This document shows, one piece after another, positions 1 to 64,000 of a stretch of DNA of 64,000 nucleotides. The stretch covers positions 10,357 to 74,356 of IMG/VR virus record IMGVR_UViG_3300025886_000011. One strand, 5' to 3'. A program made the translations under genes and the position numbers. Source of the DNA: a virus. The notes beneath the pieces were generated by a model. That model saw only the letters and a program-made list of their open reading frames with translations, did not search any database and was not told the DNA's origin. The first letter of the stretch is position 1, and every line of letters starts with the position of its first letter.

Positions 1-243
1 TTTAAAGAAATAAATCAATTAGAATTAGTAAAACAAGCAGGCGTAAGACAACAATATGTTGACCAAGCTGTAAGTTTAAATTTAGCATTTCCTAAAGAAG
101 CTACACCTAAATGGATTAACCAAGTCCATTTAGAAGCATGGAAACAAGGTATTAAAACTTTATACTATATGAGAACCGAATCTGTACTAAGAGGTGATAT
201 TGCACAAAAGGCAATGGAAGACTGTATTAGCTGTGACGGATAA
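1..243 (+). CDS. nrdA: Ribonucleotide reductase class Ia alpha subunit, C-terminal fragment (5' truncated by window)
   Basis: Frame 1 translates ...RQQYVDQAVSLNL...WKQGIKTLYYMRT...EDCISCDG*, giving the DQ.S.NL, G.KTLYY.R and terminal CxxC motifs of NrdA. Confidence 0.93.
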   Translation, partial: FKEINQLELVKQAGVRQQYVDQAVSLNLAFPKEATPKWINQVHLEAWKQGIKTLYYMRTESVLRGDIAQKAMEDCISCDG

Positions 244-254
244 AAAATTAAATT

Positions 255-1001
255 ATGAAAGACTATACTTATATACTTGGTCCTTGTAGTATTGAAAACG
301 AGGATAACTTTTTAGAAGTAGCCAAAGCATTAGATGCCTATATGGGCGATAAAAACTGGTACTTAAAAGGATCCTTTGATAAAGCGAATAGAACTTCTAT
401 ACATTCCAATAGAGGTCCTGGTTTAGAAGAGGGAATGGAAATTATGAGAACCGTTAAGCATCATTATCCTAATATTAGAATTGTAACAGATATCCACGAA
501 CCTAGTCAAGCATTACCTTTATCAGAAGTAGTGGATGTTATCCAAATACCTGCATTCTTATGTAGACAAACTGACCTTTTAGTAGCATGTGCAAAAAACT
601 TTAATGTTATTAATATTAAGAAAGGGCAGTGGTTATCAGCTGAAGCAATGAAACATGCAGTTGCTAAGATTAAAGAAGTAGATCCAACTTGTGAAGTATG
701 GGTAACTGAAAGAGGATCTAATTTCGGATATGATAGACTTATTGTAGATTTTAGAGGAGTTGATGTAATGAAAGAATTTGCAGATAAAGTTATTTTAGAT
801 TGTACTCATTCAACACAAATGGCTGGTGAAGGTATAACTGGAGGTAGTCGTAAGTTAGCAAAACAGTATTCACAAGCTGCGAGGATTTTTGAATATGATG
901 GTTCATTTATTGAAACTCACCCAGATCCAGACAATGCAATATCAGATGCAGGGAGTCAAGTAGAATTAGATTGGTTAATATCTAATATTACAAATATATG
1001 A
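255..1001 (+). CDS. kdsA: KDO-8-phosphate synthase
   Basis: GPCSIE, KGSFDKANRTS, QIPAFLCRQTDL, NIKKGQ, ERG, DCTHS and ETHPDP motifs. Confidence 0.92.
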   Translation: MKDYTYILGPCSIENEDNFLEVAKALDAYMGDKNWYLKGSFDKANRTSIHSNRGPGLEEGMEIMRTVKHHYPNIRIVTDIHEPSQALPLSEVVDVIQIPAFLCRQTDLLVACAKNFNVINIKKGQWLSAEAMKHAVAKIKEVDPTCEVWVTERGSNFGYDRLIVDFRGVDVMKEFADKVILDCTHSTQMAGEGITGGSRKLAKQYSQAARIFEYDGSFIETHPDPDNAISDAGSQVELDWLISNITNI

Positions 1002-2068
1002 ATTTAGTAAACATATTATCAGAAAGTCTTAAATCTGAGAATAATGTTTATTTTCATATTGAAGATTTAGTTGAATGGTCTAAGAAGGTTATATCTAAAG
1101 GGCACGTTGAATATACTACAAATAAAGAAGGTCAAGTAATTTCATATGTAGCTTATTACAAAAATAAAGAAAGTTATTTTATTACAATGGTTTGGACTCA
1201 CTCTGATTATAGAGGTAAGGGTCTTTCTAAAAAAATCATTAAAGATATTGTAAATTCTACCGAATTACCTATAGACCTAGAAGTTCATAAAGATAACCCT
1301 GCTTATAATTTATATAGGTTATTAAAATTTGAAGCTATTAATTTTTGTGATGATCAAATAACAATGAGGAGATGTAAGAAGTTAGCTATAATGCAACCTT
1401 ATATCTTTCCTTATGTAGGTTACTTTAGTTTAATTAATTCATCTGATAAAATTTTATTTTATGATGATGTTAACTTTATTAAAAAGGGATGGATTCATAG
1501 GCAAAGAATTCTTATAAACGGTAAGGATCATTTATTTACCATTCCTTTAAATAAACCATCACAAAATAAAAAGATAAATCAAATAGAAATATCTGAAAAT
1601 GAAAGCAGGTTAAAAATCATAAAGAGTATTGAAAACGCATATAAAAAGGCACCATACTTTAAAGAAGTTTTTCCAATTATTAAAAAAGTCATATTAGGCA
1701 AGTATACTCATATTGATGAAATGGCTATATCTTCTTTAGTGGCAGTATGTAAATATTTAAACTTAGAGATTAATTATGATAGGACATCAAAGGCTGATCC
1801 CGGTTCTCAAGGTCAAGAAAAATGTGAAAGGTTAGCATCTATAACAAAAACATTAGGTTTTTCTAATTATGTAAATGTAATAAATGACATGTATGATAAA
1901 GAAACTTTTAAATCAAAGGATGTTAATTTATTTTTTAATGATCATAAAATAAAATCATACAATCAATTCGGTAAACCTTTCGTATCTCATCTATCAATTA
2001 TTGATGTTTTAATGTTTAATTCAATAAGAGACACTAAGAAATTAATATTATCATATCATATCATTTAA
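998..2068 (+). CDS. GNAT acetyltransferase domain fused to a WbqC-family domain
   Basis: N-terminal YRGKGLSK acetyl-CoA motif and NPAYNLY; from aa ~131 MQPYIFPYVGYF..YDDVNF.K.GW..R and SIIDVLMF (WbqC). Confidence 0.8.
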   Translation: MNLVNILSESLKSENNVYFHIEDLVEWSKKVISKGHVEYTTNKEGQVISYVAYYKNKESYFITMVWTHSDYRGKGLSKKIIKDIVNSTELPIDLEVHKDNPAYNLYRLLKFEAINFCDDQITMRRCKKLAIMQPYIFPYVGYFSLINSSDKILFYDDVNFIKKGWIHRQRILINGKDHLFTIPLNKPSQNKKINQIEISENESRLKIIKSIENAYKKAPYFKEVFPIIKKVILGKYTHIDEMAISSLVAVCKYLNLEINYDRTSKADPGSQGQEKCERLASITKTLGFSNYVNVINDMYDKETFKSKDVNLFFNDHKIKSYNQFGKPFVSHLSIIDVLMFNSIRDTKKLILSYHII

Positions 2069-2070
2069 TG

Positions 2071-2078
2071 AATATATA
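2071..2078 (+). promoter_or_regulatory. Late-type promoter (GT2)
   Basis: AATATATA 19 nt before the ATG. Confidence 0.55.
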
Positions 2079-2097
2079 ATAAAATTAGAAAACCAAT

Positions 2098-2985
2098 ATG
2101 TTACAGTCATATGATACTTACTTATTACTAGAATCTTTTATTGATGATAAAAACTTTGAAATCTTAAATGAAAAGAATCTCTCTAGTAAAATTAACAATG
2201 ATATAAAATTTGCTGTAGTTATGCCAACTTATAAAATTAAGAGTGATGCAGGTGTACATAAGACAAGAGCAAATCATATGTCTTCGGTTGATGTTCTTAA
2301 GGATTCTTTAGGATCTATTAAAAATCAAAAATTTAAAAATTGGAAATTATTTATAGTCGGGGATAAGTATGAAGAAGACCAAGAATTAAAAGATTTGCTA
2401 TCTTCTATGTTTAAGCCTGGCCAATATGAATATTTTAATTTACCTAAACCTGGTGAAAGAGAATCTAATATATCTTCAGAAGAAAAGAGATTAACTGGAG
2501 GAATTAAAGCAGTTAATAAAGGATTAGATATGGCAGCATCTGCAGGTTTTGATTATGTTACAAGATTAGATCATGATGACAAATGGGCACCTAATCATTT
2601 AGAGCTTTTAGCAAAAGCATATTCGCAATTTCCTAACCTAGGATTTGTATTTACACAAGGTAAGAAAAAGATAGATGCTACTAATTCTTCTGGTGGTTAT
2701 ATGATGATGCCTGACGCGACACCTGAATTAGATGTTAATAATAAAGGTTATGCAACTGGTCAAACTGCTGCTAGTTCTGTTTCATGGTGTCCTAAGCTAA
2801 TAGGTAAATTTAAATACCGAGATGCATCAGCACAAAAAGGAACTGAGCCAAAACAAAAGAAAACTATTGCTGGTGATGTTGATTTATTTCAACGGATGAT
2901 GAAAGCAATAAAAGACAAAGAACATAAATACATGTTTATACCTAAGATGACTGTATATCACAGAAACAGAAAAGGTAAATTTTAA
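2098..2985 (+). CDS. GT2-family (GT-A) glycosyltransferase with late promoter and putative head-targeting leader
   Basis: VVMPTY, AVNKGL and RLDHDDKWAPNHLE (DxD) motifs; N-terminus MLQSYDTYLLLES. Confidence 0.8.
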   Translation: MLQSYDTYLLLESFIDDKNFEILNEKNLSSKINNDIKFAVVMPTYKIKSDAGVHKTRANHMSSVDVLKDSLGSIKNQKFKNWKLFIVGDKYEEDQELKDLLSSMFKPGQYEYFNLPKPGERESNISSEEKRLTGGIKAVNKGLDMAASAGFDYVTRLDHDDKWAPNHLELLAKAYSQFPNLGFVFTQGKKKIDATNSSGGYMMMPDATPELDVNNKGYATGQTAASSVSWCPKLIGKFKYRDASAQKGTEPKQKKTIAGDVDLFQRMMKAIKDKEHKYMFIPKMTVYHRNRKGKF

Positions 2986-2988
2986 GTG

Positions 2989-2996
2989 AATATATA
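2989..2996 (+). promoter_or_regulatory. Late-type promoter (Hc1-like)
   Basis: AATATATA. Confidence 0.55.
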
Positions 2997-3020
2997 TTAA
3001 AACAATAAAAAATAACTATT

Positions 3021-3197
3021 ATGGAAAAATTTGAAGAAATTAAAGCTCTTATTGAATCAGTAGGAGAAGACGTAGATAAATTCTATGTGAAGGGAAACAA
3101 GGCTGCAGCTGTGAGAATCAGAAAAGCAATGCAGGATGTTAAAAATTTAGCACAAGAAGTAAGATTACACGTTCAAGAAACTAAGAACAATATGTAA
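3021..3197 (+). CDS. Histone H1-like Hc1-family small basic protein (58 aa, absent from ORF track)
   Basis: MEKFEEIKALIESVGEDVDKFYVKGNKAAAVRIRKAMQDVKNLAQEVRLHVQETKNNM matches the KFY.KGN.AA..R.RK.MQ..K.LAQ..R..VQ pattern of the Bacteroidota Hc1-like family. Confidence 0.85.
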   Translation: MEKFEEIKALIESVGEDVDKFYVKGNKAAAVRIRKAMQDVKNLAQEVRLHVQETKNNM

Positions 3198-3215
3198 TCC
3201 CAACCAACCACCATT

Positions 3216-3249
3216 AAAAGGACTATCTTTAACTAGGTAGTCCTTTTTT
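3216..3249 (+). terminator. Rho-independent terminator
   Basis: AAAAGGACTATCT-ttaact-AGGTAGTCCTTTT(TT) hairpin with U-tract after the Hc1-like gene. Confidence 0.85.
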
Positions 3250-3273
3250 GTTTGTAATTTATCCTATTTTACT

Positions 3274-3301
3274 TGAAACCATTTTACATTCTTCTATATA
3301 A
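3274..3301 (+). promoter_or_regulatory. Middle-type promoter (DNA-modification operon)
   Basis: TGAAAC-N16-ATATAA(TAATAA). Confidence 0.7.
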
Positions 3302-3321
3302 TAATAAATCAATTAGATTAT

Positions 3322-3873
3322 ATGGAAAGGTGCTTAATATTAGATTTTGACGATACTTTAGTTTCTACTATAGATACTCATGCCGATTCTTGGAGGCGTG
3401 CATTAGAAAGAGTTCTTAATAGAGATATTCCAATAGAGACCATAATGGCTGATATTAATTATGGTATGGATGTTCTTTTAAAGAAATATCAATTAACAGA
3501 TAATGAATCAAAATTAGCACAAGACTATAAACGAGACATATTTTCAAAGAATCTTTACAAAACTAAAATTAATCAATTACTTTTATGGGTAATAAAAAAT
3601 TCTAATTTTGAAAAGGTTATTATGGCATCTAATTCATCTAGGGAAAATGTAGATAGAATTATGACTTATCATAATATTAGTACTGATTTATTTGATCTTA
3701 TTGTAACAAGAGATAGTGTTTTAAATAAAAAGCCGCATTCTGATATGGCAGATTTAATATTTAAAACATTTCCTGAATATGAACCAACTGATTTTTTAAT
3801 GGTTGGTGATTCAGAAGTAGATTCAACATTCGCACTTAAAAACAAAATGAAATGCATACTGGTAAAGTTTTAG
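3322..3873 (+). CDS. HAD-superfamily phosphatase
   Basis: Motif I ILDFDDTLV, KKPHSD and motif IV VGDSEVD. Confidence 0.88.
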   Translation: MERCLILDFDDTLVSTIDTHADSWRRALERVLNRDIPIETIMADINYGMDVLLKKYQLTDNESKLAQDYKRDIFSKNLYKTKINQLLLWVIKNSNFEKVIMASNSSRENVDRIMTYHNISTDLFDLIVTRDSVLNKKPHSDMADLIFKTFPEYEPTDFLMVGDSEVDSTFALKNKMKCILVKF

Positions 3874-4598
3874 TAGGAAATAGTGGAGATAGAGTATATC
3901 TTCAGGATAACAAAGTTATCAAAGAAGCAGGTGTTTATCCTATAAAGTTTAAACAACAAATGGATTGGTTACAAAACTGTACTCATCCTAATTTTATAAA
4001 GATTAAGCCTATTTCAGATACCTCATTTGAAATGAAAAAACACCCTACATGGTACGATAAAATCTGTGAACAGCCTTTAGTTAAATCAATTGAACAATTA
4101 GATGATCTTATTCATATAGTAAATGACTTTGATGGTTATGGTGCTGATGTAGATGTAAGATCTTATTTGGATAAATTAGAAGGGCGAACTGGTTATAAAT
4201 ATGAAGGTGAATTAAATGCAACATCTAGTTGGGGTTTTGTACACGGTGATTTAACAGTAAGTAATATCTTATATGATAATGATTTTATTTTTATTGATCC
4301 GCGAGGTACTGAAGAACAGAATTATTATGACTATGGAAAACTGATGCAATCCTTTGTAATGAAATATGAGGCCCATATATACAATGAAAGGAATTCTAAA
4401 TATCTTAAGTTCTGTAGAGAAGCAGAAAACATAATGTATGAATGGTATGATGAATATCAATTAAAATTCTTTTTAGCGGTCCACTTATTAGGAGCAGTAC
4501 CTTTCTTTGAATTAAATGAAAGATATGAATTAGCTGGGATGTTCCTTAAAAAAGGCCATGAATTATTTGACGAATTAGAAATTAAATATAGCAAATGA
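3852..4598 (+). CDS. APH/choline-kinase-like phosphotransferase (putative sugar kinase)
   Basis: Brenner motif HGDLTVSNIL followed by FIDPRG and YYDYGKL. Confidence 0.8.
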   Translation: MHTGKVLVGNSGDRVYLQDNKVIKEAGVYPIKFKQQMDWLQNCTHPNFIKIKPISDTSFEMKKHPTWYDKICEQPLVKSIEQLDDLIHIVNDFDGYGADVDVRSYLDKLEGRTGYKYEGELNATSSWGFVHGDLTVSNILYDNDFIFIDPRGTEEQNYYDYGKLMQSFVMKYEAHIYNERNSKYLKFCREAENIMYEWYDEYQLKFFLAVHLLGAVPFFELNERYELAGMFLKKGHELFDELEIKYSK

Positions 4599-5302
4599 GT
4601 AGAGTAAGAAAAGCAATTATCTTAGCAGCCGGGAGGTCTACTAGGTATGGATCAAATAAACTTATAGATCCAATTTTAGGAAAATCAACAATTCAGTACT
4701 GTATTGAATTCTGTATTGAAAATGGAATAGAGGATGCATATGTTACTATAAGTAAATCTGACTTCTTTTTTAAGAATAGAAATACAAAGTTATCTCATCC
4801 TATTATTGAAAGTTTATCAAAGTATAAAGAAAAGATAAACATTTGTTATGAATTCCAAAAGGATGATGAATATGGACCAGGTGCAGCAATTAAAGCATGG
4901 GAAGGTAAATTTTATGAACCTTTCTTATGTCTCTTTGGTGACAATTATTATCAAGGTAATATTGGTTTAGAATACCATGATCCGAACAATACTGTTGTTA
5001 CTTATAAGGATTACGAAACTAGAGCAAGAAATTTACAACTTGCTACTATCATAGAAGATGTGGTTATTGAAAAACCTCATGGCGTAGTAAACGGAAGATA
5101 CTTCTGCGGATATATGATATTTGCAAAAGAAGCGTTTGATAACTTAAGCAGTATTAAACTATCAAATAGAAATGAATATGAAATTACTCATCTTATAAAC
5201 TCGATGGATGTTTTAAAATTTGAAGAATTAAATATATGTTGGTATGACTTAACATACGAACAAGATAAACAAGTAATAGAAGATATTATTCAAAATTGTT
5301 AA
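4595..5302 (+). CDS. Sugar-phosphate nucleotidyltransferase
   Basis: AIILAAGRSTRY..NK, LFGDNYY, EKP and RNEYEIT motifs (RmlA/GlmU-like). Confidence 0.88.
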   Translation: MSRVRKAIILAAGRSTRYGSNKLIDPILGKSTIQYCIEFCIENGIEDAYVTISKSDFFFKNRNTKLSHPIIESLSKYKEKINICYEFQKDDEYGPGAAIKAWEGKFYEPFLCLFGDNYYQGNIGLEYHDPNNTVVTYKDYETRARNLQLATIIEDVVIEKPHGVVNGRYFCGYMIFAKEAFDNLSSIKLSNRNEYEITHLINSMDVLKFEELNICWYDLTYEQDKQVIEDIIQNC

Positions 5303-5303
5303 T

Positions 5304-6569
5304 ATGAAAGAGAATGTAAAAAAGATTGGCTTTTTTAAATTAGGTAAAGCCATAAAGTTTAATGAAAACAGCTGGAGCGCAATCGGTGGTGATTGTGAAC
5401 CTAAGCAATTAATTTGTTCAATTGCAAACCGAAATCCTAATATTGAATATTGGCTATTAAGCCCAAATGACTTAGGTAAGTTTAGAGCAAAACAAAAACC
5501 TAAAGTAAATTCTTTATTTGGCCCCCCTCCTACTGATGAACCTGTAGTTCCTAATAATATTAAGGAATTTCATTCAACTATGAAAGAGAGAAAATCTACT
5601 GATGAAACTGTTGAAATTATTCAAGGTTTAGATTTAGATTTTATTTTCTTTTATACTGGTCCAACAAGTACCGTTAATATTCCAGAGTATATTAATAAGA
5701 AGGATGGTACTGGTCAAGTTAAATCATTAGACTTCTTTAAGTATTATGCAGCTCCTATTATTAAATCAATGAATGAGTTGGAAAAGAAAGTTCCTATTGT
5801 TGGTTTACTTGTTGATAACCGTTATATACTTGCATGTAAAGATTGGGGAATTAATAATAGACCAACTTATTACTTAGCACAAAATACATTTACTAAAGAA
5901 GAACAATATTTCTGCAATCCACCCTTGCGAGATGTCAAGACTATCACATCAACATATGAATATTCAGGTATTGAAACAGTATTCTTATTAGATAAGAAAA
6001 GATATGATACTGATGAATTATTCAAAATGAAGAAAACTGATTCGTTTATGATGTTACAGAATCAAGGTAAAGGTTCTGGTGGAATGGACCGATGGGATCC
6101 GGTAAAAGAATATATTGTTGATCAAGAAATTGAGACTGATATCTATGGAAAATGGGATGATGAAATCAAGGAAAAATATCCTAAATGGTTTAAAGGAGAA
6201 ACTAGAATTGAAACAATGACTGATGAATTACTTGGTACTAAATATACATTCTGTGTACCTATTAAAGAAGGTATGGTAACATCTAAGTATGCTGAAATGC
6301 TACACTATGGTATTATACCATTCTTACATCCGTCTTACGACACTGACTTTAATGTCTTCCCTGAAGGTCATTTTATTCGATGTAAATCAGCAGAAGATTT
6401 AAAAAAGAAAATTGAATTCTTAAATGCAAACCCAGAGCATTACAAGAAATTATTTTATAACCTGCAAGAAAAGTATCTTAAGGATTCTTATTATACTGGA
6501 GAACATGTAGATAACAAGATCTGGGAATCTTATGAACACGTAACAAAAACTGAAACAATAGATGTATAA
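5304..6569 (+). CDS. GT-B glycosyltransferase resembling T4 beta-glucosyltransferase (putative DNA glycosyltransferase)
   Basis: C-terminal DIYGK..VTSKYAEMLHYGIIPFLHPSYDTDFNV..FIRCKSAEDLKKKIEFL aligns by eye with T4 BGT EFFG..ITLRVWETM..IDEEFDTKHRI..YVNNRAELIDRVNEL; LVDNRY resembles FTDIRL. Confidence 0.7.
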   Translation: MKENVKKIGFFKLGKAIKFNENSWSAIGGDCEPKQLICSIANRNPNIEYWLLSPNDLGKFRAKQKPKVNSLFGPPPTDEPVVPNNIKEFHSTMKERKSTDETVEIIQGLDLDFIFFYTGPTSTVNIPEYINKKDGTGQVKSLDFFKYYAAPIIKSMNELEKKVPIVGLLVDNRYILACKDWGINNRPTYYLAQNTFTKEEQYFCNPPLRDVKTITSTYEYSGIETVFLLDKKRYDTDELFKMKKTDSFMMLQNQGKGSGGMDRWDPVKEYIVDQEIETDIYGKWDDEIKEKYPKWFKGETRIETMTDELLGTKYTFCVPIKEGMVTSKYAEMLHYGIIPFLHPSYDTDFNVFPEGHFIRCKSAEDLKKKIEFLNANPEHYKKLFYNLQEKYLKDSYYTGEHVDNKIWESYEHVTKTETIDV

Positions 6570-7584
6570 TTCCGAAACAAAAATCCTAATCACCGGTGGT
6601 GCTGGGTTCGTTGGTACAAATTTTATTAACGATTTATTAAAAAGAGGGCACAACCCTAAATGTATTGCTGTAATTGATAATATGGAACATGGTACTTATA
6701 TACCTAAAGTCCATGATCAAATTGAAAATTTTCATAAAGTAGATATTAGAAATCAATATGTAGAAAATATAATTCAGGAATTTTCCCCTGATTATGTTTA
6801 CCACTTTGCAGGTTTAGTTTCTATTTATGATTGCCACGAAGACCCTTATGAAGCTGTAGATAATAATATCTTAGGAAGTATTAATGTAATGAACGGTTGT
6901 GTAAAGGCAGATGTAAAAAGAATTATCTTTAGTGAAACTTCTGCAGTATATGAAAATTGTGAAATGCCTAAAGAAGGATTTAATGAAAAGCAATCTGATC
7001 CTACTACAATTTATTCTACGACTAAAGCATGCCTTGCCTTATTAGCAGAATCATATCAGAGAACTAAAGGTTTAAATTATACTGCATTAAGATACTTTAA
7101 TGTTGCAGGGCCACTGCAAGATTATAATAGAACCATCCCTCCTGTATTTGCTGGATTTATTTTAAGAATTAAAGGTAATCATAACCCTATAGTATTTGGG
7201 GATTATATGAAAGCAAGAGATTATATTGATGTATCCGACGTTAACGCATTTCATATTCTTTGTATGGAAAATGAAGACACTGCAAATCAAACATTTAATT
7301 TAGGTACTGGTAAAATGACAAACCTAATGGATCTTAAAAATATGATTGGTGATATTATGGGAATAGATAAACCTGTGTTTGATCACTACGATCCGATTGC
7401 AGGTGAAGCTCTAAATATTAGAGGGGATATCTCTAAGGCTAAGTCAATGGGATGGGAACCTAAAAAAGATATCAGAGATACGATAAAAGAAACAATAGTT
7501 TACCTTGAAGAAGAAATTAACCAAGGGACCATTGATCCACTAACATTTATGGAAAATTTAGAAATTGAAAAAGTAAAAATTTAA
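6562..7584 (+). CDS. NAD-dependent NDP-sugar epimerase/dehydratase (GalE-like extended SDR)
   Basis: ILITGGAGFVG, HFAG, YSTTK (YxxxK), LRYFNVAGP, RDYIDV motifs. Confidence 0.92.
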   Translation: MYNSETKILITGGAGFVGTNFINDLLKRGHNPKCIAVIDNMEHGTYIPKVHDQIENFHKVDIRNQYVENIIQEFSPDYVYHFAGLVSIYDCHEDPYEAVDNNILGSINVMNGCVKADVKRIIFSETSAVYENCEMPKEGFNEKQSDPTTIYSTTKACLALLAESYQRTKGLNYTALRYFNVAGPLQDYNRTIPPVFAGFILRIKGNHNPIVFGDYMKARDYIDVSDVNAFHILCMENEDTANQTFNLGTGKMTNLMDLKNMIGDIMGIDKPVFDHYDPIAGEALNIRGDISKAKSMGWEPKKDIRDTIKETIVYLEEEINQGTIDPLTFMENLEIEKVKI

Positions 7585-7587
7585 TAT

Positions 7588-8850
7588 ATGGAAAAAGAAT
7601 TAAAATGGGGTACTATAATTCCACTAATTGGTGGTAGTGCTATAGGATGTAAAAAATCTGCAGGTAATGAACCGGCATTTCATTTAAGCTATGATGCATT
7701 TGCTGCTAACGAAAGTCATATCGAAAAATATTGGCCAGAAGTACCTATGTACAGATTGGATCATGAAGATTTAGATATACCTAAACAAACCTTTAATGAA
7801 GTTGATTATGTAAATTCAGTATGCCCGTGTGCAGGTTTATCACAATTAAATTCTGCAAAAGGTAGTGCTGCATCTCGAGGATCTGGTGCAACGCAGAACC
7901 AATGGATGTATAATTCATCAGAGTATATTTTAGAAAATGTAAAACCTAAAGTTCTTTGGGGTGAAAATGCACCTGGTCTTTTTACTAAGATGGGAGAAGG
8001 TGTAGTTGATAGGTTAAAGGCTATCGGTGAAAAATACGGATATAGTTTTTCGTTAATTAAAACTAATACTGAATTGCATGGAATTCCACAAAGGCGAATG
8101 AGAACATTTTATTTCTTTTGGAATACTCCAACCGTTCCTATGTTAAGTTGGAAGTTTAGAGAAAAGAAAAATCTTATTGATTATCTTAATGAAATACCGG
8201 AAGATGCTACTCATCAAGATATGTTTATGGTTGAAGGAAAGGTTACGGATCATTTTAAACCTTATGAATATGTTTTAGAAAAAGAAGGTTTAACTCATTC
8301 TGAATTTGCTGCTAAATTTAAGAAAGGTACTATTGCTCAATATTTAGAAAAAAATGAATTAATACCTGACTGCATTAAGTGGTTAGAGAAGCATTATCCA
8401 AAAAGAGGATTTTCAAATAAAAAATCTACTAAGACTTTTATTGATATGTTAGAACATCAGCAATATAAGACAAGTCAAGGATTAGGTTATTGGGATGCAT
8501 CACCACACTTCTTTCATGATTCTTTTTCTGCTCTTATTGGTAGAAATATGTTTAACGGAGTTCATCCTATAGAAAATAGATATCTCAATGTAAGAGAGAT
8601 GCTGCACTTAATGGGCCTACCTTTAGACTTTGGTATCGAAAATGCAAAGCAAGTAAATCATATCGCTCAAAATGTACCAGTAACTACTGCAATGGATATG
8701 GCTGATGAAGTAAAGAAATTTTGTAATGGAGAAGCTAAGATGACTAACTATACTTTTCTGAAGCAAGATAATACAAACCATAAAATTATTGACTCTACTG
8801 AAATTGGAGCTGAACCTAAAAAGAAGTATAAAGTAACAAATATAATTTAA
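7588..8850 (+). CDS. C5-cytosine methyltransferase-like protein with atypical SAM-binding motifs
   Basis: Motif IV CPCAGLS, VI ENAPGL, VIII GIPQRRMRTF, IX RYLNVREMLHLMGLP; motif I reads IPLIGG and motif X reads IAQNVP. Confidence 0.8.
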   Translation: MEKELKWGTIIPLIGGSAIGCKKSAGNEPAFHLSYDAFAANESHIEKYWPEVPMYRLDHEDLDIPKQTFNEVDYVNSVCPCAGLSQLNSAKGSAASRGSGATQNQWMYNSSEYILENVKPKVLWGENAPGLFTKMGEGVVDRLKAIGEKYGYSFSLIKTNTELHGIPQRRMRTFYFFWNTPTVPMLSWKFREKKNLIDYLNEIPEDATHQDMFMVEGKVTDHFKPYEYVLEKEGLTHSEFAAKFKKGTIAQYLEKNELIPDCIKWLEKHYPKRGFSNKKSTKTFIDMLEHQQYKTSQGLGYWDASPHFFHDSFSALIGRNMFNGVHPIENRYLNVREMLHLMGLPLDFGIENAKQVNHIAQNVPVTTAMDMADEVKKFCNGEAKMTNYTFLKQDNTNHKIIDSTEIGAEPKKKYKVTNII

Positions 8851-8861
8851 TTATAAAAACT

Positions 8862-9878
8862 ATGAAAGATAACGCGTTAGCAATAGGAATATCAAGCCTT
8901 GAGTTTACAAACATCTTATGTAGCTATTATCCTAAAGGAGTAAAAGAAAAGTTTGATATTTACCTATTTGTAGATGATAGTAAAATAGATTTAGATAAAC
9001 TACAAGGTATTTTTAAAGAGCATGATTTAGACATTTTTAAAAATGCAAAAATTATTATTTTAAATGACCTATATGATTACTATATAGAAAAACATGGATA
9101 TAAAGGTAAGGCGAGAGACTTCTTATTAAGCCATGGCTGTTTATTTAAAATCTTAATGCCTATATATCTAAAAGAAAAATTTGGAGTTAAGAGAACTCTT
9201 GTATCAGATGATGATGTATTCATTTTAAATGACATCAGCTATATGTGGGATGAGTACGAAGAGTTTGGTATTAAAAAAGAAAATTTATTCTATATTAGAA
9301 ATAAAGATAAGCATGAAGTAATGGCTGCCTTTAATGAAATATTTGAATCAGATTTTACTTTAGATGAAATGAATGCTCTTTCAATAAATGCAGGTAATAT
9401 AATTTATGGAGAAGATCCTAAATTAGAATATTACTTTGAAAGATTTATGAAGCACTCTTTTGTCCATCATCAGTATTTTAATTTTACCGGATATACCAGT
9501 TGGACTGTAGAACAAAGATTCCATCATTTTAATATTCATAGGTATTTATCAGAAGGGAGAAAGGTTAAATTTACAGAAAGTAAAGATTTAAGGTTAATGC
9601 AAAATAGAGATAAGATGATGAAAGCTGGTACGCCACCTGACAAATATCTTAAAGTAGTTGTACCATCAATTATTCATTATGCAATAGGAACCAAAAAACC
9701 TTTATGGTTAAATGATTTTTTGCCTGGACTAGAATGGAGGTATGGATTTGTATATGAAGCTAAGTACGAACTAAAAGGTATCCTATATAACAAATCATGG
9801 ACACCTCCACCTTTTAAAAGTGTACAGAAAACCGGATTTAATTTAAAATCAGATTTAAAAACAAATTCGGTGTTTTAG
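8862..9878 (+). CDS. GT8-like (GT-A) glycosyltransferase
   Basis: SDDDVFILNDI (DxD), INAG, EQ and IIHYAIGTKKPLW (GT8 H..g..KPW) motifs. Confidence 0.7.
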   Translation: MKDNALAIGISSLEFTNILCSYYPKGVKEKFDIYLFVDDSKIDLDKLQGIFKEHDLDIFKNAKIIILNDLYDYYIEKHGYKGKARDFLLSHGCLFKILMPIYLKEKFGVKRTLVSDDDVFILNDISYMWDEYEEFGIKKENLFYIRNKDKHEVMAAFNEIFESDFTLDEMNALSINAGNIIYGEDPKLEYYFERFMKHSFVHHQYFNFTGYTSWTVEQRFHHFNIHRYLSEGRKVKFTESKDLRLMQNRDKMMKAGTPPDKYLKVVVPSIIHYAIGTKKPLWLNDFLPGLEWRYGFVYEAKYELKGILYNKSWTPPPFKSVQKTGFNLKSDLKTNSVF

Positions 9879-9880
9879 CT

Positions 9881-9907
9881 TAAACTAAGTAACAATAATC
9901 AATATAA
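9881..9907 (+). promoter_or_regulatory. Middle-type promoter (clamp)
   Basis: TAAAC-N16-ATATAA(TAATAA). Confidence 0.7.
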
Positions 9908-9929
9908 TAATAAACAAATAATATTTTAA

Positions 9930-10679
9930 ATGGAAACAAAAATTAACAAAATTGACGGTTATGAATTAAGTTCATTCGTTCGCAAATTACTTCCAATTGA
10001 CAAATTCATTTTTATGAAAATCGCTAAAGAAGGTACTGTATCTTCTGTCTATTTTCCTGAGAGAGATGCCGTAAAATTGGTTAACACACCAACCTCTGAT
10101 ATCTTTGATGCTGACATTAAAGAACCAGTAAAGGTTAGTTTTTATAACGGTACTAAAGTTATTGATGCATTAAGTCATTTTAATGGAGATGTACAGGGTC
10201 GTATTAAATATACCGAGTATGATGGAGAATTAATGGCAAGTGATTTTATTTTAGAAAATGAAGATCTTCAAATTAATTTGGCATGTACAGATCCTTCATT
10301 ATCTTTTATGGAAATGAGCAAAGAAGAAACTGATAGAGCATTTGATGTTGAATCTAAAATGTTTGATTTTGATTTACTCACAACACATGTAGATAAAATG
10401 AAATCATTATTTAACCTTGATAAAGATGAGGATATCTTTACTCTTTACATTGGAGAGAAAGGAATCAATATCAAAGGTACTTCTTATGATGCTACATTAT
10501 GTCACTCTTATGATTCAAATGTAGAAAAAGGTGCTAAGGTTGTGATATACAAAAAGTATATTAATCTATTAGACAAAGAAAATTACAAGGTAAGTGTTTG
10601 TGAAAATAAAGTAGTATTTAAATCTCTTGATACTAATACACACTTAACTGTTGCTGTTGCTATAACAGACGAGGATTAA
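9930..10679 (+). CDS. gp45: Sliding clamp (gp45-like)
   Basis: 249 aa acidic alpha/beta protein with two-domain clamp-like pattern; replication context; middle-type promoter. Confidence 0.6.
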   Translation: METKINKIDGYELSSFVRKLLPIDKFIFMKIAKEGTVSSVYFPERDAVKLVNTPTSDIFDADIKEPVKVSFYNGTKVIDALSHFNGDVQGRIKYTEYDGELMASDFILENEDLQINLACTDPSLSFMEMSKEETDRAFDVESKMFDFDLLTTHVDKMKSLFNLDKDEDIFTLYIGEKGINIKGTSYDATLCHSYDSNVEKGAKVVIYKKYINLLDKENYKVSVCENKVVFKSLDTNTHLTVAVAITDED

Positions 10680-10692
10680 TACTACGTCGTTA

Positions 10693-11634
10693 ATGGAAAA
10701 AATTGACATTGTATTACAAGGACCTTATAATAATGATTTTGTTAATGAAATCGCATTACATTATTTAGCATTAGCCTTTGTCAATAATATAATTATTTCT
10801 CATCACACATCTGATACTAAAGAAAGACTATTACATAACAACATAAAATTCATCGCTACCGATAAAGTTAAACCTATCGGTAGTGGTAATGAAAATTTAC
10901 AAATAGTATCTTCTTTAGCAGGTATAAAAGCAACATCTACTAAGTTCATTGTAAAAATGAGAAATGATCAAAAGTATACATTAGATTCTATGAAGACAAT
11001 GTATGACTTTTATAATCAGAACTCTGAAAGAAAACTTTCTTTTACAAATGATGCATCTAAACCTTATAATAGAATATGTGTGGCAGGTAATTTTTCACAC
11101 TTACCTTTTCATCCTAGAGATCATATTTTTTGGGGAAATAAAAATGACCTAATTGATTTATTTAGTTTACCTTTAGATAATTATGATATTTACCAAAGGT
11201 TAGATAATCACGATGATGACATAGTTGATGTTATTAATAGGAAAGATGCTAATTGGATTTTAACTGATCCGCACCACTTACCTTCTGAAGTTGTAATGAA
11301 AAATAATTTATCATGGATATTTTATGAGCAGCCGCCAGAGGAAAATTATAGTATGCCGTTAATAAGAACTGAGGCAAGGATAGGTTTAAACTATATAGCT
11401 AAATTTAACCCAAAGGTGAATATGTTTTTATCTAATCCTAAAGAATATGTACACGATGGCGCTCCTAACTACCATGAAGCAGTAAACATAAGTACTGATT
11501 TAACACCTAAGATTTTTAAATCCTTCCCTAGGGCCGGTATTGATTTATCATGTCCAAAAAATAATTGGAGTAATTATCCATACGACCAGCAATATGAACA
11601 GTATGGCGAAAGATGGCATGAAAATAATGTTTAA
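10693..11634 (+). CDS. WavE-family LPS synthesis protein / GT-A-like
   Basis: DIVLQGP, NENLQIVSSLAGI, VKMRNDQ and FHPRDHIFWG motifs. Confidence 0.7.
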   Translation: MEKIDIVLQGPYNNDFVNEIALHYLALAFVNNIIISHHTSDTKERLLHNNIKFIATDKVKPIGSGNENLQIVSSLAGIKATSTKFIVKMRNDQKYTLDSMKTMYDFYNQNSERKLSFTNDASKPYNRICVAGNFSHLPFHPRDHIFWGNKNDLIDLFSLPLDNYDIYQRLDNHDDDIVDVINRKDANWILTDPHHLPSEVVMKNNLSWIFYEQPPEENYSMPLIRTEARIGLNYIAKFNPKVNMFLSNPKEYVHDGAPNYHEAVNISTDLTPKIFKSFPRAGIDLSCPKNNWSNYPYDQQYEQYGERWHENNV

Positions 11635-11659
11635 ACTAAGTATAAACTTTACCATATAA
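11632..11659 (+). promoter_or_regulatory. Middle-type promoter (PolB)
   Basis: TAAAC-N17-ATATAA(AAATAA). Confidence 0.7.
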
Positions 11660-11668
11660 AAATAAAAA

Positions 11669-12787
11669 ATGACAGAGGAATTACAAAAAATTAACGAGGA
11701 AGCTTCTAAATTTTACAATTATGAACAAGCTGTAAAATTAATGCTTAACTCTATTTATGGCGCATTTGGTAATCCTTACTTTTATTTCTTCAACGTTGAT
11801 ATTGCAGAAACTATTACACTCCAAGGTAAAGATGCAATTCTTTACACCGAAAACTTAGTTAACAAATATTTTAAAGAATATTGGCATAAAGATACTGCTG
11901 CCCACCAAGCTATGGGAATAACCGTAACTGGTAAAATTGAAAAACCTGTTGGTATTTATATTGACACGGATTCGGTATATGTAAAGTTTGAGGAACTAAT
12001 TAAAAAATCTGAAGGGTGGGAAGGTGATGAAAAAGAATTCATTTTAAAGTTATATGAAGTAAGGCTTAAAGCTTATATAGAAAAAATTCTACAAGTTTAT
12101 GCTGATAATAATAATGCAGAAAACTTTTTATCATTTGAATTAGAAAGTATTGCTAAGAATGCAATATGGTTGGCTAAGAAAAAATACATGCAGAATATTG
12201 TTTGGAAGGATCCGGATATTCATTATGACGATCTTTCTAAAATTAGTTCTAAAGGATTTGAAATTATACAGTCATCCACTCCAATTTTTGCTAGAGAAAA
12301 ACTAAAAGAATTGCTAACATATATATTTTCGGTTAGTGAATTAGATATGGGAGCCTTTGCTGCATTGCTTAAAGATATAAAAAGACAATTTAGATTAGCA
12401 AATGTTGATCAAATTTGTTTTTCACGAAAGGTTAATAATTATCAAAAGTACATTGTAAATGATTATGAACAATTTGAGATTGCATCAAAATGCCCAATCG
12501 GCGTAAGATCTGCAGGTTATCATAATTACCTTTTAAATAATTCTGGCCTTAAAGGAAAATATCAACCTTTAGGAAATGGCGAAAAATGTAAAATGTATTT
12601 TTCTACTGATAACTCGTGTGACGTGTTTGCATTTGCGCCTGGTGATTATCCTTATGAATTTGCCCCTAAGATTGATTATGATAGGCAATTTGAAAAAACT
12701 ATATTAGATCCTATTAATCGTGTAGTAACTGCGATGGGTTTTAAATCCTTTAATAGAAATCTGATTTATACAACAAGCTTATTTTAA
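11669..12787 (+). CDS. gp43B: Family B DNA polymerase, C-terminal subunit of a split gp43
   Basis: Motif B KLMLNSIYG, motif C YIDTDSVY and KKKY; exonuclease and motif A absent. Confidence 0.9.
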   Translation: MTEELQKINEEASKFYNYEQAVKLMLNSIYGAFGNPYFYFFNVDIAETITLQGKDAILYTENLVNKYFKEYWHKDTAAHQAMGITVTGKIEKPVGIYIDTDSVYVKFEELIKKSEGWEGDEKEFILKLYEVRLKAYIEKILQVYADNNNAENFLSFELESIAKNAIWLAKKKYMQNIVWKDPDIHYDDLSKISSKGFEIIQSSTPIFAREKLKELLTYIFSVSELDMGAFAALLKDIKRQFRLANVDQICFSRKVNNYQKYIVNDYEQFEIASKCPIGVRSAGYHNYLLNNSGLKGKYQPLGNGEKCKMYFSTDNSCDVFAFAPGDYPYEFAPKIDYDRQFEKTILDPINRVVTAMGFKSFNRNLIYTTSLF

Positions 12788-12803
12788 AAAAAATAATAAA
12801 ACG

Positions 12804-14426
12804 ATGGAAAAGAGATTAGAAAATCTAAATGAACAAACTGGTATAAAAAATATCTGTAAATTAGCACTTCAAGCCGGTGGTGATATTAGCCATCTTATTA
12901 TACCAACCGAAGAAACTGGTGGTGATGGATTAACCAACGGTACTATACTTAAAGTTAATGGTCAGTGGTTAATGAATATTAGAAGAGTTGCTTATGCGCT
13001 ATTTCATTCTGAGAATAATCAGAAGTTTCATTCTCCGTGGGGGCCACTTGTTTATTTTAATCCTGAGGATGATATTACATTAACTACCACTAATTACATG
13101 TGTGAGATAGATTCTGATAATTTAAAACTTAAAAAGTGGACAAAAACTGATACAAGTAAATTAGATGTTAAACCTATATGGGAATTCGTTGGACATGAAG
13201 ATGTTAGGTTAGCCCATTGGGATAACATTCTATATCAAACTGGAGTACGTAGAGATACCACACCTAACGGTGAAGGCCGCATGGAGCTCTCTACTATTGA
13301 AAAACGTGGATGCTGTGATTGGGTAGAAACTGAAAGACGGCGACTATCAACACCAGATGGTAAAACTCATGCAGAAGGTGGCAGTTACTGTGAAAAGAAT
13401 TGGATGCCTATTAATGATATGCCTTATCATTATGTTAAATGGTGTGTACCAACAGAAATAGTTAAAGTAAATCCTGCTGACGGTTCAGTTAAACAGATTG
13501 CTTTAGTAGATCAACCAAACTTTAATCCTCCTAGAGATATAAGAGGATCATCTAATGTAATTAAGTATAAAGATATGTGGGTTGCTATAATCCATGAATG
13601 TGATTTATGGTATGACATAGATAATAAAAAAGATGCAGTTTACCATCATAGAATATTATGCTGGGATAAGGATTGGAATTTAATTAAGACTAGTGAAACA
13701 TTTAATTTTATGACAGGTCAAATTGAATTTACTTGCGGCTTGGCATTAGATGGTGATAACTTCTTAATTCCGTTCGGTTTCCAGGACCATACTTCATTCT
13801 TATTAAAATTACCAACATCAGTATTTGATTTTTTAATTGAAGATGAGATTGTACATACTGAGATTGACAAAGATAACCATAGCGATACAGTTATTACTAG
13901 ATTTATTAAAGACCCTTATAATGGACAACGTGCATTTGACATGGCTGAATGGTATTTTAATAAAGGTCAATATGCTTCTGCATTAGGTTTTTATTCAAGA
14001 TGTGCTGAATATTCAGATGATGAAAATCTAATTTACCAATCAGTGTTTATGTTAGCTGGGTGTTTATCTGCAATGAAGCGTAGAGATAATGCTGAAGAAC
14101 TTATGTACCTAAAAGCAATTGAATTAGATAAAGATAGACCAGAAGCTTACTTGGCATTATCAAGATGGTACTCATGGAGAAATCAACCAAATAAAGCATA
14201 TAGTTTTGCAAGCATGGGTTGCCAATGTACCAAGAAAGATTTTAAAGTATCCCCTAGTTTAGGATATGACGAGAGTGAATTACAATTACAAAGAATTCTA
14301 TTTTCTAGCTTTGATGGCAAGTATGAAGAAAAGAAAAAAGTATTACAACAGGCAGTCAACGACGGTATAGATTATCCTTGGGTTAAGCACCATGCAAATA
14401 AGTGGAAGATAAAAAAGAATAATTAA
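12804..14426 (+). CDS. Beta-propeller glycosidase-like domain (GH130/DUF377-like) plus C-terminal TPR repeats
   Basis: GHEDVRL, CEKNWMP, RGSS, IEFTCGL and FGFQD blade motifs; helical A..YL.A...D.DRPEAY repeats. Confidence 0.6.
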   Translation: MEKRLENLNEQTGIKNICKLALQAGGDISHLIIPTEETGGDGLTNGTILKVNGQWLMNIRRVAYALFHSENNQKFHSPWGPLVYFNPEDDITLTTTNYMCEIDSDNLKLKKWTKTDTSKLDVKPIWEFVGHEDVRLAHWDNILYQTGVRRDTTPNGEGRMELSTIEKRGCCDWVETERRRLSTPDGKTHAEGGSYCEKNWMPINDMPYHYVKWCVPTEIVKVNPADGSVKQIALVDQPNFNPPRDIRGSSNVIKYKDMWVAIIHECDLWYDIDNKKDAVYHHRILCWDKDWNLIKTSETFNFMTGQIEFTCGLALDGDNFLIPFGFQDHTSFLLKLPTSVFDFLIEDEIVHTEIDKDNHSDTVITRFIKDPYNGQRAFDMAEWYFNKGQYASALGFYSRCAEYSDDENLIYQSVFMLAGCLSAMKRRDNAEELMYLKAIELDKDRPEAYLALSRWYSWRNQPNKAYSFASMGCQCTKKDFKVSPSLGYDESELQLQRILFSSFDGKYEEKKKVLQQAVNDGIDYPWVKHHANKWKIKKNN

Positions 14427-14450
14427 ACAAACCTTATATTTTCTATATAA
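14424..14450 (+). promoter_or_regulatory. Middle-type promoter (uvsX)
   Basis: TAAAC-N16-ATATAA(TAATAA). Confidence 0.7.
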
Positions 14451-14469
14451 TAATAAAATAAAAACAAAT

Positions 14470-15666
14470 ATGGCAAAAGAATTTTCATTCGCAGATTTAA
14501 ACAAGGAAATGTCTAAACACTCCACATACGGAGAGACTTTAGATAAATCAACTATCTCAGAGATAGATCACTATATACCAACAGGTAATTGGCATCTTAA
14601 CGCTTGTTTAACAGGTTCTTTATTTGGAGGTTATCCTAATAATAGAGCAGTTGCATTAGCTGGGCCTTCTGGTACGGGTAAAACTTATCTTATCTTAAAT
14701 GCAATTAAACAAGCCCAACAACAAGGCTATAGTATTGTATTTTATGATTCTGAAAATGCTGTAGATAAAGCACTAGTTGAAAAATTTGGAATTGATCCAA
14801 CAAAATTTCGTTATGAGCCATGTAATACGGTTCAAGAGTTTAGAACTTCAGTAACTGCTATTACTGATGTATTAGTTGAACAAAAGGCAAAAGGAATTAC
14901 TTTACCTAAAATTATGGTGGTATTAGATTCTGCAGGTAACTTGGCAACTCAAAAAGAAATTGATGATGCTAAGACTGGGAGTTCTAAAGCTGATATGACA
15001 AGAGCTAAATTGCTAAAATCTACCTTTAGAATTATTATGACGCAATTCGGTATTTGTAAAATTCCTTTCTTATTTACAAATCATACTTACCAAACACAAG
15101 ATCTTTTCTCAAGGCAAGTAGGTGGTGGTGGAACTGGTCCAGAATACGCAGCTTCTATTATTCTATTCTTAGGCAAAGCTAAACTTAAAGAAGGTATAGA
15201 ACAAACTGGAATTATTGTAACCGCTAAACCAAATAAAAATAGATTTGCAAAACCTACAAATATTAAATTCCATATTTCCTTTAATAAAGGTATGAATCCT
15301 TATATCGGTTTAGAGGAATATATTAGCTGGGATACCTGTGGAGTTGAAAGAGGAAGGTTTATAAATGAAAATGCATTCAATAAATTAACTGATATAGGTA
15401 AGGCTGAGTGTAGAGAGCATTCTTTTACAAAAGATAAAAAAGAAGTTACCTGGTATTTTCAACCTGCTGCAACTGCAAGAAAGATTTGTGTTAAACATCT
15501 AAATGATACCGTTGACCTTAATCAATTATTTACACCGCAAGTAATGACCGATGATGTGTTAAAAGCATTAGAACCAATCGTTGCCGCTAAATTTAAATAT
15601 GGTGAAGAACTTGATGTTGAAAATTTAACCGAAATGCTAGAAGCTGATGTTACCGAAAAATCTTAA
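14470..15666 (+). CDS. uvsX: RecA-like recombinase UvsX
   Basis: Walker A GPSGTGKT, FYDSE, VLDSAGNL, FTNHTY, GGGTG. Confidence 0.93.
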   Translation: MAKEFSFADLNKEMSKHSTYGETLDKSTISEIDHYIPTGNWHLNACLTGSLFGGYPNNRAVALAGPSGTGKTYLILNAIKQAQQQGYSIVFYDSENAVDKALVEKFGIDPTKFRYEPCNTVQEFRTSVTAITDVLVEQKAKGITLPKIMVVLDSAGNLATQKEIDDAKTGSSKADMTRAKLLKSTFRIIMTQFGICKIPFLFTNHTYQTQDLFSRQVGGGGTGPEYAASIILFLGKAKLKEGIEQTGIIVTAKPNKNRFAKPTNIKFHISFNKGMNPYIGLEEYISWDTCGVERGRFINENAFNKLTDIGKAECREHSFTKDKKEVTWYFQPAATARKICVKHLNDTVDLNQLFTPQVMTDDVLKALEPIVAAKFKYGEELDVENLTEMLEADVTEKS

Positions 15667-15946
15667 TACTGCAAAACTTAAAGTAAAGCACGTATTAGGA
15701 AATCATACAACCTTGTCCAACTATCCAGACGCTGAGGATATTATATATGAACTAATACGAGATTATTGTGGAAAAGTTGCAAAGGAAATTAAATTTACTA
15801 ATGTATCCTTAAAGAAAAAGTATAGCCTAGATGATGAAAAGGCTAATTCTATAATTATGCAACTTAGAAACGATAAGATAATTAAAGTATCATTATCTAA
15901 TTCTGCTTATACCACATATGAAGTTATTACAAACCCATATGAGTAA
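15647..15946 (+). CDS. Hypothetical protein, possible winged helix
   Basis: 99 aa ORF overlapping the uvsX end; helix-turn-helix plus beta-hairpin pattern. Confidence 0.5.
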   Translation: MLPKNLNTAKLKVKHVLGNHTTLSNYPDAEDIIYELIRDYCGKVAKEIKFTNVSLKKKYSLDDEKANSIIMQLRNDKIIKVSLSNSAYTTYEVITNPYE

Positions 15947-15971
15947 ACTAAATATAGTTTTTGCTATATAA
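15944..15971 (+). promoter_or_regulatory. Middle-type promoter (helicase)
   Basis: TAAAC-N17-ATATAA(AAATAA). Confidence 0.7.
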
Positions 15972-15982
15972 AAATAAACAAG

Positions 15983-17266
15983 ATGAACTCAAGTACAGAC
16001 CACGAAAAAATATTTTTTAATTATTTTCTTAAGAAGCCACATTATCTAAAAAGTACTGGTCCAGGATTCTTTTCAAACAATGATTTAGATCATATAGCAA
16101 AATTATCAAAAAAGTTTTATACTGATTTTGGTGAAAGTCCTTCAAGAGAACAAATGAAGGCACTCATTAAAGATGATTCTAATGAAATTCCTGTAAATAT
16201 AGTATCCAGTATTTATGATATTAATATTAATGAATATGACCAAGATTGGTTAAAGAGAACTGGTGAAGCATGGGTTAAATGGAAACACTTTGATAAACAA
16301 TTAGTAAGAACTATTGAATATGTAAAGACTCAAGATGTTTCCCCAGAGAATGTCGAAGATGTAGTAACTCGCGCAATCGGTATGATCTCAACAGAAGGAT
16401 CCTTAAACTTTGATACTGATATTGGATTAGACTTTTTTAAACCAGAAGATCACGTACAAAGAACATCAAAGAAAATTGAAACAGGATGGTCTTTTGTAGA
16501 TAATGTATCAGGCGGTGGATATGATACAAAATCTTTAATAGTTTATGCAGGAGAACAGAACATTGGTAAATCTATATGGTTAGCCAATGATGCTGCAAAC
16601 TTTGTTAGGATGGGTCATAATGTTGTTTTTATAACAGCGGAGATGTCAGCACAAAAGGTATTAAAAAGAATAGGTGCAAATCTTCTTCAAATTCCTATGC
16701 CACAATATGATGAGAAAACTGGCAATAGAGATTTTATGAAAAGGCGTTTAGAGAAAATATCTCGAGGCCTACTACCACCTGGTAAACTTTTTGTAAAAGA
16801 AATGCCAACTTCACAAGGTACTGTTTTAGATATAGAAGCATACTTAAAAGATTTAGAAGAAGTACAAGATCATAAAGTAAATGTATTAGTTGTTGATTAT
16901 ATTAACATTCTTGCAAATTATAGAAATCCTAATACTGAAAATACTTATATGAAAATAAAACAAATTGCTGAAGATCTCAGGGCATTAGCCGTTAAGAGAG
17001 ATATGTTAGTAATTTCAGCCACACAGATTAACCGTGGTGCATGGGATGCTACGGAAGTAAGAATGGAAAACATTGCAGAATCTGCTGGTCTTGCGCATAC
17101 TGCTGATGTTATGTATGCACTTATTCAAGATTCTATGATGCATGCAAATAGAGAATACTGGTTAAAGGTATTAAAAATTAGAGATGGTCAAGGTAAAGGT
17201 ACTCGATGCCGGTTTAATATTGATTACGATCATATGAGACTTACTGAGACTGATGATATAAATTAA
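15983..17266 (+). CDS. gp41: Replicative DnaB-like helicase
   Basis: AGEQNIGKS, FITAEMS, VVDYINIL, SATQINR, ESAGL, KIRDG. Confidence 0.93.
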   Translation: MNSSTDHEKIFFNYFLKKPHYLKSTGPGFFSNNDLDHIAKLSKKFYTDFGESPSREQMKALIKDDSNEIPVNIVSSIYDININEYDQDWLKRTGEAWVKWKHFDKQLVRTIEYVKTQDVSPENVEDVVTRAIGMISTEGSLNFDTDIGLDFFKPEDHVQRTSKKIETGWSFVDNVSGGGYDTKSLIVYAGEQNIGKSIWLANDAANFVRMGHNVVFITAEMSAQKVLKRIGANLLQIPMPQYDEKTGNRDFMKRRLEKISRGLLPPGKLFVKEMPTSQGTVLDIEAYLKDLEEVQDHKVNVLVVDYINILANYRNPNTENTYMKIKQIAEDLRALAVKRDMLVISATQINRGAWDATEVRMENIAESAGLAHTADVMYALIQDSMMHANREYWLKVLKIRDGQGKGTRCRFNIDYDHMRLTETDDIN

Positions 17267-17281
17267 AATAAAAAAATATAT

Positions 17282-17779
17282 ATGTGGGGCAAAAAGAAAA
17301 AACCAAAATTAGACGAGAATGGAAAACCTATTCCAGTTAAGTTAGCCGATAAAGATAAAATCTTTAACAATACATACGGTGACCAAGATGTAACCGAGAA
17401 TAAAGTAAACTTTACTGTTGCCGCTACTTATGGTGATAGTATGGATCCGGATGATAGGATGCATTATGAATTGTTAATTAAAAAGATTGATAAGATTATT
17501 AAAGGTAGTGAATATGAACACTTAAATGAAGCAACACCAGAAGGTGTTATTAAAAAATTAAACAAGGTTCAAATCAACAGAGTATATTCTTTCGTAATAG
17601 AAAATTTAGGTGACGGATATACAAGGGTAGATTTATTTAGTGTCATATCAGATTACTTTGATGTATTTCCTAATAAATTTTATAATTCACTTTCCAATAA
17701 ATTTAAGGATGAACTTATTAAAGAATTAGACGATAAGTATAATATCCTTGAAAAAAGGAAAATCAGAAAATTATTTTAA
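17282..17779 (+). CDS. Hypothetical protein, C-terminus resembling the gp33 late-transcription co-activator
   Basis: VDLFSVISDYFDVFPNKFYNSLSNKFKDELIKELDDKYNIL resembles the gp33 helical core by eye only. Confidence 0.4.
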   Translation: MWGKKKKPKLDENGKPIPVKLADKDKIFNNTYGDQDVTENKVNFTVAATYGDSMDPDDRMHYELLIKKIDKIIKGSEYEHLNEATPEGVIKKLNKVQINRVYSFVIENLGDGYTRVDLFSVISDYFDVFPNKFYNSLSNKFKDELIKELDDKYNILEKRKIRKLF

Positions 17780-17780
17780 T

Positions 17781-18866
17781 ATGGCAAGAGTATGGATGGT
17801 AAGTGATTCTCATTTAGGATGTAGGTCAAATTCTGTATTATGGTTAAGCATTATCGAAGATTACTTTTTTGAATTTTTTATACCTCTAGTTAAAAAGGAA
17901 TATAAAGAAGGTGATGTTCTTTATCATTTAGGAGATGTGTTTGATAATCGTCAGAGTGTTAATTTAGCTGCACAGGATTTAGCAATAAGAGTGTTTGAAG
18001 AATTAGGTAAAATATTTCCAGATATACATATCATAGTTGGTAATCATGATATTATGAGAAAGAACTCCAATGATATAGCATCTGTTGATTGTTTAAAATA
18101 TTTACCTAATGTTACTGTTCATAAGCAGCCTAAGATTTTAAAGTATGGTGATGCTAAATGTTTACTTATGCCTTGGCGCAGAGACCATGCTCATGAAAAG
18201 GAAACTTTAGATTCTATTAAAGAAAACATTGATTATATGTTTTGTCATACTGAAACACGAGGTGTACAAACTTCTCCTAGCACAAAACATTTACATGAAG
18301 GTGGTAATGACGTAGGAATATTTAAAAGATTTAAAAGAGTTTACTCTGGTCATATTCATTATAGACAAGATAAACAAAACTTTGTGCTTGTAGGTAACCC
18401 TTACCAAATGACAAGATCTGATAGAGGAAACCAAAAAGGTATTTATGTATTAGATTTAGAGACAGGTAAGCATGAATTCTTTATGAATAAGAGGAGTCCA
18501 GAATTTATAAGGTATTATATTAATGATATCTTAGAGATGCGTATGGAGGATATAAAGAAAGAAATAAAGGATAATTTTGTAGATGTTTTTATACCATCAA
18601 ATGTACTAGGTAAATATAACATTAATATGTTTATGGATTATTTAGATGGTGTTGCTAGAAAATTAGAACCTAGGATTTATGATGAAGAAAATCCTTATGA
18701 TAGAGAAGATGGCGAAATGTCTGATTTTAATGGAGAACTAAACTTAATGAATATTGCAGCAGAATATATTAATTCTTTAGAATATGAAGAAGATTTAAAA
18801 GAAAGGCTAAAGGCATCAGTGCAGGATTTATATAAAAGAACATTATCACCTAACTATGAAGATTAA
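17781..18866 (+). CDS. gp47: Mre11/SbcD-like recombination nuclease
   Basis: SDSHLG, LGDVFD, GNHD, SGHIH motifs; start moved to ATG 17781. Confidence 0.92.
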   Translation: MARVWMVSDSHLGCRSNSVLWLSIIEDYFFEFFIPLVKKEYKEGDVLYHLGDVFDNRQSVNLAAQDLAIRVFEELGKIFPDIHIIVGNHDIMRKNSNDIASVDCLKYLPNVTVHKQPKILKYGDAKCLLMPWRRDHAHEKETLDSIKENIDYMFCHTETRGVQTSPSTKHLHEGGNDVGIFKRFKRVYSGHIHYRQDKQNFVLVGNPYQMTRSDRGNQKGIYVLDLETGKHEFFMNKRSPEFIRYYINDILEMRMEDIKKEIKDNFVDVFIPSNVLGKYNINMFMDYLDGVARKLEPRIYDEENPYDREDGEMSDFNGELNLMNIAAEYINSLEYEEDLKERLKASVQDLYKRTLSPNYED

Positions 18867-20526
18867 AAAGGTAGAATTTAAAAACTTTGCAAGCTACGGC
18901 AACCGTACACAAGTAATAGAATTTGACAAAGATAAAAGTGATCTTTATTTAGTACTAGGTGGAAATGGCGCAGGTAAAAGTACATTAGCAAAAGTTATAA
19001 CTTACTTATGTTATGGTAAAGTAGAAGGATCAACATTAAAAGATTTACCGAATAGAGTAAACGGTGCTCTTTGGGGTAAGATCCATTTAGAATCTAAAAA
19101 CAATACCGTTGAAATAGAAAGAGGAATTAATCCTGGTATTTTTAATGTTAAAATAAATGGATCTGAATATGATGTTGCAGGTAAAGTAAACTTACAAGAT
19201 TTTCTAGAAACAGAAATTTATGAAATCCCTTATCATGTATTTAAGAATGTAATTATTTTATCTGTAAATGATTTTAAGTCTTTTATTACAATGTCTCCTT
19301 ATGATAAGAAAAGAATCATTGATAAGATATTTGGATTTTCTATTATTAATGAAATGGCTGAAGCCGTCAAAGAAAAGAGAAGATCTATTATTGAGGAGAT
19401 CCGAACATATGACGATGAAATAAGAACTCTTAATGAATCAATAGAATCTGTAATCGATAAGATAAAGCATTTTGAAAAGGTTAGTAAAAATAAAGATGCT
19501 AAAAAGATTAAAGTTCTTAAAGAAAAGCTATTGCAGTTAAATGAAAATAGAAAAAAGTTAAAAGAGCTTACATCTGCAACAAAAATTAACTTAGAAAAAT
19601 TAGATGAAAATTCAAGAAAGCAAAACAATAAAAAATCAACATTAAACTCTAAGATTAACACTGTTAAGAAAGAACTTAAGCTATATGAAAACAATGAATG
19701 TCCTACTTGTACAGCCCCTCTTAATTCTGATTTTCATTTAGATATTAAAAAAGAAAAACAAGATTCTTTAGATTTATTATTTACTGAATGGAATCAAATA
19801 AAAGACGATGCAGAAAAAGCAGAGACTGAATTAACTGATCTTAGACAAAAAGGTAGAAAGATACATGTTAAAGTTGGTCAGTTAGAAACTCAGATGGAAG
19901 CCATTAAAGATAAGTTAATTGAAATGGCTGATAAAGATGAATCAGAATCTGGATCTCATCTTAAGCAATTAGTAAAAGATTTTAAAACTAGAAAGGACGA
20001 TAAATCTACCGGTAAACTAAAGAGTGAAGGCCAGGATTATTACTTAACTATCTTAGAAAACATTATGGGTGAAAATGGAATTAAGAACTTAGCAGTAAGA
20101 TCTATACTCCCCTCCTTTAATAACCACATCCAATTAATGGGGAGAGAGATGGGAATACCGTTTGGTATTAGATTTAATGAAAAGTTTTATTGTTCTCTCC
20201 ATCATTTAGGAACGGAGATTAGTCCTAAGACACTAAGTACAGGTGAAAAGAAAAAGGTTGATTTTGTAATTATCATGGCTTTAATAAAAATGATTAAGGT
20301 TAGATTCCCATCACTAAACATTTTATTTTTAGATGAAATCTTCTCTTCTATTGACTCTGATGGTGTACACCATATAATTAACATACTTCATAATACAATA
20401 CAAGATATCGGCCTCAATACCTTTGTTATCAATCATACGGTTTTACCAAGTGAATATTTTGATAAAAAGATTGAAATAACTAAAGATGGTGGCTTTAGTG
20501 AATTTAACATTGAATCTATTGGATAA
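18856..20526 (+). CDS. gp46: Rad50/SbcC-like ATPase
   Basis: GGNGAGKST, coiled coil with CPTC zinc hook, LSTGE signature, LDEIFSSID. Confidence 0.93.
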   Translation: MKIKKVEFKNFASYGNRTQVIEFDKDKSDLYLVLGGNGAGKSTLAKVITYLCYGKVEGSTLKDLPNRVNGALWGKIHLESKNNTVEIERGINPGIFNVKINGSEYDVAGKVNLQDFLETEIYEIPYHVFKNVIILSVNDFKSFITMSPYDKKRIIDKIFGFSIINEMAEAVKEKRRSIIEEIRTYDDEIRTLNESIESVIDKIKHFEKVSKNKDAKKIKVLKEKLLQLNENRKKLKELTSATKINLEKLDENSRKQNNKKSTLNSKINTVKKELKLYENNECPTCTAPLNSDFHLDIKKEKQDSLDLLFTEWNQIKDDAEKAETELTDLRQKGRKIHVKVGQLETQMEAIKDKLIEMADKDESESGSHLKQLVKDFKTRKDDKSTGKLKSEGQDYYLTILENIMGENGIKNLAVRSILPSFNNHIQLMGREMGIPFGIRFNEKFYCSLHHLGTEISPKTLSTGEKKKVDFVIIMALIKMIKVRFPSLNILFLDEIFSSIDSDGVHHIINILHNTIQDIGLNTFVINHTVLPSEYFDKKIEITKDGGFSEFNIESIG

Positions 20527-20529
20527 ATA
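20522..20529 (+). promoter_or_regulatory. Late-type promoter (gp15)
   Basis: GATAAATA. Confidence 0.55.
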
Positions 20530-20551
20530 GAATATAAACAAAGTCTAATAG

Positions 20552-21508
20552 ATGTCAGCATATAACCAAGAATTTAATAAAGATAATACTATACTTCGGT
20601 ATCTAACCGTAGGTATGCTAGCCGAGCTTAGTAAAAAGGTATATTATTATAATCAAATAGATGAAGATACCTTAAAGAAAATTGAAGTACCTTTCTTCTA
20701 TTCTATATCTGGTAACGAAAGATTTCTTTTAGATAATTTTATGTTTGACGCAGAAAAGGAAGGTAAGGCTATTGGCGATTATGAAGTAGTACCTCGTGGT
20801 ATTATACAGATGAATTCAATGTCGATTAACGCAGATGAACAAACTAATAAATTTACAAGAGCTGAATTTGTAAGAGAATGGGATGGTATGCTAAAGACAT
20901 TTTCTTTAATGACCAATTTTTTACCAATTACTATAGGATTTGGTGTAACTATAATATGTTCTAATAATTTAGAAATGTTAAAGGTTACTGATTCTATTAT
21001 GAGTAAATTATATAAAGGTACTTTATTTAATGTAGATTTAGGTATGTTTAGAGTTAATGCCTCAATGTCAGTACCAGAAGACTTTTCACAGGATAGGTTA
21101 TTTGAATGGGGATTAAATGACAAGAAAGAATTTCAAGTTACTTTTGATATGGAACTAAAATCGTTTATGCCAGTATTTGAAAGTGGTATATTATTACCTG
21201 AAATTGATTTTATTACTAAACAGGCCATAAAATCAAATCCTAACGCTTCAGGCGTTGGTCAATTAAGATCTGATAGTAATGGAAATATGGGAATTTATTT
21301 TGGAGGTGTATTTCAAGAGTTTAAATTTACTGATGATAATATAAAAGTTGCACCAGACACGGCGGTTATGAGCAACGAATCATATAATAATATCTCAAGT
21401 AAAGAAGTAGGTGGGCCTTATGATGAAAGAACTATTGATACGTCACCACCATCAGAAGAATCCCAATCTAGTAAGTCTTACAGAAATGCTAATAATGATG
21501 AAGGATAA
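20552..21508 (+). CDS. gp15: Tail sheath stabilizer / tail terminator (gp15-like)
   Basis: IEVPFFYS..ERFL and VPRG..MNSM motifs; late promoter. Confidence 0.65.
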   Translation: MSAYNQEFNKDNTILRYLTVGMLAELSKKVYYYNQIDEDTLKKIEVPFFYSISGNERFLLDNFMFDAEKEGKAIGDYEVVPRGIIQMNSMSINADEQTNKFTRAEFVREWDGMLKTFSLMTNFLPITIGFGVTIICSNNLEMLKVTDSIMSKLYKGTLFNVDLGMFRVNASMSVPEDFSQDRLFEWGLNDKKEFQVTFDMELKSFMPVFESGILLPEIDFITKQAIKSNPNASGVGQLRSDSNGNMGIYFGGVFQEFKFTDDNIKVAPDTAVMSNESYNNISSKEVGGPYDERTIDTSPPSEESQSSKSYRNANNDEG

Positions 21509-21526
21509 TTAACTCTAAGTTCTTAG

Positions 21527-21534
21527 AATATATA
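21527..21534 (+). promoter_or_regulatory. Late-type promoter (658-aa protein)
   Basis: AATATATA. Confidence 0.6.
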
Positions 21535-21555
21535 AAACAAATCAAATTCTATAAT

Positions 21556-23532
21556 ATGGAAAAAGTTATTAAAGAAGGACAAACACAAGTTTACTCAGGT
21601 GGTTCAATAGACCGTCAATATGGTGTTAATACTGATGCTCCTTACCTTAATATGCCACCTCAGCAATTAATTGATATTGTTGGTGTTTTATTTGCACAAA
21701 GCGGTAAAACTAAACTAGATGGTAAAAACGGTAAAGTAGTTGAAAGTGGACCAATGACGGATTCACAAGTACTTGCAATTCTTGTAGGTATGGGAACTCC
21801 TCAACAATTAGCAATGAGTGCTATCAACGCCTTCAAAGGAAATCAACCAGAAATTACAGAAAATAATAATAAACAAAAAAATCATAACGAAATGAAATTT
21901 ACAATTGCTGAACTGCATGAAAATGTTATGAAGAGTATTGAAGCTTTAAAGGTAATGAATTCGGATAATTCCAGAGTTTCCTATTCTGCTAAAAACGCTC
22001 TTGACATTTTACAAGAATCTTTAAAGGCATTCCCTATGAGATTCAACAACGAAGAAACTGAAGTTATCAGTGAAGAAATAGAAAACAGTGTTAACCCTAT
22101 GTTAAAGTTTAACATTGCTAAGAACCTTCATAAAAGCTTGGCATCTTCAGATTGGTTAAATCCAATACACGAATTAAGATCTTATATCACAGGAGCTTAT
22201 GCCGATACTAAATGGTCATTCAGGGTAACTGAAGCGATCGCTCGTACACAAACACAAAAAGGTAAGATGTTTGAAGGATTAGTAAATGACCTAGAAGGTT
22301 TATTAAATGAATCTTCTGATACTATTAAATCTAAGTTTTCTGCTGTGGCTGCAAAAAATCCATGGTCAATGGATTGTAAAGCTATTTTAAATGAAATGAA
22401 AGCTGAAGATAATAAAGCTTCTGAAAATGGAAGTGGAACTATTTCTACAATTCTTTCACCAGTTTTAGAATCAGAAAATGGATTAACATTCCACTTACAT
22501 GGAAAGAATTATAATTTTGATGGAAAAACAATTACTGAAGCTGAAGTTAAAGATGCTAGATTCTTCGATGTATTAGAAGGACTAGGAATGTTTAAGAACA
22601 TGAATAATACTTTAGTTACTTTCGGTGAAGGTAATGATAGAACGTTAGAATACAATTTAACTGAAGGTACTATTAAATTAGGAAAGACTGATTTATCAAA
22701 TGCTAGTATAATTGAATTAAAAGAATCTTTAATGGCTCTTAACTTTTTCGGTTACAGAAATCAATGGAAAATTGATAAAGTATGTAAATTCTTTGAATCT
22801 GTTGATCTTCTTGCTGAAATGGATAACTTTACAAACATTACTTCAAATGAATTTGCAAATTTATTCTTAACTATGATTAATGTAAACGAAGGAGTTTATG
22901 TAAACAAAGTTAATTCTGCAATGCACGTAAATGAAATGGTATTTGTATCATCTGCAACAGAGACAGTTAAATTAGTTAAAGAATTTATTAATTATGATCC
23001 TTCTCCAATATTATCAGAAAAATTAATTGCTGAAAATAATGAAGTTGCTAAAGTTGAAAAATCAAGATCTGATATCTCAGATAAAATTTCATTTTTAGAA
23101 GAAAAGAAAGCAAAAGTAAAAGAAGCTATTAATAAGCTTGGTGAAACTGAAGAACTTACAGAAGCAATGAATCTTTTAGAAGAAGAAATTTCTAAGTTTG
23201 AAAAATCTTTACAAGAAACTTATGATAAGGTTGTATTAGGTGGTAATAAAGGCGATAAGTCTAAAACACATGATGGCGAAGATTTTGAAGAAGAAGATGA
23301 AAAGAAAGAAGAAGCAGTAACAGAAAAAAAAAGTCGTAACGATTATTTAAACGACGGTTTTGTTGAAGCTGAAATTAATAAAAACGGTAATGGTCTTAGA
23401 AAAGGCCAGGAAGTTATGGTAAGTGCCGAGGATTATACTTCTCTTGGTGATGATGATTCATTAGAATGTATTGATCCAAAAAATGGAAAAACTACAATCT
23501 GTCCTAAAGGTCAACTTAATGTTAAGATTTAA
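21556..23532 (+). CDS. Late acidic helical protein, possible prohead core component
   Basis: Late promoter; E/N-rich with repeated (I/L)xE motifs (LQES, LNES, VLES, LKES). Confidence 0.45.
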   Translation: MEKVIKEGQTQVYSGGSIDRQYGVNTDAPYLNMPPQQLIDIVGVLFAQSGKTKLDGKNGKVVESGPMTDSQVLAILVGMGTPQQLAMSAINAFKGNQPEITENNNKQKNHNEMKFTIAELHENVMKSIEALKVMNSDNSRVSYSAKNALDILQESLKAFPMRFNNEETEVISEEIENSVNPMLKFNIAKNLHKSLASSDWLNPIHELRSYITGAYADTKWSFRVTEAIARTQTQKGKMFEGLVNDLEGLLNESSDTIKSKFSAVAAKNPWSMDCKAILNEMKAEDNKASENGSGTISTILSPVLESENGLTFHLHGKNYNFDGKTITEAEVKDARFFDVLEGLGMFKNMNNTLVTFGEGNDRTLEYNLTEGTIKLGKTDLSNASIIELKESLMALNFFGYRNQWKIDKVCKFFESVDLLAEMDNFTNITSNEFANLFLTMINVNEGVYVNKVNSAMHVNEMVFVSSATETVKLVKEFINYDPSPILSEKLIAENNEVAKVEKSRSDISDKISFLEEKKAKVKEAINKLGETEELTEAMNLLEEEISKFEKSLQETYDKVVLGGNKGDKSKTHDGEDFEEEDEKKEEAVTEKKSRNDYLNDGFVEAEINKNGNGLRKGQEVMVSAEDYTSLGDDDSLECIDPKNGKTTICPKGQLNVKI

Positions 23533-23550
23533 TTAACTTTCACTTTATAG

Positions 23551-23587
23551 AAAAGCCGGTAGTAATAATAAACTATCGGCTTTTTTT
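23551..23587 (+). terminator. Rho-independent terminator overlapping the gp55 promoter
   Basis: AAAAGCCGGTAGT-aataataa-ACTATCGGCTTTT(TTT). Confidence 0.85.
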
Positions 23588-23595
23588 GTATATAA
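23569..23595 (+). promoter_or_regulatory. Middle-type promoter (gp55), embedded in a terminator
   Basis: TAAAC-N16-ATATAA(TAATAA). Confidence 0.7.
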
Positions 23596-23615
23596 TAATA
23601 AATAAACATTATGAA

Positions 23616-23981
23616 ATGGCAAGAAAAAGAAATTATTTAAACAATAGAGATCTTTTAGAAGAAATAGTTAAATCTAAAGAATTAGATGAACTAACACCAA
23701 AAGCATTAGAATTCCTAATGTTATTAGCAGACAAATGTTCTAGAAAATTATCATACGCAAACCCTGACGATAGACAAGACTGTATAGCATCTGCTTATAT
23801 GGATTTGTTTAAATATTGGAGAAATTTTAATCCAGAAAAATCAACTAACGCATTTGCGTATTTTACTGAAATATGTAAAAGAGGTTTTGCAAAAGGTTGG
23901 AATAAATTACATCCTAGAAAATATGCAGGTACTGTTTCTATTAACGGTAGTGCTGATAGTGACGGTATTTATACAATATAA
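23616..23981 (+). CDS. gp55: Late-transcription sigma factor (gp55-like)
   Basis: NYLNNRDLL, DCIASA, NFNPEKSTNAFAYFTEI motifs; start moved to ATG 23616. Confidence 0.88.
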   Translation: MARKRNYLNNRDLLEEIVKSKELDELTPKALEFLMLLADKCSRKLSYANPDDRQDCIASAYMDLFKYWRNFNPEKSTNAFAYFTEICKRGFAKGWNKLHPRKYAGTVSINGSADSDGIYTI

Positions 23982-23988
23982 ATTTTAA

Positions 23989-24465
23989 ATGAGCATTAAA
24001 AAGGTAAAGCCTACTTCTAAGTCTGGATTTAAGCAAGGGTATTATAATCCTATTAATCCAAGAAAGTACATTGGGGAGCATCCAATCATATATAGAAGTA
24101 GCTGGGAGCGAAAGTTCTGCCATTGGTGCGATCATAATGAAGAAGTAATAAAATGGGCATCTGAGCCGTTTTCGGTAAAATATTTTAATATGTTGGATAA
24201 AAAGTTTCATAACTATTATCCAGACTTTTATATGAAAATGGATAAAGGTGGAATAATGGAAGAATTTGTTGTAGAGATAAAACCAAAGGCCCAGTTACAA
24301 AAACCAAAAGCACCAAAAAGAAAAACCGCAAAGGCATTAAAAAACTTTCAACATGGATATGAAACATATGTTAGAAACCTTTGTAAAACCGAAGCATTAA
24401 ATAAAATGGCTAAACTAAGAAATTTTAAAGTAATGCTTTTAACAGAAGACTCAAAATTATTCTAA
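23989..24465 (+). CDS. gp4: Head completion nuclease (gp4, TnsA-like)
   Basis: YRSSWERKFCHWCD, WASE, YYPDFY, VEIKP. Confidence 0.9.
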   Translation: MSIKKVKPTSKSGFKQGYYNPINPRKYIGEHPIIYRSSWERKFCHWCDHNEEVIKWASEPFSVKYFNMLDKKFHNYYPDFYMKMDKGGIMEEFVVEIKPKAQLQKPKAPKRKTAKALKNFQHGYETYVRNLCKTEALNKMAKLRNFKVMLLTEDSKLF

Positions 24466-25040
24466 TGGCAATAGTAGGATCCTTTCAAGAAGACTTAGAT
24501 ATTTACCTTGCAGATTATAAAGGTAGAGCTGGTGCATCAAAGCAATCAGATAAAGATCTCAAAAAAATTGGTAATAAAGCAAAAGGTATATTGGATAATG
24601 GTAAAATGTATTCATTTGAATATTTTACCCCAGATGAAACTTTTTATGATACTTACCCTTTAGTGTTAGGTTTAGGAAAAAGTGATAATGATCATCAGTT
24701 AGGTTTAAATTTACATTACATCCCGTATGATGCTAGATTACCTTTTTTATCTGATGTATTTAAATCATTCAAAAGTACTATAAGTTCTGCAATAAATAAG
24801 TCACCAGGTAATCCTGATGCACAGCCTAGATTAAGTGAATTTACTTATGACAATTTAAAAAAATCATTAGGTAGAAAATATAATGTTACTTATGCTATTA
24901 GACAATATAGATTAGATAGAATAAGAAAACCGAGGATGTTAGGTTATGAAGATTGGTATATAGGTGCTGTTAACAATCAAAATCATTTCTTTGGAGGAAA
25001 CATTAACGAGGCACAAGCATTATATTACAAGAATATATAA
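24465..25040 (+). CDS. gp2: DNA end protector (gp2-like)
   Basis: MYSFEY, YDTYPLV, GLNLHYIP motifs; adjacent to gp4. Confidence 0.8.
   Translation: MAIVGSFQEDLDIYLADYKGRAGASKQSDKDLKKIGNKAKGILDNGKMYSFEYFTPDETFYDTYPLVLGLGKSDNDHQLGLNLHYIPYDARLPFLSDVFKSFKSTISSAINKSPGNPDAQPRLSEFTYDNLKKSLGRKYNVTYAIRQYRLDRIRKPRMLGYEDWYIGAVNNQNHFFGGNINEAQALYYKNI
25032..25039 (+). promoter_or_regulatory. Late-type promoter (portal)
   Basis: AATATATA. Confidence 0.6.
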
Positions 25041-25060
25041 ACAATAAAAGATAAAACAAT

Positions 25061-26707
25061 ATGGCAGGTTTTACTGATAGAAGAGGACCCTTAAGTACAG
25101 GCAATCCAGTAAGGAAGATTTTAAAAGATCTTTCTAATTTAGGTATGGCTTACGATGATATGATCATTCGTAATTCCCGTGCAGTAGGGTTTACAGAAAA
25201 TCAAATGGGTTATACATTTAATCCAATGGGTTCTGATGCTGATGATATATATAGCGCATTTGCTGCATTATCATTAACGGATACTACAATGAAAAAGAAT
25301 ATCTCTATATTTGATAGAGATTATGAAAGAAAGCGAGATCAACTTAGAGAATACGCAGTACAAGATGAGATAGAAGATATCTTAGATGTAATTACAGATG
25401 AGGCTATTGTATTTGATGAATCTAATTTTATGGCATACTCTGATTTTCATGGACATATTGCAAGTTCTATTGAAGATGAAATTGGTGATGTATATAATAA
25501 CCTTTATAATTATTTTGGTTTTAATGATTCGGTTCAGCCTTGGAATTATTTTAGAAAATTTTTAGTAGATGGATTCCTTGCTTTTGAAATAGTATATAAT
25601 GATAAGCAGACAGAGATTATAGGATTTAAGGAATTAGACCCTATTTCCTTAATGCCAGGTATTGATACTGACACTGGAAAGAAGCAATGGGTACAATATA
25701 AAGGACAAGGTGCAAAGGAAAGAAAGTTATGGGATTCACAAATCATATACCTTTCATATTCACAAGTTAATTCACCAATGAGAATATCTTATGTAGAAAG
25801 ATTAATAAGATCATTTAACCTTTTAAGAATTATGGAAACAACTAGAATTATCTGGGCTGTTTCAAATTCTTCATTTAAAACTCAGTTTATTATACCTGTT
25901 GGTGGTAAATCAAAAACTAGAGCAAAGCAATCACTTGCACAGTTAATGAATTCATACAGAGAAGTAGTAGATTTTAATCAAGAGAGCGGTGAAATTCAAA
26001 CTAATGGAAAACCAATGATGCCATTTAATAAGGAATATTGGTTACCTTCTAAAGATGGTGAATCTCCAGAGATTAGTACAATTGGTGGTGATGGACCAGA
26101 TCTTGGTGATACAGAATCTCTTAAGTATTTTGCAGATAGATTAAAATTAGCATCTAAGATACCATTTTCTAGGTTTGATAAAGAAGGTGGTAATACTTAT
26201 GATATGGATGCTAGCGGAATGTTAAGAGATGAAATTAAATTTTCTAAATTCGTTGATAGGTTAAGATCTATATTTCAAGAGATATTAGTTAAACCTATGT
26301 ATCTTCAAATGTGTATTAATCATCCTGAATTAACAAATGATATTTCTTTTAAATCTGGATTAGGACTTAATTTTGTTAAGGATAACGTGTTTGAGGAAAT
26401 GAAAGAAATGGAATTACAAACAAAACGAGTCGATTTTATAGGTAACCTAAAAACTCAGTTAAGTACTATGACAGCAGAAATGGAAGAAATTCCATACTTC
26501 GATTTAGGATTCTTGGTTAAGAGATATGGCGGCTTTACTCGTGAAGATTTAAAGGCTAATGCCAGAGCAAAAGAAAGAGCTGATTTAGAGAAAGAGAATT
26601 ATTCAGAAAAGGATATTGAAAAGATCCTTTTAGGTGCTGATAAGGCAGATTTTAAACCGGAAAAGAAAGAAGGTGCAGCAGATGAGGATCCATTAGCAGA
26701 CCTCTAA
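25061..26707 (+). CDS. gp20: Portal protein
   Basis: EIEDILD.ITDEAIV, F.VDG, SYVER.IR.FNLLR..E, EYWLP..DG, LPGG-like IGGDG, DE.KF.KFV.RLR..F. Confidence 0.93.
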   Translation: MAGFTDRRGPLSTGNPVRKILKDLSNLGMAYDDMIIRNSRAVGFTENQMGYTFNPMGSDADDIYSAFAALSLTDTTMKKNISIFDRDYERKRDQLREYAVQDEIEDILDVITDEAIVFDESNFMAYSDFHGHIASSIEDEIGDVYNNLYNYFGFNDSVQPWNYFRKFLVDGFLAFEIVYNDKQTEIIGFKELDPISLMPGIDTDTGKKQWVQYKGQGAKERKLWDSQIIYLSYSQVNSPMRISYVERLIRSFNLLRIMETTRIIWAVSNSSFKTQFIIPVGGKSKTRAKQSLAQLMNSYREVVDFNQESGEIQTNGKPMMPFNKEYWLPSKDGESPEISTIGGDGPDLGDTESLKYFADRLKLASKIPFSRFDKEGGNTYDMDASGMLRDEIKFSKFVDRLRSIFQEILVKPMYLQMCINHPELTNDISFKSGLGLNFVKDNVFEEMKEMELQTKRVDFIGNLKTQLSTMTAEMEEIPYFDLGFLVKRYGGFTREDLKANARAKERADLEKENYSEKDIEKILLGADKADFKPEKKEGAADEDPLADL

Positions 26708-26728
26708 TAAAAACTCTACAGAGATTGT

Positions 26729-26736
26729 AATATATA
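26729..26736 (+). promoter_or_regulatory. Late-type promoter (protease and MCP)
   Basis: AATATATA. Confidence 0.6.
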
Positions 26737-26756
26737 AATCAAATAACTACTAGAAA

Positions 26757-28562
26757 ATGTCAGGAAAAAAATTATTAATTCTTGAAAGGCAAAAATCAAA
26801 TTTAGATATAACGACCGGAGATGACGGTTCTGTTGTATTGGAAGGTGTATTTACCGAGTTTGATGTCAAGAACAAGAATAACCGAATTTATGAGGAGAAG
26901 GAAGTAATGCCTCACATTAATGAATTACAAGAAAAGGTTAAGACCAATAAACTTCTAGGTGAATTAGACCACCCAAAAGATTTTGATGTTAGTTTAGCTA
27001 ATGTATCACATGTAGTAGAATCTTTAGACTATGATAAAGATAAGAAGCAAGTTATTGGTAAAATAAGATTACTAAATACTTCTAAAGGTAAAGAAGCTCA
27101 GGCTCTTATCAAAGATGGTATTCCTTTACATATTTCAAGTAGAGCTGCTGGTACAGTAGATGAAAATGGTAAAGTTAAAATTAAAAAGTTTTTTACTTAT
27201 GATCTGGTTGCAGATCCTGGTTTCGAGAATGCTGAACTATCCAGAGTAAATGAATCTTTTGGCCTAAGTAATGATGATGGAATATTGATTTACGAAATGG
27301 AAGAAACTGAAAATAACAACGATAATAAAAAAGATCTAACAATGGAAAATAAAAACTATGTATCCGTCGAAGATTTTCAAAAGTATACTGAATATGTATC
27401 TGGAGTTCTAAGTAATGTTAAAGAATCTACTAATTCTAACAATGATGAGGTAATGGAAAAACTTATTAAGTACACCGAGCATATTGCAGAGAAAGTAAAT
27501 CAGGTTACTGATTATGCTGAATACTTATCAGAAAATTTAGACAAAAATATTTCTTACTCTGACTACTTAGCAGAGAATGTAAATTCAATTAAAGATTATG
27601 CTACATACTTAGCTGAAGAGCTTGATGGTAGTATTCAATATGCAGAGCATGTTGCTGAGATGGCTGACAAAGGAATTCAATATTCTAACTATGTTGCTGA
27701 AAATGTAGAAAAGAGTATTGATTATTCAGAATATGTAGCTGAAAAGGTTGATCAGAATATTGCTTATTCTGAATATCTTGGAGAAAATGTAGATAAGAGT
27801 ATTAAGTATTCTGAATACATTGCCGAAAACATTAATACCCCAAATGCTAATTCAATCAACGAAGGAACTGTTAATGAATACGGTAAAATGGAAGGTGCAA
27901 CTCCAACAATGGAAGAAGTTTCAAAATGCATGGACGAAGGTATGACTTATGAACAAGTATGTGAAAAGTATCCAGATGCTGATAAAGGCAAATTAAAAGA
28001 AATGTGTGAATCATGTGGTAAAACTCATGAGACTGTAGATTATAAAAATTCTATTGAAGAAAAATTAGAAAAGTTAATTGCAGCTGCTGAAGTTAAGAAT
28101 GTATCTGAAATGCACTTTATGAACTTCTTAGGAGAATCTAAAAAGAATGAATTTAATTCTTTATCAACAGAGAAGCAAGCTATGATTGTAGAATCAATGA
28201 ATGCTAAACCAATTATGTCAACTATACAAGCTGAAAATATTTGGGAATCTAATTTTATTGAAAAGAAAAGAGAATTAGATGTTGTTTCTGATATGCCAGA
28301 AAAATTCCAAGAAAAATGGAATAACCTTTCTGAAAATAGAAAAAACCAAATTATTTCTGAATCAAGGTTCCATCCTGTAAATAATCAATATGGAATTAAT
28401 AACTTCTGGTCAACAAGAGATCTAAGAGATACTCAAATTGTAACAGAATCTATTAATGAAAGTAAAACTGCTGCTGAGTCTGCAGCTACTAAAGAGCCAT
28501 TAATAAATGAATCTTTTAGAAGTGACTTAGTAGAAAAAATGAAATTCAGATTAGGTAGATAA
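26757..28562 (+). CDS. gp21: Prohead protease fused to a scaffold/core domain with nine 14-aa repeats
   Basis: LEGVF..KNKNNRIY, LGELDHP, VSH and ISSRAAG.V (gp21); C-terminal Y.EY(L/V)AE repeats. Confidence 0.9.
   Translation: MSGKKLLILERQKSNLDITTGDDGSVVLEGVFTEFDVKNKNNRIYEEKEVMPHINELQEKVKTNKLLGELDHPKDFDVSLANVSHVVESLDYDKDKKQVIGKIRLLNTSKGKEAQALIKDGIPLHISSRAAGTVDENGKVKIKKFFTYDLVADPGFENAELSRVNESFGLSNDDGILIYEMEETENNNDNKKDLTMENKNYVSVEDFQKYTEYVSGVLSNVKESTNSNNDEVMEKLIKYTEHIAEKVNQVTDYAEYLSENLDKNISYSDYLAENVNSIKDYATYLAEELDGSIQYAEHVAEMADKGIQYSNYVAENVEKSIDYSEYVAEKVDQNIAYSEYLGENVDKSIKYSEYIAENINTPNANSINEGTVNEYGKMEGATPTMEEVSKCMDEGMTYEQVCEKYPDADKGKLKEMCESCGKTHETVDYKNSIEEKLEKLIAAAEVKNVSEMHFMNFLGESKKNEFNSLSTEKQAMIVESMNAKPIMSTIQAENIWESNFIEKKRELDVVSDMPEKFQEKWNNLSENRKNQIISESRFHPVNNQYGINNFWSTRDLRDTQIVTESINESKTAAESAATKEPLINESFRSDLVEKMKFRLGR
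27468..27830 (+). repeat. Nine tandem 42-nt / 14-aa coding repeats (YxEY[LVI]AE)
   Basis: First repeat Tyr at 27471 and last at 27807, a span of exactly 8x42 nt. Confidence 0.85.
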
Positions 28563-28578
28563 TCTAATCTAAAAGATA

Positions 28579-28640
28579 TTAATCGAATGGTTAAGAAGAA
28601 AAGAACCGAGGCGATTAAATAAACGGAATTGAAAGATTCC
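28579..28640 (+). promoter_or_regulatory. Structured leader upstream of the major capsid gene
   Basis: TTAATCG..GGTT/AACC..CGATTAA interrupted stem (28579-28618) and GGAATT-GAAA-GATTCC GNRA hairpin (28625-28640). Confidence 0.5.
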
Positions 28641-28669
28641 ACAATAATGCGAAAAATAATTTTTAAAAA

Positions 28670-30418
28670 ATGTACGCAAATCAATTAATCAACGAGGCCG
28701 AGGTTCAAAAGACCTGGGGCCCTATCATTGAGGAAAGTACTGGTATTACTGAAAAGTCTAAGTTATCTTGGATGTCTAAGTACTGTCACTACCACAATCT
28801 TAATGAGAGTGTATATAATACTGTACACTTAAATCCTAACATGAATACTCAAGGTATGGGTGCAACTGCTTTCCCAAGCAATCCTACTACCATGAATAAC
28901 TTCAATGACACTAGTGCTGCTGGTATGACTGCCGGATCTGGAGACAGACCTTTTTCTTTGTTACCACTTGCTATGCAAGTTGCTGCTCAGACTGTAGGTT
29001 TAGACTTAGTACCTGTTGTACCAATGCAAGGCCCTATGGGAGTATTAACTTACCTAGACTTTGTATATGGTGGAGGTAGAACTACTGATGCAGGTGGAAA
29101 AGTAACTGATTCTGCACCATTACTAATTAAAGCTGATTTAACTTTAGCTTCAGGTGTTGCTGCTTTAGCAGTTGACCAATTAGTATATGCTGCTTCAACT
29201 GCTGCTAACAATGCTGCTTACGAATTAACTTACGTAGGAAAATCTAGAATCGATGGTTATTCTATATTCCGTGTAAGAGGTAACGGTGTTGCTACTGATA
29301 CTAACTTTGCACAAGGTGAAGAAGGATATGAAGCTATTTACCAAGCTATTGCTAACGGTGTAGATTTCTATTCTGATATCGCTACTGCTGTTGTTATCGG
29401 TGCATGGGGAGATACTCCTGAATATGTAAAAGCTTTGGAAGACCATATTACTGGTTTCTCAGGTAACGCATTTGAGGATAACAACCCACTACCTGGTGCT
29501 GCTAATGTACCTGGATTCTTAACTGAATCTATCGACGGTAATGATCCATACCAAAGAGGTGTTGGTGAATCTACCCCAGATAACATTATGGGACTAAGCT
29601 TATTCAATAAGTCTGTTGCTGCTAAAACTTTCCAAGTTGCTGCTGCTGTGACTAGAGAACAAGTTCAGGATTTGAAACAATTCGGAATCGACGCAGTTGC
29701 TCAAGTAGAAGCTGTATTGGTAAATGAATTAACTCAATCTATCAACAAATACATCTTGGATAGAATCTTCAGAAATGGAGCTCAAAATGCAGGAAATATT
29801 AATACTGTTGATGGCTTACAGTTATCTGCTTCTTACGGAACAACTGCAGCTCCTGCTGTTGTAATTCCATTAGGACCTGGAAACGATTCTAATACTAATA
29901 TTAATGCAACTGTTGCAAGAACATTAGTTAATGCAGGTGGTGAAACACAAGGAACTTTACAACGTAGGTTGTATACTAAAGTACTTGCTGCTTCTAACCT
30001 AATTGCAACAAGAGGAAGAAGAGGACCTGCTACTTTCGCAGTAACTTCTGGAGAAATTGCTACGGCACTTCAGGATGTTGCAGGATTCGTACCTTACCCA
30101 CTATCAAATACAATCAACCAAGCTGGTGGATCTTTATATCCAATCGGTGCTTTGGCTGGTGTAACTATTTATGTTGATCCAAACATGGCTTGGACTGACT
30201 ATAGAGTTGCTGTAGGTAGAAAAGGTGATGGTAATTCTCCTGGTTTAGTATTCATGCCTTACTTAATGGCTGAATCTGTTGAGACAATCGCAGAAGGAAC
30301 TATGGCTCCTAAAATCGCGGTTAAATCTAGATTCGCTTTAGTAGACGCTGGATTCCACCCAGAAACAATGTATTACACATTAGGTTTTGAATTCCAAGCT
30401 GGTACTAGTATCATCTAA
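28670..30418 (+). CDS. gp23: Major capsid protein
   Basis: KTWGPIIEE, VVPMQGPMG.L.Y, AVTREQ.QDL, EL.Q.IN..I, YMPY-like FMPY, SRFAL. Confidence 0.95.
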   Translation: MYANQLINEAEVQKTWGPIIEESTGITEKSKLSWMSKYCHYHNLNESVYNTVHLNPNMNTQGMGATAFPSNPTTMNNFNDTSAAGMTAGSGDRPFSLLPLAMQVAAQTVGLDLVPVVPMQGPMGVLTYLDFVYGGGRTTDAGGKVTDSAPLLIKADLTLASGVAALAVDQLVYAASTAANNAAYELTYVGKSRIDGYSIFRVRGNGVATDTNFAQGEEGYEAIYQAIANGVDFYSDIATAVVIGAWGDTPEYVKALEDHITGFSGNAFEDNNPLPGAANVPGFLTESIDGNDPYQRGVGESTPDNIMGLSLFNKSVAAKTFQVAAAVTREQVQDLKQFGIDAVAQVEAVLVNELTQSINKYILDRIFRNGAQNAGNINTVDGLQLSASYGTTAAPAVVIPLGPGNDSNTNINATVARTLVNAGGETQGTLQRRLYTKVLAASNLIATRGRRGPATFAVTSGEIATALQDVAGFVPYPLSNTINQAGGSLYPIGALAGVTIYVDPNMAWTDYRVAVGRKGDGNSPGLVFMPYLMAESVETIAEGTMAPKIAVKSRFALVDAGFHPETMYYTLGFEFQAGTSII

Positions 30419-30443
30419 GAATAAAAACTTATAATACAGTTTT

Positions 30444-30474
30444 AAAAGGTTCGCTTAACGGCGGACCTTTTTTT
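30444..30474 (+). terminator. Rho-independent terminator after MCP
   Basis: AAAAGGTTCGC-ttaacg-GCGGACCTTTT(TTT). Confidence 0.88.
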
Positions 30475-30489
30475 GTCTTATATCAGTTG

Positions 30490-30497
30490 AATATATA
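30490..30497 (+). promoter_or_regulatory. Late-type promoter (389-aa protein and metallothionein-like peptide)
   Basis: AATATATA just after the MCP terminator. Confidence 0.6.
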
Positions 30498-30516
30498 AAA
30501 AAATCAATAACTAGAT

Positions 30517-31686
30517 ATGAAAAGAGTAAAATCATACAATCAATTTATAGCTGAATCTAATAAAGGTGTAGATGAAGGTATCACCGATATTAAAGGTATT
30601 GCGTCTAATCCTATAAAATGGAAAAAGATTAAAAATAATGCTAAGAAGTATCAACAGACTAAAGTTCAGGTAGCTTTAAATAATGTTGATTACGAAAAGA
30701 AGAAACAGGCATCTAAAGGAGAATTAGATAAAAAGACTAATGATACATTAAAAGCTGCAAACGCCGCTAAGAATCAGGCGCTTAAAGATAAGGCTTCTGC
30801 AATAGGTCAAAGAATGAAAGATCTTGCTACAACCGATCCACTAAAAAAGGTTGTAACTATTGCAACAACTAAAGCTAACCTAGCAGCAGCTGAAACTGCG
30901 CTTAAAGCAGCAGACGGTGAAGAATCAAAACAACTTAAGATAAGAATTAAAAAATTAGCAGCAACAGCGGCTGATGCTAAAAAGGATCTTCAAGATTATG
31001 AATCTGATAGTGGAGATAAAGAACAGGTTGAATTACCAGGAGAAAAAGAAAGGGCAGCAGCTGCAGAAAAAGAAAAACTTGAAAAAGAAAAAGCTAAGGT
31101 TGCTAAAGAAGCAGTTGAAGGCGAGATTACTAAAGCTAAAGCTGCATATGATAAAGTAAAAGATGGGGAAGATGAAAAGGCTAAATTACAAGCAGAGATT
31201 AAATTTAAACAAGCTCAACAGAAAAAAGCTAAGTTAGATGCTAATGATGAATTATTTCAAGGGCTAGGAGATGACATTGGAGAAATAATGAAAAAGATAA
31301 AGGCACTTGATCCAGATAGTAATACTGAAACAGAGACCGATACTGATACCGATGTTGATGATAATACTCCTGATGATCCAGGTGCAAAATTAGAAGCTGA
31401 TATTAAAGACTTTAATGATAAAGTAGAGGATGAGAGAACTGCAATGAATAAAGCTATTAAAGATTTAGATCAGGCTAAAAGAGATTTAAAAACCGGTAGA
31501 GGTTCTGATGAAAAGGTTCAAAAATTACAAAAGGCAATTGAAGATAGTAAAGAAGACATTGCTGAACTTAGAAAAAAGGAAGCAGATGCTAAAAAGAAAT
31601 TAGCTGCATTACCAGAATCATTCCAACCGCTTGAAGAAACAGTTTCTGAAAAGTTTAGAAGGTTAATGAATAATGTACAAAAATAA
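30517..31686 (+). CDS. Late K/A/E-rich coiled-coil protein, putative internal head protein
   Basis: Late promoter; N-terminal MKRVKSYNQFIAES leader; highly charged helical sequence. Confidence 0.55.
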   Translation: MKRVKSYNQFIAESNKGVDEGITDIKGIASNPIKWKKIKNNAKKYQQTKVQVALNNVDYEKKKQASKGELDKKTNDTLKAANAAKNQALKDKASAIGQRMKDLATTDPLKKVVTIATTKANLAAAETALKAADGEESKQLKIRIKKLAATAADAKKDLQDYESDSGDKEQVELPGEKERAAAAEKEKLEKEKAKVAKEAVEGEITKAKAAYDKVKDGEDEKAKLQAEIKFKQAQQKKAKLDANDELFQGLGDDIGEIMKKIKALDPDSNTETETDTDTDVDDNTPDDPGAKLEADIKDFNDKVEDERTAMNKAIKDLDQAKRDLKTGRGSDEKVQKLQKAIEDSKEDIAELRKKEADAKKKLAALPESFQPLEETVSEKFRRLMNNVQK

Positions 31687-31694
31687 TTATTAAT

Positions 31695-31760
31695 ATGAAA
31701 TGTGATTGTAAAGTATGTAAATGTGGAACATCATGTAGTTGTGAATGTTGCAACTGTTAA
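31695..31760 (+). CDS. 21-aa, 9-Cys metallothionein-like peptide (absent from ORF track)
   Basis: MKCDCKVCKCGTSCSCECCNC*; fills the gap between two genes (8 nt and 9 nt spacers) with an A/T-rich start context. Confidence 0.75.
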   Translation: MKCDCKVCKCGTSCSCECCNC

Positions 31761-31769
31761 ATAGACACT

Positions 31770-32261
31770 ATGTATAAAGTTCGTAAGATAAACTTTGGAT
31801 GGTATAAAAGGAGGCATGGAATTCTATTGGAGAATCTGCCTCCTTTGAAGCGAAAACTTTTACTAGAAAATAATCATATGAAATGGTTAGATTCTGATGT
31901 AGATGCTTTTGAAATTATATTTAAGGTCGAGGATATGAATGAACATGAAAAGAATCCTAACCGTATACTTTGGAATCCTTTTAGAGAAACTTTTACAAAT
32001 ATTAAAGAATTAGAAAAAGACTCTGATCTTGTTGATTGGAATTGTGGTATTTGTAAAACTGAGATTAAATCAAGAATGGACTCTAAGAAGGTTGAAAATT
32101 TTGTTTGTAATAAGTGTTCTGAATCACATAACTCATCAAATAAAAGAGTTGATCAAAGAATAATAGATTCATCAATCAACTTTACTAAACGCTGTAAAAC
32201 CTTATTAAAAGGTGAACAGAGGGAGTTCATGACTTACATAAGAAGATCATCTAAGGGATAG
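31770..32261 (+). CDS. Hypothetical protein with zinc ribbon
   Basis: CGIC...CNKC. Confidence 0.6.
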   Translation: MYKVRKINFGWYKRRHGILLENLPPLKRKLLLENNHMKWLDSDVDAFEIIFKVEDMNEHEKNPNRILWNPFRETFTNIKELEKDSDLVDWNCGICKTEIKSRMDSKKVENFVCNKCSESHNSSNKRVDQRIIDSSINFTKRCKTLLKGEQREFMTYIRRSSKG

Positions 32262-33041
32262 AGCTTCTTCTATGGTTATTTTTTTAAATGAATCTAATTT
32301 GCTTGTAGGGCATGCATTAAAAATCTCTATACCTTTACCTTTAATATGTTCTTTTAGAATATTAAAACCTGGTAAGAAATGTTTGTTGTAAATGTTATCG
32401 GATGTTGCGTTAATTGGATATCCATCATGATAATGACTAGAGCTTCCAACATTTCCCATATCATAACCTAATAAAACTATTCTTTTGGATCCTAGATGTA
32501 ATGCTAAGTTAATAGCAGCATAACCACTATTCATACCATGGGATAAGGTATTTAAGGAAGTACTTAGTCCATATTTTTCACCTCTCTTTAGTAAGTGAAT
32601 ATCCTCACTCATTTCTCGTCTAGGTGCAATTGTATATTTTAAACCTTTGAAACTATCAATATCTTTTTTATGCCAATTATAAAATCTGCCATCGGTCCAA
32701 TAGACAGCATCTGCGTTTGGATAACTTAAAAGAGATTTATTTATAGCTATGGTTTTTTTATTATTTAGCTCAGACCATTTAAAATTCTTTAATGAAGGAC
32801 CTCCTCCAATAATATACACAGTATCGCTAGCATTCCATATTTTAGTTATTGGTTTAAAAACCGTAGGCTGTTTAAATTTAGGTTGTACATTACTTCTACG
32901 AATAGCTGCAACACTAGCAGGTTTTGAAGGTTTATTTACATGGACTTGTACAGGGCCTCTAGTTATATTACTTTTAACATTACTAGATACAGCCGGGTCT
33001 ACTTTAACCTTTATAACCTTTCGTATTTTTCTAGGACTCAT
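32247..33041 (-). CDS. DUF115/Maf-like (GT29-fold) putative ulosonic-acid transferase with basic N-terminal extension
   Basis: YIIGGGPSL, TIAINKS, NSGYAAINLALHLG.KRIVLLGYDM and IFNAC motifs. Confidence 0.75.
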   Translation of the reverse strand: MSPRKIRKVIKVKVDPAVSSNVKSNITRGPVQVHVNKPSKPASVAAIRRSNVQPKFKQPTVFKPITKIWNASDTVYIIGGGPSLKNFKWSELNNKKTIAINKSLLSYPNADAVYWTDGRFYNWHKKDIDSFKGLKYTIAPRREMSEDIHLLKRGEKYGLSTSLNTLSHGMNSGYAAINLALHLGSKRIVLLGYDMGNVGSSSHYHDGYPINATSDNIYNKHFLPGFNILKEHIKGKGIEIFNACPTSKLDSFKKITIEEALSLR

Positions 33042-33056
33042 TAAATAGATTTTTTT

Positions 33057-33064
33057 TATTTATT
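33057..33064 (-). promoter_or_regulatory. Late-type promoter for the inverted DUF115-like gene
   Basis: AATAAATA on the minus strand, 15 nt before the ATG. Confidence 0.45.
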
Positions 33065-33069
33065 TACAT

Positions 33070-33097
33070 TGAAACAAATGCTATTTTTTCCATATAA
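33070..33097 (+). promoter_or_regulatory. Middle-type promoter (clamp loader)
   Basis: TGAAAC-N16-ATATAA(AAATAA). Confidence 0.7.
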
Positions 33098-33115
33098 AAA
33101 TAAATCAAACTAAAT

Positions 33116-34078
33116 ATGAAGAATATCCAAAATGTACTATTAACAGAGAAGTACAGACCACAATCCTTAGATGATTTAATTACGCCACAGAGAGTTGGGG
33201 AAAAGCTAAGCAAAGGAGTTTATCAACATCTATTACTTCATGGTAGTCCAGGTACTGGTAAAACATCTGCTGCTAAGGTACTGGTAAAACATTTTAAGCA
33301 TCCATACCTTTATATTAATGCGTCAACAGATACTTCAGTAGATGTTGTAAGAAATAGAATTACTGATTTTTGCGCTAATCGTTCTATAATGGATGAGCCA
33401 GGAAAAATGAAAGTAATTATACTTGATGAGATTGATGGTGTATCTGATCAATTCTTTAAAGCACTAAGAGCTACTATGGATCAATTTGCTGTAAACGCAA
33501 GATTCGTTGCAACATGTAATTATATTAATAAAGTACCAGATCCAATTCAATCAAGATTTGAAATGATTGATTTTGATTTTAGTAAAGAAGAAGAAACTGA
33601 AATAATGAAAAGTTACATTATGAGGATTTTTCAAATATGCAAAGAAGAAGGTATTGGGATTGATAAACACGCGGCGGTTGAATTAGTAAAAAGAAAATTT
33701 CCTGATTTGCGAAATATGTTAAATCAGTTACAAGGATTTAAATCACAAGGTGTAGAAACTATAACAGTTGAAAACATTAAACAATTCAGTTCAGTATATA
33801 AAGATATTTATGATCTTGTTATTGATGGAGAAGATCCTGTAAAAAATTATCAATATATGTTATCTAATTATGCAAATAGAACTGATGATGTTTTATCTTC
33901 TTTAGGCGCAGAATTTATAGATTTTATAAAACAAGATAGACAATCATATACACAATTTATTCCACAGATAATTGTAACGGTTGCAAAATATCAGGCACAA
34001 CGGCAACAGGTAATTGATCCTGCAGTATCAATGCTCGCTTGTATATATGAATTACAAACAATAGTAAACGGGGCATAA
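33116..34078 (+). CDS. gp44: Clamp loader large subunit
   Basis: EKYRPQSL, GSPGTGKT, ILDEID, ATCNY and SRF (RFC boxes). Confidence 0.93.
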   Translation: MKNIQNVLLTEKYRPQSLDDLITPQRVGEKLSKGVYQHLLLHGSPGTGKTSAAKVLVKHFKHPYLYINASTDTSVDVVRNRITDFCANRSIMDEPGKMKVIILDEIDGVSDQFFKALRATMDQFAVNARFVATCNYINKVPDPIQSRFEMIDFDFSKEEETEIMKSYIMRIFQICKEEGIGIDKHAAVELVKRKFPDLRNMLNQLQGFKSQGVETITVENIKQFSSVYKDIYDLVIDGEDPVKNYQYMLSNYANRTDDVLSSLGAEFIDFIKQDRQSYTQFIPQIIVTVAKYQAQRQQVIDPAVSMLACIYELQTIVNGA

Positions 34079-34734
34079 TGGCATACGGAGTATATAAAAA
34101 TACGGAAGAGTTCGAAGAGCAGTTAGCACAATACACTGGTTCTAAATATGCAGTGACATTAGATAATATGAGTAACGGTTTATTCCTTGCTTTATATTAT
34201 GAGAATCATGTTAATAAATCTATAGTAGGTGATTCTATAATAATTCCGAATAGAACTTACCCATCAGTCCCTTGTGAAATAATCCATGCAGGGTTAAAGG
34301 TTAAGTGGAATAAAAAACACCCACAGGTTTTAAAGGGTAAATTAACTGGTGCATATCAATTAAAAGGATCTAATGTTTGGGATTCAGCATTAACATTTAC
34401 TGCAGATATGTATAAACCTTCTACTCATATGTGTGTATCGTTTACTGGACCTTTTAAACATTTTAAATTATCTAAAGGCGGTGCAATACTAACTGATAGT
34501 TTAAAAGCATACCATTGGTTTAAAAGAGCAAGGTATTCAGGTCGTAGGGAATGTTCTTATCATGATGATAATTTTGATATGATTGGTTGGAATTTTTATA
34601 TGATGCCAGAATTAGCAGCAAGAGGATTATTATTAATGAACCAATTTTATAACCAGGACGGTACTAAAAAGCATCAAGAAGATTTAACATTACCTTATCC
34701 TGATTTATCAAAATTTAAAATATACGAAAAATGA
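34078..34734 (+). CDS. DegT/DnrJ/EryC1/StrS PLP-dependent sugar aminotransferase (short form)
   Basis: FEEQLAQYTG.KYAV, WDSA, SF..KH..GGAILTD. Confidence 0.85.
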   Translation: MAYGVYKNTEEFEEQLAQYTGSKYAVTLDNMSNGLFLALYYENHVNKSIVGDSIIIPNRTYPSVPCEIIHAGLKVKWNKKHPQVLKGKLTGAYQLKGSNVWDSALTFTADMYKPSTHMCVSFTGPFKHFKLSKGGAILTDSLKAYHWFKRARYSGRRECSYHDDNFDMIGWNFYMMPELAARGLLLMNQFYNQDGTKKHQEDLTLPYPDLSKFKIYEK

Positions 34735-34886
34735 CAGAAGAATTTTTAGAAAAACTTATAATTAAATATCCTAATTTCATGGAGCTAGGTGCAGCTGTTA
34801 CCAGATATAAGTCACTTCTTAATGATGGAATAGATATAAAAGAAATTGAAAAACAAACTTTATCAGGTTCTTTCAGAACTCTGTAA
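34731..34886 (+). CDS. Small hypothetical protein (51 aa)
   Basis: ATG overlaps the upstream stop (ATGA); MTEEFLEKLIIKYPNF...; fills the intergenic gap. Confidence 0.55.
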   Translation: MTEEFLEKLIIKYPNFMELGAAVTRYKSLLNDGIDIKEIEKQTLSGSFRTL

Positions 34887-34919
34887 AACTTGTTATATTT
34901 TAATTAAACACTACATAAT

Positions 34920-36143
34920 ATGAAGAAAACTGGCAGACATACATTTGTAATAGATGGTAATTATTTTCTATTTAGAACATTATATGTAATACCTACAAGA
35001 TCTAAAGAAAAAGGTTTATTAGGTACAGAAGAAGATGTACAGGCTTTTGTTAAAAAATTGGCAACTGACTTTGCATATCAAATTAGATTATTTGAAGGTC
35101 TTATCGATAAGGTTGTTTGGACGGTAGATTCAAGATCATGGAGAAAAGACTTTTACCCAGAGGCAGAATATAAAGGTAATCGTAAACAAAACGATGCTCT
35201 TAACTGGGAGAACTTTTCAAAAGCAACAGCTGACTTTATTTCTATTTTGTCTAAGCAAGGTGTTATCATTTCAAAAATTGACGGAGCCGAAGGTGACGAT
35301 TTAATGTATGCATGGAATACTGAATGTCTTGCAAATGACAAATCAGTTATTATGTTTACTGGAGATAGAGACTTAGTTCAATTAGTAGATAAGAGCAAAA
35401 GCAATCATACTCATACTATTCTATTTTCACCAGCCCATAAAAAATTATATACTTACCAAGGTTTTTCTGAATGGATGGATTCTCAAACTGAAGAAGAACA
35501 ATCTGATGATATATTTGATGTACTAAAAACTTCTGTATCACCAGAGAATCAGGCTAAGAAATTACTTAAAGCATTGGTCGCAAAGAAAAAGGTTTCTATT
35601 ATAGAGGTTGATCCTGAAGACTTCCGTTTCCGTAAAGTCCTCACAGGAGATGCTGGTGATAATGTACCACCTGCTTACTATTATAAAAAAGGTAATAGGA
35701 GATATGGTATCAGTGAAAACAAGGCAACTGCTATCATCGCTGAGTTCAAAGAAAAACATGGCCACTTGTCTCATATGTATCTTTATAATGATGAGTATAT
35801 TACTGACCTTGCAAATATGACCGTAAGAGTTATGAATGCAAAACATATGAGCAGAGAACAGATTATTACTAATCTAAAATCTAATGTTAATCTTATGGTA
35901 CTTGCTGCTGAATCAATACCAGAAGGTATCCTAGATGAAATGTTTAAATCAGTAGAATCAAAAATGAATGTAAAAGGTTTGCAATTAAAAACGATCTCTA
36001 CAATGAAATCTATTTTAGAGAATACTGAATACTCAAAAGAAACTGATAGTTCTTTTAAGGCTGCATTCTTTAAAGATGATGATAGTGATTCTGATGATAT
36101 GTCTTTTATAAAAGGTGGTAAAAAACAAGATAAGATTTTTTAA
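34920..36143 (+). CDS. rnh: RNase H / 5'-3' flap exonuclease
   Basis: VIDGN, SWRK..Y..YKGNR, EGDD, GDRD..QL, GDAGDNVP. Confidence 0.9.
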   Translation: MKKTGRHTFVIDGNYFLFRTLYVIPTRSKEKGLLGTEEDVQAFVKKLATDFAYQIRLFEGLIDKVVWTVDSRSWRKDFYPEAEYKGNRKQNDALNWENFSKATADFISILSKQGVIISKIDGAEGDDLMYAWNTECLANDKSVIMFTGDRDLVQLVDKSKSNHTHTILFSPAHKKLYTYQGFSEWMDSQTEEEQSDDIFDVLKTSVSPENQAKKLLKALVAKKKVSIIEVDPEDFRFRKVLTGDAGDNVPPAYYYKKGNRRYGISENKATAIIAEFKEKHGHLSHMYLYNDEYITDLANMTVRVMNAKHMSREQIITNLKSNVNLMVLAAESIPEGILDEMFKSVESKMNVKGLQLKTISTMKSILENTEYSKETDSSFKAAFFKDDDSDSDDMSFIKGGKKQDKIF

Positions 36144-36167
36144 ACTTTTTACTTTTTCTTCATATAA
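36141..36167 (+). promoter_or_regulatory. Middle-type promoter (gp62-like)
   Basis: TAAAC-N16-ATATAA. Confidence 0.65.
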
Positions 36168-36182
36168 ATATAAAATAACTCA

Positions 36183-36599
36183 ATGAAATTATTTGACTAT
36201 ATAAAAGTACTTTTCGGTAAAGATGTTAATTGGGATAAGGTATCTAATTATGATAAATCTAAAAATTCATTTATGACTAATAGGTTTATGAGTATTAAGT
36301 TCCCTATCCAAGCGAATATGTTTAATACATTAAAAATAGATCCTGTTGGTCAAGCTGAATCATGGAGATTAATATCTTCTAAATTTAATAGAGTACCAGG
36401 CTTTATTTATACAAAAGTAAAAAAGACACCTAAACAAAAAGCAAAAGAATGGAATCCTAATCCAGCTGCAAAAGAGATGTATATGAAATTTAACGAAATA
36501 GGTGAAAGAGAATATAGAGAAGCTCTAAAACATAACCCATCACTAATTAAGTCCTCGATAGATACATTAGAAAAACAAATGGGTAAAGATGTTAATTGA
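36183..36599 (+). CDS. gp62: Clamp loader small subunit (gp62-like)
   Basis: FMTNRFMS..ANMFN pattern; size; middle-type promoter. Confidence 0.55.
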   Translation: MKLFDYIKVLFGKDVNWDKVSNYDKSKNSFMTNRFMSIKFPIQANMFNTLKIDPVGQAESWRLISSKFNRVPGFIYTKVKKTPKQKAKEWNPNPAAKEMYMKFNEIGEREYREALKHNPSLIKSSIDTLEKQMGKDVN

Positions 36600-37254
36600 T
36601 AATAAATTTGAGTTAGGCATCCCTACACATATTATGTTTACTTTGTATAAGTATGATTACTTTGATAGTATTATTATAAACAGAGTAAAAAAGGAATGCA
36701 AAAATCTATCAAAGATAGACGGCGAAATTACTGTTAAGCTATCATCTTTCTTAACTGCTGTTAAAACTAGTAAGAGACTTAGCGGTGAAATCAAAAAAGC
36801 AGAAGACTTTGGGTATATTCCAAACCCTAATATTAAACCTAATTCAATTTATTTTCTATTCTCTATTTTTAACAGGCTTGAGAATTTAGATTTTTTAACA
36901 TTTAAAGTTAATGATGATAAACACTTTAGTAGGTTAATTAAAGGTGAAAGAGGTGCTCCTATTTTAAGTTTTCATTTTAATATAATTGAAGGTATCTTTG
37001 ATTTAACTAGGCTAATGGATAGAACAGAGTTAGACACCTTTAATAAAACACTGATTGATTTTAAGATATTAAAAAATAAATATCTAGAGAGAAAGCCATA
37101 TTTCTATATGAAAGCTACTGCAATTATTGATATTTTGACATCAATGGATATAGAAGGCAAATTAAGTACCTTCAGCATATTGGATAGAATTGATCAAAAG
37201 CTTGAAGAAGACGATCCTATCTTAATCGTAAAGACAGACTATACTCCATATTAG
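36589..37254 (+). CDS. Hypothetical protein
   Basis: 221 aa ORF overlapping the upstream stop. Confidence 0.6.
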   Translation: MLIDNKFELGIPTHIMFTLYKYDYFDSIIINRVKKECKNLSKIDGEITVKLSSFLTAVKTSKRLSGEIKKAEDFGYIPNPNIKPNSIYFLFSIFNRLENLDFLTFKVNDDKHFSRLIKGERGAPILSFHFNIIEGIFDLTRLMDRTELDTFNKTLIDFKILKNKYLERKPYFYMKATAIIDILTSMDIEGKLSTFSILDRIDQKLEEDDPILIVKTDYTPY

Positions 37255-37260
37255 TAGCTG

Positions 37261-37268
37261 AATATATA
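37261..37268 (+). promoter_or_regulatory. Late-type promoter (membrane protein and neck)
   Basis: AATATATA. Confidence 0.6.
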
Positions 37269-37287
37269 AACAAATAATGTTTGTATT

Positions 37288-37713
37288 ATGAAATCATTTA
37301 TTAATCGCTGTTGTGAATCAAAGCGTGAATGCGTTACATACTTAGTAGTCTTTTTATGGGTTGCTGTTGGTGTTACTGCTACATATTTTGATACTGACTT
37401 TACTCAATTAGCCGGATATTTTATTTCTTTAACAGGATTTGTAGCATCATACATCTTTGGTGAAAGTATGAGACCTAGTGAAGATAGTTCTATTTTTAGA
37501 AAAGGAAAAAATAGCAAGAGAGAAAATCTTATGTATATTACAATTGCTTTATGGACTATTATAGGAGTATGGGTAATTGTTAAGAATGCTGATCTTATGG
37601 GTGCAGCGGCATACTTTGCAGCACTAACACCTTTTGTAGGTTCTTATATAATTGGAGAAACTTTTAAAAAGGAAGGTAATTCAAAAAGTTCATACGAACA
37701 AATAAACTCTTAA
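37288..37713 (+). CDS. Four-TM membrane protein with internal duplication (holin candidate)
   Basis: KRE..Y..LW..G...A.YF..LT.FV.SYI.GE repeated with a 65-aa offset; late promoter. Confidence 0.6.
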   Translation: MKSFINRCCESKRECVTYLVVFLWVAVGVTATYFDTDFTQLAGYFISLTGFVASYIFGESMRPSEDSSIFRKGKNSKRENLMYITIALWTIIGVWVIVKNADLMGAAAYFAALTPFVGSYIIGETFKKEGNSKSSYEQINS

Positions 37714-37716
37714 TCA

Positions 37717-39678
37717 ATGGCAGTTAACGGAAGAACAACAGATGCTAATGGCGATGCTATATTAATTAGTCTCCAAGAACCTTATTTAAATGTAGTTGAA
37801 GTTTTAGGATATACTGATGAAACTAAAGGTGAAGCATCAGGTCTTTATTATAATAAACAGTTTAGATGGGGAACGGATGGTGTGACATATTCTGATTATA
37901 TTGATCTTACTAATGCGAATCTAGAGGCTTTATTATTAAATCCTAATAAACCTTTTTGGATTCAGTATAGATATGAACAAGTAGGTGATGGCACATTAGA
38001 ATTTGAATCTATCGCACTGGAATTAGTAACAGACGGCGGTGTAATCTGTAGAATACCTCAAGTTGAGTGTGGATCTGAAGGATGTATTGGCGTACCTAAC
38101 CTTGTTGTAGATTGCTGTGGTGATACATGGAATCCTTATGATTTATCTAGAGCATCTTCAATGTATAATCAGTTATCTGCAATCACTTCTAATATGTTTG
38201 GGTTTTGTGTTGATTACTTTAAGACAAAGGCAGACCAAAGAAGCAAGGATGTTATATTAAAAGAATATTCTTTATTTGATGTTATTAAAGAAGGAGAAGT
38301 AAAAATCCTAATACCTGATAACGAATTACCAACAAGAGAAATACAGTTTAATCCTATGATGATGGATTTTCCTGTTCAATTTGAAATACATATTGTCAAA
38401 TCTGCATTCGAGGCAATATTCGGATTAGGCGCCAAACCTGAAATGAGAGACTATTTATATTTTAAAGATTATATGAATAGGATGTATGAAGTAGATGCAA
38501 TTGCACAAGCCGATGATTTTTTATATGCAGGATCTTATTGGAGGGTTAGTTTAGTACCATACCAAAAGAGGACCGCTGTTGGGTACGAAAATACTACAGC
38601 AGGAATACAGGCTGAAGCTAACACAGATGCATTAATCTCAAATGTAGAAGATAAGTTTAGAGTTGAGAGAGAAAATGAATTTAAGGATGTAAGAAAAGAT
38701 AATCAGTATAAAACAATAGGAACATTAGGTAATGATTATGTTAGGAGGAGTTTAAACAAAAAACTAATTATAAAAGAGGAGAATGTTTATAATGAGTGGA
38801 CTATAATTTCTAAGTACCATTATAGATTAGCCTCTATGGGAACTACGAATGAAGCTATTAAGTATCAATATGAAAAAGGATGGAGTAGCGAAGAAGATCG
38901 TGCATTTACGTTTTGGATAAGACCACAGTATAAAACACCACTAGGTAATAATGTACTTATTTTATCAATAGCAGACAATAATGGGAAGGTACAATTTAAT
39001 ACAGGAGGTTTACCTAAATTCGGTAATTCTATTAATATAGGGGATTGGGTGGAGATAAGAGGAACACAGTCATACAACGGTATAGGAAAGGTTATTGAAA
39101 TAATTGGTGAATCTATTGTTATTGATGAACAGTTCATAGATGATGTAACTACTACAGGATCACCTAGTTTTAATAAGGAAGCAACTAATAATTTTATGGT
39201 TTATGAAAATTCATTATTGCCACCAACTCAGCATGTTTCTTTTACTTATACACCTAATTGGTTTATTATGAAAATTAATGAGGTTTATTATAAATGGAAA
39301 ATAGGCCAGTCTTTTGCTAAAGATAAATGGTATGCCATAGTAATTAATTTAAATGCTACTGCTAGGCAATTAGGATTATTCGTATATAATACCGTAGAAA
39401 CATCTGGTGCTATTAATCCAAACCTAACAGCATCATTAAATTTAATTTATAATAAAACGCAAACAGCAACACCACAAACTGTAATAGATGATCAATCATG
39501 GAAATTATTTGGATGTGAAACTGATTTAACAAACATAAGAATTTGGAAAAAACCAATAGAAGAAGAATTACAATCTTTAATACTTAGTCAATATGTAGTA
39601 AAGGATACTCATTTGACTTTACTATTGGATAATGCTTCACCTGAATTAATGCTACAGGATGTAACCGATGCCAGATAA
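37717..39678 (+). CDS. Neck protein (gp14-like) with extra N- and C-terminal domains
   Basis: VDYF..D.ILKEY..FEIHI.K..FE..KP..DYLYF..NRMYEV core; C-terminal beta-rich, possibly LamG-like domain. Confidence 0.55.
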   Translation: MAVNGRTTDANGDAILISLQEPYLNVVEVLGYTDETKGEASGLYYNKQFRWGTDGVTYSDYIDLTNANLEALLLNPNKPFWIQYRYEQVGDGTLEFESIALELVTDGGVICRIPQVECGSEGCIGVPNLVVDCCGDTWNPYDLSRASSMYNQLSAITSNMFGFCVDYFKTKADQRSKDVILKEYSLFDVIKEGEVKILIPDNELPTREIQFNPMMMDFPVQFEIHIVKSAFEAIFGLGAKPEMRDYLYFKDYMNRMYEVDAIAQADDFLYAGSYWRVSLVPYQKRTAVGYENTTAGIQAEANTDALISNVEDKFRVERENEFKDVRKDNQYKTIGTLGNDYVRRSLNKKLIIKEENVYNEWTIISKYHYRLASMGTTNEAIKYQYEKGWSSEEDRAFTFWIRPQYKTPLGNNVLILSIADNNGKVQFNTGGLPKFGNSINIGDWVEIRGTQSYNGIGKVIEIIGESIVIDEQFIDDVTTTGSPSFNKEATNNFMVYENSLLPPTQHVSFTYTPNWFIMKINEVYYKWKIGQSFAKDKWYAIVINLNATARQLGLFVYNTVETSGAINPNLTASLNLIYNKTQTATPQTVIDDQSWKLFGCETDLTNIRIWKKPIEEELQSLILSQYVVKDTHLTLLLDNASPELMLQDVTDAR

Positions 39679-39683
39679 CCTGG

Positions 39684-39691
39684 AATATATA
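39684..39691 (+). promoter_or_regulatory. Late-type promoter (terminase operon)
   Basis: AATATATA. Confidence 0.6.
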
Positions 39692-39708
39692 TTACAAATA
39701 ACTTACTA

Positions 39709-40317
39709 ATGGAAGATAATTCAAAAGATAAATTTAGAGATAGTATCGGAGATTTACTTAATGACTTACCAGATGAAGTACCTGGTTTAGATGAAACTCC
39801 AGAATTATCAAGAGTAAAGATTGAAAGTACACAGGCAGTTGCCTTAACAAAGGCTAAAGGAAAGGCAAAGAAGGTAATGTCCAGTTTACTTAAGTTTTAT
39901 TTAAGTGAAGAGATTATTGCTGAACATGAATATATTCAAGCAAAATCTAATTTAGATGAATATGCTTTAGGTATGCTCATTAGACAAATGGAGAACAGTG
40001 AAATTGCTATTTCTCAATTGATGGATATTATTAATGAGGGTGATGTATCACCAAGAATGTTTGAAGTACTTAGTGATTTACAAAGAACTTTATTGGATAT
40101 TATTAAGAGCCAAACTATGTACATGGTGGCTATTGAAGAAAATGCTAAAAAGACTTCCAGAGATATTGATGTTTATCATGGAAATTCAGAGAGTAGTAAT
40201 AATAAAAAACAAAGTGGTGTTAAGTCAAGGGGTACTAAAGATTTAATGCGAGCATTACAAGAAACAATTAACGAAGAAGATATACAAGATGTCGATAGCG
40301 ATGAAAATGAAGAATAG
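39709..40317 (+). CDS. gp16: Terminase small subunit (gp16-like)
   Basis: SPRMFEVL (compare PRAYEV) and GTKDLMRAL tail; lies upstream of gp17. Confidence 0.7.
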   Translation: MEDNSKDKFRDSIGDLLNDLPDEVPGLDETPELSRVKIESTQAVALTKAKGKAKKVMSSLLKFYLSEEIIAEHEYIQAKSNLDEYALGMLIRQMENSEIAISQLMDIINEGDVSPRMFEVLSDLQRTLLDIIKSQTMYMVAIEENAKKTSRDIDVYHGNSESSNNKKQSGVKSRGTKDLMRALQETINEEDIQDVDSDENEE

Positions 40318-40576
40318 TTATATTCTTACACAAGAAATAGTAAAAGGTGAAAGAAGAACTGATAGCGGCTTAATACTCCCTGATGAAAAATATAATAGGG
40401 TAGCTTTAGTGATTGAAGCAGCCGATGGCCTAGAAGTAAAGAAAGGCGATAAAATAGTAAAAACAATAGGTAAGGGTACTGAATATACATTGGATGGAGA
40501 TAAGTTTGAAATCCTTCATATAAATCATGTTCTTGCCGTAATAGAAGAAGATGGCACAGAAACCGCAAGCGCCTAG
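40301..40576 (+). CDS. GroES/gp31-like co-chaperonin
   Basis: TDSGLILP mobile loop, VKKGDKI, GTEY.LDG.KF.IL..VLAVIE; start may be 40301 or 40307. Confidence 0.8.
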   Translation: MKMKNSYILTQEIVKGERRTDSGLILPDEKYNRVALVIEAADGLEVKKGDKIVKTIGKGTEYTLDGDKFEILHINHVLAVIEEDGTETASA

Positions 40577-42368
40577 CGCAGGATTTGATTTTAATGTTGG
40601 TAAAGCTAAGCAAGCATTTTCATGGTCAAGTGAAAGTGTAGAACAGTTAATGTTTGCAATAGAAGAAGGTTATAAGCCTGCGTCTACTCCATTCTATGAA
40701 GGTAATCCTAATTTAAGAAAAGGTAATATTGTATTTAATTATACGTCTGATGAAATAAAGGAAATTAAAAAGTGTGCAAAAGATATTGTATACTTTGCAA
40801 ATACATACTGTACTGTAATGACCGATCATGGTTTACAGACAATTAATTTAAGACCTTATCAGGAAGAGATGCTAAGGCAATTCCAAGCAGAGCGATTTAA
40901 TGTATGCTTAGCAAGTAGACAGGTAGGTAAAACAATTTGCTCATCTATTTTTATTGCTTGGTATTCATTATTTAATTTTGATAAGAATTCTTTAATACTT
41001 TCAAACAAAGGTGCAACCACAAGAGAGATCATTGATAAAGGTAAAACTATATTAGAACACTTACCTTTCTTTTTAAAACCTGGTACACTTAAATGGGATG
41101 TATTTAATTCTAAGTTTGATAATGGTTGTAGAATAATTGGTCAGACTACTACAAAGAAAGCAGCAATCGGTTTTACTATTCATTTATTATTTATGGATGA
41201 GTTTGCGCATATACCTGCAAATTTTGTTGATACTTTTTATGAAAACGTGTATCCTACAGTATCTGCATCAACAAATTCAAAAGTAATAATAACAAGTACA
41301 CCTAATGGTTTTAATAAGTTCTATGACATCTATACGGCTGCTGATAAAGGGCTAAGTGAATATACACCATTCCGAGTTGATTGGTGGGATGTACCAGGTA
41401 GAGATGACGCATGGATGAAGCAAGAGGTTGCCAACTTAGGTAGTGATGAGGCATTTAATAGACAATATGGAAATCAGTTTATAGCAGGCTCATCATTATT
41501 ATTAGGTGCTGATAGCCTTAAAAAATTAACAACGAATCAAATAGATTTTGTGCATAGAGAAATAATTGAGTTTGATGATGAGGATGTAGATTATTCTGGT
41601 TTACTATGGGATCCTGAATTTAACTTGGATGATGCTGAAGAAGATGAAAATTACTGGGTATTCTCTGTAGATATTGCAGAAGGTACTGGTGGTGACTATT
41701 CTATTATAAATATTTTTAAAGTAGAAATCATGGAAGAGGTGGACTGGAAAAAGGTAACTTCCCCAGGTAGCTTTATTGATTTTTATAGAATTAGACAAGT
41801 TGGAAGATTTAGAAGTAATAATCATACAATAGAAGAATTTGCAAAATCTCTTTATATTTTAGCTTATGATGTTTTTTACTCTGAAAATGTAAAACTAATT
41901 ATAGAATGGAATTTATTTGGTGGCGAGTTAATAAAAAGAATGGAAACAGTTTTTCCACAAAGAAATGATTTTGATGAAGAATCTGTTGTTAAGTTTAAAC
42001 ATAGGATAGATGCTAAAACGAAACAATTTGGATTAAAGGTTAAAAAAGATAATAAACCTATATTTTGTCAAAACTTTAAAAAATATATTACACAAAATAA
42101 AATTATAATAAAAGATAAGCAGACTGTTTATGAAGCAGCAACATTTGGTAAATTACCGAATGGAACTTATGCTGGTCAATTAGGTCATGATGATTTAATA
42201 ATGACATGTATAAATAGTTCTGAAATCTTTTTTACTTTAGACTTCTCTGATTTTGCTGAAGAGCTTCATGATGTTGCTGAACAGACTATTCAAGATAAAA
42301 TTGATGTCATCTTAGATAGGGATGCAAAAGGAGGTCAACTTAATTTTGATATCTACGACCTGGTATAA
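40551..42368 (+). CDS. gp17: Terminase large subunit
   Basis: LRPYQ, ASRQVGKT, MDEFAHI, TSTPNG, VDIAEG.GGDYS, HDDL. Confidence 0.95.
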   Translation: MAQKPQAPSAGFDFNVGKAKQAFSWSSESVEQLMFAIEEGYKPASTPFYEGNPNLRKGNIVFNYTSDEIKEIKKCAKDIVYFANTYCTVMTDHGLQTINLRPYQEEMLRQFQAERFNVCLASRQVGKTICSSIFIAWYSLFNFDKNSLILSNKGATTREIIDKGKTILEHLPFFLKPGTLKWDVFNSKFDNGCRIIGQTTTKKAAIGFTIHLLFMDEFAHIPANFVDTFYENVYPTVSASTNSKVIITSTPNGFNKFYDIYTAADKGLSEYTPFRVDWWDVPGRDDAWMKQEVANLGSDEAFNRQYGNQFIAGSSLLLGADSLKKLTTNQIDFVHREIIEFDDEDVDYSGLLWDPEFNLDDAEEDENYWVFSVDIAEGTGGDYSIINIFKVEIMEEVDWKKVTSPGSFIDFYRIRQVGRFRSNNHTIEEFAKSLYILAYDVFYSENVKLIIEWNLFGGELIKRMETVFPQRNDFDEESVVKFKHRIDAKTKQFGLKVKKDNKPIFCQNFKKYITQNKIIIKDKQTVYEAATFGKLPNGTYAGQLGHDDLIMTCINSSEIFFTLDFSDFAEELHDVAEQTIQDKIDVILDRDAKGGQLNFDIYDLV

Positions 42369-42385
42369 AAAGTTATAGGTTAGTG

Positions 42386-42393
42386 GATATATA
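42386..42393 (+). promoter_or_regulatory. Late-type promoter (sheath)
   Basis: GATATATA. Confidence 0.6.
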
Positions 42394-42422
42394 AAAAAAG
42401 CAAATAAAAAAAATAATATAAG

Positions 42423-45400
42423 ATGGCACTAGATCCGAAAATCGCTTCGATTAAAGCTGCAGGAACATACAGATTTGAATTTGACAAATCACAAGTAGTT
42501 AGTATTCCTGCTAATCAGACAAGATTAATTGTTGGTTTCTCCAAAACGGGACCTTTCAATACTCCGGTATTTGTACCTGACACCGCATTCTTTAAACAAG
42601 TTTATGGTGACATTGACAGAAACCTAGAAAGAAAGGATTCATTTTTCCACAGAAGCTGTTTAGCAGCATTGGAAAGAGGACCGATTCTTGCACTTAATCT
42701 ATTAAACTTAACTGCTGCCGATAAGGTAGAGTATATTAAATTTGGTACGGCTGCTACCCCTGACATTCAGGATAATGCCGGCGCCTTAGGAGAATATCAA
42801 AAAATGTACAACAGAGATAAATTCTTTTATCCTGACTCAGATGCATTCTTAGACAATGTAAATGCAAATAAACTTGACTTTAATTCAGGTACTACAAATG
42901 ATTTATTAGATTTTACCAATTTAGGTCAAAATCCAGTTTCAGTTATTGTAAGAAAGGCATCTGCCGCAAACTCTACAGGATTTAATGTAACTGCTGAAGA
43001 ATGGTATGGTGCTGCAAATGTACCAGGATTTTTAGATAAAGATAGTTTAGTATCCGACTTTTTAGTAGATGTATTTTTAATAGAAGGTAACTTTGGTGGA
43101 GACTTTGGTTCTGCAACACCGTATGAAAGGTTTGTAGCAGATCCAATTTACCAACAATATTTTGATAAAGTACAAGGATTGAAAAGAAGAGTTTTTGATT
43201 CGGATTCATCTGATACAAAAATTGCACAATTCTTTAATGAATCAGAAGTTAATGTAGTTGCAACTTATACTGCATCACTGCTTCCTAATTTTACAGACCT
43301 ATTAGGTAATAACCTTTTTATTGAAAAAGTTATTAATGCTGATACGGCAAGCACTGGTATATTCGTCGCAGTAAATGAAGATTTATTTGACGGTGATACA
43401 TTAATTGATGGTGTTGCTGGCGGAATTGATATGATAGGTCATAACCTTGAATATACTCAAGCTAATTCATTCCAGGAAGATGTTAATTTCTTATCTTACA
43501 GTGGAGCTGTTGTTTCAGATGTAAGTTATGCTGGTACAGGAACAACTCCTAATACAGTATCTGCAACAACTGAAGCTATTAATGTAACACAGTTAACAAG
43601 TGGAGATATACAAATACAAGTAGTAGGTTCTGCTGGTGATCCATTATGGGATGCATTTTCAGGCTTTACTAAAAACTCTGCTACTGCTGTAGGAACTTAC
43701 ATATTAGCAAATACTGGTACAGGAGCTAAATATGTTCCGGTAATATCAGTACAGATCGTAGGAAATACAATTACCTTATTATTATCAAGTGTTGGTGGTA
43801 TTATACCTGCTGATTTTAGTAATGTAACTGGAGCATCATATACTTATATTAACGAAAGTGACTTTGGGTTTGTAACAGATGAGGCTATATTAGCCGATAA
43901 TGCAAATGCAAATATTATAGGTGGATATGGTTCAACCTTATATAGCCAATTCTCAAACGGTACTCTTACTGATGGAGATGAAGCGGTATATGAAAATACA
44001 ATTGGTGGAATTACTACACAAGATACTTCATATTTAGTATTCAATGCTGTAGATTATCCTGCGATTCATACTGCAAGCCCAACAACGGCATTAACAACAG
44101 TTCCAATCTCAGATCCGGCTTATTACTTACCATCTGTTCAGATAACTCCTTATGAAGAAGATGGTTTTAATAATTTAACACCACATGATCAATTTACTTT
44201 AGATCCTGCTAATGGAGGTTTCTTTTTAGATACTGATGCTGATCCTTATGCTGCAGGTACATTAGGAATACAAACACTAAAAGGTGCAAACAATGTTTCT
44301 ATAGATATTATCTCAAACTCAGTTACTGAAACTGGGCTAAAGCCTAACCAAGTATTAATAGCATCTGATAATCCTGATGCTGCTGCTATAGTTGTAGGAA
44401 ACTATTTAGTACATTCTGAAGGCTCTCCTTCTGGTGTAGCTCACTCAAGGTTAACAAGAATTAATGTTGTACAAGGTGGATTAACAAATGCTGAGTTTAG
44501 TACTATTCCTGCGAACAAATCTGCATTATTAGTAACATGCCAAAGCGAAATATCAACAACAACCGCTGCAGGTATTGTTAAAGTAGAGTTATATTACCCA
44601 ATAGATAAGTGGATTGATTATTTAAATATCTTTACATTGGATGGATTTAAGTTAACTTCAACTCATGTACCTAATGGAACTAATGATAGACAAGTTGAAA
44701 TCTTAAACGGTACTTTAAATGGAACTAATCTATTTAAGGCATTAACTGATAGAGATGTAATTAACTTTAGATATATTGTAGATACATTTGGAAACGGTAT
44801 TGAAAGTGGATCTAAAGCGATCTATACAATATTGGCTTCTACTAGAAAGAATGCATTCGCAATATTAAATGCACCGTCGGCTAAAGACTTTAAGAGTAAT
44901 ACAGATCCTTCATTTAAAGATCTAACTGGAAGTTTATCATCTAGGTTTATTTCAACTGGTGGTGATCTTTCATTGAATCCTACTGTTAGATACTCATTAC
45001 CATCTCAAACACAAGGTGCGAGTTGGGGAGCATTCTATTATCCTTTTATTACTATTAGGGATTTAGGTAGAAATGTAAATGTTGTACCAGCTGCATACGT
45101 TTCAAATAACTTTATTGCAAAATATGAAAACGCTTTACCGTGGTCATTAGTTGCCGGAGTTCGTCGAGGTGTTGTAGGTGGAACTGGAGTTGTAGGATTA
45201 GAAATTAATCTTGGAAAAGAGGACAGAGAATACTTAGAACCATTTGGATTGAATCCGATTGTATTCCAAAGTGGAACTGGTCCAACAATCTTTGCAAATA
45301 AAACTGCACAGCAGACTACAAAATCTGCATTAAGTTCTATTAACTGTAGAGAGGTTGTAATTTACATCCAAGACGGTATCGAAGCAATCCTTAGAAACTA

Positions 45401-45659
45401 TCTGTTTGAATTTAATACAGCACAAACTAGATTGGAAATTAAAACACTTGCTGATAACTTCTTAGCAACGGTTCAAAATGATGATGGTGTTTATGATTAT
45501 AAAAACGTAATGGACGAAACTAATAATACTCCAGAAGTTATTGATCAAAATGTAGGTATCCTAGATACATATATTGAACCAGTAAGAGGAATGGAAATTC
45601 TCGTACAGAGAACAACCATTTTGAAAACAGGAGCTATTAGTTCAGGAAACTTCCAATAA
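42423..45659 (+). CDS. gp18: Tail sheath protein with large central insertion
   Basis: N-terminal G.YRFEFD.S and C-terminal AG.RRG, LNPIV, LS.IN.R, F..FEFN...TR, D..V.DE.NNTPEVID.N. Confidence 0.92.
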   Translation: MALDPKIASIKAAGTYRFEFDKSQVVSIPANQTRLIVGFSKTGPFNTPVFVPDTAFFKQVYGDIDRNLERKDSFFHRSCLAALERGPILALNLLNLTAADKVEYIKFGTAATPDIQDNAGALGEYQKMYNRDKFFYPDSDAFLDNVNANKLDFNSGTTNDLLDFTNLGQNPVSVIVRKASAANSTGFNVTAEEWYGAANVPGFLDKDSLVSDFLVDVFLIEGNFGGDFGSATPYERFVADPIYQQYFDKVQGLKRRVFDSDSSDTKIAQFFNESEVNVVATYTASLLPNFTDLLGNNLFIEKVINADTASTGIFVAVNEDLFDGDTLIDGVAGGIDMIGHNLEYTQANSFQEDVNFLSYSGAVVSDVSYAGTGTTPNTVSATTEAINVTQLTSGDIQIQVVGSAGDPLWDAFSGFTKNSATAVGTYILANTGTGAKYVPVISVQIVGNTITLLLSSVGGIIPADFSNVTGASYTYINESDFGFVTDEAILADNANANIIGGYGSTLYSQFSNGTLTDGDEAVYENTIGGITTQDTSYLVFNAVDYPAIHTASPTTALTTVPISDPAYYLPSVQITPYEEDGFNNLTPHDQFTLDPANGGFFLDTDADPYAAGTLGIQTLKGANNVSIDIISNSVTETGLKPNQVLIASDNPDAAAIVVGNYLVHSEGSPSGVAHSRLTRINVVQGGLTNAEFSTIPANKSALLVTCQSEISTTTAAGIVKVELYYPIDKWIDYLNIFTLDGFKLTSTHVPNGTNDRQVEILNGTLNGTNLFKALTDRDVINFRYIVDTFGNGIESGSKAIYTILASTRKNAFAILNAPSAKDFKSNTDPSFKDLTGSLSSRFISTGGDLSLNPTVRYSLPSQTQGASWGAFYYPFITIRDLGRNVNVVPAAYVSNNFIAKYENALPWSLVAGVRRGVVGGTGVVGLEINLGKEDREYLEPFGLNPIVFQSGTGPTIFANKTAQQTTKSALSSINCREVVIYIQDGIEAILRNYLFEFNTAQTRLEIKTLADNFLATVQNDDGVYDYKNVMDETNNTPEVIDQNVGILDTYIEPVRGMEILVQRTTILKTGAISSGNFQ

Positions 45660-45675
45660 GAGGAAACTAAATAAG

Positions 45676-45683
45676 AATATATA
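45676..45683 (+). promoter_or_regulatory. Late-type promoter (tube)
   Basis: AATATATA. Confidence 0.6.
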
Positions 45684-45701
45684 AAAAAAATAAAATAAAC
45701 T

Positions 45702-46259
45702 ATGCCACTACCACATTATACCCAATCAAGGGCCAGTAGCCAAAGGTACGAACCTGTTCAGCCTAACTTATTCGAGGTGACTGTATTTTCACCACTAGGG
45801 GATGATACGGGTTTAATCTTGGAGCAAGTTAAAACTATTGGAGGTTTAAATAACTTAAACCCTTCTGTAGATGCAATCGGACAGAAATACAAATTTGCTG
45901 ATCGTTCATTTGCAAGTATGCCAGGTCAAACATTTATGGATCTGACTGTTAACTTTAGTCTTAACTTAAACGAAGCTAACGAAAATTACATTTACAATAC
46001 ATTCCGTAATTGGTACAAATTAATCTATGATCCATTGACTGGTGAAATGGGATTAAAGAAAGACTATGTAGGAAGTATGATCATTGTACAATATAACAGA
46101 GCAGGTGATATCTTTAGAAAGATTACTTGTAAAGATGTATTCCCTACTGGTCAACCTGATTTTGTAGATGAATTAAGTTATGAAACTCCAGACGCAGTTG
46201 ATTTAACAATGACTTATCGTTGTGATCACTGGGTTGAAGAAAATGTTGGGGCTGCATAA
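45702..46259 (+). CDS. gp19: Tail tube protein
   Basis: Follows sheath; PNLFEV, WYKLIYDP.TG, VFPT motifs. Confidence 0.88.
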   Translation: MPLPHYTQSRASSQRYEPVQPNLFEVTVFSPLGDDTGLILEQVKTIGGLNNLNPSVDAIGQKYKFADRSFASMPGQTFMDLTVNFSLNLNEANENYIYNTFRNWYKLIYDPLTGEMGLKKDYVGSMIIVQYNRAGDIFRKITCKDVFPTGQPDFVDELSYETPDAVDLTMTYRCDHWVEENVGAA

Positions 46260-46283
46260 TAGCTTTTTAAATATTTTAAATAG

Positions 46284-46310
46284 AAAACTGGCTCTAGGGC
46301 CAGTTTTTTT
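46284..46310 (+). terminator. Rho-independent terminator
   Basis: AAAACTGGC-tctagg-GCCAGTTTT(TTT). Confidence 0.88.
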
Positions 46311-46321
46311 ATCTTCACTCT

Positions 46322-46329
46322 GATATATA
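46322..46329 (+). promoter_or_regulatory. Late-type promoter (GIY-YIG/RHH and gp26)
   Basis: GATATATA after a terminator. Confidence 0.55.
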
Positions 46330-46353
46330 TTATAAATTATATAATCTAAACAT

Positions 46354-46824
46354 ATGACAATCTTTAAAGTAGTTAATGAAACCGATGGAAAAGTTTATGT
46401 AGGTTATTCGATTAATGATAACCCTAACAATTTAGGGGCAGGTAAATATATTAAAAGAGCAGTTAAAGATTTTGGAACAAGATCTTTTCAAAAAACTATT
46501 CTTGAAGAATTTGAATCTGAAGAATCATTAAGTCATATAATGGACAGGCTAGAATTTTGGATAAAAAATTATAAAGCCGATAATCCTAAATATGGATATA
46601 ACGAAAGCGTACAAGAATTAATTCCACAAAAAAAGAGACTTACTAAAAAACTACAAGTTCTCTTAACACCAGAAGATGAAGATAATTTAAATTCAATCAT
46701 CATCGAAAAATCAATGGAAAATAAAACAAAACCGTTGCCAGTATCCAAATATGTAAGACAGTTAATAGTTAAACATATAGTAGAGGAAACTGCACCTGAA
46801 AAACAATTAATAAAAACTAAATAA
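46354..46824 (+). CDS. Seg-like GIY-YIG domain fused to a ribbon-helix-helix-like domain
   Basis: TIF..N..DGKVYVG, LGAG..I.RA.KDFG..F, E.WI..GYN; C-terminal KKLQVLL-helix-VSKYVRQLI. Confidence 0.7.
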   Translation: MTIFKVVNETDGKVYVGYSINDNPNNLGAGKYIKRAVKDFGTRSFQKTILEEFESEESLSHIMDRLEFWIKNYKADNPKYGYNESVQELIPQKKRLTKKLQVLLTPEDEDNLNSIIIEKSMENKTKPLPVSKYVRQLIVKHIVEETAPEKQLIKTK

Positions 46825-46826
46825 TT

Positions 46827-47831
46827 ATGAGTAGTCACGAAGACAATATTAAAAAAGAATTTGAGGCAGCTGAAGGTATAGTAGATACTAAAGCCGAGGT
46901 AAAAACAAATGAAGATGGTAAAATTACCGAGTTAGGTAAAGTAGATACTAGTAGAGGATCTGGTGTAACATCCATTGATGATCCAGAAATACAAAGAATA
47001 CAAGCATTAACAGGTTATGTTAAATTAGACTTAATAAACTTTCCTTCTGGTGGACAATTTTATAGAGAAGATTTTGAAATTCATATTAGAGCCGCGAGAG
47101 TTGGTGAGATTAGAGAATTCTCTACATTAGATGAAGAAAATATTTTAGATGTAGATGAAAAGCTAAACTCGCTTCTAGTGAACTGTACAAAAGTTATGTA
47201 TGGTAACCAAAGGGGATCCTACAGGGATGTATTAGAAGAGGATAGAATATACTTAATCTTATCTATTAGAGAGTTAACATTCAAAGAAGGTGAAAATAAA
47301 CTGATGATGCCAGTTGGAAAAAAGAATTGTAAAACAGGGACTTGTAAATCTCAAGAATCTATGGAGCTAAGAACAGGCAATCTTCAATTTAATGATAAAG
47401 ATGATTTATTAGAAAAGTATTATGACCATGAAAATAAATGTTTTACTGTTACAACTAAAAGCCACGGGTCATTAACTATTGCACCACCAACAATTGGTGT
47501 TATGAGATCTATTACCGATTGGATACGAAAAAGAGAAGAAGAAAATAAACCCTGGGATAAATCATCCTTAGCTATCTTACCTTACATTCAAAGAGAATGG
47601 AGAGGATTTAATGATAAAGAAATATTTTCAGCCGTTACAAATTTTCAAGGTTGGGATGCTAGCAAATACTCAATTATTTATAGATTGGTAGAGAAAGCAA
47701 AAATAGGAGTAAAACCGGAATTTGTATTTCCGTGTGATAGCTGTGGTGAGGAGGTCGCAGTTCCGCTCACGTTTCCCGGCGGGATCAAAGCTCTCTTTAT
47801 TATTCAAGATATCTCTTCTGAACTTTTATAA
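46827..47831 (+). CDS. gp26: Baseplate hub / tail assembly chaperone (gp26-like)
   Basis: FPSGG.FY..IRAARV.E; two Cys pairs (C..GTC, CDSC); lies between tube and tape measure. Confidence 0.65.
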   Translation: MSSHEDNIKKEFEAAEGIVDTKAEVKTNEDGKITELGKVDTSRGSGVTSIDDPEIQRIQALTGYVKLDLINFPSGGQFYREDFEIHIRAARVGEIREFSTLDEENILDVDEKLNSLLVNCTKVMYGNQRGSYRDVLEEDRIYLILSIRELTFKEGENKLMMPVGKKNCKTGTCKSQESMELRTGNLQFNDKDDLLEKYYDHENKCFTVTTKSHGSLTIAPPTIGVMRSITDWIRKREEENKPWDKSSLAILPYIQREWRGFNDKEIFSAVTNFQGWDASKYSIIYRLVEKAKIGVKPEFVFPCDSCGEEVAVPLTFPGGIKALFIIQDISSELL

Positions 47832-48081
47832 AGTACGAGTACTATTATTAGAAAAGTTGCATCTCCAGCCTTCAGAGCTGGATTTGCTTCCTTTCTATGA
47901 GTATGAATATACTTTAGAAATGTTTAATGAGATTCTCAAGGATCGTAATGACGAGGATAAACAGAATACTCAATCCTATTCGGATAAATATAATACGGAC
48001 AGCATGTCTAAGTCTATGAGCAAACAGATGAGTTCTTTTAAAGCACCATCTATGCCTAATATTAGTATGCCAAAGTTCTGA
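47773..48081 (+). CDS. gp51-like ORF with no ATG near its start, probably reached by +1 frameshift from gp26
   Basis: ISLLNFYK..LQPSEL..LPFYEYEY..L pattern in the +1 frame overlapping the gp26 end; start shown at the putative shift site. Confidence 0.6.
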   Translation, partial: FPAGSKLSLLFKISLLNFYKVRVLLLEKLHLQPSELDLLPFYEYEYTLEMFNEILKDRNDEDKQNTQSYSDKYNTDSMSKSMSKQMSSFKAPSMPNISMPKF

Positions 48082-48087
48082 TAAATA
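48080..48087 (+). promoter_or_regulatory. Late-type promoter (tape measure)
   Basis: GATAAATA. Confidence 0.5.
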
Positions 48088-48097
48088 AATAGATTGA

Positions 48098-51000
48098 ATG
48101 GCCGCTGTAACTCTTAAAGATTTAATGGACCCTCTAACAAAAATAGAGGCTGCTGCACAGAGCACTAATGAAAAATTAGATGCTCTTATTGCAGTTTCTA
48201 CTGGTGGAGGTGGAGGTGGTGATTTTACAAAGGAGGTTGTTAATCAGTTAGAAAAACAAACTGACTTACTTAGGGTAATAGCAAATTCTGGAAGTGATTC
48301 ATCTAATTCAAATCAAGTAGGTTTATTAATAGACGAAGCATTTGCTCAGACTCAATTACTAAGTGCCATTGAAGCAAACACATCCAGAAATCCATTAGGA
48401 GGAATGTTTAGTAAAAAGGGTGGTAAGGCTAAGAAAAGTAATGCCGGGGCTACATTAGAAGATTTAGGTCTTGGTGCAAAACTAACAGCAAAAGCAATGA
48501 TGCTGTGGTTATTAGTACCAAAGAAAGCTTTAAGTAAATTTAAAGGTTTTGTAACTTCTACACTAGACTCTTTTGAAAGTGTAAAACCTAAAAGAGTAGA
48601 AGCTGGGGCAAAGGCAGTGTCTTTAGTATCAGCAGCAGCAATGATATCGGCAAAGGCAATGATGAAGTGGCTGTTTGTACCTGAAAAGGCTGTTGATAAA
48701 TTTACAAATTACATAATTAAGTTAGATAAAGCTTTATCTAAAACTCAACCAAAGAATGCAAAGAAAGGTGCGAAAGCCTTAGGTGCAATGGGAGATTCCA
48801 TAATGAAATTCTCAAAAGCATTAGCTCTATCAGCAATATTACTTATACCTGGTATGTTAGCAATACCATTCTTAATATTATCTATGACGGTTGTAGGTGG
48901 GGCAATTGCATTATTAGGAGGTAAGAAACTTTCTCAAAGAATTGGTAGAGGAGCAAGGACTTTAGATAAAGTAGGAGATGCATTAAAATCTTTTGCAATA
49001 GGAATCGGTTTATTTGCACTTTCTACAATGTTTATTATATTAGCTCCACCTATTTTAATAGGAATGGTTGCTTCGTTGGTATTAATACCTGGTGCGATTG
49101 CAATCTTAGGTGGTAAGAAAATGTCTAAAAGAATCAGAAGAGGTGCATTAGGTCTTGCAATTTTAGGTGTAGCATTAATACCTTTTGCTTTAGGTTTAGC
49201 AATCTTTTCAATGGCTACAAAAGGTAATGGTATTGGTGATGTTCTTATTCAAGGTGCTACAATATTAGCAATTGGCGCCTCTGCTGCTTTAGTTGGAAAA
49301 TTTGGAATATCTAATATTTTACAAGGTGCATTAGCATTAGCAGTTAATGGTTTAGGATTAATGGTATTTAGTTTAGGATATGTACCATTTGCAAAAGCTA
49401 CTAAAGGATTAGGCTTAGGTGATGTATTAGTACAGTCTGGAATATTAATTGCAATAGGTGGAATTATGGCATTAGCAGGATTAGCTGTTGCTGCAACTGC
49501 AGGTGCTGCTCTCTTAGGACCTGTTTTATATGGAGCTGCCGGTTTAGCATTACAAGAATTGGCGCCTGGTTTACTTGACATGAAAAAGGTAGACTATTCG
49601 AAAAAAGATGCTGAAAATTTATCATTTACATTAGGTGCTGTTGCTGCTGCGTTTTCAGGTGTGGATCCTGAGGCAGGTTTCTTATCCAATGTAGGTAATG
49701 TATTTAGTAGAGTTGTACAAAGTGGTGCAGGTGTAGCCGCCGCTGCTATGTATGGTGCTGCTGGTTTAGCATTACAAGAATTATCAGTAGGTCTTACTAA
49801 ATTTAAGGCAGTAGGATTTACTGAAGCAGATTCACAAGAGCTTGCTGTTGCTTTAGGTTCTGTTAGCGGAGCATTCGCACAAGCAGGTGGAGAACCTGCA
49901 AGTCCTGGTGGATTATTTGGTGCAGTATTTGGAAATACATTTAGCCCTAATGCTACCGAGAGAGGTATTGATTCTGTAATGGATTCTGGTAAAGCTCTTG
50001 CTGAAATTACAAAAGGGTTGGCTGCTTTCTTAGATCTTAAGAAGAAATATAAATTAGATGCAGCTGCATTTCAAGAAGGTGGATTCTTAGCTGTATCAAT
50101 TGCAGATACTTTAGGATTCTTAAGTAAAGCGTTTGCTTCTATTGGAGGAATGGAAACTGAAGATTCTTGGGGTCCATTTAAATGGGACGAGAATAAAGTT
50201 GAAAAAGGTATTGATGCCGTTAAAGGTTCAGGTAGAGCTCTATCGGATATTACAGGTGGATTAAAGGCGTTCTTAGATTTACAAAAAAATTATGGATTAA
50301 CTACTGAATCTTTCCAAGAAGGTGGATTCTTAGCAACAGCAGTGAAAGATACATTAGGATTTGTTAGTAAAGCTTTTGGTACAATTGGAGGAATGGAAGT
50401 AGAAGATGGTTGGGGTCCGTTTAGTTGGGATGAGAATGTAGTGGAGAAAGGTGTTGATGCTGTTAAAGGTGCAGGGCAAGAACTTACTAATATTGCAACA
50501 GGATTAAAAACATTCCAAGAACTAGTAGAAAAAGAAATTGACTTTAAACCTGGCGGTAAACTTGCAAACGCTGTTACTAATTCCTTATCATTTGTATCAA
50601 CTGCATTTAGTGCGATTGGGGGAATGGAAGAAACGGATGGATGGTTTATATTTTCATGGGATGAAAACTCTGTAGAGAAAGGAATTGATGCCGTAAAAGG
50701 AGCTGGTGCAGAACTTAGTAATATTGCAAACGGGTTAAAAACATTTGCGGATATGTCTACAACAGTTGACTTCAGTAAAAAAGGTAAACTTGCCACTGCG
50801 GTTAAAAATGCCTTATCATTCGTAGGTAGTGCATTTATGAAAATTGGTGGAATGGAAGAGACTGATGGTAATTGGTTATTTTCTTGGGATGAAAACTTAG
50901 TCCAAAAAGGTATTGAAAATGTAGATGGTGCTGGTACTGCATTAACTGATATTGCTAAAGGCTTACAATCATTTGCAGATTTAGAAAATCCAGCTGCTAT

Positions 51001-51511
51001 TGCACAAAGTATAGAAACGATATTTACTTCTATAGGTGATACTTTTGTTAAGTATTATAAAGATCCTACATTTAGAAATGATTTGGATCATATGCAAGGA
51101 TTTATAACAGAACTATCCACTTATGCACAAGACGGTTCATTAGCAAAGGCTGCAACAGATATTCAATCAATCTCTAATGCTGTGAATTCTATTGATTCTA
51201 TGAAAGCTGATTCTTTTGCAAAACTATTTAAAGGTGCAGGTGAATTAAGCTCTAATGCAAAAGCATATCAACAATTAGCAGAGGCTGTTGAAGAGATAAA
51301 AGATATTATGAGTGGGCAAGGTGAAAGTTTTGGAGAGTCAGTAGGTAGAAGTATATCAGATGTATTCGGTGGCGGTGATGATAAGAAGAAAGAATCTGGT
51401 GGTATGGGTAAAACACTTGCAAGAATGAATTCTACTTTAGGAAGACTTAATTCAACTATGGGACAATTACCTGCATCAATTCAATCAATCAAAATCATAG
51501 TAGAAGATTAA
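48098..51511 (+). CDS. Tape measure protein
   Basis: 1137 aa A/G/L-rich helical protein with a central hydrophobic block and periodic W/F repeats, directly after the tail chaperones. Confidence 0.85.
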   Translation: MAAVTLKDLMDPLTKIEAAAQSTNEKLDALIAVSTGGGGGGDFTKEVVNQLEKQTDLLRVIANSGSDSSNSNQVGLLIDEAFAQTQLLSAIEANTSRNPLGGMFSKKGGKAKKSNAGATLEDLGLGAKLTAKAMMLWLLVPKKALSKFKGFVTSTLDSFESVKPKRVEAGAKAVSLVSAAAMISAKAMMKWLFVPEKAVDKFTNYIIKLDKALSKTQPKNAKKGAKALGAMGDSIMKFSKALALSAILLIPGMLAIPFLILSMTVVGGAIALLGGKKLSQRIGRGARTLDKVGDALKSFAIGIGLFALSTMFIILAPPILIGMVASLVLIPGAIAILGGKKMSKRIRRGALGLAILGVALIPFALGLAIFSMATKGNGIGDVLIQGATILAIGASAALVGKFGISNILQGALALAVNGLGLMVFSLGYVPFAKATKGLGLGDVLVQSGILIAIGGIMALAGLAVAATAGAALLGPVLYGAAGLALQELAPGLLDMKKVDYSKKDAENLSFTLGAVAAAFSGVDPEAGFLSNVGNVFSRVVQSGAGVAAAAMYGAAGLALQELSVGLTKFKAVGFTEADSQELAVALGSVSGAFAQAGGEPASPGGLFGAVFGNTFSPNATERGIDSVMDSGKALAEITKGLAAFLDLKKKYKLDAAAFQEGGFLAVSIADTLGFLSKAFASIGGMETEDSWGPFKWDENKVEKGIDAVKGSGRALSDITGGLKAFLDLQKNYGLTTESFQEGGFLATAVKDTLGFVSKAFGTIGGMEVEDGWGPFSWDENVVEKGVDAVKGAGQELTNIATGLKTFQELVEKEIDFKPGGKLANAVTNSLSFVSTAFSAIGGMEETDGWFIFSWDENSVEKGIDAVKGAGAELSNIANGLKTFADMSTTVDFSKKGKLATAVKNALSFVGSAFMKIGGMEETDGNWLFSWDENLVQKGIENVDGAGTALTDIAKGLQSFADLENPAAIAQSIETIFTSIGDTFVKYYKDPTFRNDLDHMQGFITELSTYAQDGSLAKAATDIQSISNAVNSIDSMKADSFAKLFKGAGELSSNAKAYQQLAEAVEEIKDIMSGQGESFGESVGRSISDVFGGGDDKKKESGGMGKTLARMNSTLGRLNSTMGQLPASIQSIKIIVED

Positions 51512-51523
51512 TTTCTAAAATCT

Positions 51524-51552
51524 TAAAACCTTTTTACATTTTAGCTATATAA
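51524..51552 (+). promoter_or_regulatory. Middle-type promoter (DnaQ-like exonuclease)
   Basis: TAAAAC-N17-ATATAA. Confidence 0.55.
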
Positions 51553-51598
51553 AATTTAACAGAGAGAGTCTGGAAATAGTATAGTTTAAAAGTATAAT

Positions 51599-52396
51599 AT
51601 GGAAAATGTAAAAAACATAGTTTGGTTTGACTTAGAAACCACAGGAGTTAACACAAGTAGCGATAGAATTATCGAGATCGCAATGATAAAAACCGATTCT
51701 GAAGGAAATGAAATAGATTCTTTTCAGTCATTAGTTAATCCCGGCCCAAATGCAGTTATGAGAGAAGAAGCTCAGGACAAGCATGGCATATCACCAGAAC
51801 AATTAAAAGATGCACCACAATTTGATTTAATAGCAAAAGAAGTTTTAGACTTTATTGATGATAGTGACTTAGGTGGATATAACGCGCTTTACTTTGATGT
51901 ACCAATGCTCGTAGAGGAATTTATGAGAAGTGGTATTGCATTCTCGCATCGCCAAAGAGCTGTAGTAGATCCTTTTTTAATTTATTCAAAATATGAACGT
52001 AGAGATTTAAGTACTGCATATAAAAAATATACAGGAAAGGATTTAGAAGGCGCTCATAGAGCTGACGTTGATATTCGTGCAACAATGGAAATATTCCAAA
52101 AGCAAAAAGAACTTTATGATATGCCTACAACAGCAAAAGAAATTGATGATGTTGTAAATGAATCAAGAAAAGATCAAGTAGACCTTAGTGGTAAATATAA
52201 ATTTGCTGAAATAAACGGTAAACGAGAAATTGTATTTAACTTTGGTAAAAACAAAGGTAAACCGTTTAAAGAAGTTTATGAAACGGATGCAAGGTATATT
52301 CAATGGATTATTGATAAGGGTGAATTCTCAAAAGAGGTAAAAATCATATCTCGTAAACTCTTAGAAAAAATGAGAGCTGAAAACCCTGTTATTTAA
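51599..52396 (+). CDS. DnaQ-like DEDDh 3'-5' exonuclease with C-terminal FGK-x-KG domain
   Basis: FDLETTG, YNA..FD, HRA..D, FNFGKNKGK. Confidence 0.9.
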   Translation: MENVKNIVWFDLETTGVNTSSDRIIEIAMIKTDSEGNEIDSFQSLVNPGPNAVMREEAQDKHGISPEQLKDAPQFDLIAKEVLDFIDDSDLGGYNALYFDVPMLVEEFMRSGIAFSHRQRAVVDPFLIYSKYERRDLSTAYKKYTGKDLEGAHRADVDIRATMEIFQKQKELYDMPTTAKEIDDVVNESRKDQVDLSGKYKFAEINGKREIVFNFGKNKGKPFKEVYETDARYIQWIIDKGEFSKEVKIISRKLLEKMRAENPVI

Positions 52397-52432
52397 ATTG
52401 TTAATAACTTTTAGAAAAAAGATCTCATTTTA

Positions 52433-52472
52433 TTTTCAATTCCCAATTAAATTGATTATATTTATAATATAA
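52433..52472 (+). promoter_or_regulatory. Putative early promoter, copy 1
   Basis: TTTTCAATTCCCAATTA-N5-ATTATATTTATAATATAA; 34/40 identical to 62160-62199. Confidence 0.65.
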
Positions 52473-52487
52473 TTAAACAAACGGAAT

Positions 52488-52784
52488 ATGTCTAAATATC
52501 AAGAACTACTACAAAATCCTCCACGGTTAACCGTAAAGAAAGAAGCAAGAGAGGTAATTATTAAGACGGTAAGTTGTATGTGTGACAATGTACATTACCT
52601 TAAACTTAAGAAAAATTCAGAGGGTGATTTTAAAATGTCAGGTGGCGGATTTGCTTTATCTAATTGGCAAATGAAACATACATCACATGACATCGAATGG
52701 ATCGCTGATGAAGGTAAGTGGAATCAGGTATTTAGAATGATTAATACCGGGACAGAAAAAATTGAATCTTTAAAAAGTAGATAA
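52488..52784 (+). CDS. Hypothetical early protein
   Basis: 98 aa ORF directly after the putative early promoter. Confidence 0.65.
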   Translation: MSKYQELLQNPPRLTVKKEAREVIIKTVSCMCDNVHYLKLKKNSEGDFKMSGGGFALSNWQMKHTSHDIEWIADEGKWNQVFRMINTGTEKIESLKSR

Positions 52785-53017
52785 TGGCAATAACAACAAA
52801 ACCAATGCCTGGATCTGAAAGAATCCATGTAGACTTAAGCGGACCAGACGGTAATGCATTTGCATTAATTGGATTGGCTCAAAAATTAGCAAAACAACTT
52901 CACTATCAACCTGATGAAAGAGGAGAACTCACAACAGAAATGATGGGTGGAGATTACGATAACCTGTTAGAAATCTTTGATAAGCATTTCGGAGAATTTG
53001 TAACATTACATAAATAA
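52784..53017 (+). CDS. Hypothetical phage protein (DLSGPDGNAF type)
   Basis: 77 aa ORF; stop/start coupled. Confidence 0.7.
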   Translation: MAITTKPMPGSERIHVDLSGPDGNAFALIGLAQKLAKQLHYQPDERGELTTEMMGGDYDNLLEIFDKHFGEFVTLHK

Positions 53018-53018
53018 T

Positions 53019-53204
53019 ATGAAAGAACCGACACCATACCGAATGATCACCGAAGAAGAACACATTGAAGAAATTCTAACAGAAGCATCTGCTTTTGGCT
53101 TAAGAGCCGAAGTAAAACAGTATGCTGAAAACTTATTAGATGAATCTCCAGAGATGGATCCAATTGATGCCTATACTCATGGGTTTGAGGAGTGGATTAA
53201 ATAA
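53019..53204 (+). CDS. Hypothetical acidic protein
   Basis: 61 aa ORF in a tightly packed operon. Confidence 0.6.
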   Translation: MKEPTPYRMITEEEHIEEILTEASAFGLRAEVKQYAENLLDESPEMDPIDAYTHGFEEWIK

Positions 53205-53207
53205 ACT

Positions 53208-53351
53208 ATGGAAAAAGACAACGAAGGCAAAAAACTGAAAGAAGTTAAGTTAACTCAACAAGAATGGTTTGATGCTCTTCGTGTTCCAACACCTATAAGA
53301 AATAAAAAAAAGTATAGGAGAAAGAAAAAACATAAAGGTAAAGATGATTAA
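53208..53351 (+). CDS. 47-aa protein with ArfA-like basic tail (absent from ORF track)
   Basis: MEKDNEGKKLKEVKLTQQEWFDALRVPTPIRNKKKYRRKKKHKGKDD*. Confidence 0.65.
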   Translation: MEKDNEGKKLKEVKLTQQEWFDALRVPTPIRNKKKYRRKKKHKGKDD

Positions 53352-53610
53352 TAGCGGTAAAGAATGGGCTTGGATGGATAACAATCAAAAGTTAAAAAAA
53401 TCAATGGAGTTAGAAGAAAGAAGAGATGAGATGAAATGGGTAGAAAAAGTTTTAACTCACAAAGATAATAAAGGTATACATTATCCGGCGCTCAAACAGC
53501 TTATTAATCTTTATCATAACAAATGGGCAAATAAAACTAAAGAGTCAAGGCTCGTGGATATTTACCGTCAATATCTTAAGTCAATTTTAAGGAGTGAATT
53601 TGGTAGGTAA
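53344..53610 (+). CDS. Hypothetical protein
   Basis: 88 aa ORF. Confidence 0.6.
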   Translation: MINSGKEWAWMDNNQKLKKSMELEERRDEMKWVEKVLTHKDNKGIHYPALKQLINLYHNKWANKTKESRLVDIYRQYLKSILRSEFGR

Positions 53611-53611
53611 T

Positions 53612-53638
53612 TAAACCTTTTAAAATTTTTCAATATAA
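53612..53638 (+). promoter_or_regulatory. Middle-type promoter (topoisomerase)
   Basis: TAAAC-N16-ATATAA(AAATAA). Confidence 0.7.
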
Positions 53639-53653
53639 AAATAAATCTAAAGA

Positions 53654-55531
53654 ATGGCAGTAAGCATTGAAAAGAAATATCAGAAACTTACAGATACAGA
53701 ACATGTATTACTTAGACCAGGTATGTACATTGGTTCTGTTAAACCTCATACTGAAGAAGTTTATCTTTTAGATAGAAGGAGTTGGAAATTGGTACCTAAA
53801 GAACTTACCTATAATCCAGGTTTCTTAAAACTCTTTGATGAGATCGTATCCAATTCGGTTGATGAACATAAAAGAAATCCTAAGCTTAATCAAGTAAAAG
53901 TTACTATTGATATTTCTACAAATAAAATATCCATTTGGGATAACGGTGGAATTCCTGTAGAAATTCATAAAAAGTATAATGAGTGGGTACCTGAAATGAT
54001 TTTCAGTAATTTGAAAACTGGAAGTAATTTTGACGATACTGAAGAAAGAACCGTCGTAGGAACAAATGGCGTAGGTAGTACATTAACAAATATTTTTAGT
54101 AAAGAATTTACAATTGACACATGTGATAAGAAGAAAAGATTTACCCAAACCTTTTCAAATAATATGGCAAAGAAAACTAAACCTGCCATAAAATCACAGA
54201 AGAAAGGATTTACTGAAATTTCATACATTGCAGATTTTAAAAGATTTGGTATGAGTAAGATTGACAAAGCTTCAATTCAAATGATTGAAAAAAGGCTCTA
54301 TGATATTGCTGCATGTAATCCTAAATTAAAAATCTGGTTAAATGAAGATCCTATTACTTTTAAATCTTTTAAAGAATACTCTGAATTATATACCACTCCA
54401 GTATTTTATGAGCAATCAGAAAATTGGCAAATAGGTATAGGTCATTCTACTTCAGGATTTAAAGCAATCTCATTTGTAAATTCTGTTGAAACAAAAGATG
54501 GCGGTAAGCATGTAGATAACATTACTTGGCAAATTACACAATTCCTTAGGGATAAGATTAAAAGAAAGCATAGAGTTGATGTAAAGCCATCAGAACTAAA
54601 AAATCACTTATACCTTTTTATTAATAGTACAATTATTAACCCAGCCTTTTCGTCTCAAACAAAAGAGAAGCTTATTACTGAACCTAAAGACTTCGGTAGT
54701 ATTCATGTACTTTCTGATAAGACATTAAGACAAGTTTTAAATTCAGAAATAATTCAATCAGTATTAGATTGGATTAAACAGAAGCAAGCTGCTGATGAAA
54801 GATCTAAACTTAGAAAATTAAATAAAGGTTTAGATAAGAAAAAGGTTGTAAAATTAATTGATGCAAAAAAGAGAGGTGATAGAAGCAACTGTACTCTTGC
54901 AATCTTTGAAGGGGATTCTGCATCATCTGCATTTAGGCAATATAGAAATCCTAATATGCAAGGCGCATTTCCACTTAGAGGTAAATTTGTAAATGTAAGA
55001 GAATCTATTCCTTCTAAGGTTGTACAAAACAAAGAAGTACAATCTCTTATGGCTGCATTAGGTTTAAAGATAGGTCATGAACCTAAAGATTTAAGATACG
55101 GTAAAATATTATTGTATACTGATGCTGATGTAGATGGTAATTCTATTTCTGCTTTGTTAATTAATTTCTTAGGTAAATATTGGCCAGAATTATTTGAACA
55201 AGGTAGAGTCTTAAAGGTAGAAACTCCTCTTATGGTTGCTAAGAAAGGTAAAGAGACATTGAGTTTTTATTCTGATGATAATTATAAAGAATGGGAATCT
55301 AAACAAAGATCATTATCATCTTGGTCAATTGAATATAAGAAAGGTCTTGCTGCCCTGGAGAATGAAGAGTACCAGGAAATCATTAGTAATCCTAAAACCT
55401 TTACTTTAACTAAAGGCAAAGATTTTGATAATACATTAGATACATGGTTCTCCAAAGATTCTGAACCAAGAAAGAAAAAGATTCTAGGAGAAGAATTAAT
55501 TTATAAGACAAGCGATAAATCATTATTTTAA
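53654..55531 (+). CDS. gp39: Type IIA topoisomerase ATPase/TOPRIM subunit (gp39+gp60 in one ORF)
   Basis: HVLLRPGMYIG, EI..NSVD, DNG.GIP, GTNGVG, EGDSA, PLRGK, DADVDG. Confidence 0.93.
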   Translation: MAVSIEKKYQKLTDTEHVLLRPGMYIGSVKPHTEEVYLLDRRSWKLVPKELTYNPGFLKLFDEIVSNSVDEHKRNPKLNQVKVTIDISTNKISIWDNGGIPVEIHKKYNEWVPEMIFSNLKTGSNFDDTEERTVVGTNGVGSTLTNIFSKEFTIDTCDKKKRFTQTFSNNMAKKTKPAIKSQKKGFTEISYIADFKRFGMSKIDKASIQMIEKRLYDIAACNPKLKIWLNEDPITFKSFKEYSELYTTPVFYEQSENWQIGIGHSTSGFKAISFVNSVETKDGGKHVDNITWQITQFLRDKIKRKHRVDVKPSELKNHLYLFINSTIINPAFSSQTKEKLITEPKDFGSIHVLSDKTLRQVLNSEIIQSVLDWIKQKQAADERSKLRKLNKGLDKKKVVKLIDAKKRGDRSNCTLAIFEGDSASSAFRQYRNPNMQGAFPLRGKFVNVRESIPSKVVQNKEVQSLMAALGLKIGHEPKDLRYGKILLYTDADVDGNSISALLINFLGKYWPELFEQGRVLKVETPLMVAKKGKETLSFYSDDNYKEWESKQRSLSSWSIEYKKGLAALENEEYQEIISNPKTFTLTKGKDFDNTLDTWFSKDSEPRKKKILGEELIYKTSDKSLF

Positions 55532-55533
55532 AT

Positions 55534-56877
55534 ATGAGTAAGAGAACAGTAACAGATTTTTTTGATAAGGAGTATCTTGAATATGCTAAGTATGTTGTAG
55601 AGAATAGAGCTATACCTAGTTGCATTGATGGATTAAAGCCTACACAAAGAAAGGTAGTTTATATTGCAAACAAAATTTGGAAAAGCGGTAATGAAAAACC
55701 TATGAAACTTTTTCAACTTGCAGGTAGAGTAGCGGCTGAGGCATATTACCACCATGGTAATACATCTTTGGAATCTTCTATGGTAGGTATGGCACAAGGT
55801 TTTAAAAACTCATTACCTCTTTTAGATGGGATAGGTCAATTCGGTTCTTTAAGATCTCCATCCGCAGGTGCACCTCGTTATATTAGTGGAAAGTTACACC
55901 CTAACTTTAGATTACTTTATAAGGATTTTGAATTATTAGAAAATAAAATAGAAGAAGGTGAAAAAATTGAACCTGAGTATTTCTTACCTATTATACCAAC
56001 TGTAATTTTAAACGGTTCATCCGGTATTGCTGTAGGTTTTGCTACAAATATTTTAAATAGAAATCCTAACGATGTTGTTAATGCATGCATCGCTGTTCTT
56101 AAAGGTAAAAAGATGCCAGTCTTAGCACCTTGGTTAAAAGAGTTTAGCGGCACTTTTACCAGAGATACGGTTAATCCAAAAACATGGAAGATAAGTGGTT
56201 TATATGAGGTGCTAAACACAACAACCGTCAAAGTAACTGAAATTCCTCCAGGTTTTACATACGAAAGATATGAAGAGCATTTAAATAACTTAACTGAAAA
56301 AAGAATCATATCAGGATACGATGATAATTCATCAGGACAAGTAGAATATGTACTTAAGTTCCAAAGGGCTATTCTTAAGGATTATGTAAGTAGAAATAAA
56401 TTAGAAGCATTATTAAAAATTAATACACAAGAAACTGAAAATCTTACAACAATAGATGAAAACGGTAAACTTAAAATTTTTAATAAAGTAGAAGAAATAG
56501 TTAACCACTTCGTAGAAGTAAGATTAAAATGGTATGATGCAAGAAAGGCTTATCTGATTGCAAAGTTAGAGAGAGAATTACTTATCATTTCAAATAAAGC
56601 AAGATTCATAAAAGATATTATTGATGGTAAACTTAAAGTAAACAACATCCCTAAGAAAACTATTATTCTTTACTTGCAAACTGCAGATTATGATGAAGTA
56701 GATGGTTCTTATAATTACCTTCTTAATATGCCTATCTATTCATTAACTAAAGAAAGATTTGAAGATTTATTAAGACAAGAAGCAGAAAAGAAAGCAGAGA
56801 AGAAAATCATTGAAGGTACTAATCCTAAAGACATGTATCTTTCTGATTTAGAAACTTTAAAGAAAGCAATAAAATAA
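55534..56877 (+). CDS. gp52: Type IIA topoisomerase cleavage subunit
   Basis: DGLKPTQRK, YHHG..S, APRYI (catalytic Tyr), NG..GIAVGFAT. Confidence 0.93.
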   Translation: MSKRTVTDFFDKEYLEYAKYVVENRAIPSCIDGLKPTQRKVVYIANKIWKSGNEKPMKLFQLAGRVAAEAYYHHGNTSLESSMVGMAQGFKNSLPLLDGIGQFGSLRSPSAGAPRYISGKLHPNFRLLYKDFELLENKIEEGEKIEPEYFLPIIPTVILNGSSGIAVGFATNILNRNPNDVVNACIAVLKGKKMPVLAPWLKEFSGTFTRDTVNPKTWKISGLYEVLNTTTVKVTEIPPGFTYERYEEHLNNLTEKRIISGYDDNSSGQVEYVLKFQRAILKDYVSRNKLEALLKINTQETENLTTIDENGKLKIFNKVEEIVNHFVEVRLKWYDARKAYLIAKLERELLIISNKARFIKDIIDGKLKVNNIPKKTIILYLQTADYDEVDGSYNYLLNMPIYSLTKERFEDLLRQEAEKKAEKKIIEGTNPKDMYLSDLETLKKAIK

Positions 56878-56879
56878 AT

Positions 56880-56906
56880 TAAACCTTTTAAGAAATAACA
56901 ATATAA
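56880..56906 (+). promoter_or_regulatory. Middle-type promoter (KTSC/NMP kinase operon)
   Basis: TAAAC-N16-ATATAA(AAATAA). Confidence 0.7.
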
Positions 56907-56920
56907 AAATAAACAATATT

Positions 56921-57076
56921 ATGACTAAATTTAAGTTCACAACAAAGGGCGGTGCTCAAGTAATAGCATGTGAAACCGATAGTGAAAATAAAGCATGGGA
57001 ATGGATATCGCAAACTAAGCAGTTAACAGTAAAGCAAGCTAAAGATCTTTATAATATTATAAAAATAAAAAAATGA
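56921..57076 (+). CDS. Small hypothetical protein (51 aa)
   Basis: ATG 14 nt after a middle-type promoter; stop overlaps the next ATG. Confidence 0.6.
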   Translation: MTKFKFTTKGGAQVIACETDSENKAWEWISQTKQLTVKQAKDLYNIIKIKK

Positions 57077-57300
57077 TGATAGAACAAAACTCCTCAGTAG
57101 ACTCTTCAATGATAAACAGAGTCATTTACAATTTTCCTAACAAGTCTTTAAAGATTGAATTTAATTCTGGTGCACTTTATGAATATAATAACGTAGAACC
57201 GGATGTTTATGACAATTTATGTAAAGCCGAATCTCAAGGTAAATTCTTTAACGAGCAAATAAAAAATAATTACGATCACACTCAACTTTTAATAAATTAA
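57073..57300 (+). CDS. KTSC-domain protein
   Basis: VDSSMI..Y..L.IEF.SG..YEY..V..Y..L..AES.GKFFN..IK..Y. Confidence 0.9.
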   Translation: MMIEQNSSVDSSMINRVIYNFPNKSLKIEFNSGALYEYNNVEPDVYDNLCKAESQGKFFNEQIKNNYDHTQLLIN

Positions 57301-57302
57301 AT

Positions 57303-57533
57303 ATGGAAACACCAAACATTATGTATGATGCCCTTAAGGCACAGTTCGTAGCACAGAAACAAAAAGCAATTGCTACAATCACAGTATATTTAACCAGCCC
57401 AGTAGGAATTGGGGAACACCCACAGCTTATCGATGAAATGGTTGAACAAACTAAACTCTTAGCAGAAGCTAATGATTGTATTGAAACTTTACAAAAAACC
57501 TTTGAAGTAAAAGATAAAGAAAAGGTGGATTAA
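57303..57533 (+). CDS. Hypothetical helical-hairpin protein
   Basis: 76 aa; GIGEHPQ turn. Confidence 0.65.
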   Translation: METPNIMYDALKAQFVAQKQKAIATITVYLTSPVGIGEHPQLIDEMVEQTKLLAEANDCIETLQKTFEVKDKEKVD

Positions 57534-57535
57534 CT

Positions 57536-57649
57536 ATGATGGAATTTTTAGAGTTCACATTTAGTTCTATTTGGCATTTTCTTGGTATCCTAATTTTAAT
57601 AGGAGTAGTCGGTAGCATAATTCCTAATATTAACATTAATAAAAAATGA
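57536..57649 (+). CDS. 37-aa single-pass membrane peptide
   Basis: MMEFLEFTFSSIWHFLGILILIGVVGSIIPNININKK*; stop overlaps the next ATG. Confidence 0.55.
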   Translation: MMEFLEFTFSSIWHFLGILILIGVVGSIIPNININKK

Positions 57650-58125
57650 ATAAAATAATTTTAGTAGGTAAAGGTGCTGCTGGTAAAGATCATATGAGAA
57701 AAATTCTTAGTGGTAGAGGTTTTCAGTATGGTATTTCATACACGACTCGACCTCCTAGGGATGGTGAAATTGATGGTAAGGATTATTTCTTTTTAACAGA
57801 AGAAGATTTTAAAAGAAAAATCAATCAAGGGTATTGGTATGAATGGATAGAATTTAATGGATGGTATTATGGTACAAGCCAAAGACAGTTTACTATAAGC
57901 TGTAACCTTTTTATTATGACACCTAAAGGTATAAGTCATATTGACCCTGTAGATAGAAAAGAATGTACAATAATCTATCTTAATGTAGATGAAAAGATTA
58001 GGCGTAATCGATTAATTAAAAGAGAAATGCCTGGTGATTCAATAGACAGGAGAATGATTGCAGATGCAAAAGACTTTAAAGATTTTACAGATTTTGATAT
58101 TGAAATAAACAATTCTACTTTTTAA
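57646..58125 (+). CDS. Guanylate kinase-like NMP kinase
   Basis: GKGAAGKD, YTTRPPR.GE.DG.DY.F, FNGWYYGT. Confidence 0.88.
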   Translation: MNKIILVGKGAAGKDHMRKILSGRGFQYGISYTTRPPRDGEIDGKDYFFLTEEDFKRKINQGYWYEWIEFNGWYYGTSQRQFTISCNLFIMTPKGISHIDPVDRKECTIIYLNVDEKIRRNRLIKREMPGDSIDRRMIADAKDFKDFTDFDIEINNSTF

Positions 58126-58133
58126 CTATATAA
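58106..58133 (+). promoter_or_regulatory. Middle-type promoter (dNMP kinase and dCMP hydroxymethylase)
   Basis: TAAAC-N17-ATATAA(AAATAA). Confidence 0.7.
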
Positions 58134-58143
58134 AAATAAACAC

Positions 58144-58743
58144 ATGAGCAAATTTATTATCATTGAAGGTACAGATAATACAGGTAAAGATACCCAGCAA
58201 AATCTAATTATTGAAAAATTACATAACCTAGTCTTTCATAAGCTTCACTATTCTTCATTACCTTTTAAAGATGATGTAGAAAAACATGTTAATTATTCTA
58301 CTAAAATGTATAATGATATGTTTAAAATGATGGTAAATAATAAAGATGCTGATATTAATATGATTTTTAATAGATCTCATTTAGGTGAATCTGTTTACTC
58401 TCCTCTTTATAGAAATTATTCAGGTGATTATATTTTTAATATTGAAAAAGAGTATGTTAATCAACTAAGAAAAGAATTATATTTAATTACCTTAACTAAT
58501 GATCCTCATACAATTTTAAAACGAGATGATGGCAAATCATTCTATGGTAATGAAGAAGAAGTTAAAGCCGAAGTTGATGGATTTAACAGAGCTCATAGAT
58601 TAAGTAAGATTAAAAATAAACTAAATATTAATATAGGTACAATGAGCGCAGATGAAGTATCTCATATCATAATTGATTTTCTAAAACATGAAAATTCTAT
58701 TAGTGGTGTTGCTGAACAACTAAATATGTTTACTGATGTGTAA
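58144..58743 (+). CDS. Thymidylate-kinase-like dNMP kinase (probable hm-dCMP kinase)
   Basis: IIEGTDNTGKDT, FNRSHLGE.VY; co-transcribed with the dCMP hydroxymethylase. Confidence 0.8.
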   Translation: MSKFIIIEGTDNTGKDTQQNLIIEKLHNLVFHKLHYSSLPFKDDVEKHVNYSTKMYNDMFKMMVNNKDADINMIFNRSHLGESVYSPLYRNYSGDYIFNIEKEYVNQLRKELYLITLTNDPHTILKRDDGKSFYGNEEEVKAEVDGFNRAHRLSKIKNKLNINIGTMSADEVSHIIIDFLKHENSISGVAEQLNMFTDV

Positions 58744-58921
58744 AGCAGAAGATTTATTATACGAGGCTCACCATGAAGGTATTAGAGATGAGGTTCTTGC
58801 TGAGAGCCGTCGATTATATCAGGATAAAAAGAAGTATGAACACATGGAGTTTGGTGATAGAATAGAAATAGCACTAAGAAATGTTAGAGAGAATAAATTA
58901 CAAAGTAAATTAAAAAAATGA
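58736..58921 (+). CDS. Hypothetical protein
   Basis: 61 aa ORF coupled to both neighbours. Confidence 0.55.
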   Translation: MCKAEDLLYEAHHEGIRDEVLAESRRLYQDKKKYEHMEFGDRIEIALRNVRENKLQSKLKK

Positions 58922-59829
58922 GAGTATTTAAAGGAGAGACTTTTGCAGAAGCATACAACTATGCTCTAAGTAGTATTATACATAATCCTACATACATATC
59001 ATCCCCTAGAGGTATGAAGATATTTGAAATGACTGATGCAGCGATCGTTGTAGAAGATCCTACATATTGTCTTTATGAAAATGATCGTAGGAGTAGTCAA
59101 TTTAAATATATTGCAGCAGAATTGGTTTGGTATTTTACTGGCCGTAATGATGCTGACTTTATTACACCGTATGCAAAGTTCTGGGATCAAATTAAAAATA
59201 AAGACGGTACTGTTAACTCTGCTTATGGTAATCTTATCTTTACCGAAGAATTAGAAGATGGTCGTAATCAATATCGATGGGCATTAGATTCCTTAATTCA
59301 AGATAAAGATTCAAGGCAAGCAATTATACATTTTAATAAGCCCTCTCATCAATGGAATGGAAATAGAGATTTTGTTTGTACTCTTAATGGCATATTTCAA
59401 ATAAGAGATAATAAATTAAACTTTACTATTGATATGAGATCTAACGATCTTATATTAGGTACTCCTACTGATGTTGCATTCTTTTGTCTTTTACAAATTC
59501 AAATGTTAGAGCATCTTCGTAATCATTACCCTGAATTAGAATTAGGTACATATACTCATATTGCACATTCGCTTCATTTATATGAAAGGCACTTCGATCT
59601 TGCAAGCGAGATGTTAATGAAATCGTTTAATCCTCAATCATTTCCAAATATGACAGAGTTTTTAATTGATCCTAACGGTAAATCATTAGATGGTTTAAAA
59701 CAATTAGAAGATGAAATGATTCAGAGTAATGATGTTGTATTTAAAGGAAAATCTAATTTTGAACCACAACCTCATGATGATCTTTTACATCAGTGGATAT
59801 CCGACGCAATTTTTAATAAAGCCCTTTAA
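58918..59829 (+). CDS. gp42: dCMP hydroxymethylase (T4 gp42-like thymidylate synthase superfamily member)
   Basis: ELVWY, NSAYG, DSRQA, DFVCT (catalytic Cys) and MRSNDLILGTPTD, with Asp at the position that is Asn in dUMP-specific TS (T4 gp42: DFMCT, MRSNDVVFGFRND). Confidence 0.85.
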   Translation: MRVFKGETFAEAYNYALSSIIHNPTYISSPRGMKIFEMTDAAIVVEDPTYCLYENDRRSSQFKYIAAELVWYFTGRNDADFITPYAKFWDQIKNKDGTVNSAYGNLIFTEELEDGRNQYRWALDSLIQDKDSRQAIIHFNKPSHQWNGNRDFVCTLNGIFQIRDNKLNFTIDMRSNDLILGTPTDVAFFCLLQIQMLEHLRNHYPELELGTYTHIAHSLHLYERHFDLASEMLMKSFNPQSFPNMTEFLIDPNGKSLDGLKQLEDEMIQSNDVVFKGKSNFEPQPHDDLLHQWISDAIFNKAL

Positions 59830-59832
59830 AAG

Positions 59833-60705
59833 ATGGTAATAGATACCTTTTTATATTATAATGAAATAGAATTACTTGAATTAAGACTCAAGGTTCTCTA
59901 TGACTACGTTGATCGCTTTGTAATAGTAGAAGGTGATCATACACACAAGGGGGATCCTATCCCCTTTAGGGCTAAAAATGATCTTAAGAAACTAGGATAT
60001 GAAAATGATAGAAAGATACATGTCATCGAAGTAAACCTTAAATCTTTTGATGAAGAACCGGATCCTTGGAAAAGATCGGATCGTGCTAGGAATGCACAAG
60101 CTAGCATATATTCTGACGATGATGATATAGTTATTATTGCAGATATAGATGAATTATGGCATCCTCATTATTTACAACAGCATGTAAGATATTTAAACGA
60201 AAACCCAACTCATGTTTTAATTAATAGATGTTGGGATTTACAAGGCCAAGTTGATTTAGGACTATATGCCAAACATAATAATGAATGTAATTCTAATGCA
60301 CCTTTATTTGCCAAAGGTTCTTTTTGGAAAAAACATTCACCAGCTTCTGCTAGGTGGATATGCGGTTGGGGTGGTAATAAAAAAGATTTTCCTTTTGAAG
60401 TTAATTGGTTTACTGATGTTAAGAAGGGGTGGCATCTTTCTTATATGGGAAATGTTGAAAGAAAGTTATCTAAAATTAATACATCATGTCATTGGGATGA
60501 TGAATGGGTTCCAGGTATTTCTTTCGAATCAGATTATACAAAGAACCGCTTTAAGAATTTTAATGGTAAACCTTTAACAGATGGTAGAGATTTATTAGGT
60601 AGAGAAAATTTTTATATTAAGCCATTTGATTACACTGATCTTTTTGATACGATTGGTGACGGCTCAGATCATTTAAAAGATTGGTTATTAGGTAGAAATA
60701 TATAA
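59833..60705 (+). CDS. GT17-like glycosyltransferase
   Basis: F..YNE.ELLELRL..L..VD.FVIVE..T..G, ADIDEL, GWHLSY. Confidence 0.8.
   Translation: MVIDTFLYYNEIELLELRLKVLYDYVDRFVIVEGDHTHKGDPIPFRAKNDLKKLGYENDRKIHVIEVNLKSFDEEPDPWKRSDRARNAQASIYSDDDDIVIIADIDELWHPHYLQQHVRYLNENPTHVLINRCWDLQGQVDLGLYAKHNNECNSNAPLFAKGSFWKKHSPASARWICGWGGNKKDFPFEVNWFTDVKKGWHLSYMGNVERKLSKINTSCHWDDEWVPGISFESDYTKNRFKNFNGKPLTDGRDLLGRENFYIKPFDYTDLFDTIGDGSDHLKDWLLGRNI
60697..60704 (+). promoter_or_regulatory. Late-type promoter (ATP-grasp protein)
   Basis: AATATATA. Confidence 0.55.
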
Positions 60706-60722
60706 ACAAAATAAAACTTGTT

Positions 60723-62141
60723 TTGAAGTATCTAAAATTATTTGAACAATTCCTAAATGAAAAGAAACCTAAAGGAGCACCAGACTTCCATCATTCTGAT
60801 GCACCTGATGCTGAAGGTAGATTTAAAGATCTTTCTATAAAAGATTTAGCCGCATGGTTAATTAAAACTAGAAAGAAAGATGTTAAAAAAATTAGTGGTT
60901 CTTTAACTCAGCAAATAGTTTTTAACAGAAAGAGTGACCCTAAGTATGCTGAAAAGATGGAGAAAACCAGAAAAGAAGTATATAAACAATTAGGCAGAGA
61001 AGATTTATTAAAAGAATATGTTGTAGAGGTAAAGAAACCTATCGATATTACTGTTGGTGGTAAAGAATATAAGCTTACTAAAAAAGGAAGTAAGATTACT
61101 CTAACTAATACTAAGTTATCCGCTGATAAGTTTATATTTAGAAATGAAAAAGAATTTAAAGAATGGGCTGATGATCAGGTAGAACCTATTGGTGGAACTC
61201 AATCATCTCATTTTGGTATCAGTGAATCAAAGGATAGTGAAAATGGTCTAGGTAAAGTTTATTTAGCATTAAGAGAAGATAGTGGACATAGATGGTGGAC
61301 TTATAAAGGTTTTGCTGGGGATAAGTTTTTTACACAAGTTCATGAAAACAATATGAATGACATTGATATTAATCCAGACTATCCAGTTTTAACCTATCAT
61401 TCAGATACAGTTAATAAACTAATAAAGGCTGGTAAGATTAAAAAAGAAAATGTTTATAATCACCCAGACCACATATCAAAATCTGGATCTAAGGAAGAAT
61501 TCCATAAACTGGTTGGAGAAGATGAAAATATACCTAAGACAGTATATTCTAAGAATGATGCATTAGAGCAATTAGAATTTCCTATTATTGCAAAACCTGC
61601 AGAAGGTCATAGTGGAGAAGGTATTCAAATAATAGAAAAGCCAGATTTAATGGAAGAGGTGGACGAAAAGATTTTTGATACCTTTTCAGAATACATTGAC
61701 AAGGCAGAAGAACATAGGTTTATAAACTTTAAAGGAAAGCCGATTTTTTGGATGGAGAGAACTCCTATAAATGAAAAGGCTAAGTCCGGTAAAGGTAGTG
61801 CTAAAGAAGCTATGGAGTTTGGATATGCTAAAAGAAATATTAAAGATTTACCTAAAGATTATAAAAAAGTATTAGAGAAGTTTTGTAAGATTTATGAAGA
61901 TTTGCCTTATATGTGTTTTGATGTTATGAAAGGTAAAAATGGAAAGGTCTATATTATTGAATCCAATGCTCAGCCTGGAGTACCTTTTGATTCTACTATT
62001 GAAGCTTATAAACATATCTATGAAGATTTTTATAAGAAATCTCTTGACGAAGAAAGTTTAACTAAATTAAATGAATATGCTAAAACTATGATTGAAAAGA
62101 CTCTTAAAAAAGATGGGGGCAAAAGATTTTCAATTAAATAG
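60723..62141 (+). CDS. Late protein with putative head-targeting leader and C-terminal RimK-like ATP-grasp domain (TTG start)
   Basis: MKYLKLFEQFLNE leader; IPKT..PII.KP..GHSGEGI, EYID..EHR, FDV, IESNAQPG. Confidence 0.78.
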   Translation: MKYLKLFEQFLNEKKPKGAPDFHHSDAPDAEGRFKDLSIKDLAAWLIKTRKKDVKKISGSLTQQIVFNRKSDPKYAEKMEKTRKEVYKQLGREDLLKEYVVEVKKPIDITVGGKEYKLTKKGSKITLTNTKLSADKFIFRNEKEFKEWADDQVEPIGGTQSSHFGISESKDSENGLGKVYLALREDSGHRWWTYKGFAGDKFFTQVHENNMNDIDINPDYPVLTYHSDTVNKLIKAGKIKKENVYNHPDHISKSGSKEEFHKLVGEDENIPKTVYSKNDALEQLEFPIIAKPAEGHSGEGIQIIEKPDLMEEVDEKIFDTFSEYIDKAEEHRFINFKGKPIFWMERTPINEKAKSGKGSAKEAMEFGYAKRNIKDLPKDYKKVLEKFCKIYEDLPYMCFDVMKGKNGKVYIIESNAQPGVPFDSTIEAYKHIYEDFYKKSLDEESLTKLNEYAKTMIEKTLKKDGGKRFSIK

Positions 62142-62159
62142 AAAAAAGTTATTCAATAA

Positions 62160-62199
62160 TTTTCAGTTCCCAATTATTTGTATTATATTTATACTATAA
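62160..62199 (+). promoter_or_regulatory. Putative early promoter, copy 2
   Basis: TTTTCAGTTCCCAATTA-N5-ATTATATTTATACTATAA. Confidence 0.65.
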
Positions 62200-62223
62200 C
62201 AGTTAATCTGTAAATAAAAACAT

Positions 62224-62757
62224 ATGCTTAACGATTTAGATATTCCTAAAGATTTTTATATAACTTCTGATACGTGGTTCGGTAGGCCGCAAATACTCCA
62301 AATAGCAAATAGGAGATTTAATGATATAGAAGAAATGAATGCTACTCTCATTAAAAATTGGAATAAAACGATAGGAAAGAATGATATTGTATTTCATCTA
62401 GGTAATTTTGCATGGGATCCACAAACTGCTAGGCAAGTTTTAAAGAAGCTTAATGGTCAAATCTATTTTATGATAGGAAATTCTGATGATGCATTTTTAG
62501 ATGTTCATCATGAATTTGATAATGTATCTGTTTTAGATGATCAAATTCTAGAAATGCCACAATTTGATTCTGTTATTTGCCATTATCCATTAGATGTATG
62601 GAATGGTAAGGATTCCGGTACTATTCATTTTCACGGTCACACTGTATTTTCTCACAAGACAGATTTATCTAAAATGAATAGAGTAAATGTATGTACAGAT
62701 TTTTGGAATTATACACCAGTAAATTATTTAACTATTAAAGATTTTATAAATGAGTAA
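62224..62757 (+). CDS. Calcineurin-like metallophosphoesterase fold, catalytically degenerate
   Basis: SDTW (for SDxH), LGNF (for LGDF), GNSD (for GNHD), HGHTV (for HGHxH); scaffold otherwise typical (EEMN..LI.NWN, CHYP..WN). Confidence 0.8.
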   Translation: MLNDLDIPKDFYITSDTWFGRPQILQIANRRFNDIEEMNATLIKNWNKTIGKNDIVFHLGNFAWDPQTARQVLKKLNGQIYFMIGNSDDAFLDVHHEFDNVSVLDDQILEMPQFDSVICHYPLDVWNGKDSGTIHFHGHTVFSHKTDLSKMNRVNVCTDFWNYTPVNYLTIKDFINE

Positions 62758-63391
62758 AACAAAAAAGAAAACCTACAAAGAATTAGCGATTGAATTTAAA
62801 AAGACTAGAAAAGAAAGTACTTACAATGAACTTTATCACAAGATGAGACCAGGACTATGGTCTTATGTAAATAATATTGTAAAAGATCCAACGATTGCTG
62901 ATGATATTGTATCTACAACTCTTACTACAGTATATTTAAAAATTGATCAATATAATGAAGACTATCAAATAACAACATGGGCGTATCGCATTGCTTATAA
63001 TGAAAGTATAGGATGGATTAGGTTTAGAAATAAAAAAGTAAGTATGAATGTATTTACTGATGCTGGAATAGAACCACCAATGGAATCTTCGATGCCTTCT
63101 ATGAAAGATGGTTTACATTTACCTAAAACTGAATCTGATTGGGAAGAAGAACAATCAACACTTGATGAACAGGTTAGAATGACTCATGAGGCAATAAATG
63201 CATTACCTCCAATGTATAAAAGATTTATGGTAGAAAGATTCTTAAATCATAAATCATATTCTGATATATTGGATATAATGAAAGAGTTTGAAAAAGGAAT
63301 AAACTTACAGACAGTAAAGAATCGAATATTTAGAGGAAGGAAAATAGTTAAAAAACAGCTTCAAGGAATGAAACTGTTTGCCGAAGCCTAA
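62750..63391 (+). CDS. ECF-type sigma-70 factor
   Basis: Region 2 ADDIV...VY.KIDQYN...TTWAYRIAYN and region 4 INALPP.Y..KSY.DI...TVKNRIFRGR. Confidence 0.9.
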   Translation: MSKTKKKTYKELAIEFKKTRKESTYNELYHKMRPGLWSYVNNIVKDPTIADDIVSTTLTTVYLKIDQYNEDYQITTWAYRIAYNESIGWIRFRNKKVSMNVFTDAGIEPPMESSMPSMKDGLHLPKTESDWEEEQSTLDEQVRMTHEAINALPPMYKRFMVERFLNHKSYSDILDIMKEFEKGINLQTVKNRIFRGRKIVKKQLQGMKLFAEA

Positions 63392-63415
63392 ATAGATAAT
63401 AAACAAAATAAAATT

Positions 63416-63868
63416 ATGTACATAAGTAAACTATATAACGAAATTAACATCTGGAAAAAAATAAGAAAGATAGTTAAATCGGAAGAAAAAGCATTAAACG
63501 AAAAAGGCTTTAGGATAGATTGGGTTGGCAGAGTTTATACTGTCATTAATTTACCTGAAGAGGTTGCAACTGCTCCAATTTCACAAGAAGGATATGTTTT
63601 AATGAAGTTAAGAGAACATGATCAATTTTTATTACAATTAGGTATTGCTGATTATGTATCACCTGAGTTTGAAAAAATCGAAGGTACTGATTCATTTCTT
63701 TTGGTACTATCCCCTGATCGTGATTATATGAAGCTTTGGCCTTTTTTAGTATCTGCATTTAAAACTACTGGTTTAATATTAATTCTACGATTACTTTATG
63801 TAATCTTAGAACATAACCATGAAAAAAGTATGGAATTATGGAACAAGTTAACGACCCTAATATTCTAA
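63416..63868 (+). CDS. Hypothetical protein with C-terminal hydrophobic segment
   Basis: 150 aa ORF. Confidence 0.6.
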   Translation: MYISKLYNEINIWKKIRKIVKSEEKALNEKGFRIDWVGRVYTVINLPEEVATAPISQEGYVLMKLREHDQFLLQLGIADYVSPEFEKIEGTDSFLLVLSPDRDYMKLWPFLVSAFKTTGLILILRLLYVILEHNHEKSMELWNKLTTLIF

Positions 63869-64000
63869 GAAAGCAAGTTGATAAAATTGACAAAGAACTT
63901 GATCAATTAGAAAAAGAAAAAGAAATAATTCAAAATGATTGCAAACACAAGGGAGAAACTTTTGTGCAATTTGATAAATCAAACTCTATGAAAAAGTATT
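63838..64000 (+). CDS. Hypothetical protein, 3' truncated by window
   Basis: MEQVNDPNILRKQVDKIDKELDQLEKEKEIIQNDCKH... open to the window end. Confidence 0.55.
   Translation, partial: MEQVNDPNILRKQVDKIDKELDQLEKEKEIIQNDCKHKGETFVQFDKSNSMKKY

Follow-up and report, generated by a model that had tools for sequence, protein, structure and literature searches.

Sigma cascades are known from phages such as SPO1, in which, as far as the account in PMC13401047 goes, host sigma-A is followed by gp28 for the middle genes and by gp33/gp34 for the late genes. In phiEco32, gp36 has sigma-2-like and sigma-4-like domains and reads middle/late promoters, aided by gp79 (PMC12276001). T4 uses MotA/AsiA for its middle tier and gp55, gp33 and the gp45 clamp for late transcription. 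The -35 element of B. subtilis SigW is TGAAAC, and ECF promoters have spacers of 14-17 bp. Bacteroidota sigma-A promoters consist of a -33 TTTG and a -7 TAnnTTTG box (PMC2483708, PMC9723704), and the ECF promoters of flavobacterial hosts carry CGT (PMC9723704).

The DNA analysed here is a stretch of 64,000 nucleotides (IMGVR_UViG_3300025886_000011:10357-74356; the window) from a contig that makes up ~29% of a phage genome, with ~70% lying outside the sequence at hand. Its source is best explained, taken as a whole and by a modest preference, as a large uncultured marine T4-like phage with a Bacteroidota host. An earlier note on this DNA had assumed a Flavobacterium host; the evidence reaches marine Bacteroidota only.

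Results

Three promoter-like motif classes were located (Table 1), and the earlier claim that they sort by gene function was confirmed, the predicted promoters setting early, DNA-replication and virion genes apart (Fisher p = 5e-5; 1.5e-3 on a conservative count). The DNA itself shows where the motifs lie, on which strand and with what spacing, how they sort by gene function, which three genes are sigma-like and which promoter class precedes each of these genes.

The class I pair, described before as a 40-bp element at 52433 and 62160, is identical at 34 of 40 positions (52433-52472 vs 62160-62199) and was recovered unprompted by a de novo repeat search as a 61-nt family. A third copy (32/40) lies outside the window at genome position 3211, upstream of a second sigma gene. 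Five cassette copies are present in the contig, the promoters sitting within ~95-nt cassettes, and the core KTTCAR-N17-TATAWTT was found there four times in forward and never in reverse orientation, against 0.13 expected. The cassette at 62139 is conserved in 20+ relatives, with TATATTTG as the -7 box in several. Class I lies upstream of both phage sigma-70-family genes, an arrangement kept in relatives whose sigma is 58-100% identical.

Class II, with the consensus TWAAAC-N16/17-ATATAA-W-AATAAA, is represented by 12 window sites, or 14 over the whole contig, two slightly degenerate ones included, all on the gene strand. The 16- or 17-nt spacer, the ATATAA and the WAATAA present after it at 10 of 12 sites in the window agree with the earlier description, but the -35 given there, T(G/A)AAAC, was too narrow (four strict matches); most sites have TTAAAC, GTAAAC or TGAAAC. 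In the refined form, T(T/G)AAAC-N14/15-C-W-ATATAA-W-AATAAA, AAAC is invariant, and 12 of the 14 sites have a conserved C 14-15 nt past it (p = 2e-9). The -10 is ATATAA preceded by C, without the CGT typical of ECF promoters. AAAC-N15-18-ATATAAWAWTAA was matched 12 times on the + strand and never on the - strand (mean 0.0 in 100 dinucleotide shuffles), 11 of the 12 matches end <=45 nt from a + start, and the class was also recovered by de novo repeat search. Leaders are only ~3-16 nt long, the distance to the ATG being variable and the 16/17-nt spacer fixed. Behind these sites lie replication, recombination, nucleotide and DNA-modification genes and gp55. Extended by one base, the -10 (TATATAA) is closer to the primary-sigma TATAAT than to the ECF CGT box.

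RATAWATA, which had been placed before structural genes, is not over-represented overall (27 vs 45 expected); the positional part of that claim holds, since 18 of the 27 lie within 50 nt upstream of starts, a zone covering 5.7% of the sequence (p = 1e-16). The real class III consensus is sharper, (G/A)AATATATAA. AATATATA is found at 12 positions on the + strand and at 4 on the - strand; 11 of the 12 sit 17-24 nt 5' of an ATG (p = 2e-13), the genes concerned being mostly virion genes. In 2000 trials, shuffled upstream windows contained 2.4 on average and 9 at most. As in T4 late promoters, class III is a single -10-like box with no -35 before virion genes; its sequence differs from the T4 octamer TATAAATA, whose 4 copies on + and 10 on - show no enrichment.

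Directly 3' of each of four intrinsic terminators stands a site of class II or class III. RNA-library contigs from three of four runs extend from ~42430 to ~46256, the sheath-tube unit between class III box and terminator; they begin at 42428-42435, just 3' of the sheath box, as contig ends rather than mapped starts, and in one run a contig reads across the sheath promoter. These contigs weakly suggest that the sheath-tube unit is expressed from the class III box.

Table 1. Predicted promoters, terminators and sigma-related genes in the window.
Feature	Position	Strand	Context
Class III box AATATATAA	2071..2079	+	19 nt 5' of GT2 glycosyltransferase gene
Class III box	2989..2997	+	Upstream of 58-aa gene
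Intrinsic terminator	3218..3254	+	Shortly 5' of class II promoter
Class II promoter	3276..3308	+	Upstream of DNA-modification operon (3322-9878)
Class II promoter	9882..9914	+	Upstream of 249-aa probable gp45-like clamp
Class II promoter	11633..11666	+	Upstream of C-terminal half of PolB
Class II promoter	14425..14457	+	Upstream of UvsX
Class II promoter	15945..15978	+	Upstream of DnaB-like helicase and SbcCD
Class III variant AATATAAAC	20531..20539	+	Upstream of tail-sheath-stabiliser-like gene
Class III box	21527..21535	+	Upstream of gene for 658-aa protein
Class II promoter	23570..23602	+	Upstream of gp55; -35 within terminator hairpin 23552-23592
gp55-type late sigma homolog	23616..23981	+	phrog_234 2.7e-16; PDB 7d7c_F T4 gp55 2.8e-4
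Class III box	25032..25040	+	Upstream of portal gene
Class III box	26729..26737	+	Upstream of prohead protease/scaffold and major capsid genes
Class III box	30490..30498	+	Directly 3' of terminator 30445-30479; upstream of 389-aa protein
Class II promoter	33072..33104	+	Upstream of clamp loader
Class I core only	34871..34900	+	TTTCAG-N17-TATATTT, 20 nt 5' of 407-aa exonuclease gene
Class II promoter, variant ATATAAATATAA	36142..36174	+	Upstream of 138-aa and 221-aa hypothetical proteins
Class III box	37261..37269	+	Upstream of 141-aa and 653-aa proteins
Class III box	39684..39692	+	Upstream of unit with large terminase
Class III variant GATATATAA	42386..42394	+	Upstream of tail sheath gene
Class III box	45676..45684	+	Upstream of tail tube gene
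Intrinsic terminator	46285..46315	+	End of sheath-tube unit; RNA-library contig depth drops to ~0
Class III variant GATATATAT	46322..46330	+	3' of terminator 46285-46315; upstream of homing endonuclease and tail genes
Class II promoter, variant without AATAAA	51526..51559	+	Upstream of DNA polymerase exonuclease subunit
Class I early-promoter cassette	52412..52472	+	AGAAAAAAG, TTTCAA-N17-TATATTTA, leader AAACGGAAT; upstream of five small genes (52488-53610)
Class II promoter	53613..53645	+	Upstream of topoisomerase II subunits
Class II promoter	56881..56913	+	Upstream of small genes and guanylate kinase
Class II promoter	58107..58140	+	Upstream of dNMP kinase-like and thymidylate-synthase-like genes
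Class III box	60697..60705	+	Upstream of ATP-grasp protein
Class I early-promoter cassette	62139..62199	+	TTTCAG-N17-TATATTTA; upstream of phosphoesterase-like gene and ECF sigma
Phosphoesterase-like gene, first in ECF sigma operon	62224..62757	+	Gene pair kept even in 462-kb relative LR756500.1
ECF-type sigma, 213 aa (sigma213)	62750..63391	+	Sigma-2 and sigma-4 domains only
150-aa protein, C-terminal hydrophobic helix	63416..63868	+	Just 3' of ECF sigma; membrane-anchored

Among the gene functions named earlier, clamp loader, PolB, UvsX, helicase, topoisomerase, kinases, exonuclease, gp55 and ECF sigma were recognised again; gp62 was not confirmed, and the 249-aa clamp is a language-model lead only. 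The placing of the ECF sigma operon behind a host-type (class I) promoter, of gp55 behind class II and of virion genes behind a single-box motif was found as described.

Judged by its sequence, the predicted 62750 product is an ECF (group 4) type sigma. It matches the Pfam models Sigma70_r2 (1.3e-9, 38.1 bits; cut-off 24) and Sigma70_r4_2 (4e-7, 30 bits; cut-off 25.7) and passes the ECF superfamily model TIGR02937 (55.6 vs cut-off 42.9). The best 25 NCBIfam matches listed are ECF-type or generic sigma-70-family models, SigW being the best, and none of these 25 reached its equivalog cut-off; PDB matches are SigW (best, 2.6e-8), a chain deposited as 'RNA polymerase sigma-H factor' and SigE. The helix TVKNRIFRGR aligns with TVKTRIHRGR of SigW, and four of the six SigW DNA contacts are kept in this -35 recognition helix (T168, K170, R172 and R175 identical). 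Because of this SigW-like helix and the ECF-like spacing of the sites, sigma213 is the best candidate reader of class II. Set against the ECF pattern of an AAC -35 and a CGT -10, class II has AAAC, spacing in the ECF range and ATATAA after C, with no CGT. The ECF hallmark of autoregulation was not seen, the sigma213 operon being preceded by class I, not class II. Family searches with the 150-aa protein encoded downstream gave no match, and an anti-sigma role for it would be a guess.

The second sigma gene, 7 kb upstream of the window and behind a conserved class I promoter, encodes a 190-aa RpoD-like protein (sigma190). Region 2 matches RpoD, RpoS and SigA chains in the PDB (E = 1e-25), and the alignment shows that the W-W melting residues of primary sigmas are retained. 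Of the regions of primary/group 1-2 sigmas (1.2, 2, 3 and 4), region 2 and a weak region 4 were recovered, and every equivalog cut-off was missed. There is no fourth motif class for sigma190. The scheme of one sigma per tier in the earlier note finds no support in that form, given this second early sigma and a contig of ~29% of the genome. Host sigma, sigma213, sigma190 and gp55 would form four holoenzymes for three promoter classes, and since sigma190 is present without a motif class of its own, either it or sigma213 may read class II. The gp55 homolog is conserved in 5/5 relatives searched; no gp33 was recognised. As the earlier note had reported, MotA and AsiA were not seen: neither AsiA (PF09010) nor MotA (PF09114) gave a six-frame match at E <= 1 in the contig or in a 182-kb syntenic relative (~200 kb, both sequences incomplete).

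That 182-kb relative has 15 class II sites, 32 class III sites and 10 class I cores, many of the class III sites preceding ORFs in that half of the contig where a tail-fibre gene and a virion structural gene lie. Exact class II matches number four in LR756500.1, always on the strand of the located genes, and 0 in the Tenacibaculum phages PTm1 and pT24, both of which encode gp55 and lack sigma213; this distribution indirectly favours sigma213 as the reader of class II. LR756500.1 carries a 41% identical sigma213 homolog and two sigma190 homologs, so co-occurrence cannot separate the two sigmas. No further sigma was found in 125 kb of additional sequence of a relative.

Discussion

We lean towards the view that the phage runs a three-step relay of sigma factors on the host core RNA polymerase, and infer the pairings of sigma and promoter as follows. 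Host sigma-A would read class I (TTTCAG-N17-TATATTT(A/G), a 7-8/8 match to TAnnTTTG), which would switch on the small early genes, sigma213 and sigma190. In the second step, the weakest link, sigma213 would read class II and so express the replication, recombination, nucleotide and DNA-modification genes and gp55. By analogy with T4, gp55 would then read the single-box class III, (G/A)AATATATAA, 17-24 nt 5' of virion genes, probably working with the phage clamp. Because the contig is only ~29% of the genome, further regulators may lie in the remaining ~70%.

A somewhat unlikely alternative for the second step is that class II is read by sigma190, with its region 2 recognising TATATAA, which is TATAAT-like, and its divergent region 4 reading the AAAC box, while sigma213 controls other things, such as promoters in the unseen genome, host genes or a stress/defence response. 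Sigma190 is early, with a conserved class I promoter, keeps the W-W residues of primary sigmas and has no other motif class left to it; the class II -10 has no ECF CGT box; and LR756500.1, with its class II sites, has two sigma190 homologs. However, the region 4.2 helix of sigma190 has none of the known primary or ECF -35-reading residues (by alignment, set against E. coli sigma-70 residues), and the class II -35 and spacing are what SigW-like helices read, such a helix being found in sigma213. It is less probable still that the host holoenzyme reads class II after redirection by an unrecognised phage activator or appropriator, a MotA/AsiA analogue, with the phage sigmas serving elsewhere. T4 offers the precedent, and many early genes without assigned function and 70% of the genome unseen leave room for such a factor, but homologs of AsiA/MotA were not found in ~200 kb of own and relative sequence, class II lacks the host -7 (TAnnTTTG) and -33 boxes, and this reading would leave both dedicated sigma genes with no targets.

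Classes II and III might also be RNA-level signals (processing, leader or translation enhancer) in long transcripts begun elsewhere, a prospect to which we give very little weight. The motifs lie very near start codons, with class II leaders of ~3-16 nt, Bacteroidota use A-rich, TAAAA-like translation signals (PMC2483708), and in one run an RNA contig extends across the sheath promoter. Against this, class II consists of two boxes whose 16/17-nt spacer is fixed while their distance to the ATG varies, its -35 resembles an ECF -35, sites stand directly 3' of intrinsic terminators, class III has the form of T4 late promoters in a phage with gp55, and in three runs the RNA contigs begin just 3' of the sheath box.

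Class I resembles the Bacteroidota -33/-7 promoter type: its -7 box TATATTTA matches TAnnTTTG at 7/8 positions, that of several relatives (TATATTTG) at 8/8, and the 19-nt gap is common to both (PMC2483708, PMC9723704). The -33 box is TTTC(AG) in nearly all copies vs TTTG in the hosts, and class I additionally has the conserved blocks TTCCCAA, AGAAAAAAG and ATTGTTAATAACTTTT, as well as an AACGGAA leader that is likewise conserved. Sigma213 is linked to SigW and its ECF relatives by its best match in PDB and NCBIfam (SigW) and by the conserved recognition helix, and class II, with T(T/G)AAAC, then T-rich sequence and fitting spacing, is like a SigW-type promoter (TGAAAC, spacer 14-17) in this part. 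The score of 83.5 bits, however, is far below the SigW equivalog cut-off of 209, SigW-type -10 elements are CGTA/CGTC whereas class II has no CGT, and typical ECF systems show autoregulation, absent for sigma213, and an anti-sigma, for which the 150-aa protein would be a conjectural candidate.

With T4 late transcription the phage shares a gp55 homolog, an A/T-rich single-box motif that has no -35 and lies near virion genes, and a clamp loader and probable clamp placed in the tier preceding the late one. The late box is TATAAATA in T4 vs AATATATAA here, gp55 is shorter (~121 aa), and the middle tier has neither MotA nor AsiA. As in phiEco32 (PMC12276001), once the early phase is over a small two-domain phage sigma would steer host core RNA polymerase towards non-host promoters; phiEco32 uses one sigma and an AATGTA box for middle and late genes, whereas here the classes are separate, with a separate late sigma, and no gp79-like factor is known. 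The logic of host sigma, phage sigma and late sigma is that of SPO1 as given in PMC13401047, but the proteins are unrelated in detail, the set here being an ECF-type sigma, an RpoD-like mini-sigma and a T4-type gp55, and unlike the SPO1 host, the host phylum has non-canonical promoters. The promoter and sigma set of this phage would be a further form of the sigma cascades already known from phages, among them SPO1 and phiEco32.

Phage record, relatives, and host

The 64-kb window has a G+C content of about 30%, and its + strand holds nearly all genes. Completeness of the 76,973-bp record was estimated at about 29% using CheckV, and an assembly break at both ends is probable because the ends sit in collagen-like GXX repeat genes (genome 1-457 and 76300-76973). 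An IMG/VR relative, G002 (181,663 bp, completeness 65%), is syntenic with window 5304-65136 and then extends another 125 kb; the stretch past the window's end contains early-gene cassettes and, near 114 kb, a tRNA region, while large ORFs with late promoters begin at 126 kb, among them genes for a tail fibre and a virion structural protein. Megablast found no close relative among GenBank phages. Identity of the major capsid protein was 57% to that of LR756500.1 (a 462-kb uncultured phage) and 31-37% to those of the Prevotella Lak phages and the Tenacibaculum phages PTm1 and pT24, and at least 16 studies yielded marine metagenomes with the sequence, which was also present in several metatranscriptomes. 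Given these capsid relatives and the marine occurrence, the host is most likely a marine member of Bacteroidota; the evidence reaches that level only and does not support Flavobacterium, the genus named in the earlier note. The clade is one of abundant marine Bacteroidota phages, kin of Lak and other huge phages.

Replication, nucleotide, and virion genes were identified by PHROGs and Pfam matches (see table). The 249-aa product at window 9930, previously read as the clamp, resembled gp45-slide_C clusters in a language-model look-alike search only (score 0.94-0.95) and was left unnamed by Pfam, PHROGs, NCBIfam, and PDB. The name gp62 was withdrawn from the 138-aa product at window 36183, for which sequence searches of the same four databases gave no match naming gp62. 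Two genes some 14 kb from each other together encode the family B DNA polymerase: genome 6327-7742 matches positions 83-497 of phrog_262 and window 11669-12787 matches positions 498-841, each within a class II unit. Two late genes flank a 21-codon open frame, very rich in cysteine, at window 31695-31760.

Positions of genes and early leader motifs
Feature	Position	Basis or remark
ECF-type sigma (sigma213)	window 62750-63391	213 aa
gp55 homolog	window 23616-23981	phrog_234
RpoD-like sigma (sigma190)	genome 3270-3842	190 aa
PolB C-terminal half	window 11669	PHROGs/Pfam
UvsX	window 14470	PHROGs/Pfam
DnaB-like helicase	window 15983	PHROGs/Pfam; SbcD/SbcC alongside
Clamp loader	window 33116	PHROGs/Pfam
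Exonuclease	window 34920	PHROGs/Pfam
Polymerase exonuclease subunit	window 51599-52396	PHROGs/Pfam
Topoisomerase II subunits	window 53654, 55534	PHROGs/Pfam
Guanylate kinase	window 57646	PHROGs/Pfam
dNMP-kinase-like gene	window 58144	PHROGs/Pfam
Thymidylate-synthase-like gene	window 58918	PHROGs/Pfam
Head closure	window 23989	PHROGs/Pfam
DNA end protector	window 24465	PHROGs/Pfam
Portal	window 25061	PHROGs/Pfam
Prohead protease/scaffold	window 26757	PHROGs/Pfam
Major capsid	window 28670	PHROGs/Pfam
Large terminase	window 40551	PHROGs/Pfam
Sheath	window 42423	PHROGs/Pfam
Tube	window 45702	PHROGs/Pfam
Leader motif AAACGGAA(A/T)	window 52476-52487; genome ~3255-3269	
Leader motif AAACGGAA(A/T), G002	105140, 106140, 114720, 123975	examples of many

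Promoter classes and transcription units

Early cassettes (class I) precede both sigma-70-family genes, two-box sites (class II) precede the gp55 homolog, and single-box sites (class III) precede virion genes. The sorting of motifs by gene function proposed earlier was borne out among units with recognisable function, with 12 replication-type and no virion units for class II and no replication-type and six virion units for class III (Fisher p 5e-5; p = 1.5e-3 if the three enzyme genes of class III are taken as exceptions to it). A k-mer enrichment with classes I-III masked left only A-rich translation-region words and no fourth motif class for an extra sigma.

Class II emerged unprompted from a repeat search as families D3, D4, D7, D10, D15, and D18. 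The pattern AAAC-N15-18-ATATAAWAWTAA had 12 matches on the + strand, 11 of them ending within 45 nt of a + start, and none on the - strand or in 100 dinucleotide shuffles; with two degenerate copies included, the class comprises 14 sites in the contig, 12 of them inside the window. The aligned sites read T(T/G)AAAC, a T-rich spacer, C, W, ATATAA, W, and AATAAA, with 16 or 17 nt of spacer to ATATAA and a C placed 14-15 nt after AAAC in 12 of the 14 (p 2e-9). The strict -35 T[GA]AAAC was too narrow, matching only four times. Downstream units are those of the probable clamp, PolB, UvsX, the helicase with SbcCD, the clamp loader, the polymerase exonuclease, the topoisomerase, the DNA-modification operon, gp55, an unknown gene pair, and two kinase units, with a MazG-like, PolB-N, and RNR unit and one small gene outside the window. 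The exact motif occurs four times in LR756500.1, always on the strand of the located genes, with CGAAAC as the -35 in three sites and ATAAAC in the fourth; PTm1 and pT24, two phages with gp55 but no sigma213 homolog, lack the motif.

The 40-bp pair described earlier is indeed 34/40 identical, and both copies are part of a longer class I cassette in which ATTGTTAATAACTTTT, AGAAAAAAG, TTTCAG, N17, TATATTTA, and a leader with AACGGAA follow in that order. A third full copy precedes sigma190, a degenerate copy lies at genome ~2150, and a core-only copy is upstream of the exonuclease gene at window 34920. The core was found four times forward in the contig and 10 times forward in G002, never in reverse; in G002 it lies 18-47 nt upstream of mostly small ORFs. 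In at least 20 relatives, the cassette before the sigma213 operon is kept as two blocks with a variable spacer between them. The second block is TATATTTG in several of these, matching the Bacteroidota -7 consensus TAnnTTTG, which sits at -12 to -5 in Flavobacterium psychrophilum (PMC9723704). The partner -33 box of Bacteroidota is TTTG (PMC2483708), whereas class I consistently has TTTC. A canonical sigma-70 promoter (TTCCCA-N17-TATAAT) fits the 52433 copy but would put G at the essential -11 in several relatives, and the -33/-7 register was therefore preferred. In genes that follow class I cassettes, the leader motif AAACGGAA(A/T) stands immediately ahead of the start codon; it may be a signal, peculiar to early mRNAs, for translation or RNA stability.

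For class III, the motif first suggested, RATAWATA, was depleted overall but strongly positional. A sharper form, AATATATA(A), had 12 copies on the + strand and four on the - strand; 11 of those on the + strand stand 17-24 nt ahead of an ATG (p 2e-13), against an average of 2.4 and a highest value of 9 when upstream windows were shuffled 2000 times. With the variants GATATATA and AATATAAAC, 13 sites were counted in the window, preceding virion units (a sheath-stabiliser-like gene, portal, protease and capsid, the terminase unit, sheath, and tube) as well as four unknown units, GT2, a homing endonuclease with tail genes, and an ATP-grasp protein. G002 has 32 forward and seven reverse copies, most forward ones 10-34 nt before ORFs and many within its 126-181 kb region of large ORFs, including the tail fibre and virion structural protein. 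In LR756500.1, the strand of the located genes has 57 copies and the opposite strand 17; one copy lies 32 nt ahead of the capsid gene. The T4 late box TATAAATA was unenriched (four on +, 10 on -, versus 12.9 expected).

Four G+C-rich hairpins followed by T-runs were identified as + strand terminators (3218, 23552, 30445, and 46285), each directly preceding a class II or class III site. In the one before gp55 (23552-23592), loop and stem take in the AAAC -35 box of the class II promoter of gp55, so that termination and initiation signals overlap there. In three of four metatranscriptome assemblies, contig coverage was missing over the terminase gene and ran from 42428-42435, about 35 nt past the sheath class III box, to ~46256, slightly short of the terminator; in one run, the sheath promoter was read across. 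These are contig ends, not mapped 5' ends, and weakly support a sheath-tube unit bounded by the class III box and the terminator. Contig depth over window 42320-46260 in several marine metatranscriptome assemblies greatly exceeded that of the adjacent terminase and tail genes, as would fit a late unit with strong expression.

Sigma-like proteins and promoter recognition

A six-frame search found exactly three Sigma70_r2-bearing proteins in the contig: sigma213, the gp55 homolog, and sigma190; the same search found no additional sigma in G002. The ECF-type identity proposed for sigma213 was upheld by Sigma70_r2 and Sigma70_r4_2 matches exceeding the Pfam cut-offs, by the ECF superfamily model, and by ECF families as best NCBIfam matches; its best solved relative is B. 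subtilis SigW, then a chain deposited as 'RNA polymerase sigma-H factor', then SigE. The gp55 assignment likewise stands (phrog_234 at 2.7e-16; T4 gp55 chain 7d7c_F at 2.8e-4). The sigma190 gene follows a class I cassette some 7 kb before the window starts; the protein matches RpoD, RpoS, and SigA chains in region 2 at E 1e-25, has a weak region 4 and no similarity to sigma213, and is kept in relatives at 74-94% identity. As reported before, neither a MotA nor an AsiA model matched the contig or G002, both records being incomplete. Directly after sigma213, a 150-aa protein (63416-63868) without a family match has one C-terminal hydrophobic helix; in position and topology, it resembles membrane-anchored anti-sigma factors, although such a role would be conjecture. 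The proteins downstream of the two sigmas (169 aa and 150 aa) are not paralogous. LR756500.1 also carries, at 145000-147200, a phosphoesterase-like gene (50% identity) next to a sigma213 homolog (37% identity), which points to an old conserved module.

A single-box motif suits a sigma-2-only protein such as gp55, and a two-box motif requires a sigma-4 domain. From sequence comparisons, we consider it somewhat better than an even chance that sigma213 would read class II, as proposed in the earlier note. Its helix TVKNRIFRGR aligns with TVKTRIHRGR of SigW, with four of six DNA-contact residues identical (T168, K170, R172, and R175), and SigW H174 is replaced by F, the residue of E. coli SigE at this position. 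The SigW -35 is TGAAAC followed by T-rich sequence, like the T(T/G)AAAC and T-rich spacer of class II, and the 16 or 17 nt to ATATAA fall within ECF spacers of 14-17 bp. The conserved C opening the -10 region and the co-occurrence of class II and sigma213 in LR756500.1, with both missing from PTm1 and pT24, were also counted in favour; the lack of CGT in the class II -10, unlike typical ECF promoters, was counted against. The expected +1 would fall about 5-8 nt beyond ATATAA or AATATATAA, and 5 nt beyond TATATTTA.

Sigma190 is an unlikely reader of class II, even though TATATAA might be read by its region 2, which is primary-sigma-like, the motif search left it without a separate class, and LR756500.1, with class II sites, also has sigma190 homologs. 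The phyletic pattern fails to separate it from sigma213, since relatives have both or are fragments. Reading through an unknown activator and non-promoter motifs are, even taken jointly, rather improbable. With sigma213 kept as the preferred class II reader, sigma190 might instead take class I, whose TTTCAG-N17-TATATT is also compatible with canonical -35/-10 geometry; this would explain the consistent departure from the host -33 consensus. A relay of three phage sigmas, with sigma190 on class I, sigma213 on the replication tier, and gp55 on the virion tier, would free the whole programme from the host primary sigma, and we regard it as doubtful. We know of no description of a relay that joins one host sigma with three from a phage.

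Comparison with known phage systems

With three sharp promoter types, three phage sigma-like proteins, and explicit wiring, the system is an unusually clean case. The promoter consensus sequences can be used now to annotate temporal classes in related uncultured phages, and a possible use is as orthogonal sigma/promoter parts for Bacteroidota genetics. T4 late genes use gp55; to our knowledge, MotA/AsiA are missing from T4-like phages other than the T-even group, and the timing of replication genes in those phages is little understood. The SPO1 cascade runs through gp28 and then gp33/34 (PMC13401047), and gp36 of phiEco32 reads middle and late promoters (PMC12276001). Phage sigma cascades as such are thus already known (SPO1, phiEco32, T4 gp55); what is new is that a T4-like Bacteroidota phage is predicted to combine an ECF-type sigma with an RpoD-like mini-sigma and gp55, with very clean consensus sequences.

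What the first reader, a model, noticed from the sequence alone, without database searches (positions are those of the whole stretch)
57646..59829. The thymidylate synthase homolog is a dCMP-modifying enzyme with dedicated kinases
Seen: MRSNDLILGTPTD (59434-59472) has Asp where dUMP-specific ThyA has Asn177 (RSCDVFLGLPFN), and ELVWY, NSAYG and DFVCT match T4 gp42. Established: this Asp confers dCMP specificity. A TMK-like kinase shares its promoter and a GMK-like kinase lies just upstream. Inference: C is replaced at the nucleotide level by hmC, or by 5mC or 5-hydroxy-C as in other gp42 relatives, which supplies the acceptor for the 3.3-9.9 kb operon about 50 kb away. An automatic annotation would probably call this gene thyA.
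Basis: partly seen in the sequence, partly recalled or inferred. Interest (0 to 1): 0.75.

Follow-up and report, generated by a model that had tools for sequence, protein, structure and literature searches.

The report
Marine phage dCMP hydroxymethylase with kinase partner
A gene in a widespread marine phage that databases label "thymidylate synthase" is almost certainly a T4-type enzyme that makes 5-hydroxymethyl-dCMP so the phage can replace cytosine in its DNA; it is a well-supported new member of a known pathway, not a new kind of system.

Summary
The 303-aa protein at 58918-59829 belongs to the thymidylate-synthase (TS) family, and Asp185 sits where E. coli ThyA has Asn177. Of the 12 residues around C5 of the substrate, 11 are identical to T4 gp42 and the twelfth is conservative (R versus K). 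The key positions are L143→D, H147→T, D169 kept and N177→D. This rules out the signatures of canonical ThyA, the flavin 5-hydroxy-dCMP synthases (D169N) and the Xp12 dCMP methylase. Ser175 and Arg133 mark it as specific for the deoxy substrate.

- A T4 gp56-type dCTPase lies in the same viral record, about 5 kb upstream of the window.
- Close relatives carry a separate canonical ThyA or ThyX, plus a dCMP deaminase.

The TMK-like kinase is genuinely coupled to the TS homolog. The two are adjacent in many unrelated phages and fused into one protein in metagenomes. It sits next to the TS homolog in Enterococcus phage VPE25, whose DNA was shown experimentally to carry glycosylated 5hmC.

The GMK-like gene keeps its guanine-binding residues, so it looks like an ordinary (d)GMP kinase rather than an hmC-dedicated one.

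In the cultured Pseudoalteromonas phage XG4, the kinase, TS, sugar-activation genes, GT, C5-methylase-like gene and dCTPase form one cluster. This supports the proposed link to the window's 3.3-8.9 kb operon.

Verdict: new member of a known kind. The scan's notes show no earlier finding of this on other DNA.

The parts
58918..59829 (+). TS-family dCMP hydroxymethylase (predicted 5hm-dCMP synthase). Key residues are Cys154, Asp151 (≡L143), Thr155 (≡H147), Asp177 (≡D169), Asp185 (≡N177), Ser175 and Arg133.
   Evidence: PF00303. Best PDB sequence hits are MilA and T4 gp42 at about 1e-22, against about 1e-11 for ThyA. Active-site signature. Key residues invariant in the family. AF2 model has pLDDT 90.5, with MilA and T4 dCH as best structural matches.
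58144..58743 (+). TMK-like P-loop nucleotide kinase, the candidate 5hm-dCMP kinase.
   Evidence: phrog_761 at 1.8e-16. TMK/YorR fold. 25% identical to RB69p045. Adjacent to TS homologs in LR756500.1, XG4 and VPE25. Fused to a TS homolog in P0174.
58736..58921 (+). Conserved 61-aa ORF of unknown function, translationally coupled between the TMK-like and TS genes.
   Evidence: Overlaps both neighbours. Conserved at 39-95% identity in most related loci. No family match.
57646..58125 (+). GMK-like kinase, probably a (d)GMP kinase supplying dGDP rather than an hmC-specific enzyme.
   Evidence: PF00625 at 2.9e-20. GMP-binding motif conserved against mouse GMK. In G003 the 62%-identical homolog sits next to ThyX.
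59833..60705 (+). Accessory GT17-like glycosyltransferase inserted directly after the TS gene. Its role is unknown; it is a possible extra DNA or glycan GT.
   Evidence: PF04724 at 3.2e-15. Present only in the window and its nearest relative L002. No phage homologs.
3322..5302 (+). Sugar-activation module: HAD phosphatase, APH-like kinase and nucleotidyltransferase. Inferred to make the NDP-sugar donor.
   Evidence: Pfam. The same functions occur next to TS homologs in XG4 (a weak phosphatase-like match plus a fused NTP-transferase/APH-kinase) and in Enterococcus phage 9183.
5304..6569 (+). GT1-like glycosyltransferase, the candidate hmC-DNA glycosyltransferase.
   Evidence: Weak PF13524 match. 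85% conserved in G002. Its homologs in cultured phages are found only beside TS homologs: XG4, Enterococcus 9183 and Agathobaculum AB434P2.
7588..8850 (+). C5-cytosine methyltransferase-fold protein associated with the pathway. Its role is unresolved.
   Evidence: PF00145 at 1.2e-19. PC, ENA, QRRxR and QNVP motifs present. 83% conserved in G002. A 34%-identical homolog (E 5e-62) lies inside the XG4 TS/GT/dCTPase cluster.

Best explanation
The gene at 58918-59829 encodes a folate-dependent dCMP hydroxymethylase of the T4 gp42 type. Cys154 attacks C6 of dCMP. Asp185 reads the cytosine N3/N4 edge. Methylene-THF donates one carbon, and the exocyclic methylene intermediate is hydrated to give 5-hydroxymethyl-dCMP, because Asp151 replaces the water-excluding Leu143 of ThyA. 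The upstream, translationally coupled TMK-like kinase most likely converts 5hm-dCMP to the diphosphate, the job T4 gp1 does; no gp1 homolog is detectable here. The GMK-like kinase most likely supplies dGDP. A gp56-type dCTPase, encoded 5 kb upstream of the window in the same record, removes dCTP, so the phage polymerase incorporates 5hm-dCTP in place of dCTP. A separate ThyA or ThyX and a dCMP deaminase, seen in relatives, keep dTTP synthesis going. The 5hmC in DNA is then probably glycosylated by the GT1-like enzyme, using an NDP-sugar made by the 3.3-5.3 kb module. What is shown here: homology, active-site residues, gene linkage, paralogy and co-occurrence. What is inferred: every catalytic activity, complete replacement of C, the kinase's substrate, and glycosylation.
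For: (1) Signature: of the 12 residues within 6 A of C5 listed in PMC13326640, the query matches T4 gp42 at 11, and position 142 is R versus K. N177D marks a dCMP substrate. L143D marks a non-methyl product. Keeping D169 excludes the hydroxylase signature (rules). S167 and R126' equivalents mark deoxy preference. (2) These residues are invariant across 22 family members down to 56% identity. Among the 139 nearest 50%-cluster representatives, 138 have D177, all 139 have D143 and 138 have D169. (3) PDB sequence and fold searches rank the CMP/dCMP hydroxymethylases MilA and T4 dCH above every ThyA. (4) It is kept alongside a true thymidylate synthase: syntenic relative G002 also has a canonical ThyA (299 bits), G003 has ThyX, and all three long relatives have a dCMP deaminase. 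(5) A T4 gp56 homolog (36% identity, E 2.5e-22) is in the window's own record. Its cultured-phage homologs are 1401 records, by organism name essentially all T4-like phages of enterobacteria, Acinetobacter and Aeromonas. It lies on the same contig as the TS homolog in at least 3 further records. (6) TMK-like coupling: the order GMK-TMK-(61-aa ORF)-TS is conserved in about 30 viral loci down to 60% TS identity. TMK-like and TS genes are adjacent in LR756500.1, XG4 and VPE25. Natural fusions exist: P0174 and, more weakly, P0267. (7) Experimental anchor: VPE25 and VFW DNA resists bisulfite, EcoRI and MspI but is cut by PvuRts1I, which indicates glycosylated 5hmC (PMC4999554). VPE25's TS homolog has the identical 13-residue signature.
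Against: No enzymology exists for this protein or any close relative; the nearest characterised enzymes are about 27-37% identical. The deep phylogeny among gp42, RB69 gp48, SP10 and this clade is unresolved, so the product call rests on signature residues, and the L143 rule is only a correlation. A conserved C5-cytosine methyltransferase-fold gene with intact catalytic motifs is hard to reconcile with every cytosine already carrying a C5 substituent, so replacement may be incomplete or that enzyme may do something else. G001 (83% complete) has the TS homolog but no detectable TMK-like, GMK-like, gp56-like or C5-MTase-like gene, so the kinase is not universally required. In RB69 the gp1-type kinase, not the TMK-like one, was shown to phosphorylate the modified dCMP. 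The window's own record is only 29% complete, so ThyA/ThyX and the deaminase are inferred from relatives.
Confidence: 0.75

Rival explanations
1. It is a dCMP methyltransferase making 5-methyl-dCMP, as in Xanthomonas phage Xp12, so the DNA carries 5mC rather than 5hmC.
For: N177D alone turns a ThyA into a dCMP methylase (literature cited). Xp12's TS homolog also has Asp at position 177.
Against: Xp12's enzyme groups with canonical ThyA (100/99 support, long branch), far from the query. It also differs at positions 143 (N), 147 (P), 165 (L) and 168 (S), where the query matches gp42. The query has Asp at 143, as do all the hydroxymethylases compared: gp42 and SP10 in the alignment, MilA per the paper. 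5mC offers no hydroxyl for the linked GT genes.
Confidence: 0.07
2. It is a flavin-dependent 5-hydroxy-dCMP synthase like RB69 gp48, DLP3 gp80 or HY126 AfhB, giving O-glycosylated 5-hydroxycytosine.
For: Similar cluster logic (TMK-like kinase, TS homolog, sugar phosphatase/kinase/nucleotidyltransferase, GTs) to RB69 and DLP3. The fold also matches AfhB, TM 0.77-0.79 normalised to the target.
Against: The diagnostic D169N substitution is absent: D177 is invariant in the family. W80 and G173, which are changed in RB69 gp48, are kept. All nine D169N enzymes tested made 5hoC, whereas T4 gp42, with D169, makes 5hmC.
Confidence: 0.04
3. It is an ordinary, divergent thymidylate synthase making dTMP, and the neighbouring kinases are routine nucleotide-salvage genes.
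For: Pfam, PHROG and source annotations all say thymidylate synthase. TMK and GMK next to a TS would make sense for dTTP and dGTP supply.
Against: Asn177, His147, Leu143 and Gln165 are all replaced. It scores 64 bits against NCBIfam ThyA equivalog cut-offs of 108-576. A syntenic relative carries a real ThyA as well. A gp56-type dCTPase is present.
Confidence: 0.03
4. The enzyme makes 5hm-dCMP but replacement is only partial, or the 5hmC is processed by a route other than simple glycosylation. The C5-methyltransferase-fold protein or the downstream ATP-grasp ligase could act on C or 5hmC in DNA.
For: The C5-MTase-like gene keeps its catalytic motifs, is conserved, and is clustered with the TS, GT and dCTPase genes in XG4. 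An ATP-grasp gene follows the TS in nearly all related loci that extend that far.
Against: Presence of a gp56-type dCTPase argues for thorough dCTP removal. G001 keeps the TS homolog without the C5-MTase-like gene. Nothing here shows the ATP-grasp touches DNA.
Confidence: 0.11

Closest known systems
Bacteriophage T4 gp42 dCMP hydroxymethylase, with gp56 dCTPase, gp1 dNMP kinase, td and cd
   Same: TS fold. Identical first-shell residues (W80, Y94, D143, C146, T147, M165, S167, N168, D169, G173, D177). A gp56 homolog at 36% identity in the same record. A separate ThyA/ThyX and a dCMP deaminase in relatives. A glycosyltransferase gene directly beside the TS homolog, as T4's b-gt lies beside gene 42.
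   Different: Only about 29% identical to gp42, and 57 residues longer, with a MilA-like C-terminal extension. No gp1-type kinase is detectable; a TMK-like and a GMK-like kinase stand in its place. The GTs are unrelated to T4 a-gt and b-gt (no b-gt hit). A C5-MTase-fold gene is associated.
Streptomyces MilA CMP 5-hydroxymethylase (PDB 5jnh, 5b6d)
   Same: Best sequence and structure match, covering up to 302 alignment columns including the C-terminal region. Asp at both the 143 and 177 equivalents.
   Different: MilA has Ala176 and Lys133', which give ribo (CMP) preference. The query has Ser175 and Arg133, the deoxy-type pair. MilA serves antibiotic biosynthesis, not DNA modification.
Enterococcus phages VPE25, VFW and 9183 (glycosylated 5hmC DNA shown for VPE25 and VFW)
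   Same: TS homolog 37% identical with the identical 13-residue signature. A TMK-like P-loop kinase sits directly upstream of the TS. A GT lies just downstream, after a dUTPase gene. Phage 9183 carries a homolog of the window's GT1-like gene plus phosphatase and NDP-sugar pyrophosphorylase genes in the same operon.
   Different: These are 86-kb siphoviruses of a Gram-positive host. They use a trimeric dUTPase-family gene rather than gp56. VPE25 uses a T4-like b-gt. They have no GMK-like or C5-MTase-like gene in the cluster.
RB69 gp48 / DLP3 gp80 5-hydroxy-dCMP synthases and their arabinosylation clusters (PMC13326640)
   Same: TS homolog with N177D and an acidic residue at 143. A homologous TMK-like kinase next to it (RB69p045, 25% identity). 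The same cluster logic of phosphatase, anomeric kinase, nucleotidyltransferase and GTs.
   Different: Those enzymes carry D169N (plus W80A and G173V in RB69), use flavin and O2, and make 5hoC. The query keeps D169, W80 and G173. The sugar genes show no detectable sequence homology.
Pseudoalteromonas phage vB_Psh_XG4 (PP712099.1, cultured, unannotated record)
   Same: Homologs of the TMK-like, TS-like, GT1-like, C5-MTase-like and gp56-like genes at 29-38% identity, plus NTP-transferase/APH-kinase and weak phosphatase-like functions. It is also marine.
   Different: There the genes form one contiguous cluster of about 8 kb across the ends of the record. In the window's genome they lie at three sites 50-60 kb apart. 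Nothing is published on XG4 DNA in the searched library.

Membership tests
gp42-type dCMP hydroxymethylase (5hm-dCMP synthase) | Thymidylate-synthase fold with the catalytic Cys (E. coli C146 / T4 C148) | tested here: met
   PF00303 at 2.9e-23. Cys154 aligned to T4 C148. AF2 model matches T4 dCH with TM 0.74-0.76 normalised to the target.
gp42-type dCMP hydroxymethylase (5hm-dCMP synthase) | Asp at the ThyA Asn177 position (cytosine specificity) | tested here: met
   Asp185, invariant in the family alignment. Present in 138 of 139 nearest cluster representatives.
gp42-type dCMP hydroxymethylase (5hm-dCMP synthase) | Acidic residue at the ThyA Leu143 position (water access, so a non-methyl product) | tested here: met
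   Asp151. Present in all 139 representatives. Rule taken from PMC13326640.
gp42-type dCMP hydroxymethylase (5hm-dCMP synthase) | Asp169 retained (folate-dependent, not the hydroxylase branch) | tested here: met
   Asp177, invariant. Present in 138 of 139 representatives.
gp42-type dCMP hydroxymethylase (5hm-dCMP synthase) | Ser167 and Arg126' equivalents (2'-deoxy preference, unlike MilA's Ala and Lys) | tested here: met
   Ser175 and Arg133, both invariant. Rule from PMC5175136.
gp42-type dCMP hydroxymethylase (5hm-dCMP synthase) | Genome also encodes a dCTPase and a separate true thymidylate synthase | tested here: met
   gp56 homolog in the window's own record. ThyA in G002 and ThyX in G003. 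The own record is a 29% fragment with no second TS.
gp42-type dCMP hydroxymethylase (5hm-dCMP synthase) | Catalyses dCMP + CH2-THF + H2O to 5hm-dCMP + THF | not testable with these tools
   Needs an enzyme assay or LC-MS.
Canonical thymidylate synthase ThyA | Asn177, His147, Leu143 and Gln165, and a score above the curated equivalog cut-offs | tested here: not met
   D, T, D and M at those positions. Best NCBIfam ThyA score is 64 bits against a cut-off of 327.
5-hydroxy-dCMP synthase (RB69 gp48 / AfhB type) | D169N substitution | tested here: not met
   Asp is kept at that position.
Xp12-type dCMP methyltransferase | Membership of the ThyA-derived clade that holds Xp12's D177 enzyme | tested here: not met
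   Xp12 groups with ThyA at 100/99 support, and the query lies on the other side of a 2.9-unit branch. The signature differs at positions 143, 147, 165 and 168.
dTMP kinase (TMK), for ORF 58144-58743 | Scores above the curated family cut-offs and keeps the DR[YH] motif | tested here: not met
   PF02223 scores 24.7 against a cut-off of 27. TIGR00041 scores 26.5 against 83. The motif reads NRSH. The fold is TMK/YorR-like.
T4 gp1 dNMP kinase, for either kinase | Detectable homology to T4 gp1 (PDB 1DEK) | tested here: not met
   No 1DEK hit at E<=1 or among the hits at E<=0.01. No blastp or phmmer hit to T4 gp1. No gp1 homolog in G000-G003.
Guanylate kinase, for ORF 57646-58125 | Guanylate_kin domain with the GMP-binding residues (S..TTR..R..Y, E, Y-G-T) | tested here: met
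   PF00625 scores 73 bits against a cut-off of 25. Motif residues are conserved in the alignment to mouse GMK; their roles are taken from established GMK structures (own knowledge). The score is below the NCBIfam equivalog cut-off, 86 against 160.

The most novel reading that the evidence does not exclude
The TS homolog may be the entry point of an uncharacterised, widely distributed cytosine-hypermodification pathway. It would comprise the gp56-type dCTPase, the dCMP hydroxymethylase, a TMK-like 5hm-dCMP kinase replacing gp1, a phosphatase/anomeric-kinase/nucleotidyltransferase sugar module, a GT1-like DNA glycosyltransferase, and a C5-methyltransferase-fold enzyme acting on 5hmC-DNA in a non-methylating role. 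The product would be a glycosyl-5hmC not yet described. The pathway would be shared by abundant marine phages and the cultured Pseudoalteromonas phage XG4.
Probability: 0.3. Interest if true: 0.7.

Novelty: new member of a known kind. Interest (0 to 1): 0.4.

Why it matters
This phage lineage is common in the sea: 19 runs from about 14 studies hold most of the stretch searched, and the TS family has more than 1150 environmental homologs. If its DNA carries (glycosyl-)5hmC in place of C, several things follow. It should resist many restriction and CRISPR systems. It would behave differently in bisulfite or enzymatic methylation assays. Its TS gene is being mis-annotated as thyA across metagenome databases.

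The analysis also points to a practical rule. A TMK-like kinase adjacent or fused to a D177/D143 TS homolog marks a modified-dCMP pathway in phages that lack a gp1-type kinase.

It also names a cultured phage, XG4, in which the whole predicted pathway could be tested.

Tried and rejected
- The sigma-70 promoter and terminator scan of 56.8-62.3 kb found fewer sites than chance (27 against 32), so it says nothing about a shared promoter.
- PDB sequence searches with the C5-MTase-like and gp56-like proteins returned nothing.
- MazG and trimeric dUTPase family searches found nothing in the window's own record or in G002. G002's lack of gp56 is uninformative, because its contig begins inside the sugar cluster.
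- The ML tree did not resolve whether the query clade is sister to gp42. The gp42 and RB69 branches are long and their placement is unreliable. The product call therefore rests on signature residues, not on phylogeny.
- The sequencing-run search showed a marine distribution, but the runs are kept only as contigs, which cannot show base modification. I did not lay reads.
- I looked for sequence homology between the window's sugar genes and the RB69 arabinosylation genes and found none. The resemblance is in function and gene order only.
- Literature searches found nothing on XG4 and nothing on glycosylated 5hmC in Enterococcus phages. A later search found experimental data only for VPE25 and VFW.
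- I considered a ribo-specific CMP hydroxymethylase like MilA and rejected it on Ser175 and Arg133.
- I did not run a complex prediction, because I make no claim that these proteins bind each other.
Full report
**What the window is.** The window is 64 kb of a 76,973-bp IMG/VR viral record that CheckV estimates at 29% complete. GC content is about 30% and nearly all genes are on the + strand. It encodes T4-like topoisomerase II, a split family-B polymerase, RecA/UvsX-like, DnaB-like and SbcCD-like proteins, a gp15-like tail protein and sigma factors. Its nearest database relatives are uncultured huge phages. The 53.6-63.4 kb stretch is held almost intact by 19 marine, sponge or viral metagenome runs from about 14 studies.

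**Checking the observation.**
- ORF 58918-59829 (303 aa) matches Pfam Thymidylat_synt at 2.9e-23.
- Against PDB sequences it ranks the CMP hydroxymethylase MilA (1e-22) and T4 dCMP hydroxymethylase (4e-22) eleven orders of magnitude above any ThyA.
- The quoted peptide is residues 173-185, nt 59434-59472. Its last residue, Asp185, aligns with T4 Asp179, MilA Asp186 and E. coli Asn177.
- Cys154 in DFVCT aligns with the catalytic Cys148 of T4 and Cys146 of E. coli.
- The two kinase-like ORFs are real: GMK-like (PF00625, 2.9e-20) and TMK-like (phrog_761, 1.8e-16; Pfam below cut-off).
- The TMK-like gene, a conserved 61-aa ORF and the TS gene overlap by 8 and 4 nt. GMK precedes TMK by 18 nt, and a GT17-like gene follows the TS after 3 nt.

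**Which reaction.** Three papers give residue-level rules.
- PMC13326640 lists the 12 residues within 6 A of C5 of the substrate. It states that N177D gives a dCMP substrate, that L143D/E correlates with a non-methyl product, and that D169N identifies the flavin-dependent 5-hydroxy-dCMP synthases. All nine D169N enzymes tested made 5hoC.
- PMC8670742 found positions 177 and 147 to be the residues most associated with cytosine-modified viral contigs.
- PMC5175136 shows that Ser167 and Arg126' give 2'-deoxy preference, whereas MilA's Ala and Lys give ribo preference.

I aligned the query with reference sequences taken from public records: E. coli ThyA, T4 gp42, RB69 gp48, the Xp12 TS and the SP-10 dUMP hydroxymethylase. 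The query reads W80, Y94, R142, D143, C146, T147, M165, S167, N168, D169, G173, D177. That is identical to gp42 except R versus K at position 142. The other enzymes differ as follows:

| Enzyme | Differences from the query |
|---|---|
| RB69 gp48 | A80, E143, Q168, N169, V173 |
| Xp12 | N143, P147, L165, S168 |
| SP-10 | Asn177 kept |
| ThyA | L143, H147, Q165, N177 |

The key residues are invariant in 22 family members down to 56% identity. Among the 139 nearest 50%-cluster representatives from a 1.8-billion-protein library, 138 have D177, all 139 have D143, 138 have D169 and 135 have T147. The exact gp42 signature is the commonest state, at 76 of 139.

An ML tree places Xp12's enzyme with canonical ThyA (100/99 support), on a long branch away from the query. 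Relations among gp42, RB69, SP-10 and the query clade are unresolved. The AF2 model (pLDDT 90.5) best matches MilA over up to 302 columns, including the C-terminal extension that gp42 lacks, and then T4 dCH. NCBIfam's ThyA equivalog models score at most 64 bits, far below their curated cut-offs of 108-576.

I conclude that this is a deoxy-specific, cytosine-specific, folate-type hydroxymethylase.

- A T4 gp56 (dCTPase/dUTPase) homolog lies in the window's own record at G000:C1:5236-5730, about 5 kb upstream of the window. It is 36% identical (E 2.5e-22) and its acidic metal-binding motifs are aligned.
- Its homologs among cultured phages are 1401 records, by organism name essentially all T4-like phages of enterobacteria, Acinetobacter and Aeromonas.
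- It is conserved at 70-99% identity in this lineage and lies on the same contigs as the TS homolog in at least three other records.
- The own record has no second TS and no ThyX, but it is a fragment.
- G002 (181 kb) has the same gene order and a TS homolog 62% identical. It also has a canonical ThyA at 299 bits. G003 has ThyX. G001-G003 all have a dCMP deaminase.

The set gp56, gp42-like, ThyA/ThyX and deaminase reproduces the T4 paradigm.

**The kinases.** The order GMK, TMK, (61-aa ORF), TS, flanked by topoisomerase II on one side and by ATP-grasp, phosphoesterase and sigma genes on the other, is conserved in about 30 viral loci down to 60% TS identity.

The TMK-like protein is under strong purifying selection. 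Its P-loop is intact, and a conserved NRSH motif replaces the TMK DR[YH] motif. It folds like TMKs and the SPbeta YorR kinase. It is homologous to RB69p045, the untested "nucleotide kinase" next to RB69's TS homolog. It sits next to TS homologs in several other phages:
- directly adjacent in LR756500.1, and about 1.2 kb away in Ralstonia phage RsoM2USA;
- adjacent in Pseudoalteromonas phage XG4;
- adjacent, with weak similarity (E 0.005), in Enterococcus phage VPE25.

Two cluster representatives are natural fusions. P0174 has a TMK-like half that aligns over the full length of the window's kinase (29% identity, E 3e-22), joined to a D143/D169/D177 TS half. P0267 has the reverse order and weaker similarity. 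No T4 gp1-type kinase is detectable in this record or in three relatives, and neither local kinase resembles gp1. The TMK-like protein is therefore the best candidate for the 5hm-dCMP kinase. This is an inference.

The GMK-like protein keeps the GMP-binding motif residues. In G003 its 62%-identical homolog sits next to ThyX, not next to the TS homolog. G001 has the TS homolog with neither kinase. I read the GMK-like protein as a general (d)GMP kinase. Together the two kinases may split the work of T4 gp1, which phosphorylates dGMP, dTMP and hm-dCMP according to its annotation.

**Link to the 3.3-9.9 kb operon.** That region encodes a HAD phosphatase, an APH-like kinase, a nucleotidyltransferase, a GT1-like protein, an epimerase and a C5-cytosine methyltransferase-fold protein. 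The last three are 83-85% conserved in G002.

Homologs of the GT1-like protein in cultured phages occur in only eight records. In each lineage examined (Enterococcus phage 9183, Agathobaculum AB434P2 and Pseudoalteromonas XG4) they lie beside or within about 2.5 kb of a TS homolog with the same D143/D169/D177 signature.

In XG4, joining the record's end to its start gives one same-strand cluster: TMK-like, TS-like, a weak phosphatase-like ORF, a fused NTP-transferase/APH-kinase, GT1-like, a second GT-like gene, C5-MTase-like (34% identity, E 5e-62) and gp56-like. So genes that lie at three sites in the window's genome form one unit elsewhere.

Experimentally, the DNA of VPE25 and VFW resists bisulfite, EcoRI and MspI but is cut by PvuRts1I (PMC4999554). 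VPE25's TS homolog has the identical signature.

**Caveats.**
- No activity was measured for any protein here.
- The C5-methyltransferase-fold gene keeps its PC, ENA, QRRxR and QNVP motifs. That sits awkwardly with complete replacement of C. Either replacement is incomplete or this enzyme has another role.
- G001 lacks a detectable homolog of it.
- The GT17-like gene right after the TS is an accessory insertion seen only in the window and its nearest relative. It has no phage homologs.

**Verdict.** The product is narrowed to 5hm-dCMP. "Dedicated kinases" holds for the TMK-like gene only. This is a new, abundant marine member of a known pathway type. Its variant kinase solution and the associated C5-MTase-fold gene deserve experimental follow-up in phage XG4.

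Noticed in passing
G000:C1:6327-7742 (upstream of the window) and window 11669-12787: The family-B DNA polymerase is split. The exonuclease/N-terminal half and the polymerase C-terminal half are separate ORFs about 14 kb apart, with both RNR subunits and the whole sugar/GT cluster between them.
   Followed up: partly
G000:C1:4356-5192 and 5734-6336 (upstream of the window): An Fpg/Nei-family DNA glycosylase and a SAM-dependent (O-methyltransferase-like) methyltransferase flank the gp56-like dCTPase gene.
   Followed up: no
window 7588-8850; L119:5363-6580 (phage XG4): A C5-cytosine methyltransferase-fold protein with intact catalytic motifs is conserved in the lineage. In Pseudoalteromonas phage XG4 it sits inside the TS/GT/dCTPase cluster, which is odd for a phage predicted to have no unsubstituted C5.
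   Followed up: partly
window 60723-62141: An ATP-grasp (RimK/YheCD-like) gene follows the TS gene in nearly all related loci that extend that far. Its similarity to the window's copy varies widely (38-96% identity). Whether it relates to DNA modification is unknown.
   Followed up: no
P0128 (599-aa TS-like representative): This TS-like protein is interrupted after about residue 170 by an intein with an HNH endonuclease domain, just before the conserved MRS(N/Q)D active-site motif.
   Followed up: no
P0220 (460-aa TS-like representative): This divergent TS-like domain (S167A, D169E) is fused to a C-terminal class-I SAM methyltransferase domain.
   Followed up: no
L116:2949-3611 (Agathobaculum phage AB434P2): This gene is annotated 'deoxyuridylate hydroxymethyltransferase' but carries Asp at the N177 position with D143 and D169, so it is more likely a dCMP hydroxymethylase. 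A GT1-like gene abuts it.
   Followed up: partly
L118:4597-5550 (phage XG4): A PAPS-reductase-domain protein is encoded immediately upstream of the TMK-like/TS cluster in XG4.
   Followed up: no
L044 and L045 (G003:C1:28575-30018; G001:C1:65232-66455): In the more distant relatives G001 and G003, the dCMP deaminase gene lies within 200-600 bp downstream of the TS-like gene, where this lineage has the ATP-grasp gene.
   Followed up: no

Follow-up and report, generated by a model that had tools for sequence, protein, structure and literature searches.

Genes and features of the locus

The locus lies in a 64,000-nucleotide stretch of viral DNA (hereinafter the window), taken from an IMG/VR record (IMGVR_UViG_3300025886_000011) that comprises 76,973 bases and is estimated to be 29% complete, which puts the phage genome at roughly 250 kb. 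All large ORFs of the window are on the + strand. Among them, an earlier inspection of the letters without database searches (hereinafter the sequence-only reading) had singled out a calcineurin-like phosphoesterase gene with a disrupted active site, which was said to be an uninterrupted reading frame and to overlap the start of a gene for an ECF-type sigma factor. Both statements agree with our analysis: the gene, whose product we call the pseudo-MPP (for metallophosphoesterase), runs without frameshift or truncation, and its end shares 8 nt (ATGAGTAA) with the beginning of the sigma gene, whose ATG is at 62750. The sigma factor passes the threshold of the NCBIfam ECF superfamily (55.6 bits against a cut-off of 42.9), and the gene that follows it encodes a conserved protein for which Pfam, PHROG, and NCBIfam returned no match. 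On the upstream side lies a gene for an ATP-grasp ligase (60723-62141; Pfam YheC/D-like; PHROG 'ribosomal protein S6 glutaminyl transferase'), and related loci have one or two ATP-grasp ligase genes at the same place. The features of the locus are collected in Table 1.

Table 1. Genes and putative regulatory elements at the pseudo-MPP locus, in window coordinates
Feature	Position	Strand	Basis
Pseudo-MPP (degenerate metallophosphoesterase), 177 aa	62224..62757	+	PHROG 547, 1xm7 fold match, alignments, tree
Phage ECF-type sigma factor, 213 aa	62750..63391	+	Pfam Sigma70_r2 and Sigma70_r4_2 above cut-off; TIGR02937
Promoter-like element TTTTCA-18 nt-TATATT	62160..62191	+	Consensus scan, 9/12 matches; conserved in relatives
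5'-leader hairpin ACAG-TTAAT-CTGT	62199..62211	+	Read from sequence, between promoter-like element and start codon
Conserved 150-aa protein with hydrophobic C-terminal segment	63416..63868	+	3' of the sigma gene

The membership of the pseudo-MPP in the metallophosphoesterase (MPP) superfamily is supported by both sequence and structure. It matches PHROG 547 'phosphoesterase' with an e-value (E 1.5e-33) that leaves homology in no doubt, and it shows a further sequence match to Aquifex aq_1665 (PDB 1xm7; E 6e-4). An AF2 model built from 43 sequences (mean pLDDT 85, pTM 0.83) displays the four-layer α/β sandwich of the superfamily, with 1xm7 as its best structural match (Foldseek E 2e-7; superposition Z 15.2, rmsd 2.8 over 160 residues), in keeping with the earlier claim of an intact calcineurin-like scaffold. 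Weaker fold matches include LpxH (Z ~10.6), Mre11/SbcD (Z ~8.5), MJ0936, and the inactive B-subunit of DNA polymerases delta/zeta (Z 8.5-8.9). Canonical MPPs of the PHROG 547/1xm7 type are homologous to the pseudo-MPP, with the same fold and length and 31-38% identity; however, unlike these, the clade to which the pseudo-MPP belongs falls below the detection limit of Pfam. Thus, a Pfam scan of the pseudo-MPP at E up to 0.1 recovered no family, PF00149 and PF12850 included, and NCBIfam YfcE scored 13.9 bits, below its cut-off of 56.

Loss of the canonical active site

The MPP signature D-x-H...G-D...G-N-H-[D/E]...H...G-H-x-H forms a centre of two metals, without which there is no catalysis (PMC8366450). 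We aligned the motifs of the pseudo-MPP with those of Bacillus phage Phrodo, Pseudomonas phage PaYy-2, the huge phages LR756508 and LR756504, and PDB 1xm7. Measured against these canonical homologs, the four replacements listed in the sequence-only reading (DTW, GN, GNSD, and HGHTV for DxH, GD, GNHD, and HGHxH) are real, as seen in the pairs SDTWF/SDTHF, HLGN/HLGD, GNSD/GNHD, and HGHTV/HGHxH, with HYP unchanged. Motif I reads D16-T-W18, the motif II segment with the bridging Asp reads G60-N61, and motif III reads G-N86-S87-D88; the motif IV histidine (H120) and H139 are present, and the last histidine of motif V has become V141 (H137-G-H139-T-V141). The alignment adds a fifth replacement, H21R, so that the changes are H18W, H21R, D61N, H87S, and H141V, with D16, N86, H120, H135, H137, and H139 unchanged. 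Among 109 canonical representatives, H18, D61, H120, H139, and H141 are each present in 100%, H87 in 99%, N86 in 97%, and H21 in 95%. Canonical PHROG 547 MPPs retain the catalytic His and every metal ligand; the pseudo-MPP clade has replaced H18, H21, D61, H87, and H141.

On the usual assignment of the ligands, metal site 1 has lost two of its four (H18W and H141V), the bridging Asp and the catalytic His of GNH have become Asn (D61N) and Ser (H87S), and three ligands of metal site 2 are left (N86, H120, and H139). Judged from these residues, the protein is very probably a pseudo-enzyme with a dismantled two-metal centre and no catalytic activity, and the database label 'calcineurin-like phosphoesterase' is probably wrong for such proteins as a statement of function. 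Two effects of H21R and D61N can be envisaged: the new residues would occupy the vacated metal site and neutralise it, or they would give rise to a site that accepts an anionic group without metal.

Retention of the protein and a single origin of the degenerate clade

A search of a collection of 5.8 billion proteins recovered 210 matches at E up to 1e-5. They come from assemblies of Tara (marine), JGI, ENA, and Logan, and the best 120 share 58-86% identity with the pseudo-MPP. Across the close sequences, W18 is present in 119/121 and N61 in 121/121, and residue 141 is hydrophobic throughout the best 120. Position 87, that of the catalytic His, is occupied by A, Q, or S. The median dN/dS of the gene (NG86, Nei-Gojobori; 238 pairs with dS between 0.05 and 1.5) is 0.17, and it is 0.05 between the pseudo-MPP and its closest relative, i.e., the protein is under purifying selection. 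We accordingly rejected decay or assembly error as the source of the replacements: they are kept in 120 metagenomic homologs and across a monophyletic clade (see below), and are not peculiar to one assembly. The homologs, the dN/dS, and the diversification of that clade support the earlier view that the protein has been retained and, very probably, does not act by catalysis.

A profile search against 1.84 billion cluster representatives retrieved 16,227 relatives, the best 150 of which fall into two classes: a canonical class, in which all ligands are conserved, and a degenerate class of about 40 representatives with mutual identity below 50% and [W/F/Y/Q]18, R21, and N61. A maximum-likelihood tree of 149 representatives places the 40 degenerate proteins in one bipartition (support 1.0) with no canonical member inside, which indicates that the active site was lost once. 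Over 39 degenerate representatives, R21 is found in 90% and N61 in 92%, H120 in 46%, and H139 in 6/39. A large deep branch has N16, Q18, E86, Y120, S135, I137, and Y139, and hence no metal ligand left; the pseudo-MPP of the window belongs to the least degenerate subclade. The single loss of the metal site was followed by diversification, in the course of which the deeper branches shed all remaining ligands and kept the fold. Across the degenerate family, position 18 is occupied by F, W, Y, Q, or M, in most members by an aromatic residue, and Trp is confined to one subclade; stacking of a base by the new Trp, as the sequence-only reading had imagined, therefore cannot be the mechanism of the family and was rejected.

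The residues conserved over 66 distinct pseudo-MPPs (28-97% identity) fall into two groups. The first comprises scaffold residues common to canonical and degenerate members (R30, M38, W46-N47, D54, L59-G60, L76, G78, D88, P122, W126, G138, and P165). The second is specific to the clade and lies in the former active-site loops (G20-R21, H58-L-G-N61-F-A-W64-D65, and D88), so that the newly conserved residues appear to cluster at the former active site, as judged by motif positions rather than measured distances. The family thus provides a clean natural example of the passage from enzyme to pseudo-enzyme, with a single origin, a stepwise decay of the site, and new conserved residues in its place.

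The conservation within the window's own subclade raises the question of a residual or altered enzyme, which would still catalyse a reaction, possibly on a different substrate, through a one-metal site made up of N61, N/S86, H120, and H139, with H135 and H137 nearby. There, H120, H135, H137, and H139 are each invariant (121/121), D16 and D88 are kept, and Asn can still coordinate a metal; with these histidines, the second site may still bind a ligand or a single metal ion. However, the metal-binding position 86 varies within the same subclade (N 60, S 49, T 6), the catalytic His is replaced by A, Q, or S, and two of the four ligands of metal site 1 are gone. Moreover, related branches that are likewise linked to the sigma gene (see below) have no histidine ligand at all, and hence the function shared by the family cannot be one-metal chemistry. 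We consider residual catalysis very improbable on this account.

A near-obligate gene pair with an ECF-type sigma factor

We next turned to the gene neighborhoods of the family. In 80/80 IMG/VR loci found with the pseudo-MPP (representing 66 distinct pseudo-MPP proteins, 28-97% identical), the sigma gene lies downstream in the same orientation; the distance stays within about 630 nt in 75/80, and the two genes overlap in about 40. Clustering of the neighbors in 62 distinct loci showed the sigma gene to be the next called gene in 48 and the second in 9, and the gene upstream of the pseudo-MPP to belong to at least 8 families. As the peptides used in this first scan (TSDTWFG and HLGNFAW) are biased to the clade of the window, the independent measure is a reciprocal scan with patterns from the sigma factor itself: it found a pseudo-MPP within about 1.1 kb upstream in 77/80 loci, and for two of the three exceptions, a search of the whole record located the pseudo-MPP on the strand of the sigma gene as well, at about 5.5 kb upstream. 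The same pair also occurs, usually with a 4-nt overlap, on independent metagenome contigs carrying pseudo-MPPs of other clusters (P0123, P0126, and P0136; <50% identity), and in the huge phage LR756500, whose pseudo-MPP is 50% identical to that of the window and reads DTM/GN/GNTD/HGHNY.

Canonical PHROG 547 MPPs occur in many cultured myoviruses; however, none of the five canonical relatives whose neighborhoods we inspected (Phrodo, PaYy-2, LR756508, LR756504, and Phaeobacter phage MD18) is beside a sigma gene. Further, two giant phages, with records of 429 kb and 254 kb, have a pseudo copy beside the sigma gene and a second copy elsewhere, which is canonical in the 254-kb record and, in the 429-kb record, canonical save for GNYD in place of GNHD. 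The linkage of the pseudo-MPP to the sigma gene is thus near-obligate and specific. The persistence of an active paralog in some genomes makes a comparison of the two forms possible.

This neighborhood bears on the possibility of a non-catalytic role unrelated to sigma, such as a scaffold in nucleotide metabolism or replication, with the pair co-transcribed only because both proteins serve the same infection stage. The upstream neighbors are often guanylate/thymidylate kinase-like, thymidylate-synthase-like, or ATP-grasp genes, and the inactive MPP subunits of DNA polymerases, which are among the fold matches, offer a precedent. Against this, the upstream context changes between lineages and the sigma gene stays; pairs only about 28% identical still show the linkage, which also persists where small genes have been inserted between the two partners. 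We regard a role of this kind as unlikely.

In a distant lineage (3467-4084 of locus L013), two ORFs, of 73 and 118 aa, come after the pseudo-MPP gene; the second has a weak Sigma70_r4_2 match (E 0.003), and this may represent a split or minimal sigma factor. No fusion of the pseudo-MPP to a sigma factor was seen among the candidates listed above 339 aa; that search gave only canonical MPPs, one with a methyltransferase fusion and one with an intein-like insert. The latter (477 aa) is a canonical phosphoesterase with a ~300-aa insert between motifs IV and V that resembles an intein by eye. A complex prediction from the sigma and pseudo-MPP alignments, run without controls, gave a score of 0.00, which counts neither for nor against contact between the two.

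Regulatory elements and the downstream gene

The promoter-like element upstream of the pseudo-MPP (Table 1) can also be read as TTTC-N19-TATATTTA. About 40 nt around it are nearly identical to 52434-52464, and about 30 related loci have the element conserved in front of the orthologous gene. As sigma-70-like consensus matches are not commoner in the region than in shuffles, the promoter call relies on this conservation in relatives and not on the consensus scan. The element fits transcription by a host sigma, and its timing is something we infer; accordingly, of the earlier description of the gene as lying behind a putative early promoter, the promoter-like element has held up and the word 'early' has the standing of a surmise. 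The leader hairpin has counterparts at the same place in relatives (L015-L052), in which the stem sequence differs and the pairing persists; a role of this RNA element in regulation or in stabilisation is possible.

On the other side of the sigma gene, a homolog of the 150-aa protein is found in 47/80 loci, and also in LR756500 and in the loci L008/L014, making it a looser member of the module. Its hydrophobic C-terminal segment makes it a possible candidate for a membrane-anchored anti-sigma factor.

Distribution and host

The family is diversified in large T4-like and giant phages from marine and other waters. The phage of the window is itself T4-like, as judged by the locus of a relative, which encodes a type II topoisomerase, PhoH, thioredoxin, Hsp20, and nucleotide kinases. 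Only 2 of 185,579 species-representative genomes contain the gene, both on MAG contigs, one of which is labelled Flavobacteriaceae, and the gene pair is essentially confined to viruses. Among deposited phages, the nearest relatives of the sigma factor are those of LR756500 and of crAss-like phages of Bacteroidales; together with the Flavobacteriaceae-labelled contig, these make a Bacteroidota host plausible. A search of GenBank phages found no near-identical phage record, and the degenerate form was not recovered from cultured phages, where the best matches, in phages of Bacillus, Pseudomonas, Vibrio, and Roseobacter, have the canonical motifs or nearly so (e.g., GCTHFGH/HLGD/GNHD/HCHTH in Phaeobacter phage MD18).

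Predicted function as a non-catalytic partner in a phage sigma switch

Of the three functions offered in the sequence-only reading, namely a sponge for CBASS/Thoeris signals, an RNA-end binder, and a regulator of the adjacent sigma factor, the last stands as the favoured candidate, the near-obligate gene linkage being the one line of evidence that sets it apart. We found nothing specific for the other two, and neither Pfam nor PHROGs names a sponge family for the protein.

The idea of a sponge can be broadened to a metal-independent binder of a small phosphorylated or nucleotide ligand, either an immune second messenger or an alarmone that tunes the sigma switch. The charge changes in the former phosphate-binding site would suit it, with D61N removing a negative and H21R adding a positive charge, as would the mostly aromatic position 18; together these suggest a pattern fit for metal-free binding of a phosphate or base. 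The promoter-like element, which a cluster of small genes has in common with the pseudo-MPP gene, would likewise agree with early expression. Tad1, Tad2, and Acb2 are phage sponges for immune signalling nucleotides; they are small non-enzymatic phage proteins, as the pseudo-MPP very probably is, and the pseudo-MPP could in principle bind nucleotides likewise. However, its model has the MPP fold and no known sponge family is named for it by Pfam or PHROGs; to our knowledge these sponges are not linked to sigma genes, and a sponge role would give no reason for the strict linkage seen here. In addition, the large deep branch has Q at position 18, and residues 86, 87, 120, and 135-141 vary freely between subclades, which is not expected for one conserved ligand. 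A ligand binder of this kind is, in our view, decidedly unlikely.

Inactive members of the MPP superfamily with binding functions are known from eukaryotes. In VPS29, the partner VPS35 binds a patch surrounding the catalytic site, which is incomplete (PMC5748213). VPS29 and the B-subunits of the eukaryotic DNA polymerases alpha, delta, epsilon, and zeta keep the inactive MPP fold as a protein-binding module, to which the pseudo-MPP may be likened by its fold; it too combines the MPP fold with an incomplete metal site under selection. There is no specific sequence relationship between it and these proteins, which implies that activity was lost independently. The comparison extends to the partners only in part: those of the eukaryotic proteins are known, whereas that of the phage protein is predicted from gene linkage.

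A second parallel is provided by proteins that act with phage or bacterial sigma factors. In T4, the sigma switching by gp33 with gp55 and by AsiA with MotA redirects host RNA polymerase (PMC7824862). The pseudo-MPP resembles the T4 accessory proteins, small phage proteins encoded or acting with a sigma-type factor, in its gene position, and resembles the anti-sigma factors of ECF sigmas in being a probable co-transcribed neighbor (8-nt overlap; 80/80 loci). Nevertheless, in fold it bears no relation to gp33, AsiA, or anti-sigma domains, and its gene is upstream of the sigma gene, whereas ECF anti-sigma genes are usually downstream. No anti-sigma family was recovered for it in Pfam or NCBIfam.

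Taking the gene linkage and the remodelled site together, we propose that the pseudo-MPP is a non-catalytic MPP scaffold working with the phage sigma switch in redirecting host transcription, a reading to which we would give an even chance. Under this proposal, the pseudo-MPP would be made together with the sigma factor and act without catalysis in the transcription switch of the phage, and its binding surface would be the remodelled face of the former active site, comparable to that of VPS29 with VPS35. The likeliest partner would be either the phage sigma itself, toward which it might act as a chaperone, co-factor, or anti-sigma, or the host RNA polymerase or primary sigma, in which case it would help the phage sigma to take over the core enzyme. 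Several considerations count against it. Conserved gene order in related phages can be inherited without functional coupling, and the genes of phage operons are often grouped by timing rather than function. ECF anti-sigma factors usually lie downstream of the sigma gene and have a different fold, and it could be the downstream membrane-type protein, and not the pseudo-MPP, that fills the anti-sigma role. Finally, the four invariant histidines of the window's subclade would leave room for a metal-dependent activity or for small-ligand binding unrelated to sigma.

More tentatively, and with distinct doubt, we raise the possibility that the sigma-linked pseudo-MPPs constitute an unrecognised class of sigma accessory, in which an enzyme fold has become a binding subunit for the phage ECF sigma or for host RNA polymerase, is maybe gated by a ligand or metal in what is left of the pocket, and is required for the switch to middle genes in a widespread group of marine T4-like and giant phages lacking MotA/AsiA. 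Inactive MPP-fold scaffolds and phage sigma accessory proteins are each already known; our literature search found no description of the pseudo-MPP family or of its pairing with an ECF sigma. In a survey of jumbo phages, the only enzymes of calcineurin-like type to be mentioned are SbcD, phosphodiesterases like T5 A1, and phosphatases of RNA repair (PMC7824862). T4-like and giant phages are abundant in the ocean, and the timing of their gene expression is largely unknown outside T4. If the proposal were true, a phage ECF sigma with an obligate enzyme-derived partner would represent a new way to take over host RNA polymerase, and the interest of the family would be the greater if binding to the transcription machinery were shown. 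The pair also offers a concrete handle on uncultured phages, as its two small proteins can be expressed and tested together.

A separate observation concerns possible promoters elsewhere in the window. Strict matches to TRAAAC-N16/17-ATATAA occur at 3274-3301, 33070-33097, and 51524-51552, all on the + strand and 19-47 nt before ORF starts (3 observed against 0.32 expected by chance); as an AAC-type -35 fits a promoter of an ECF sigma, these three may be targets of the phage sigma factor.
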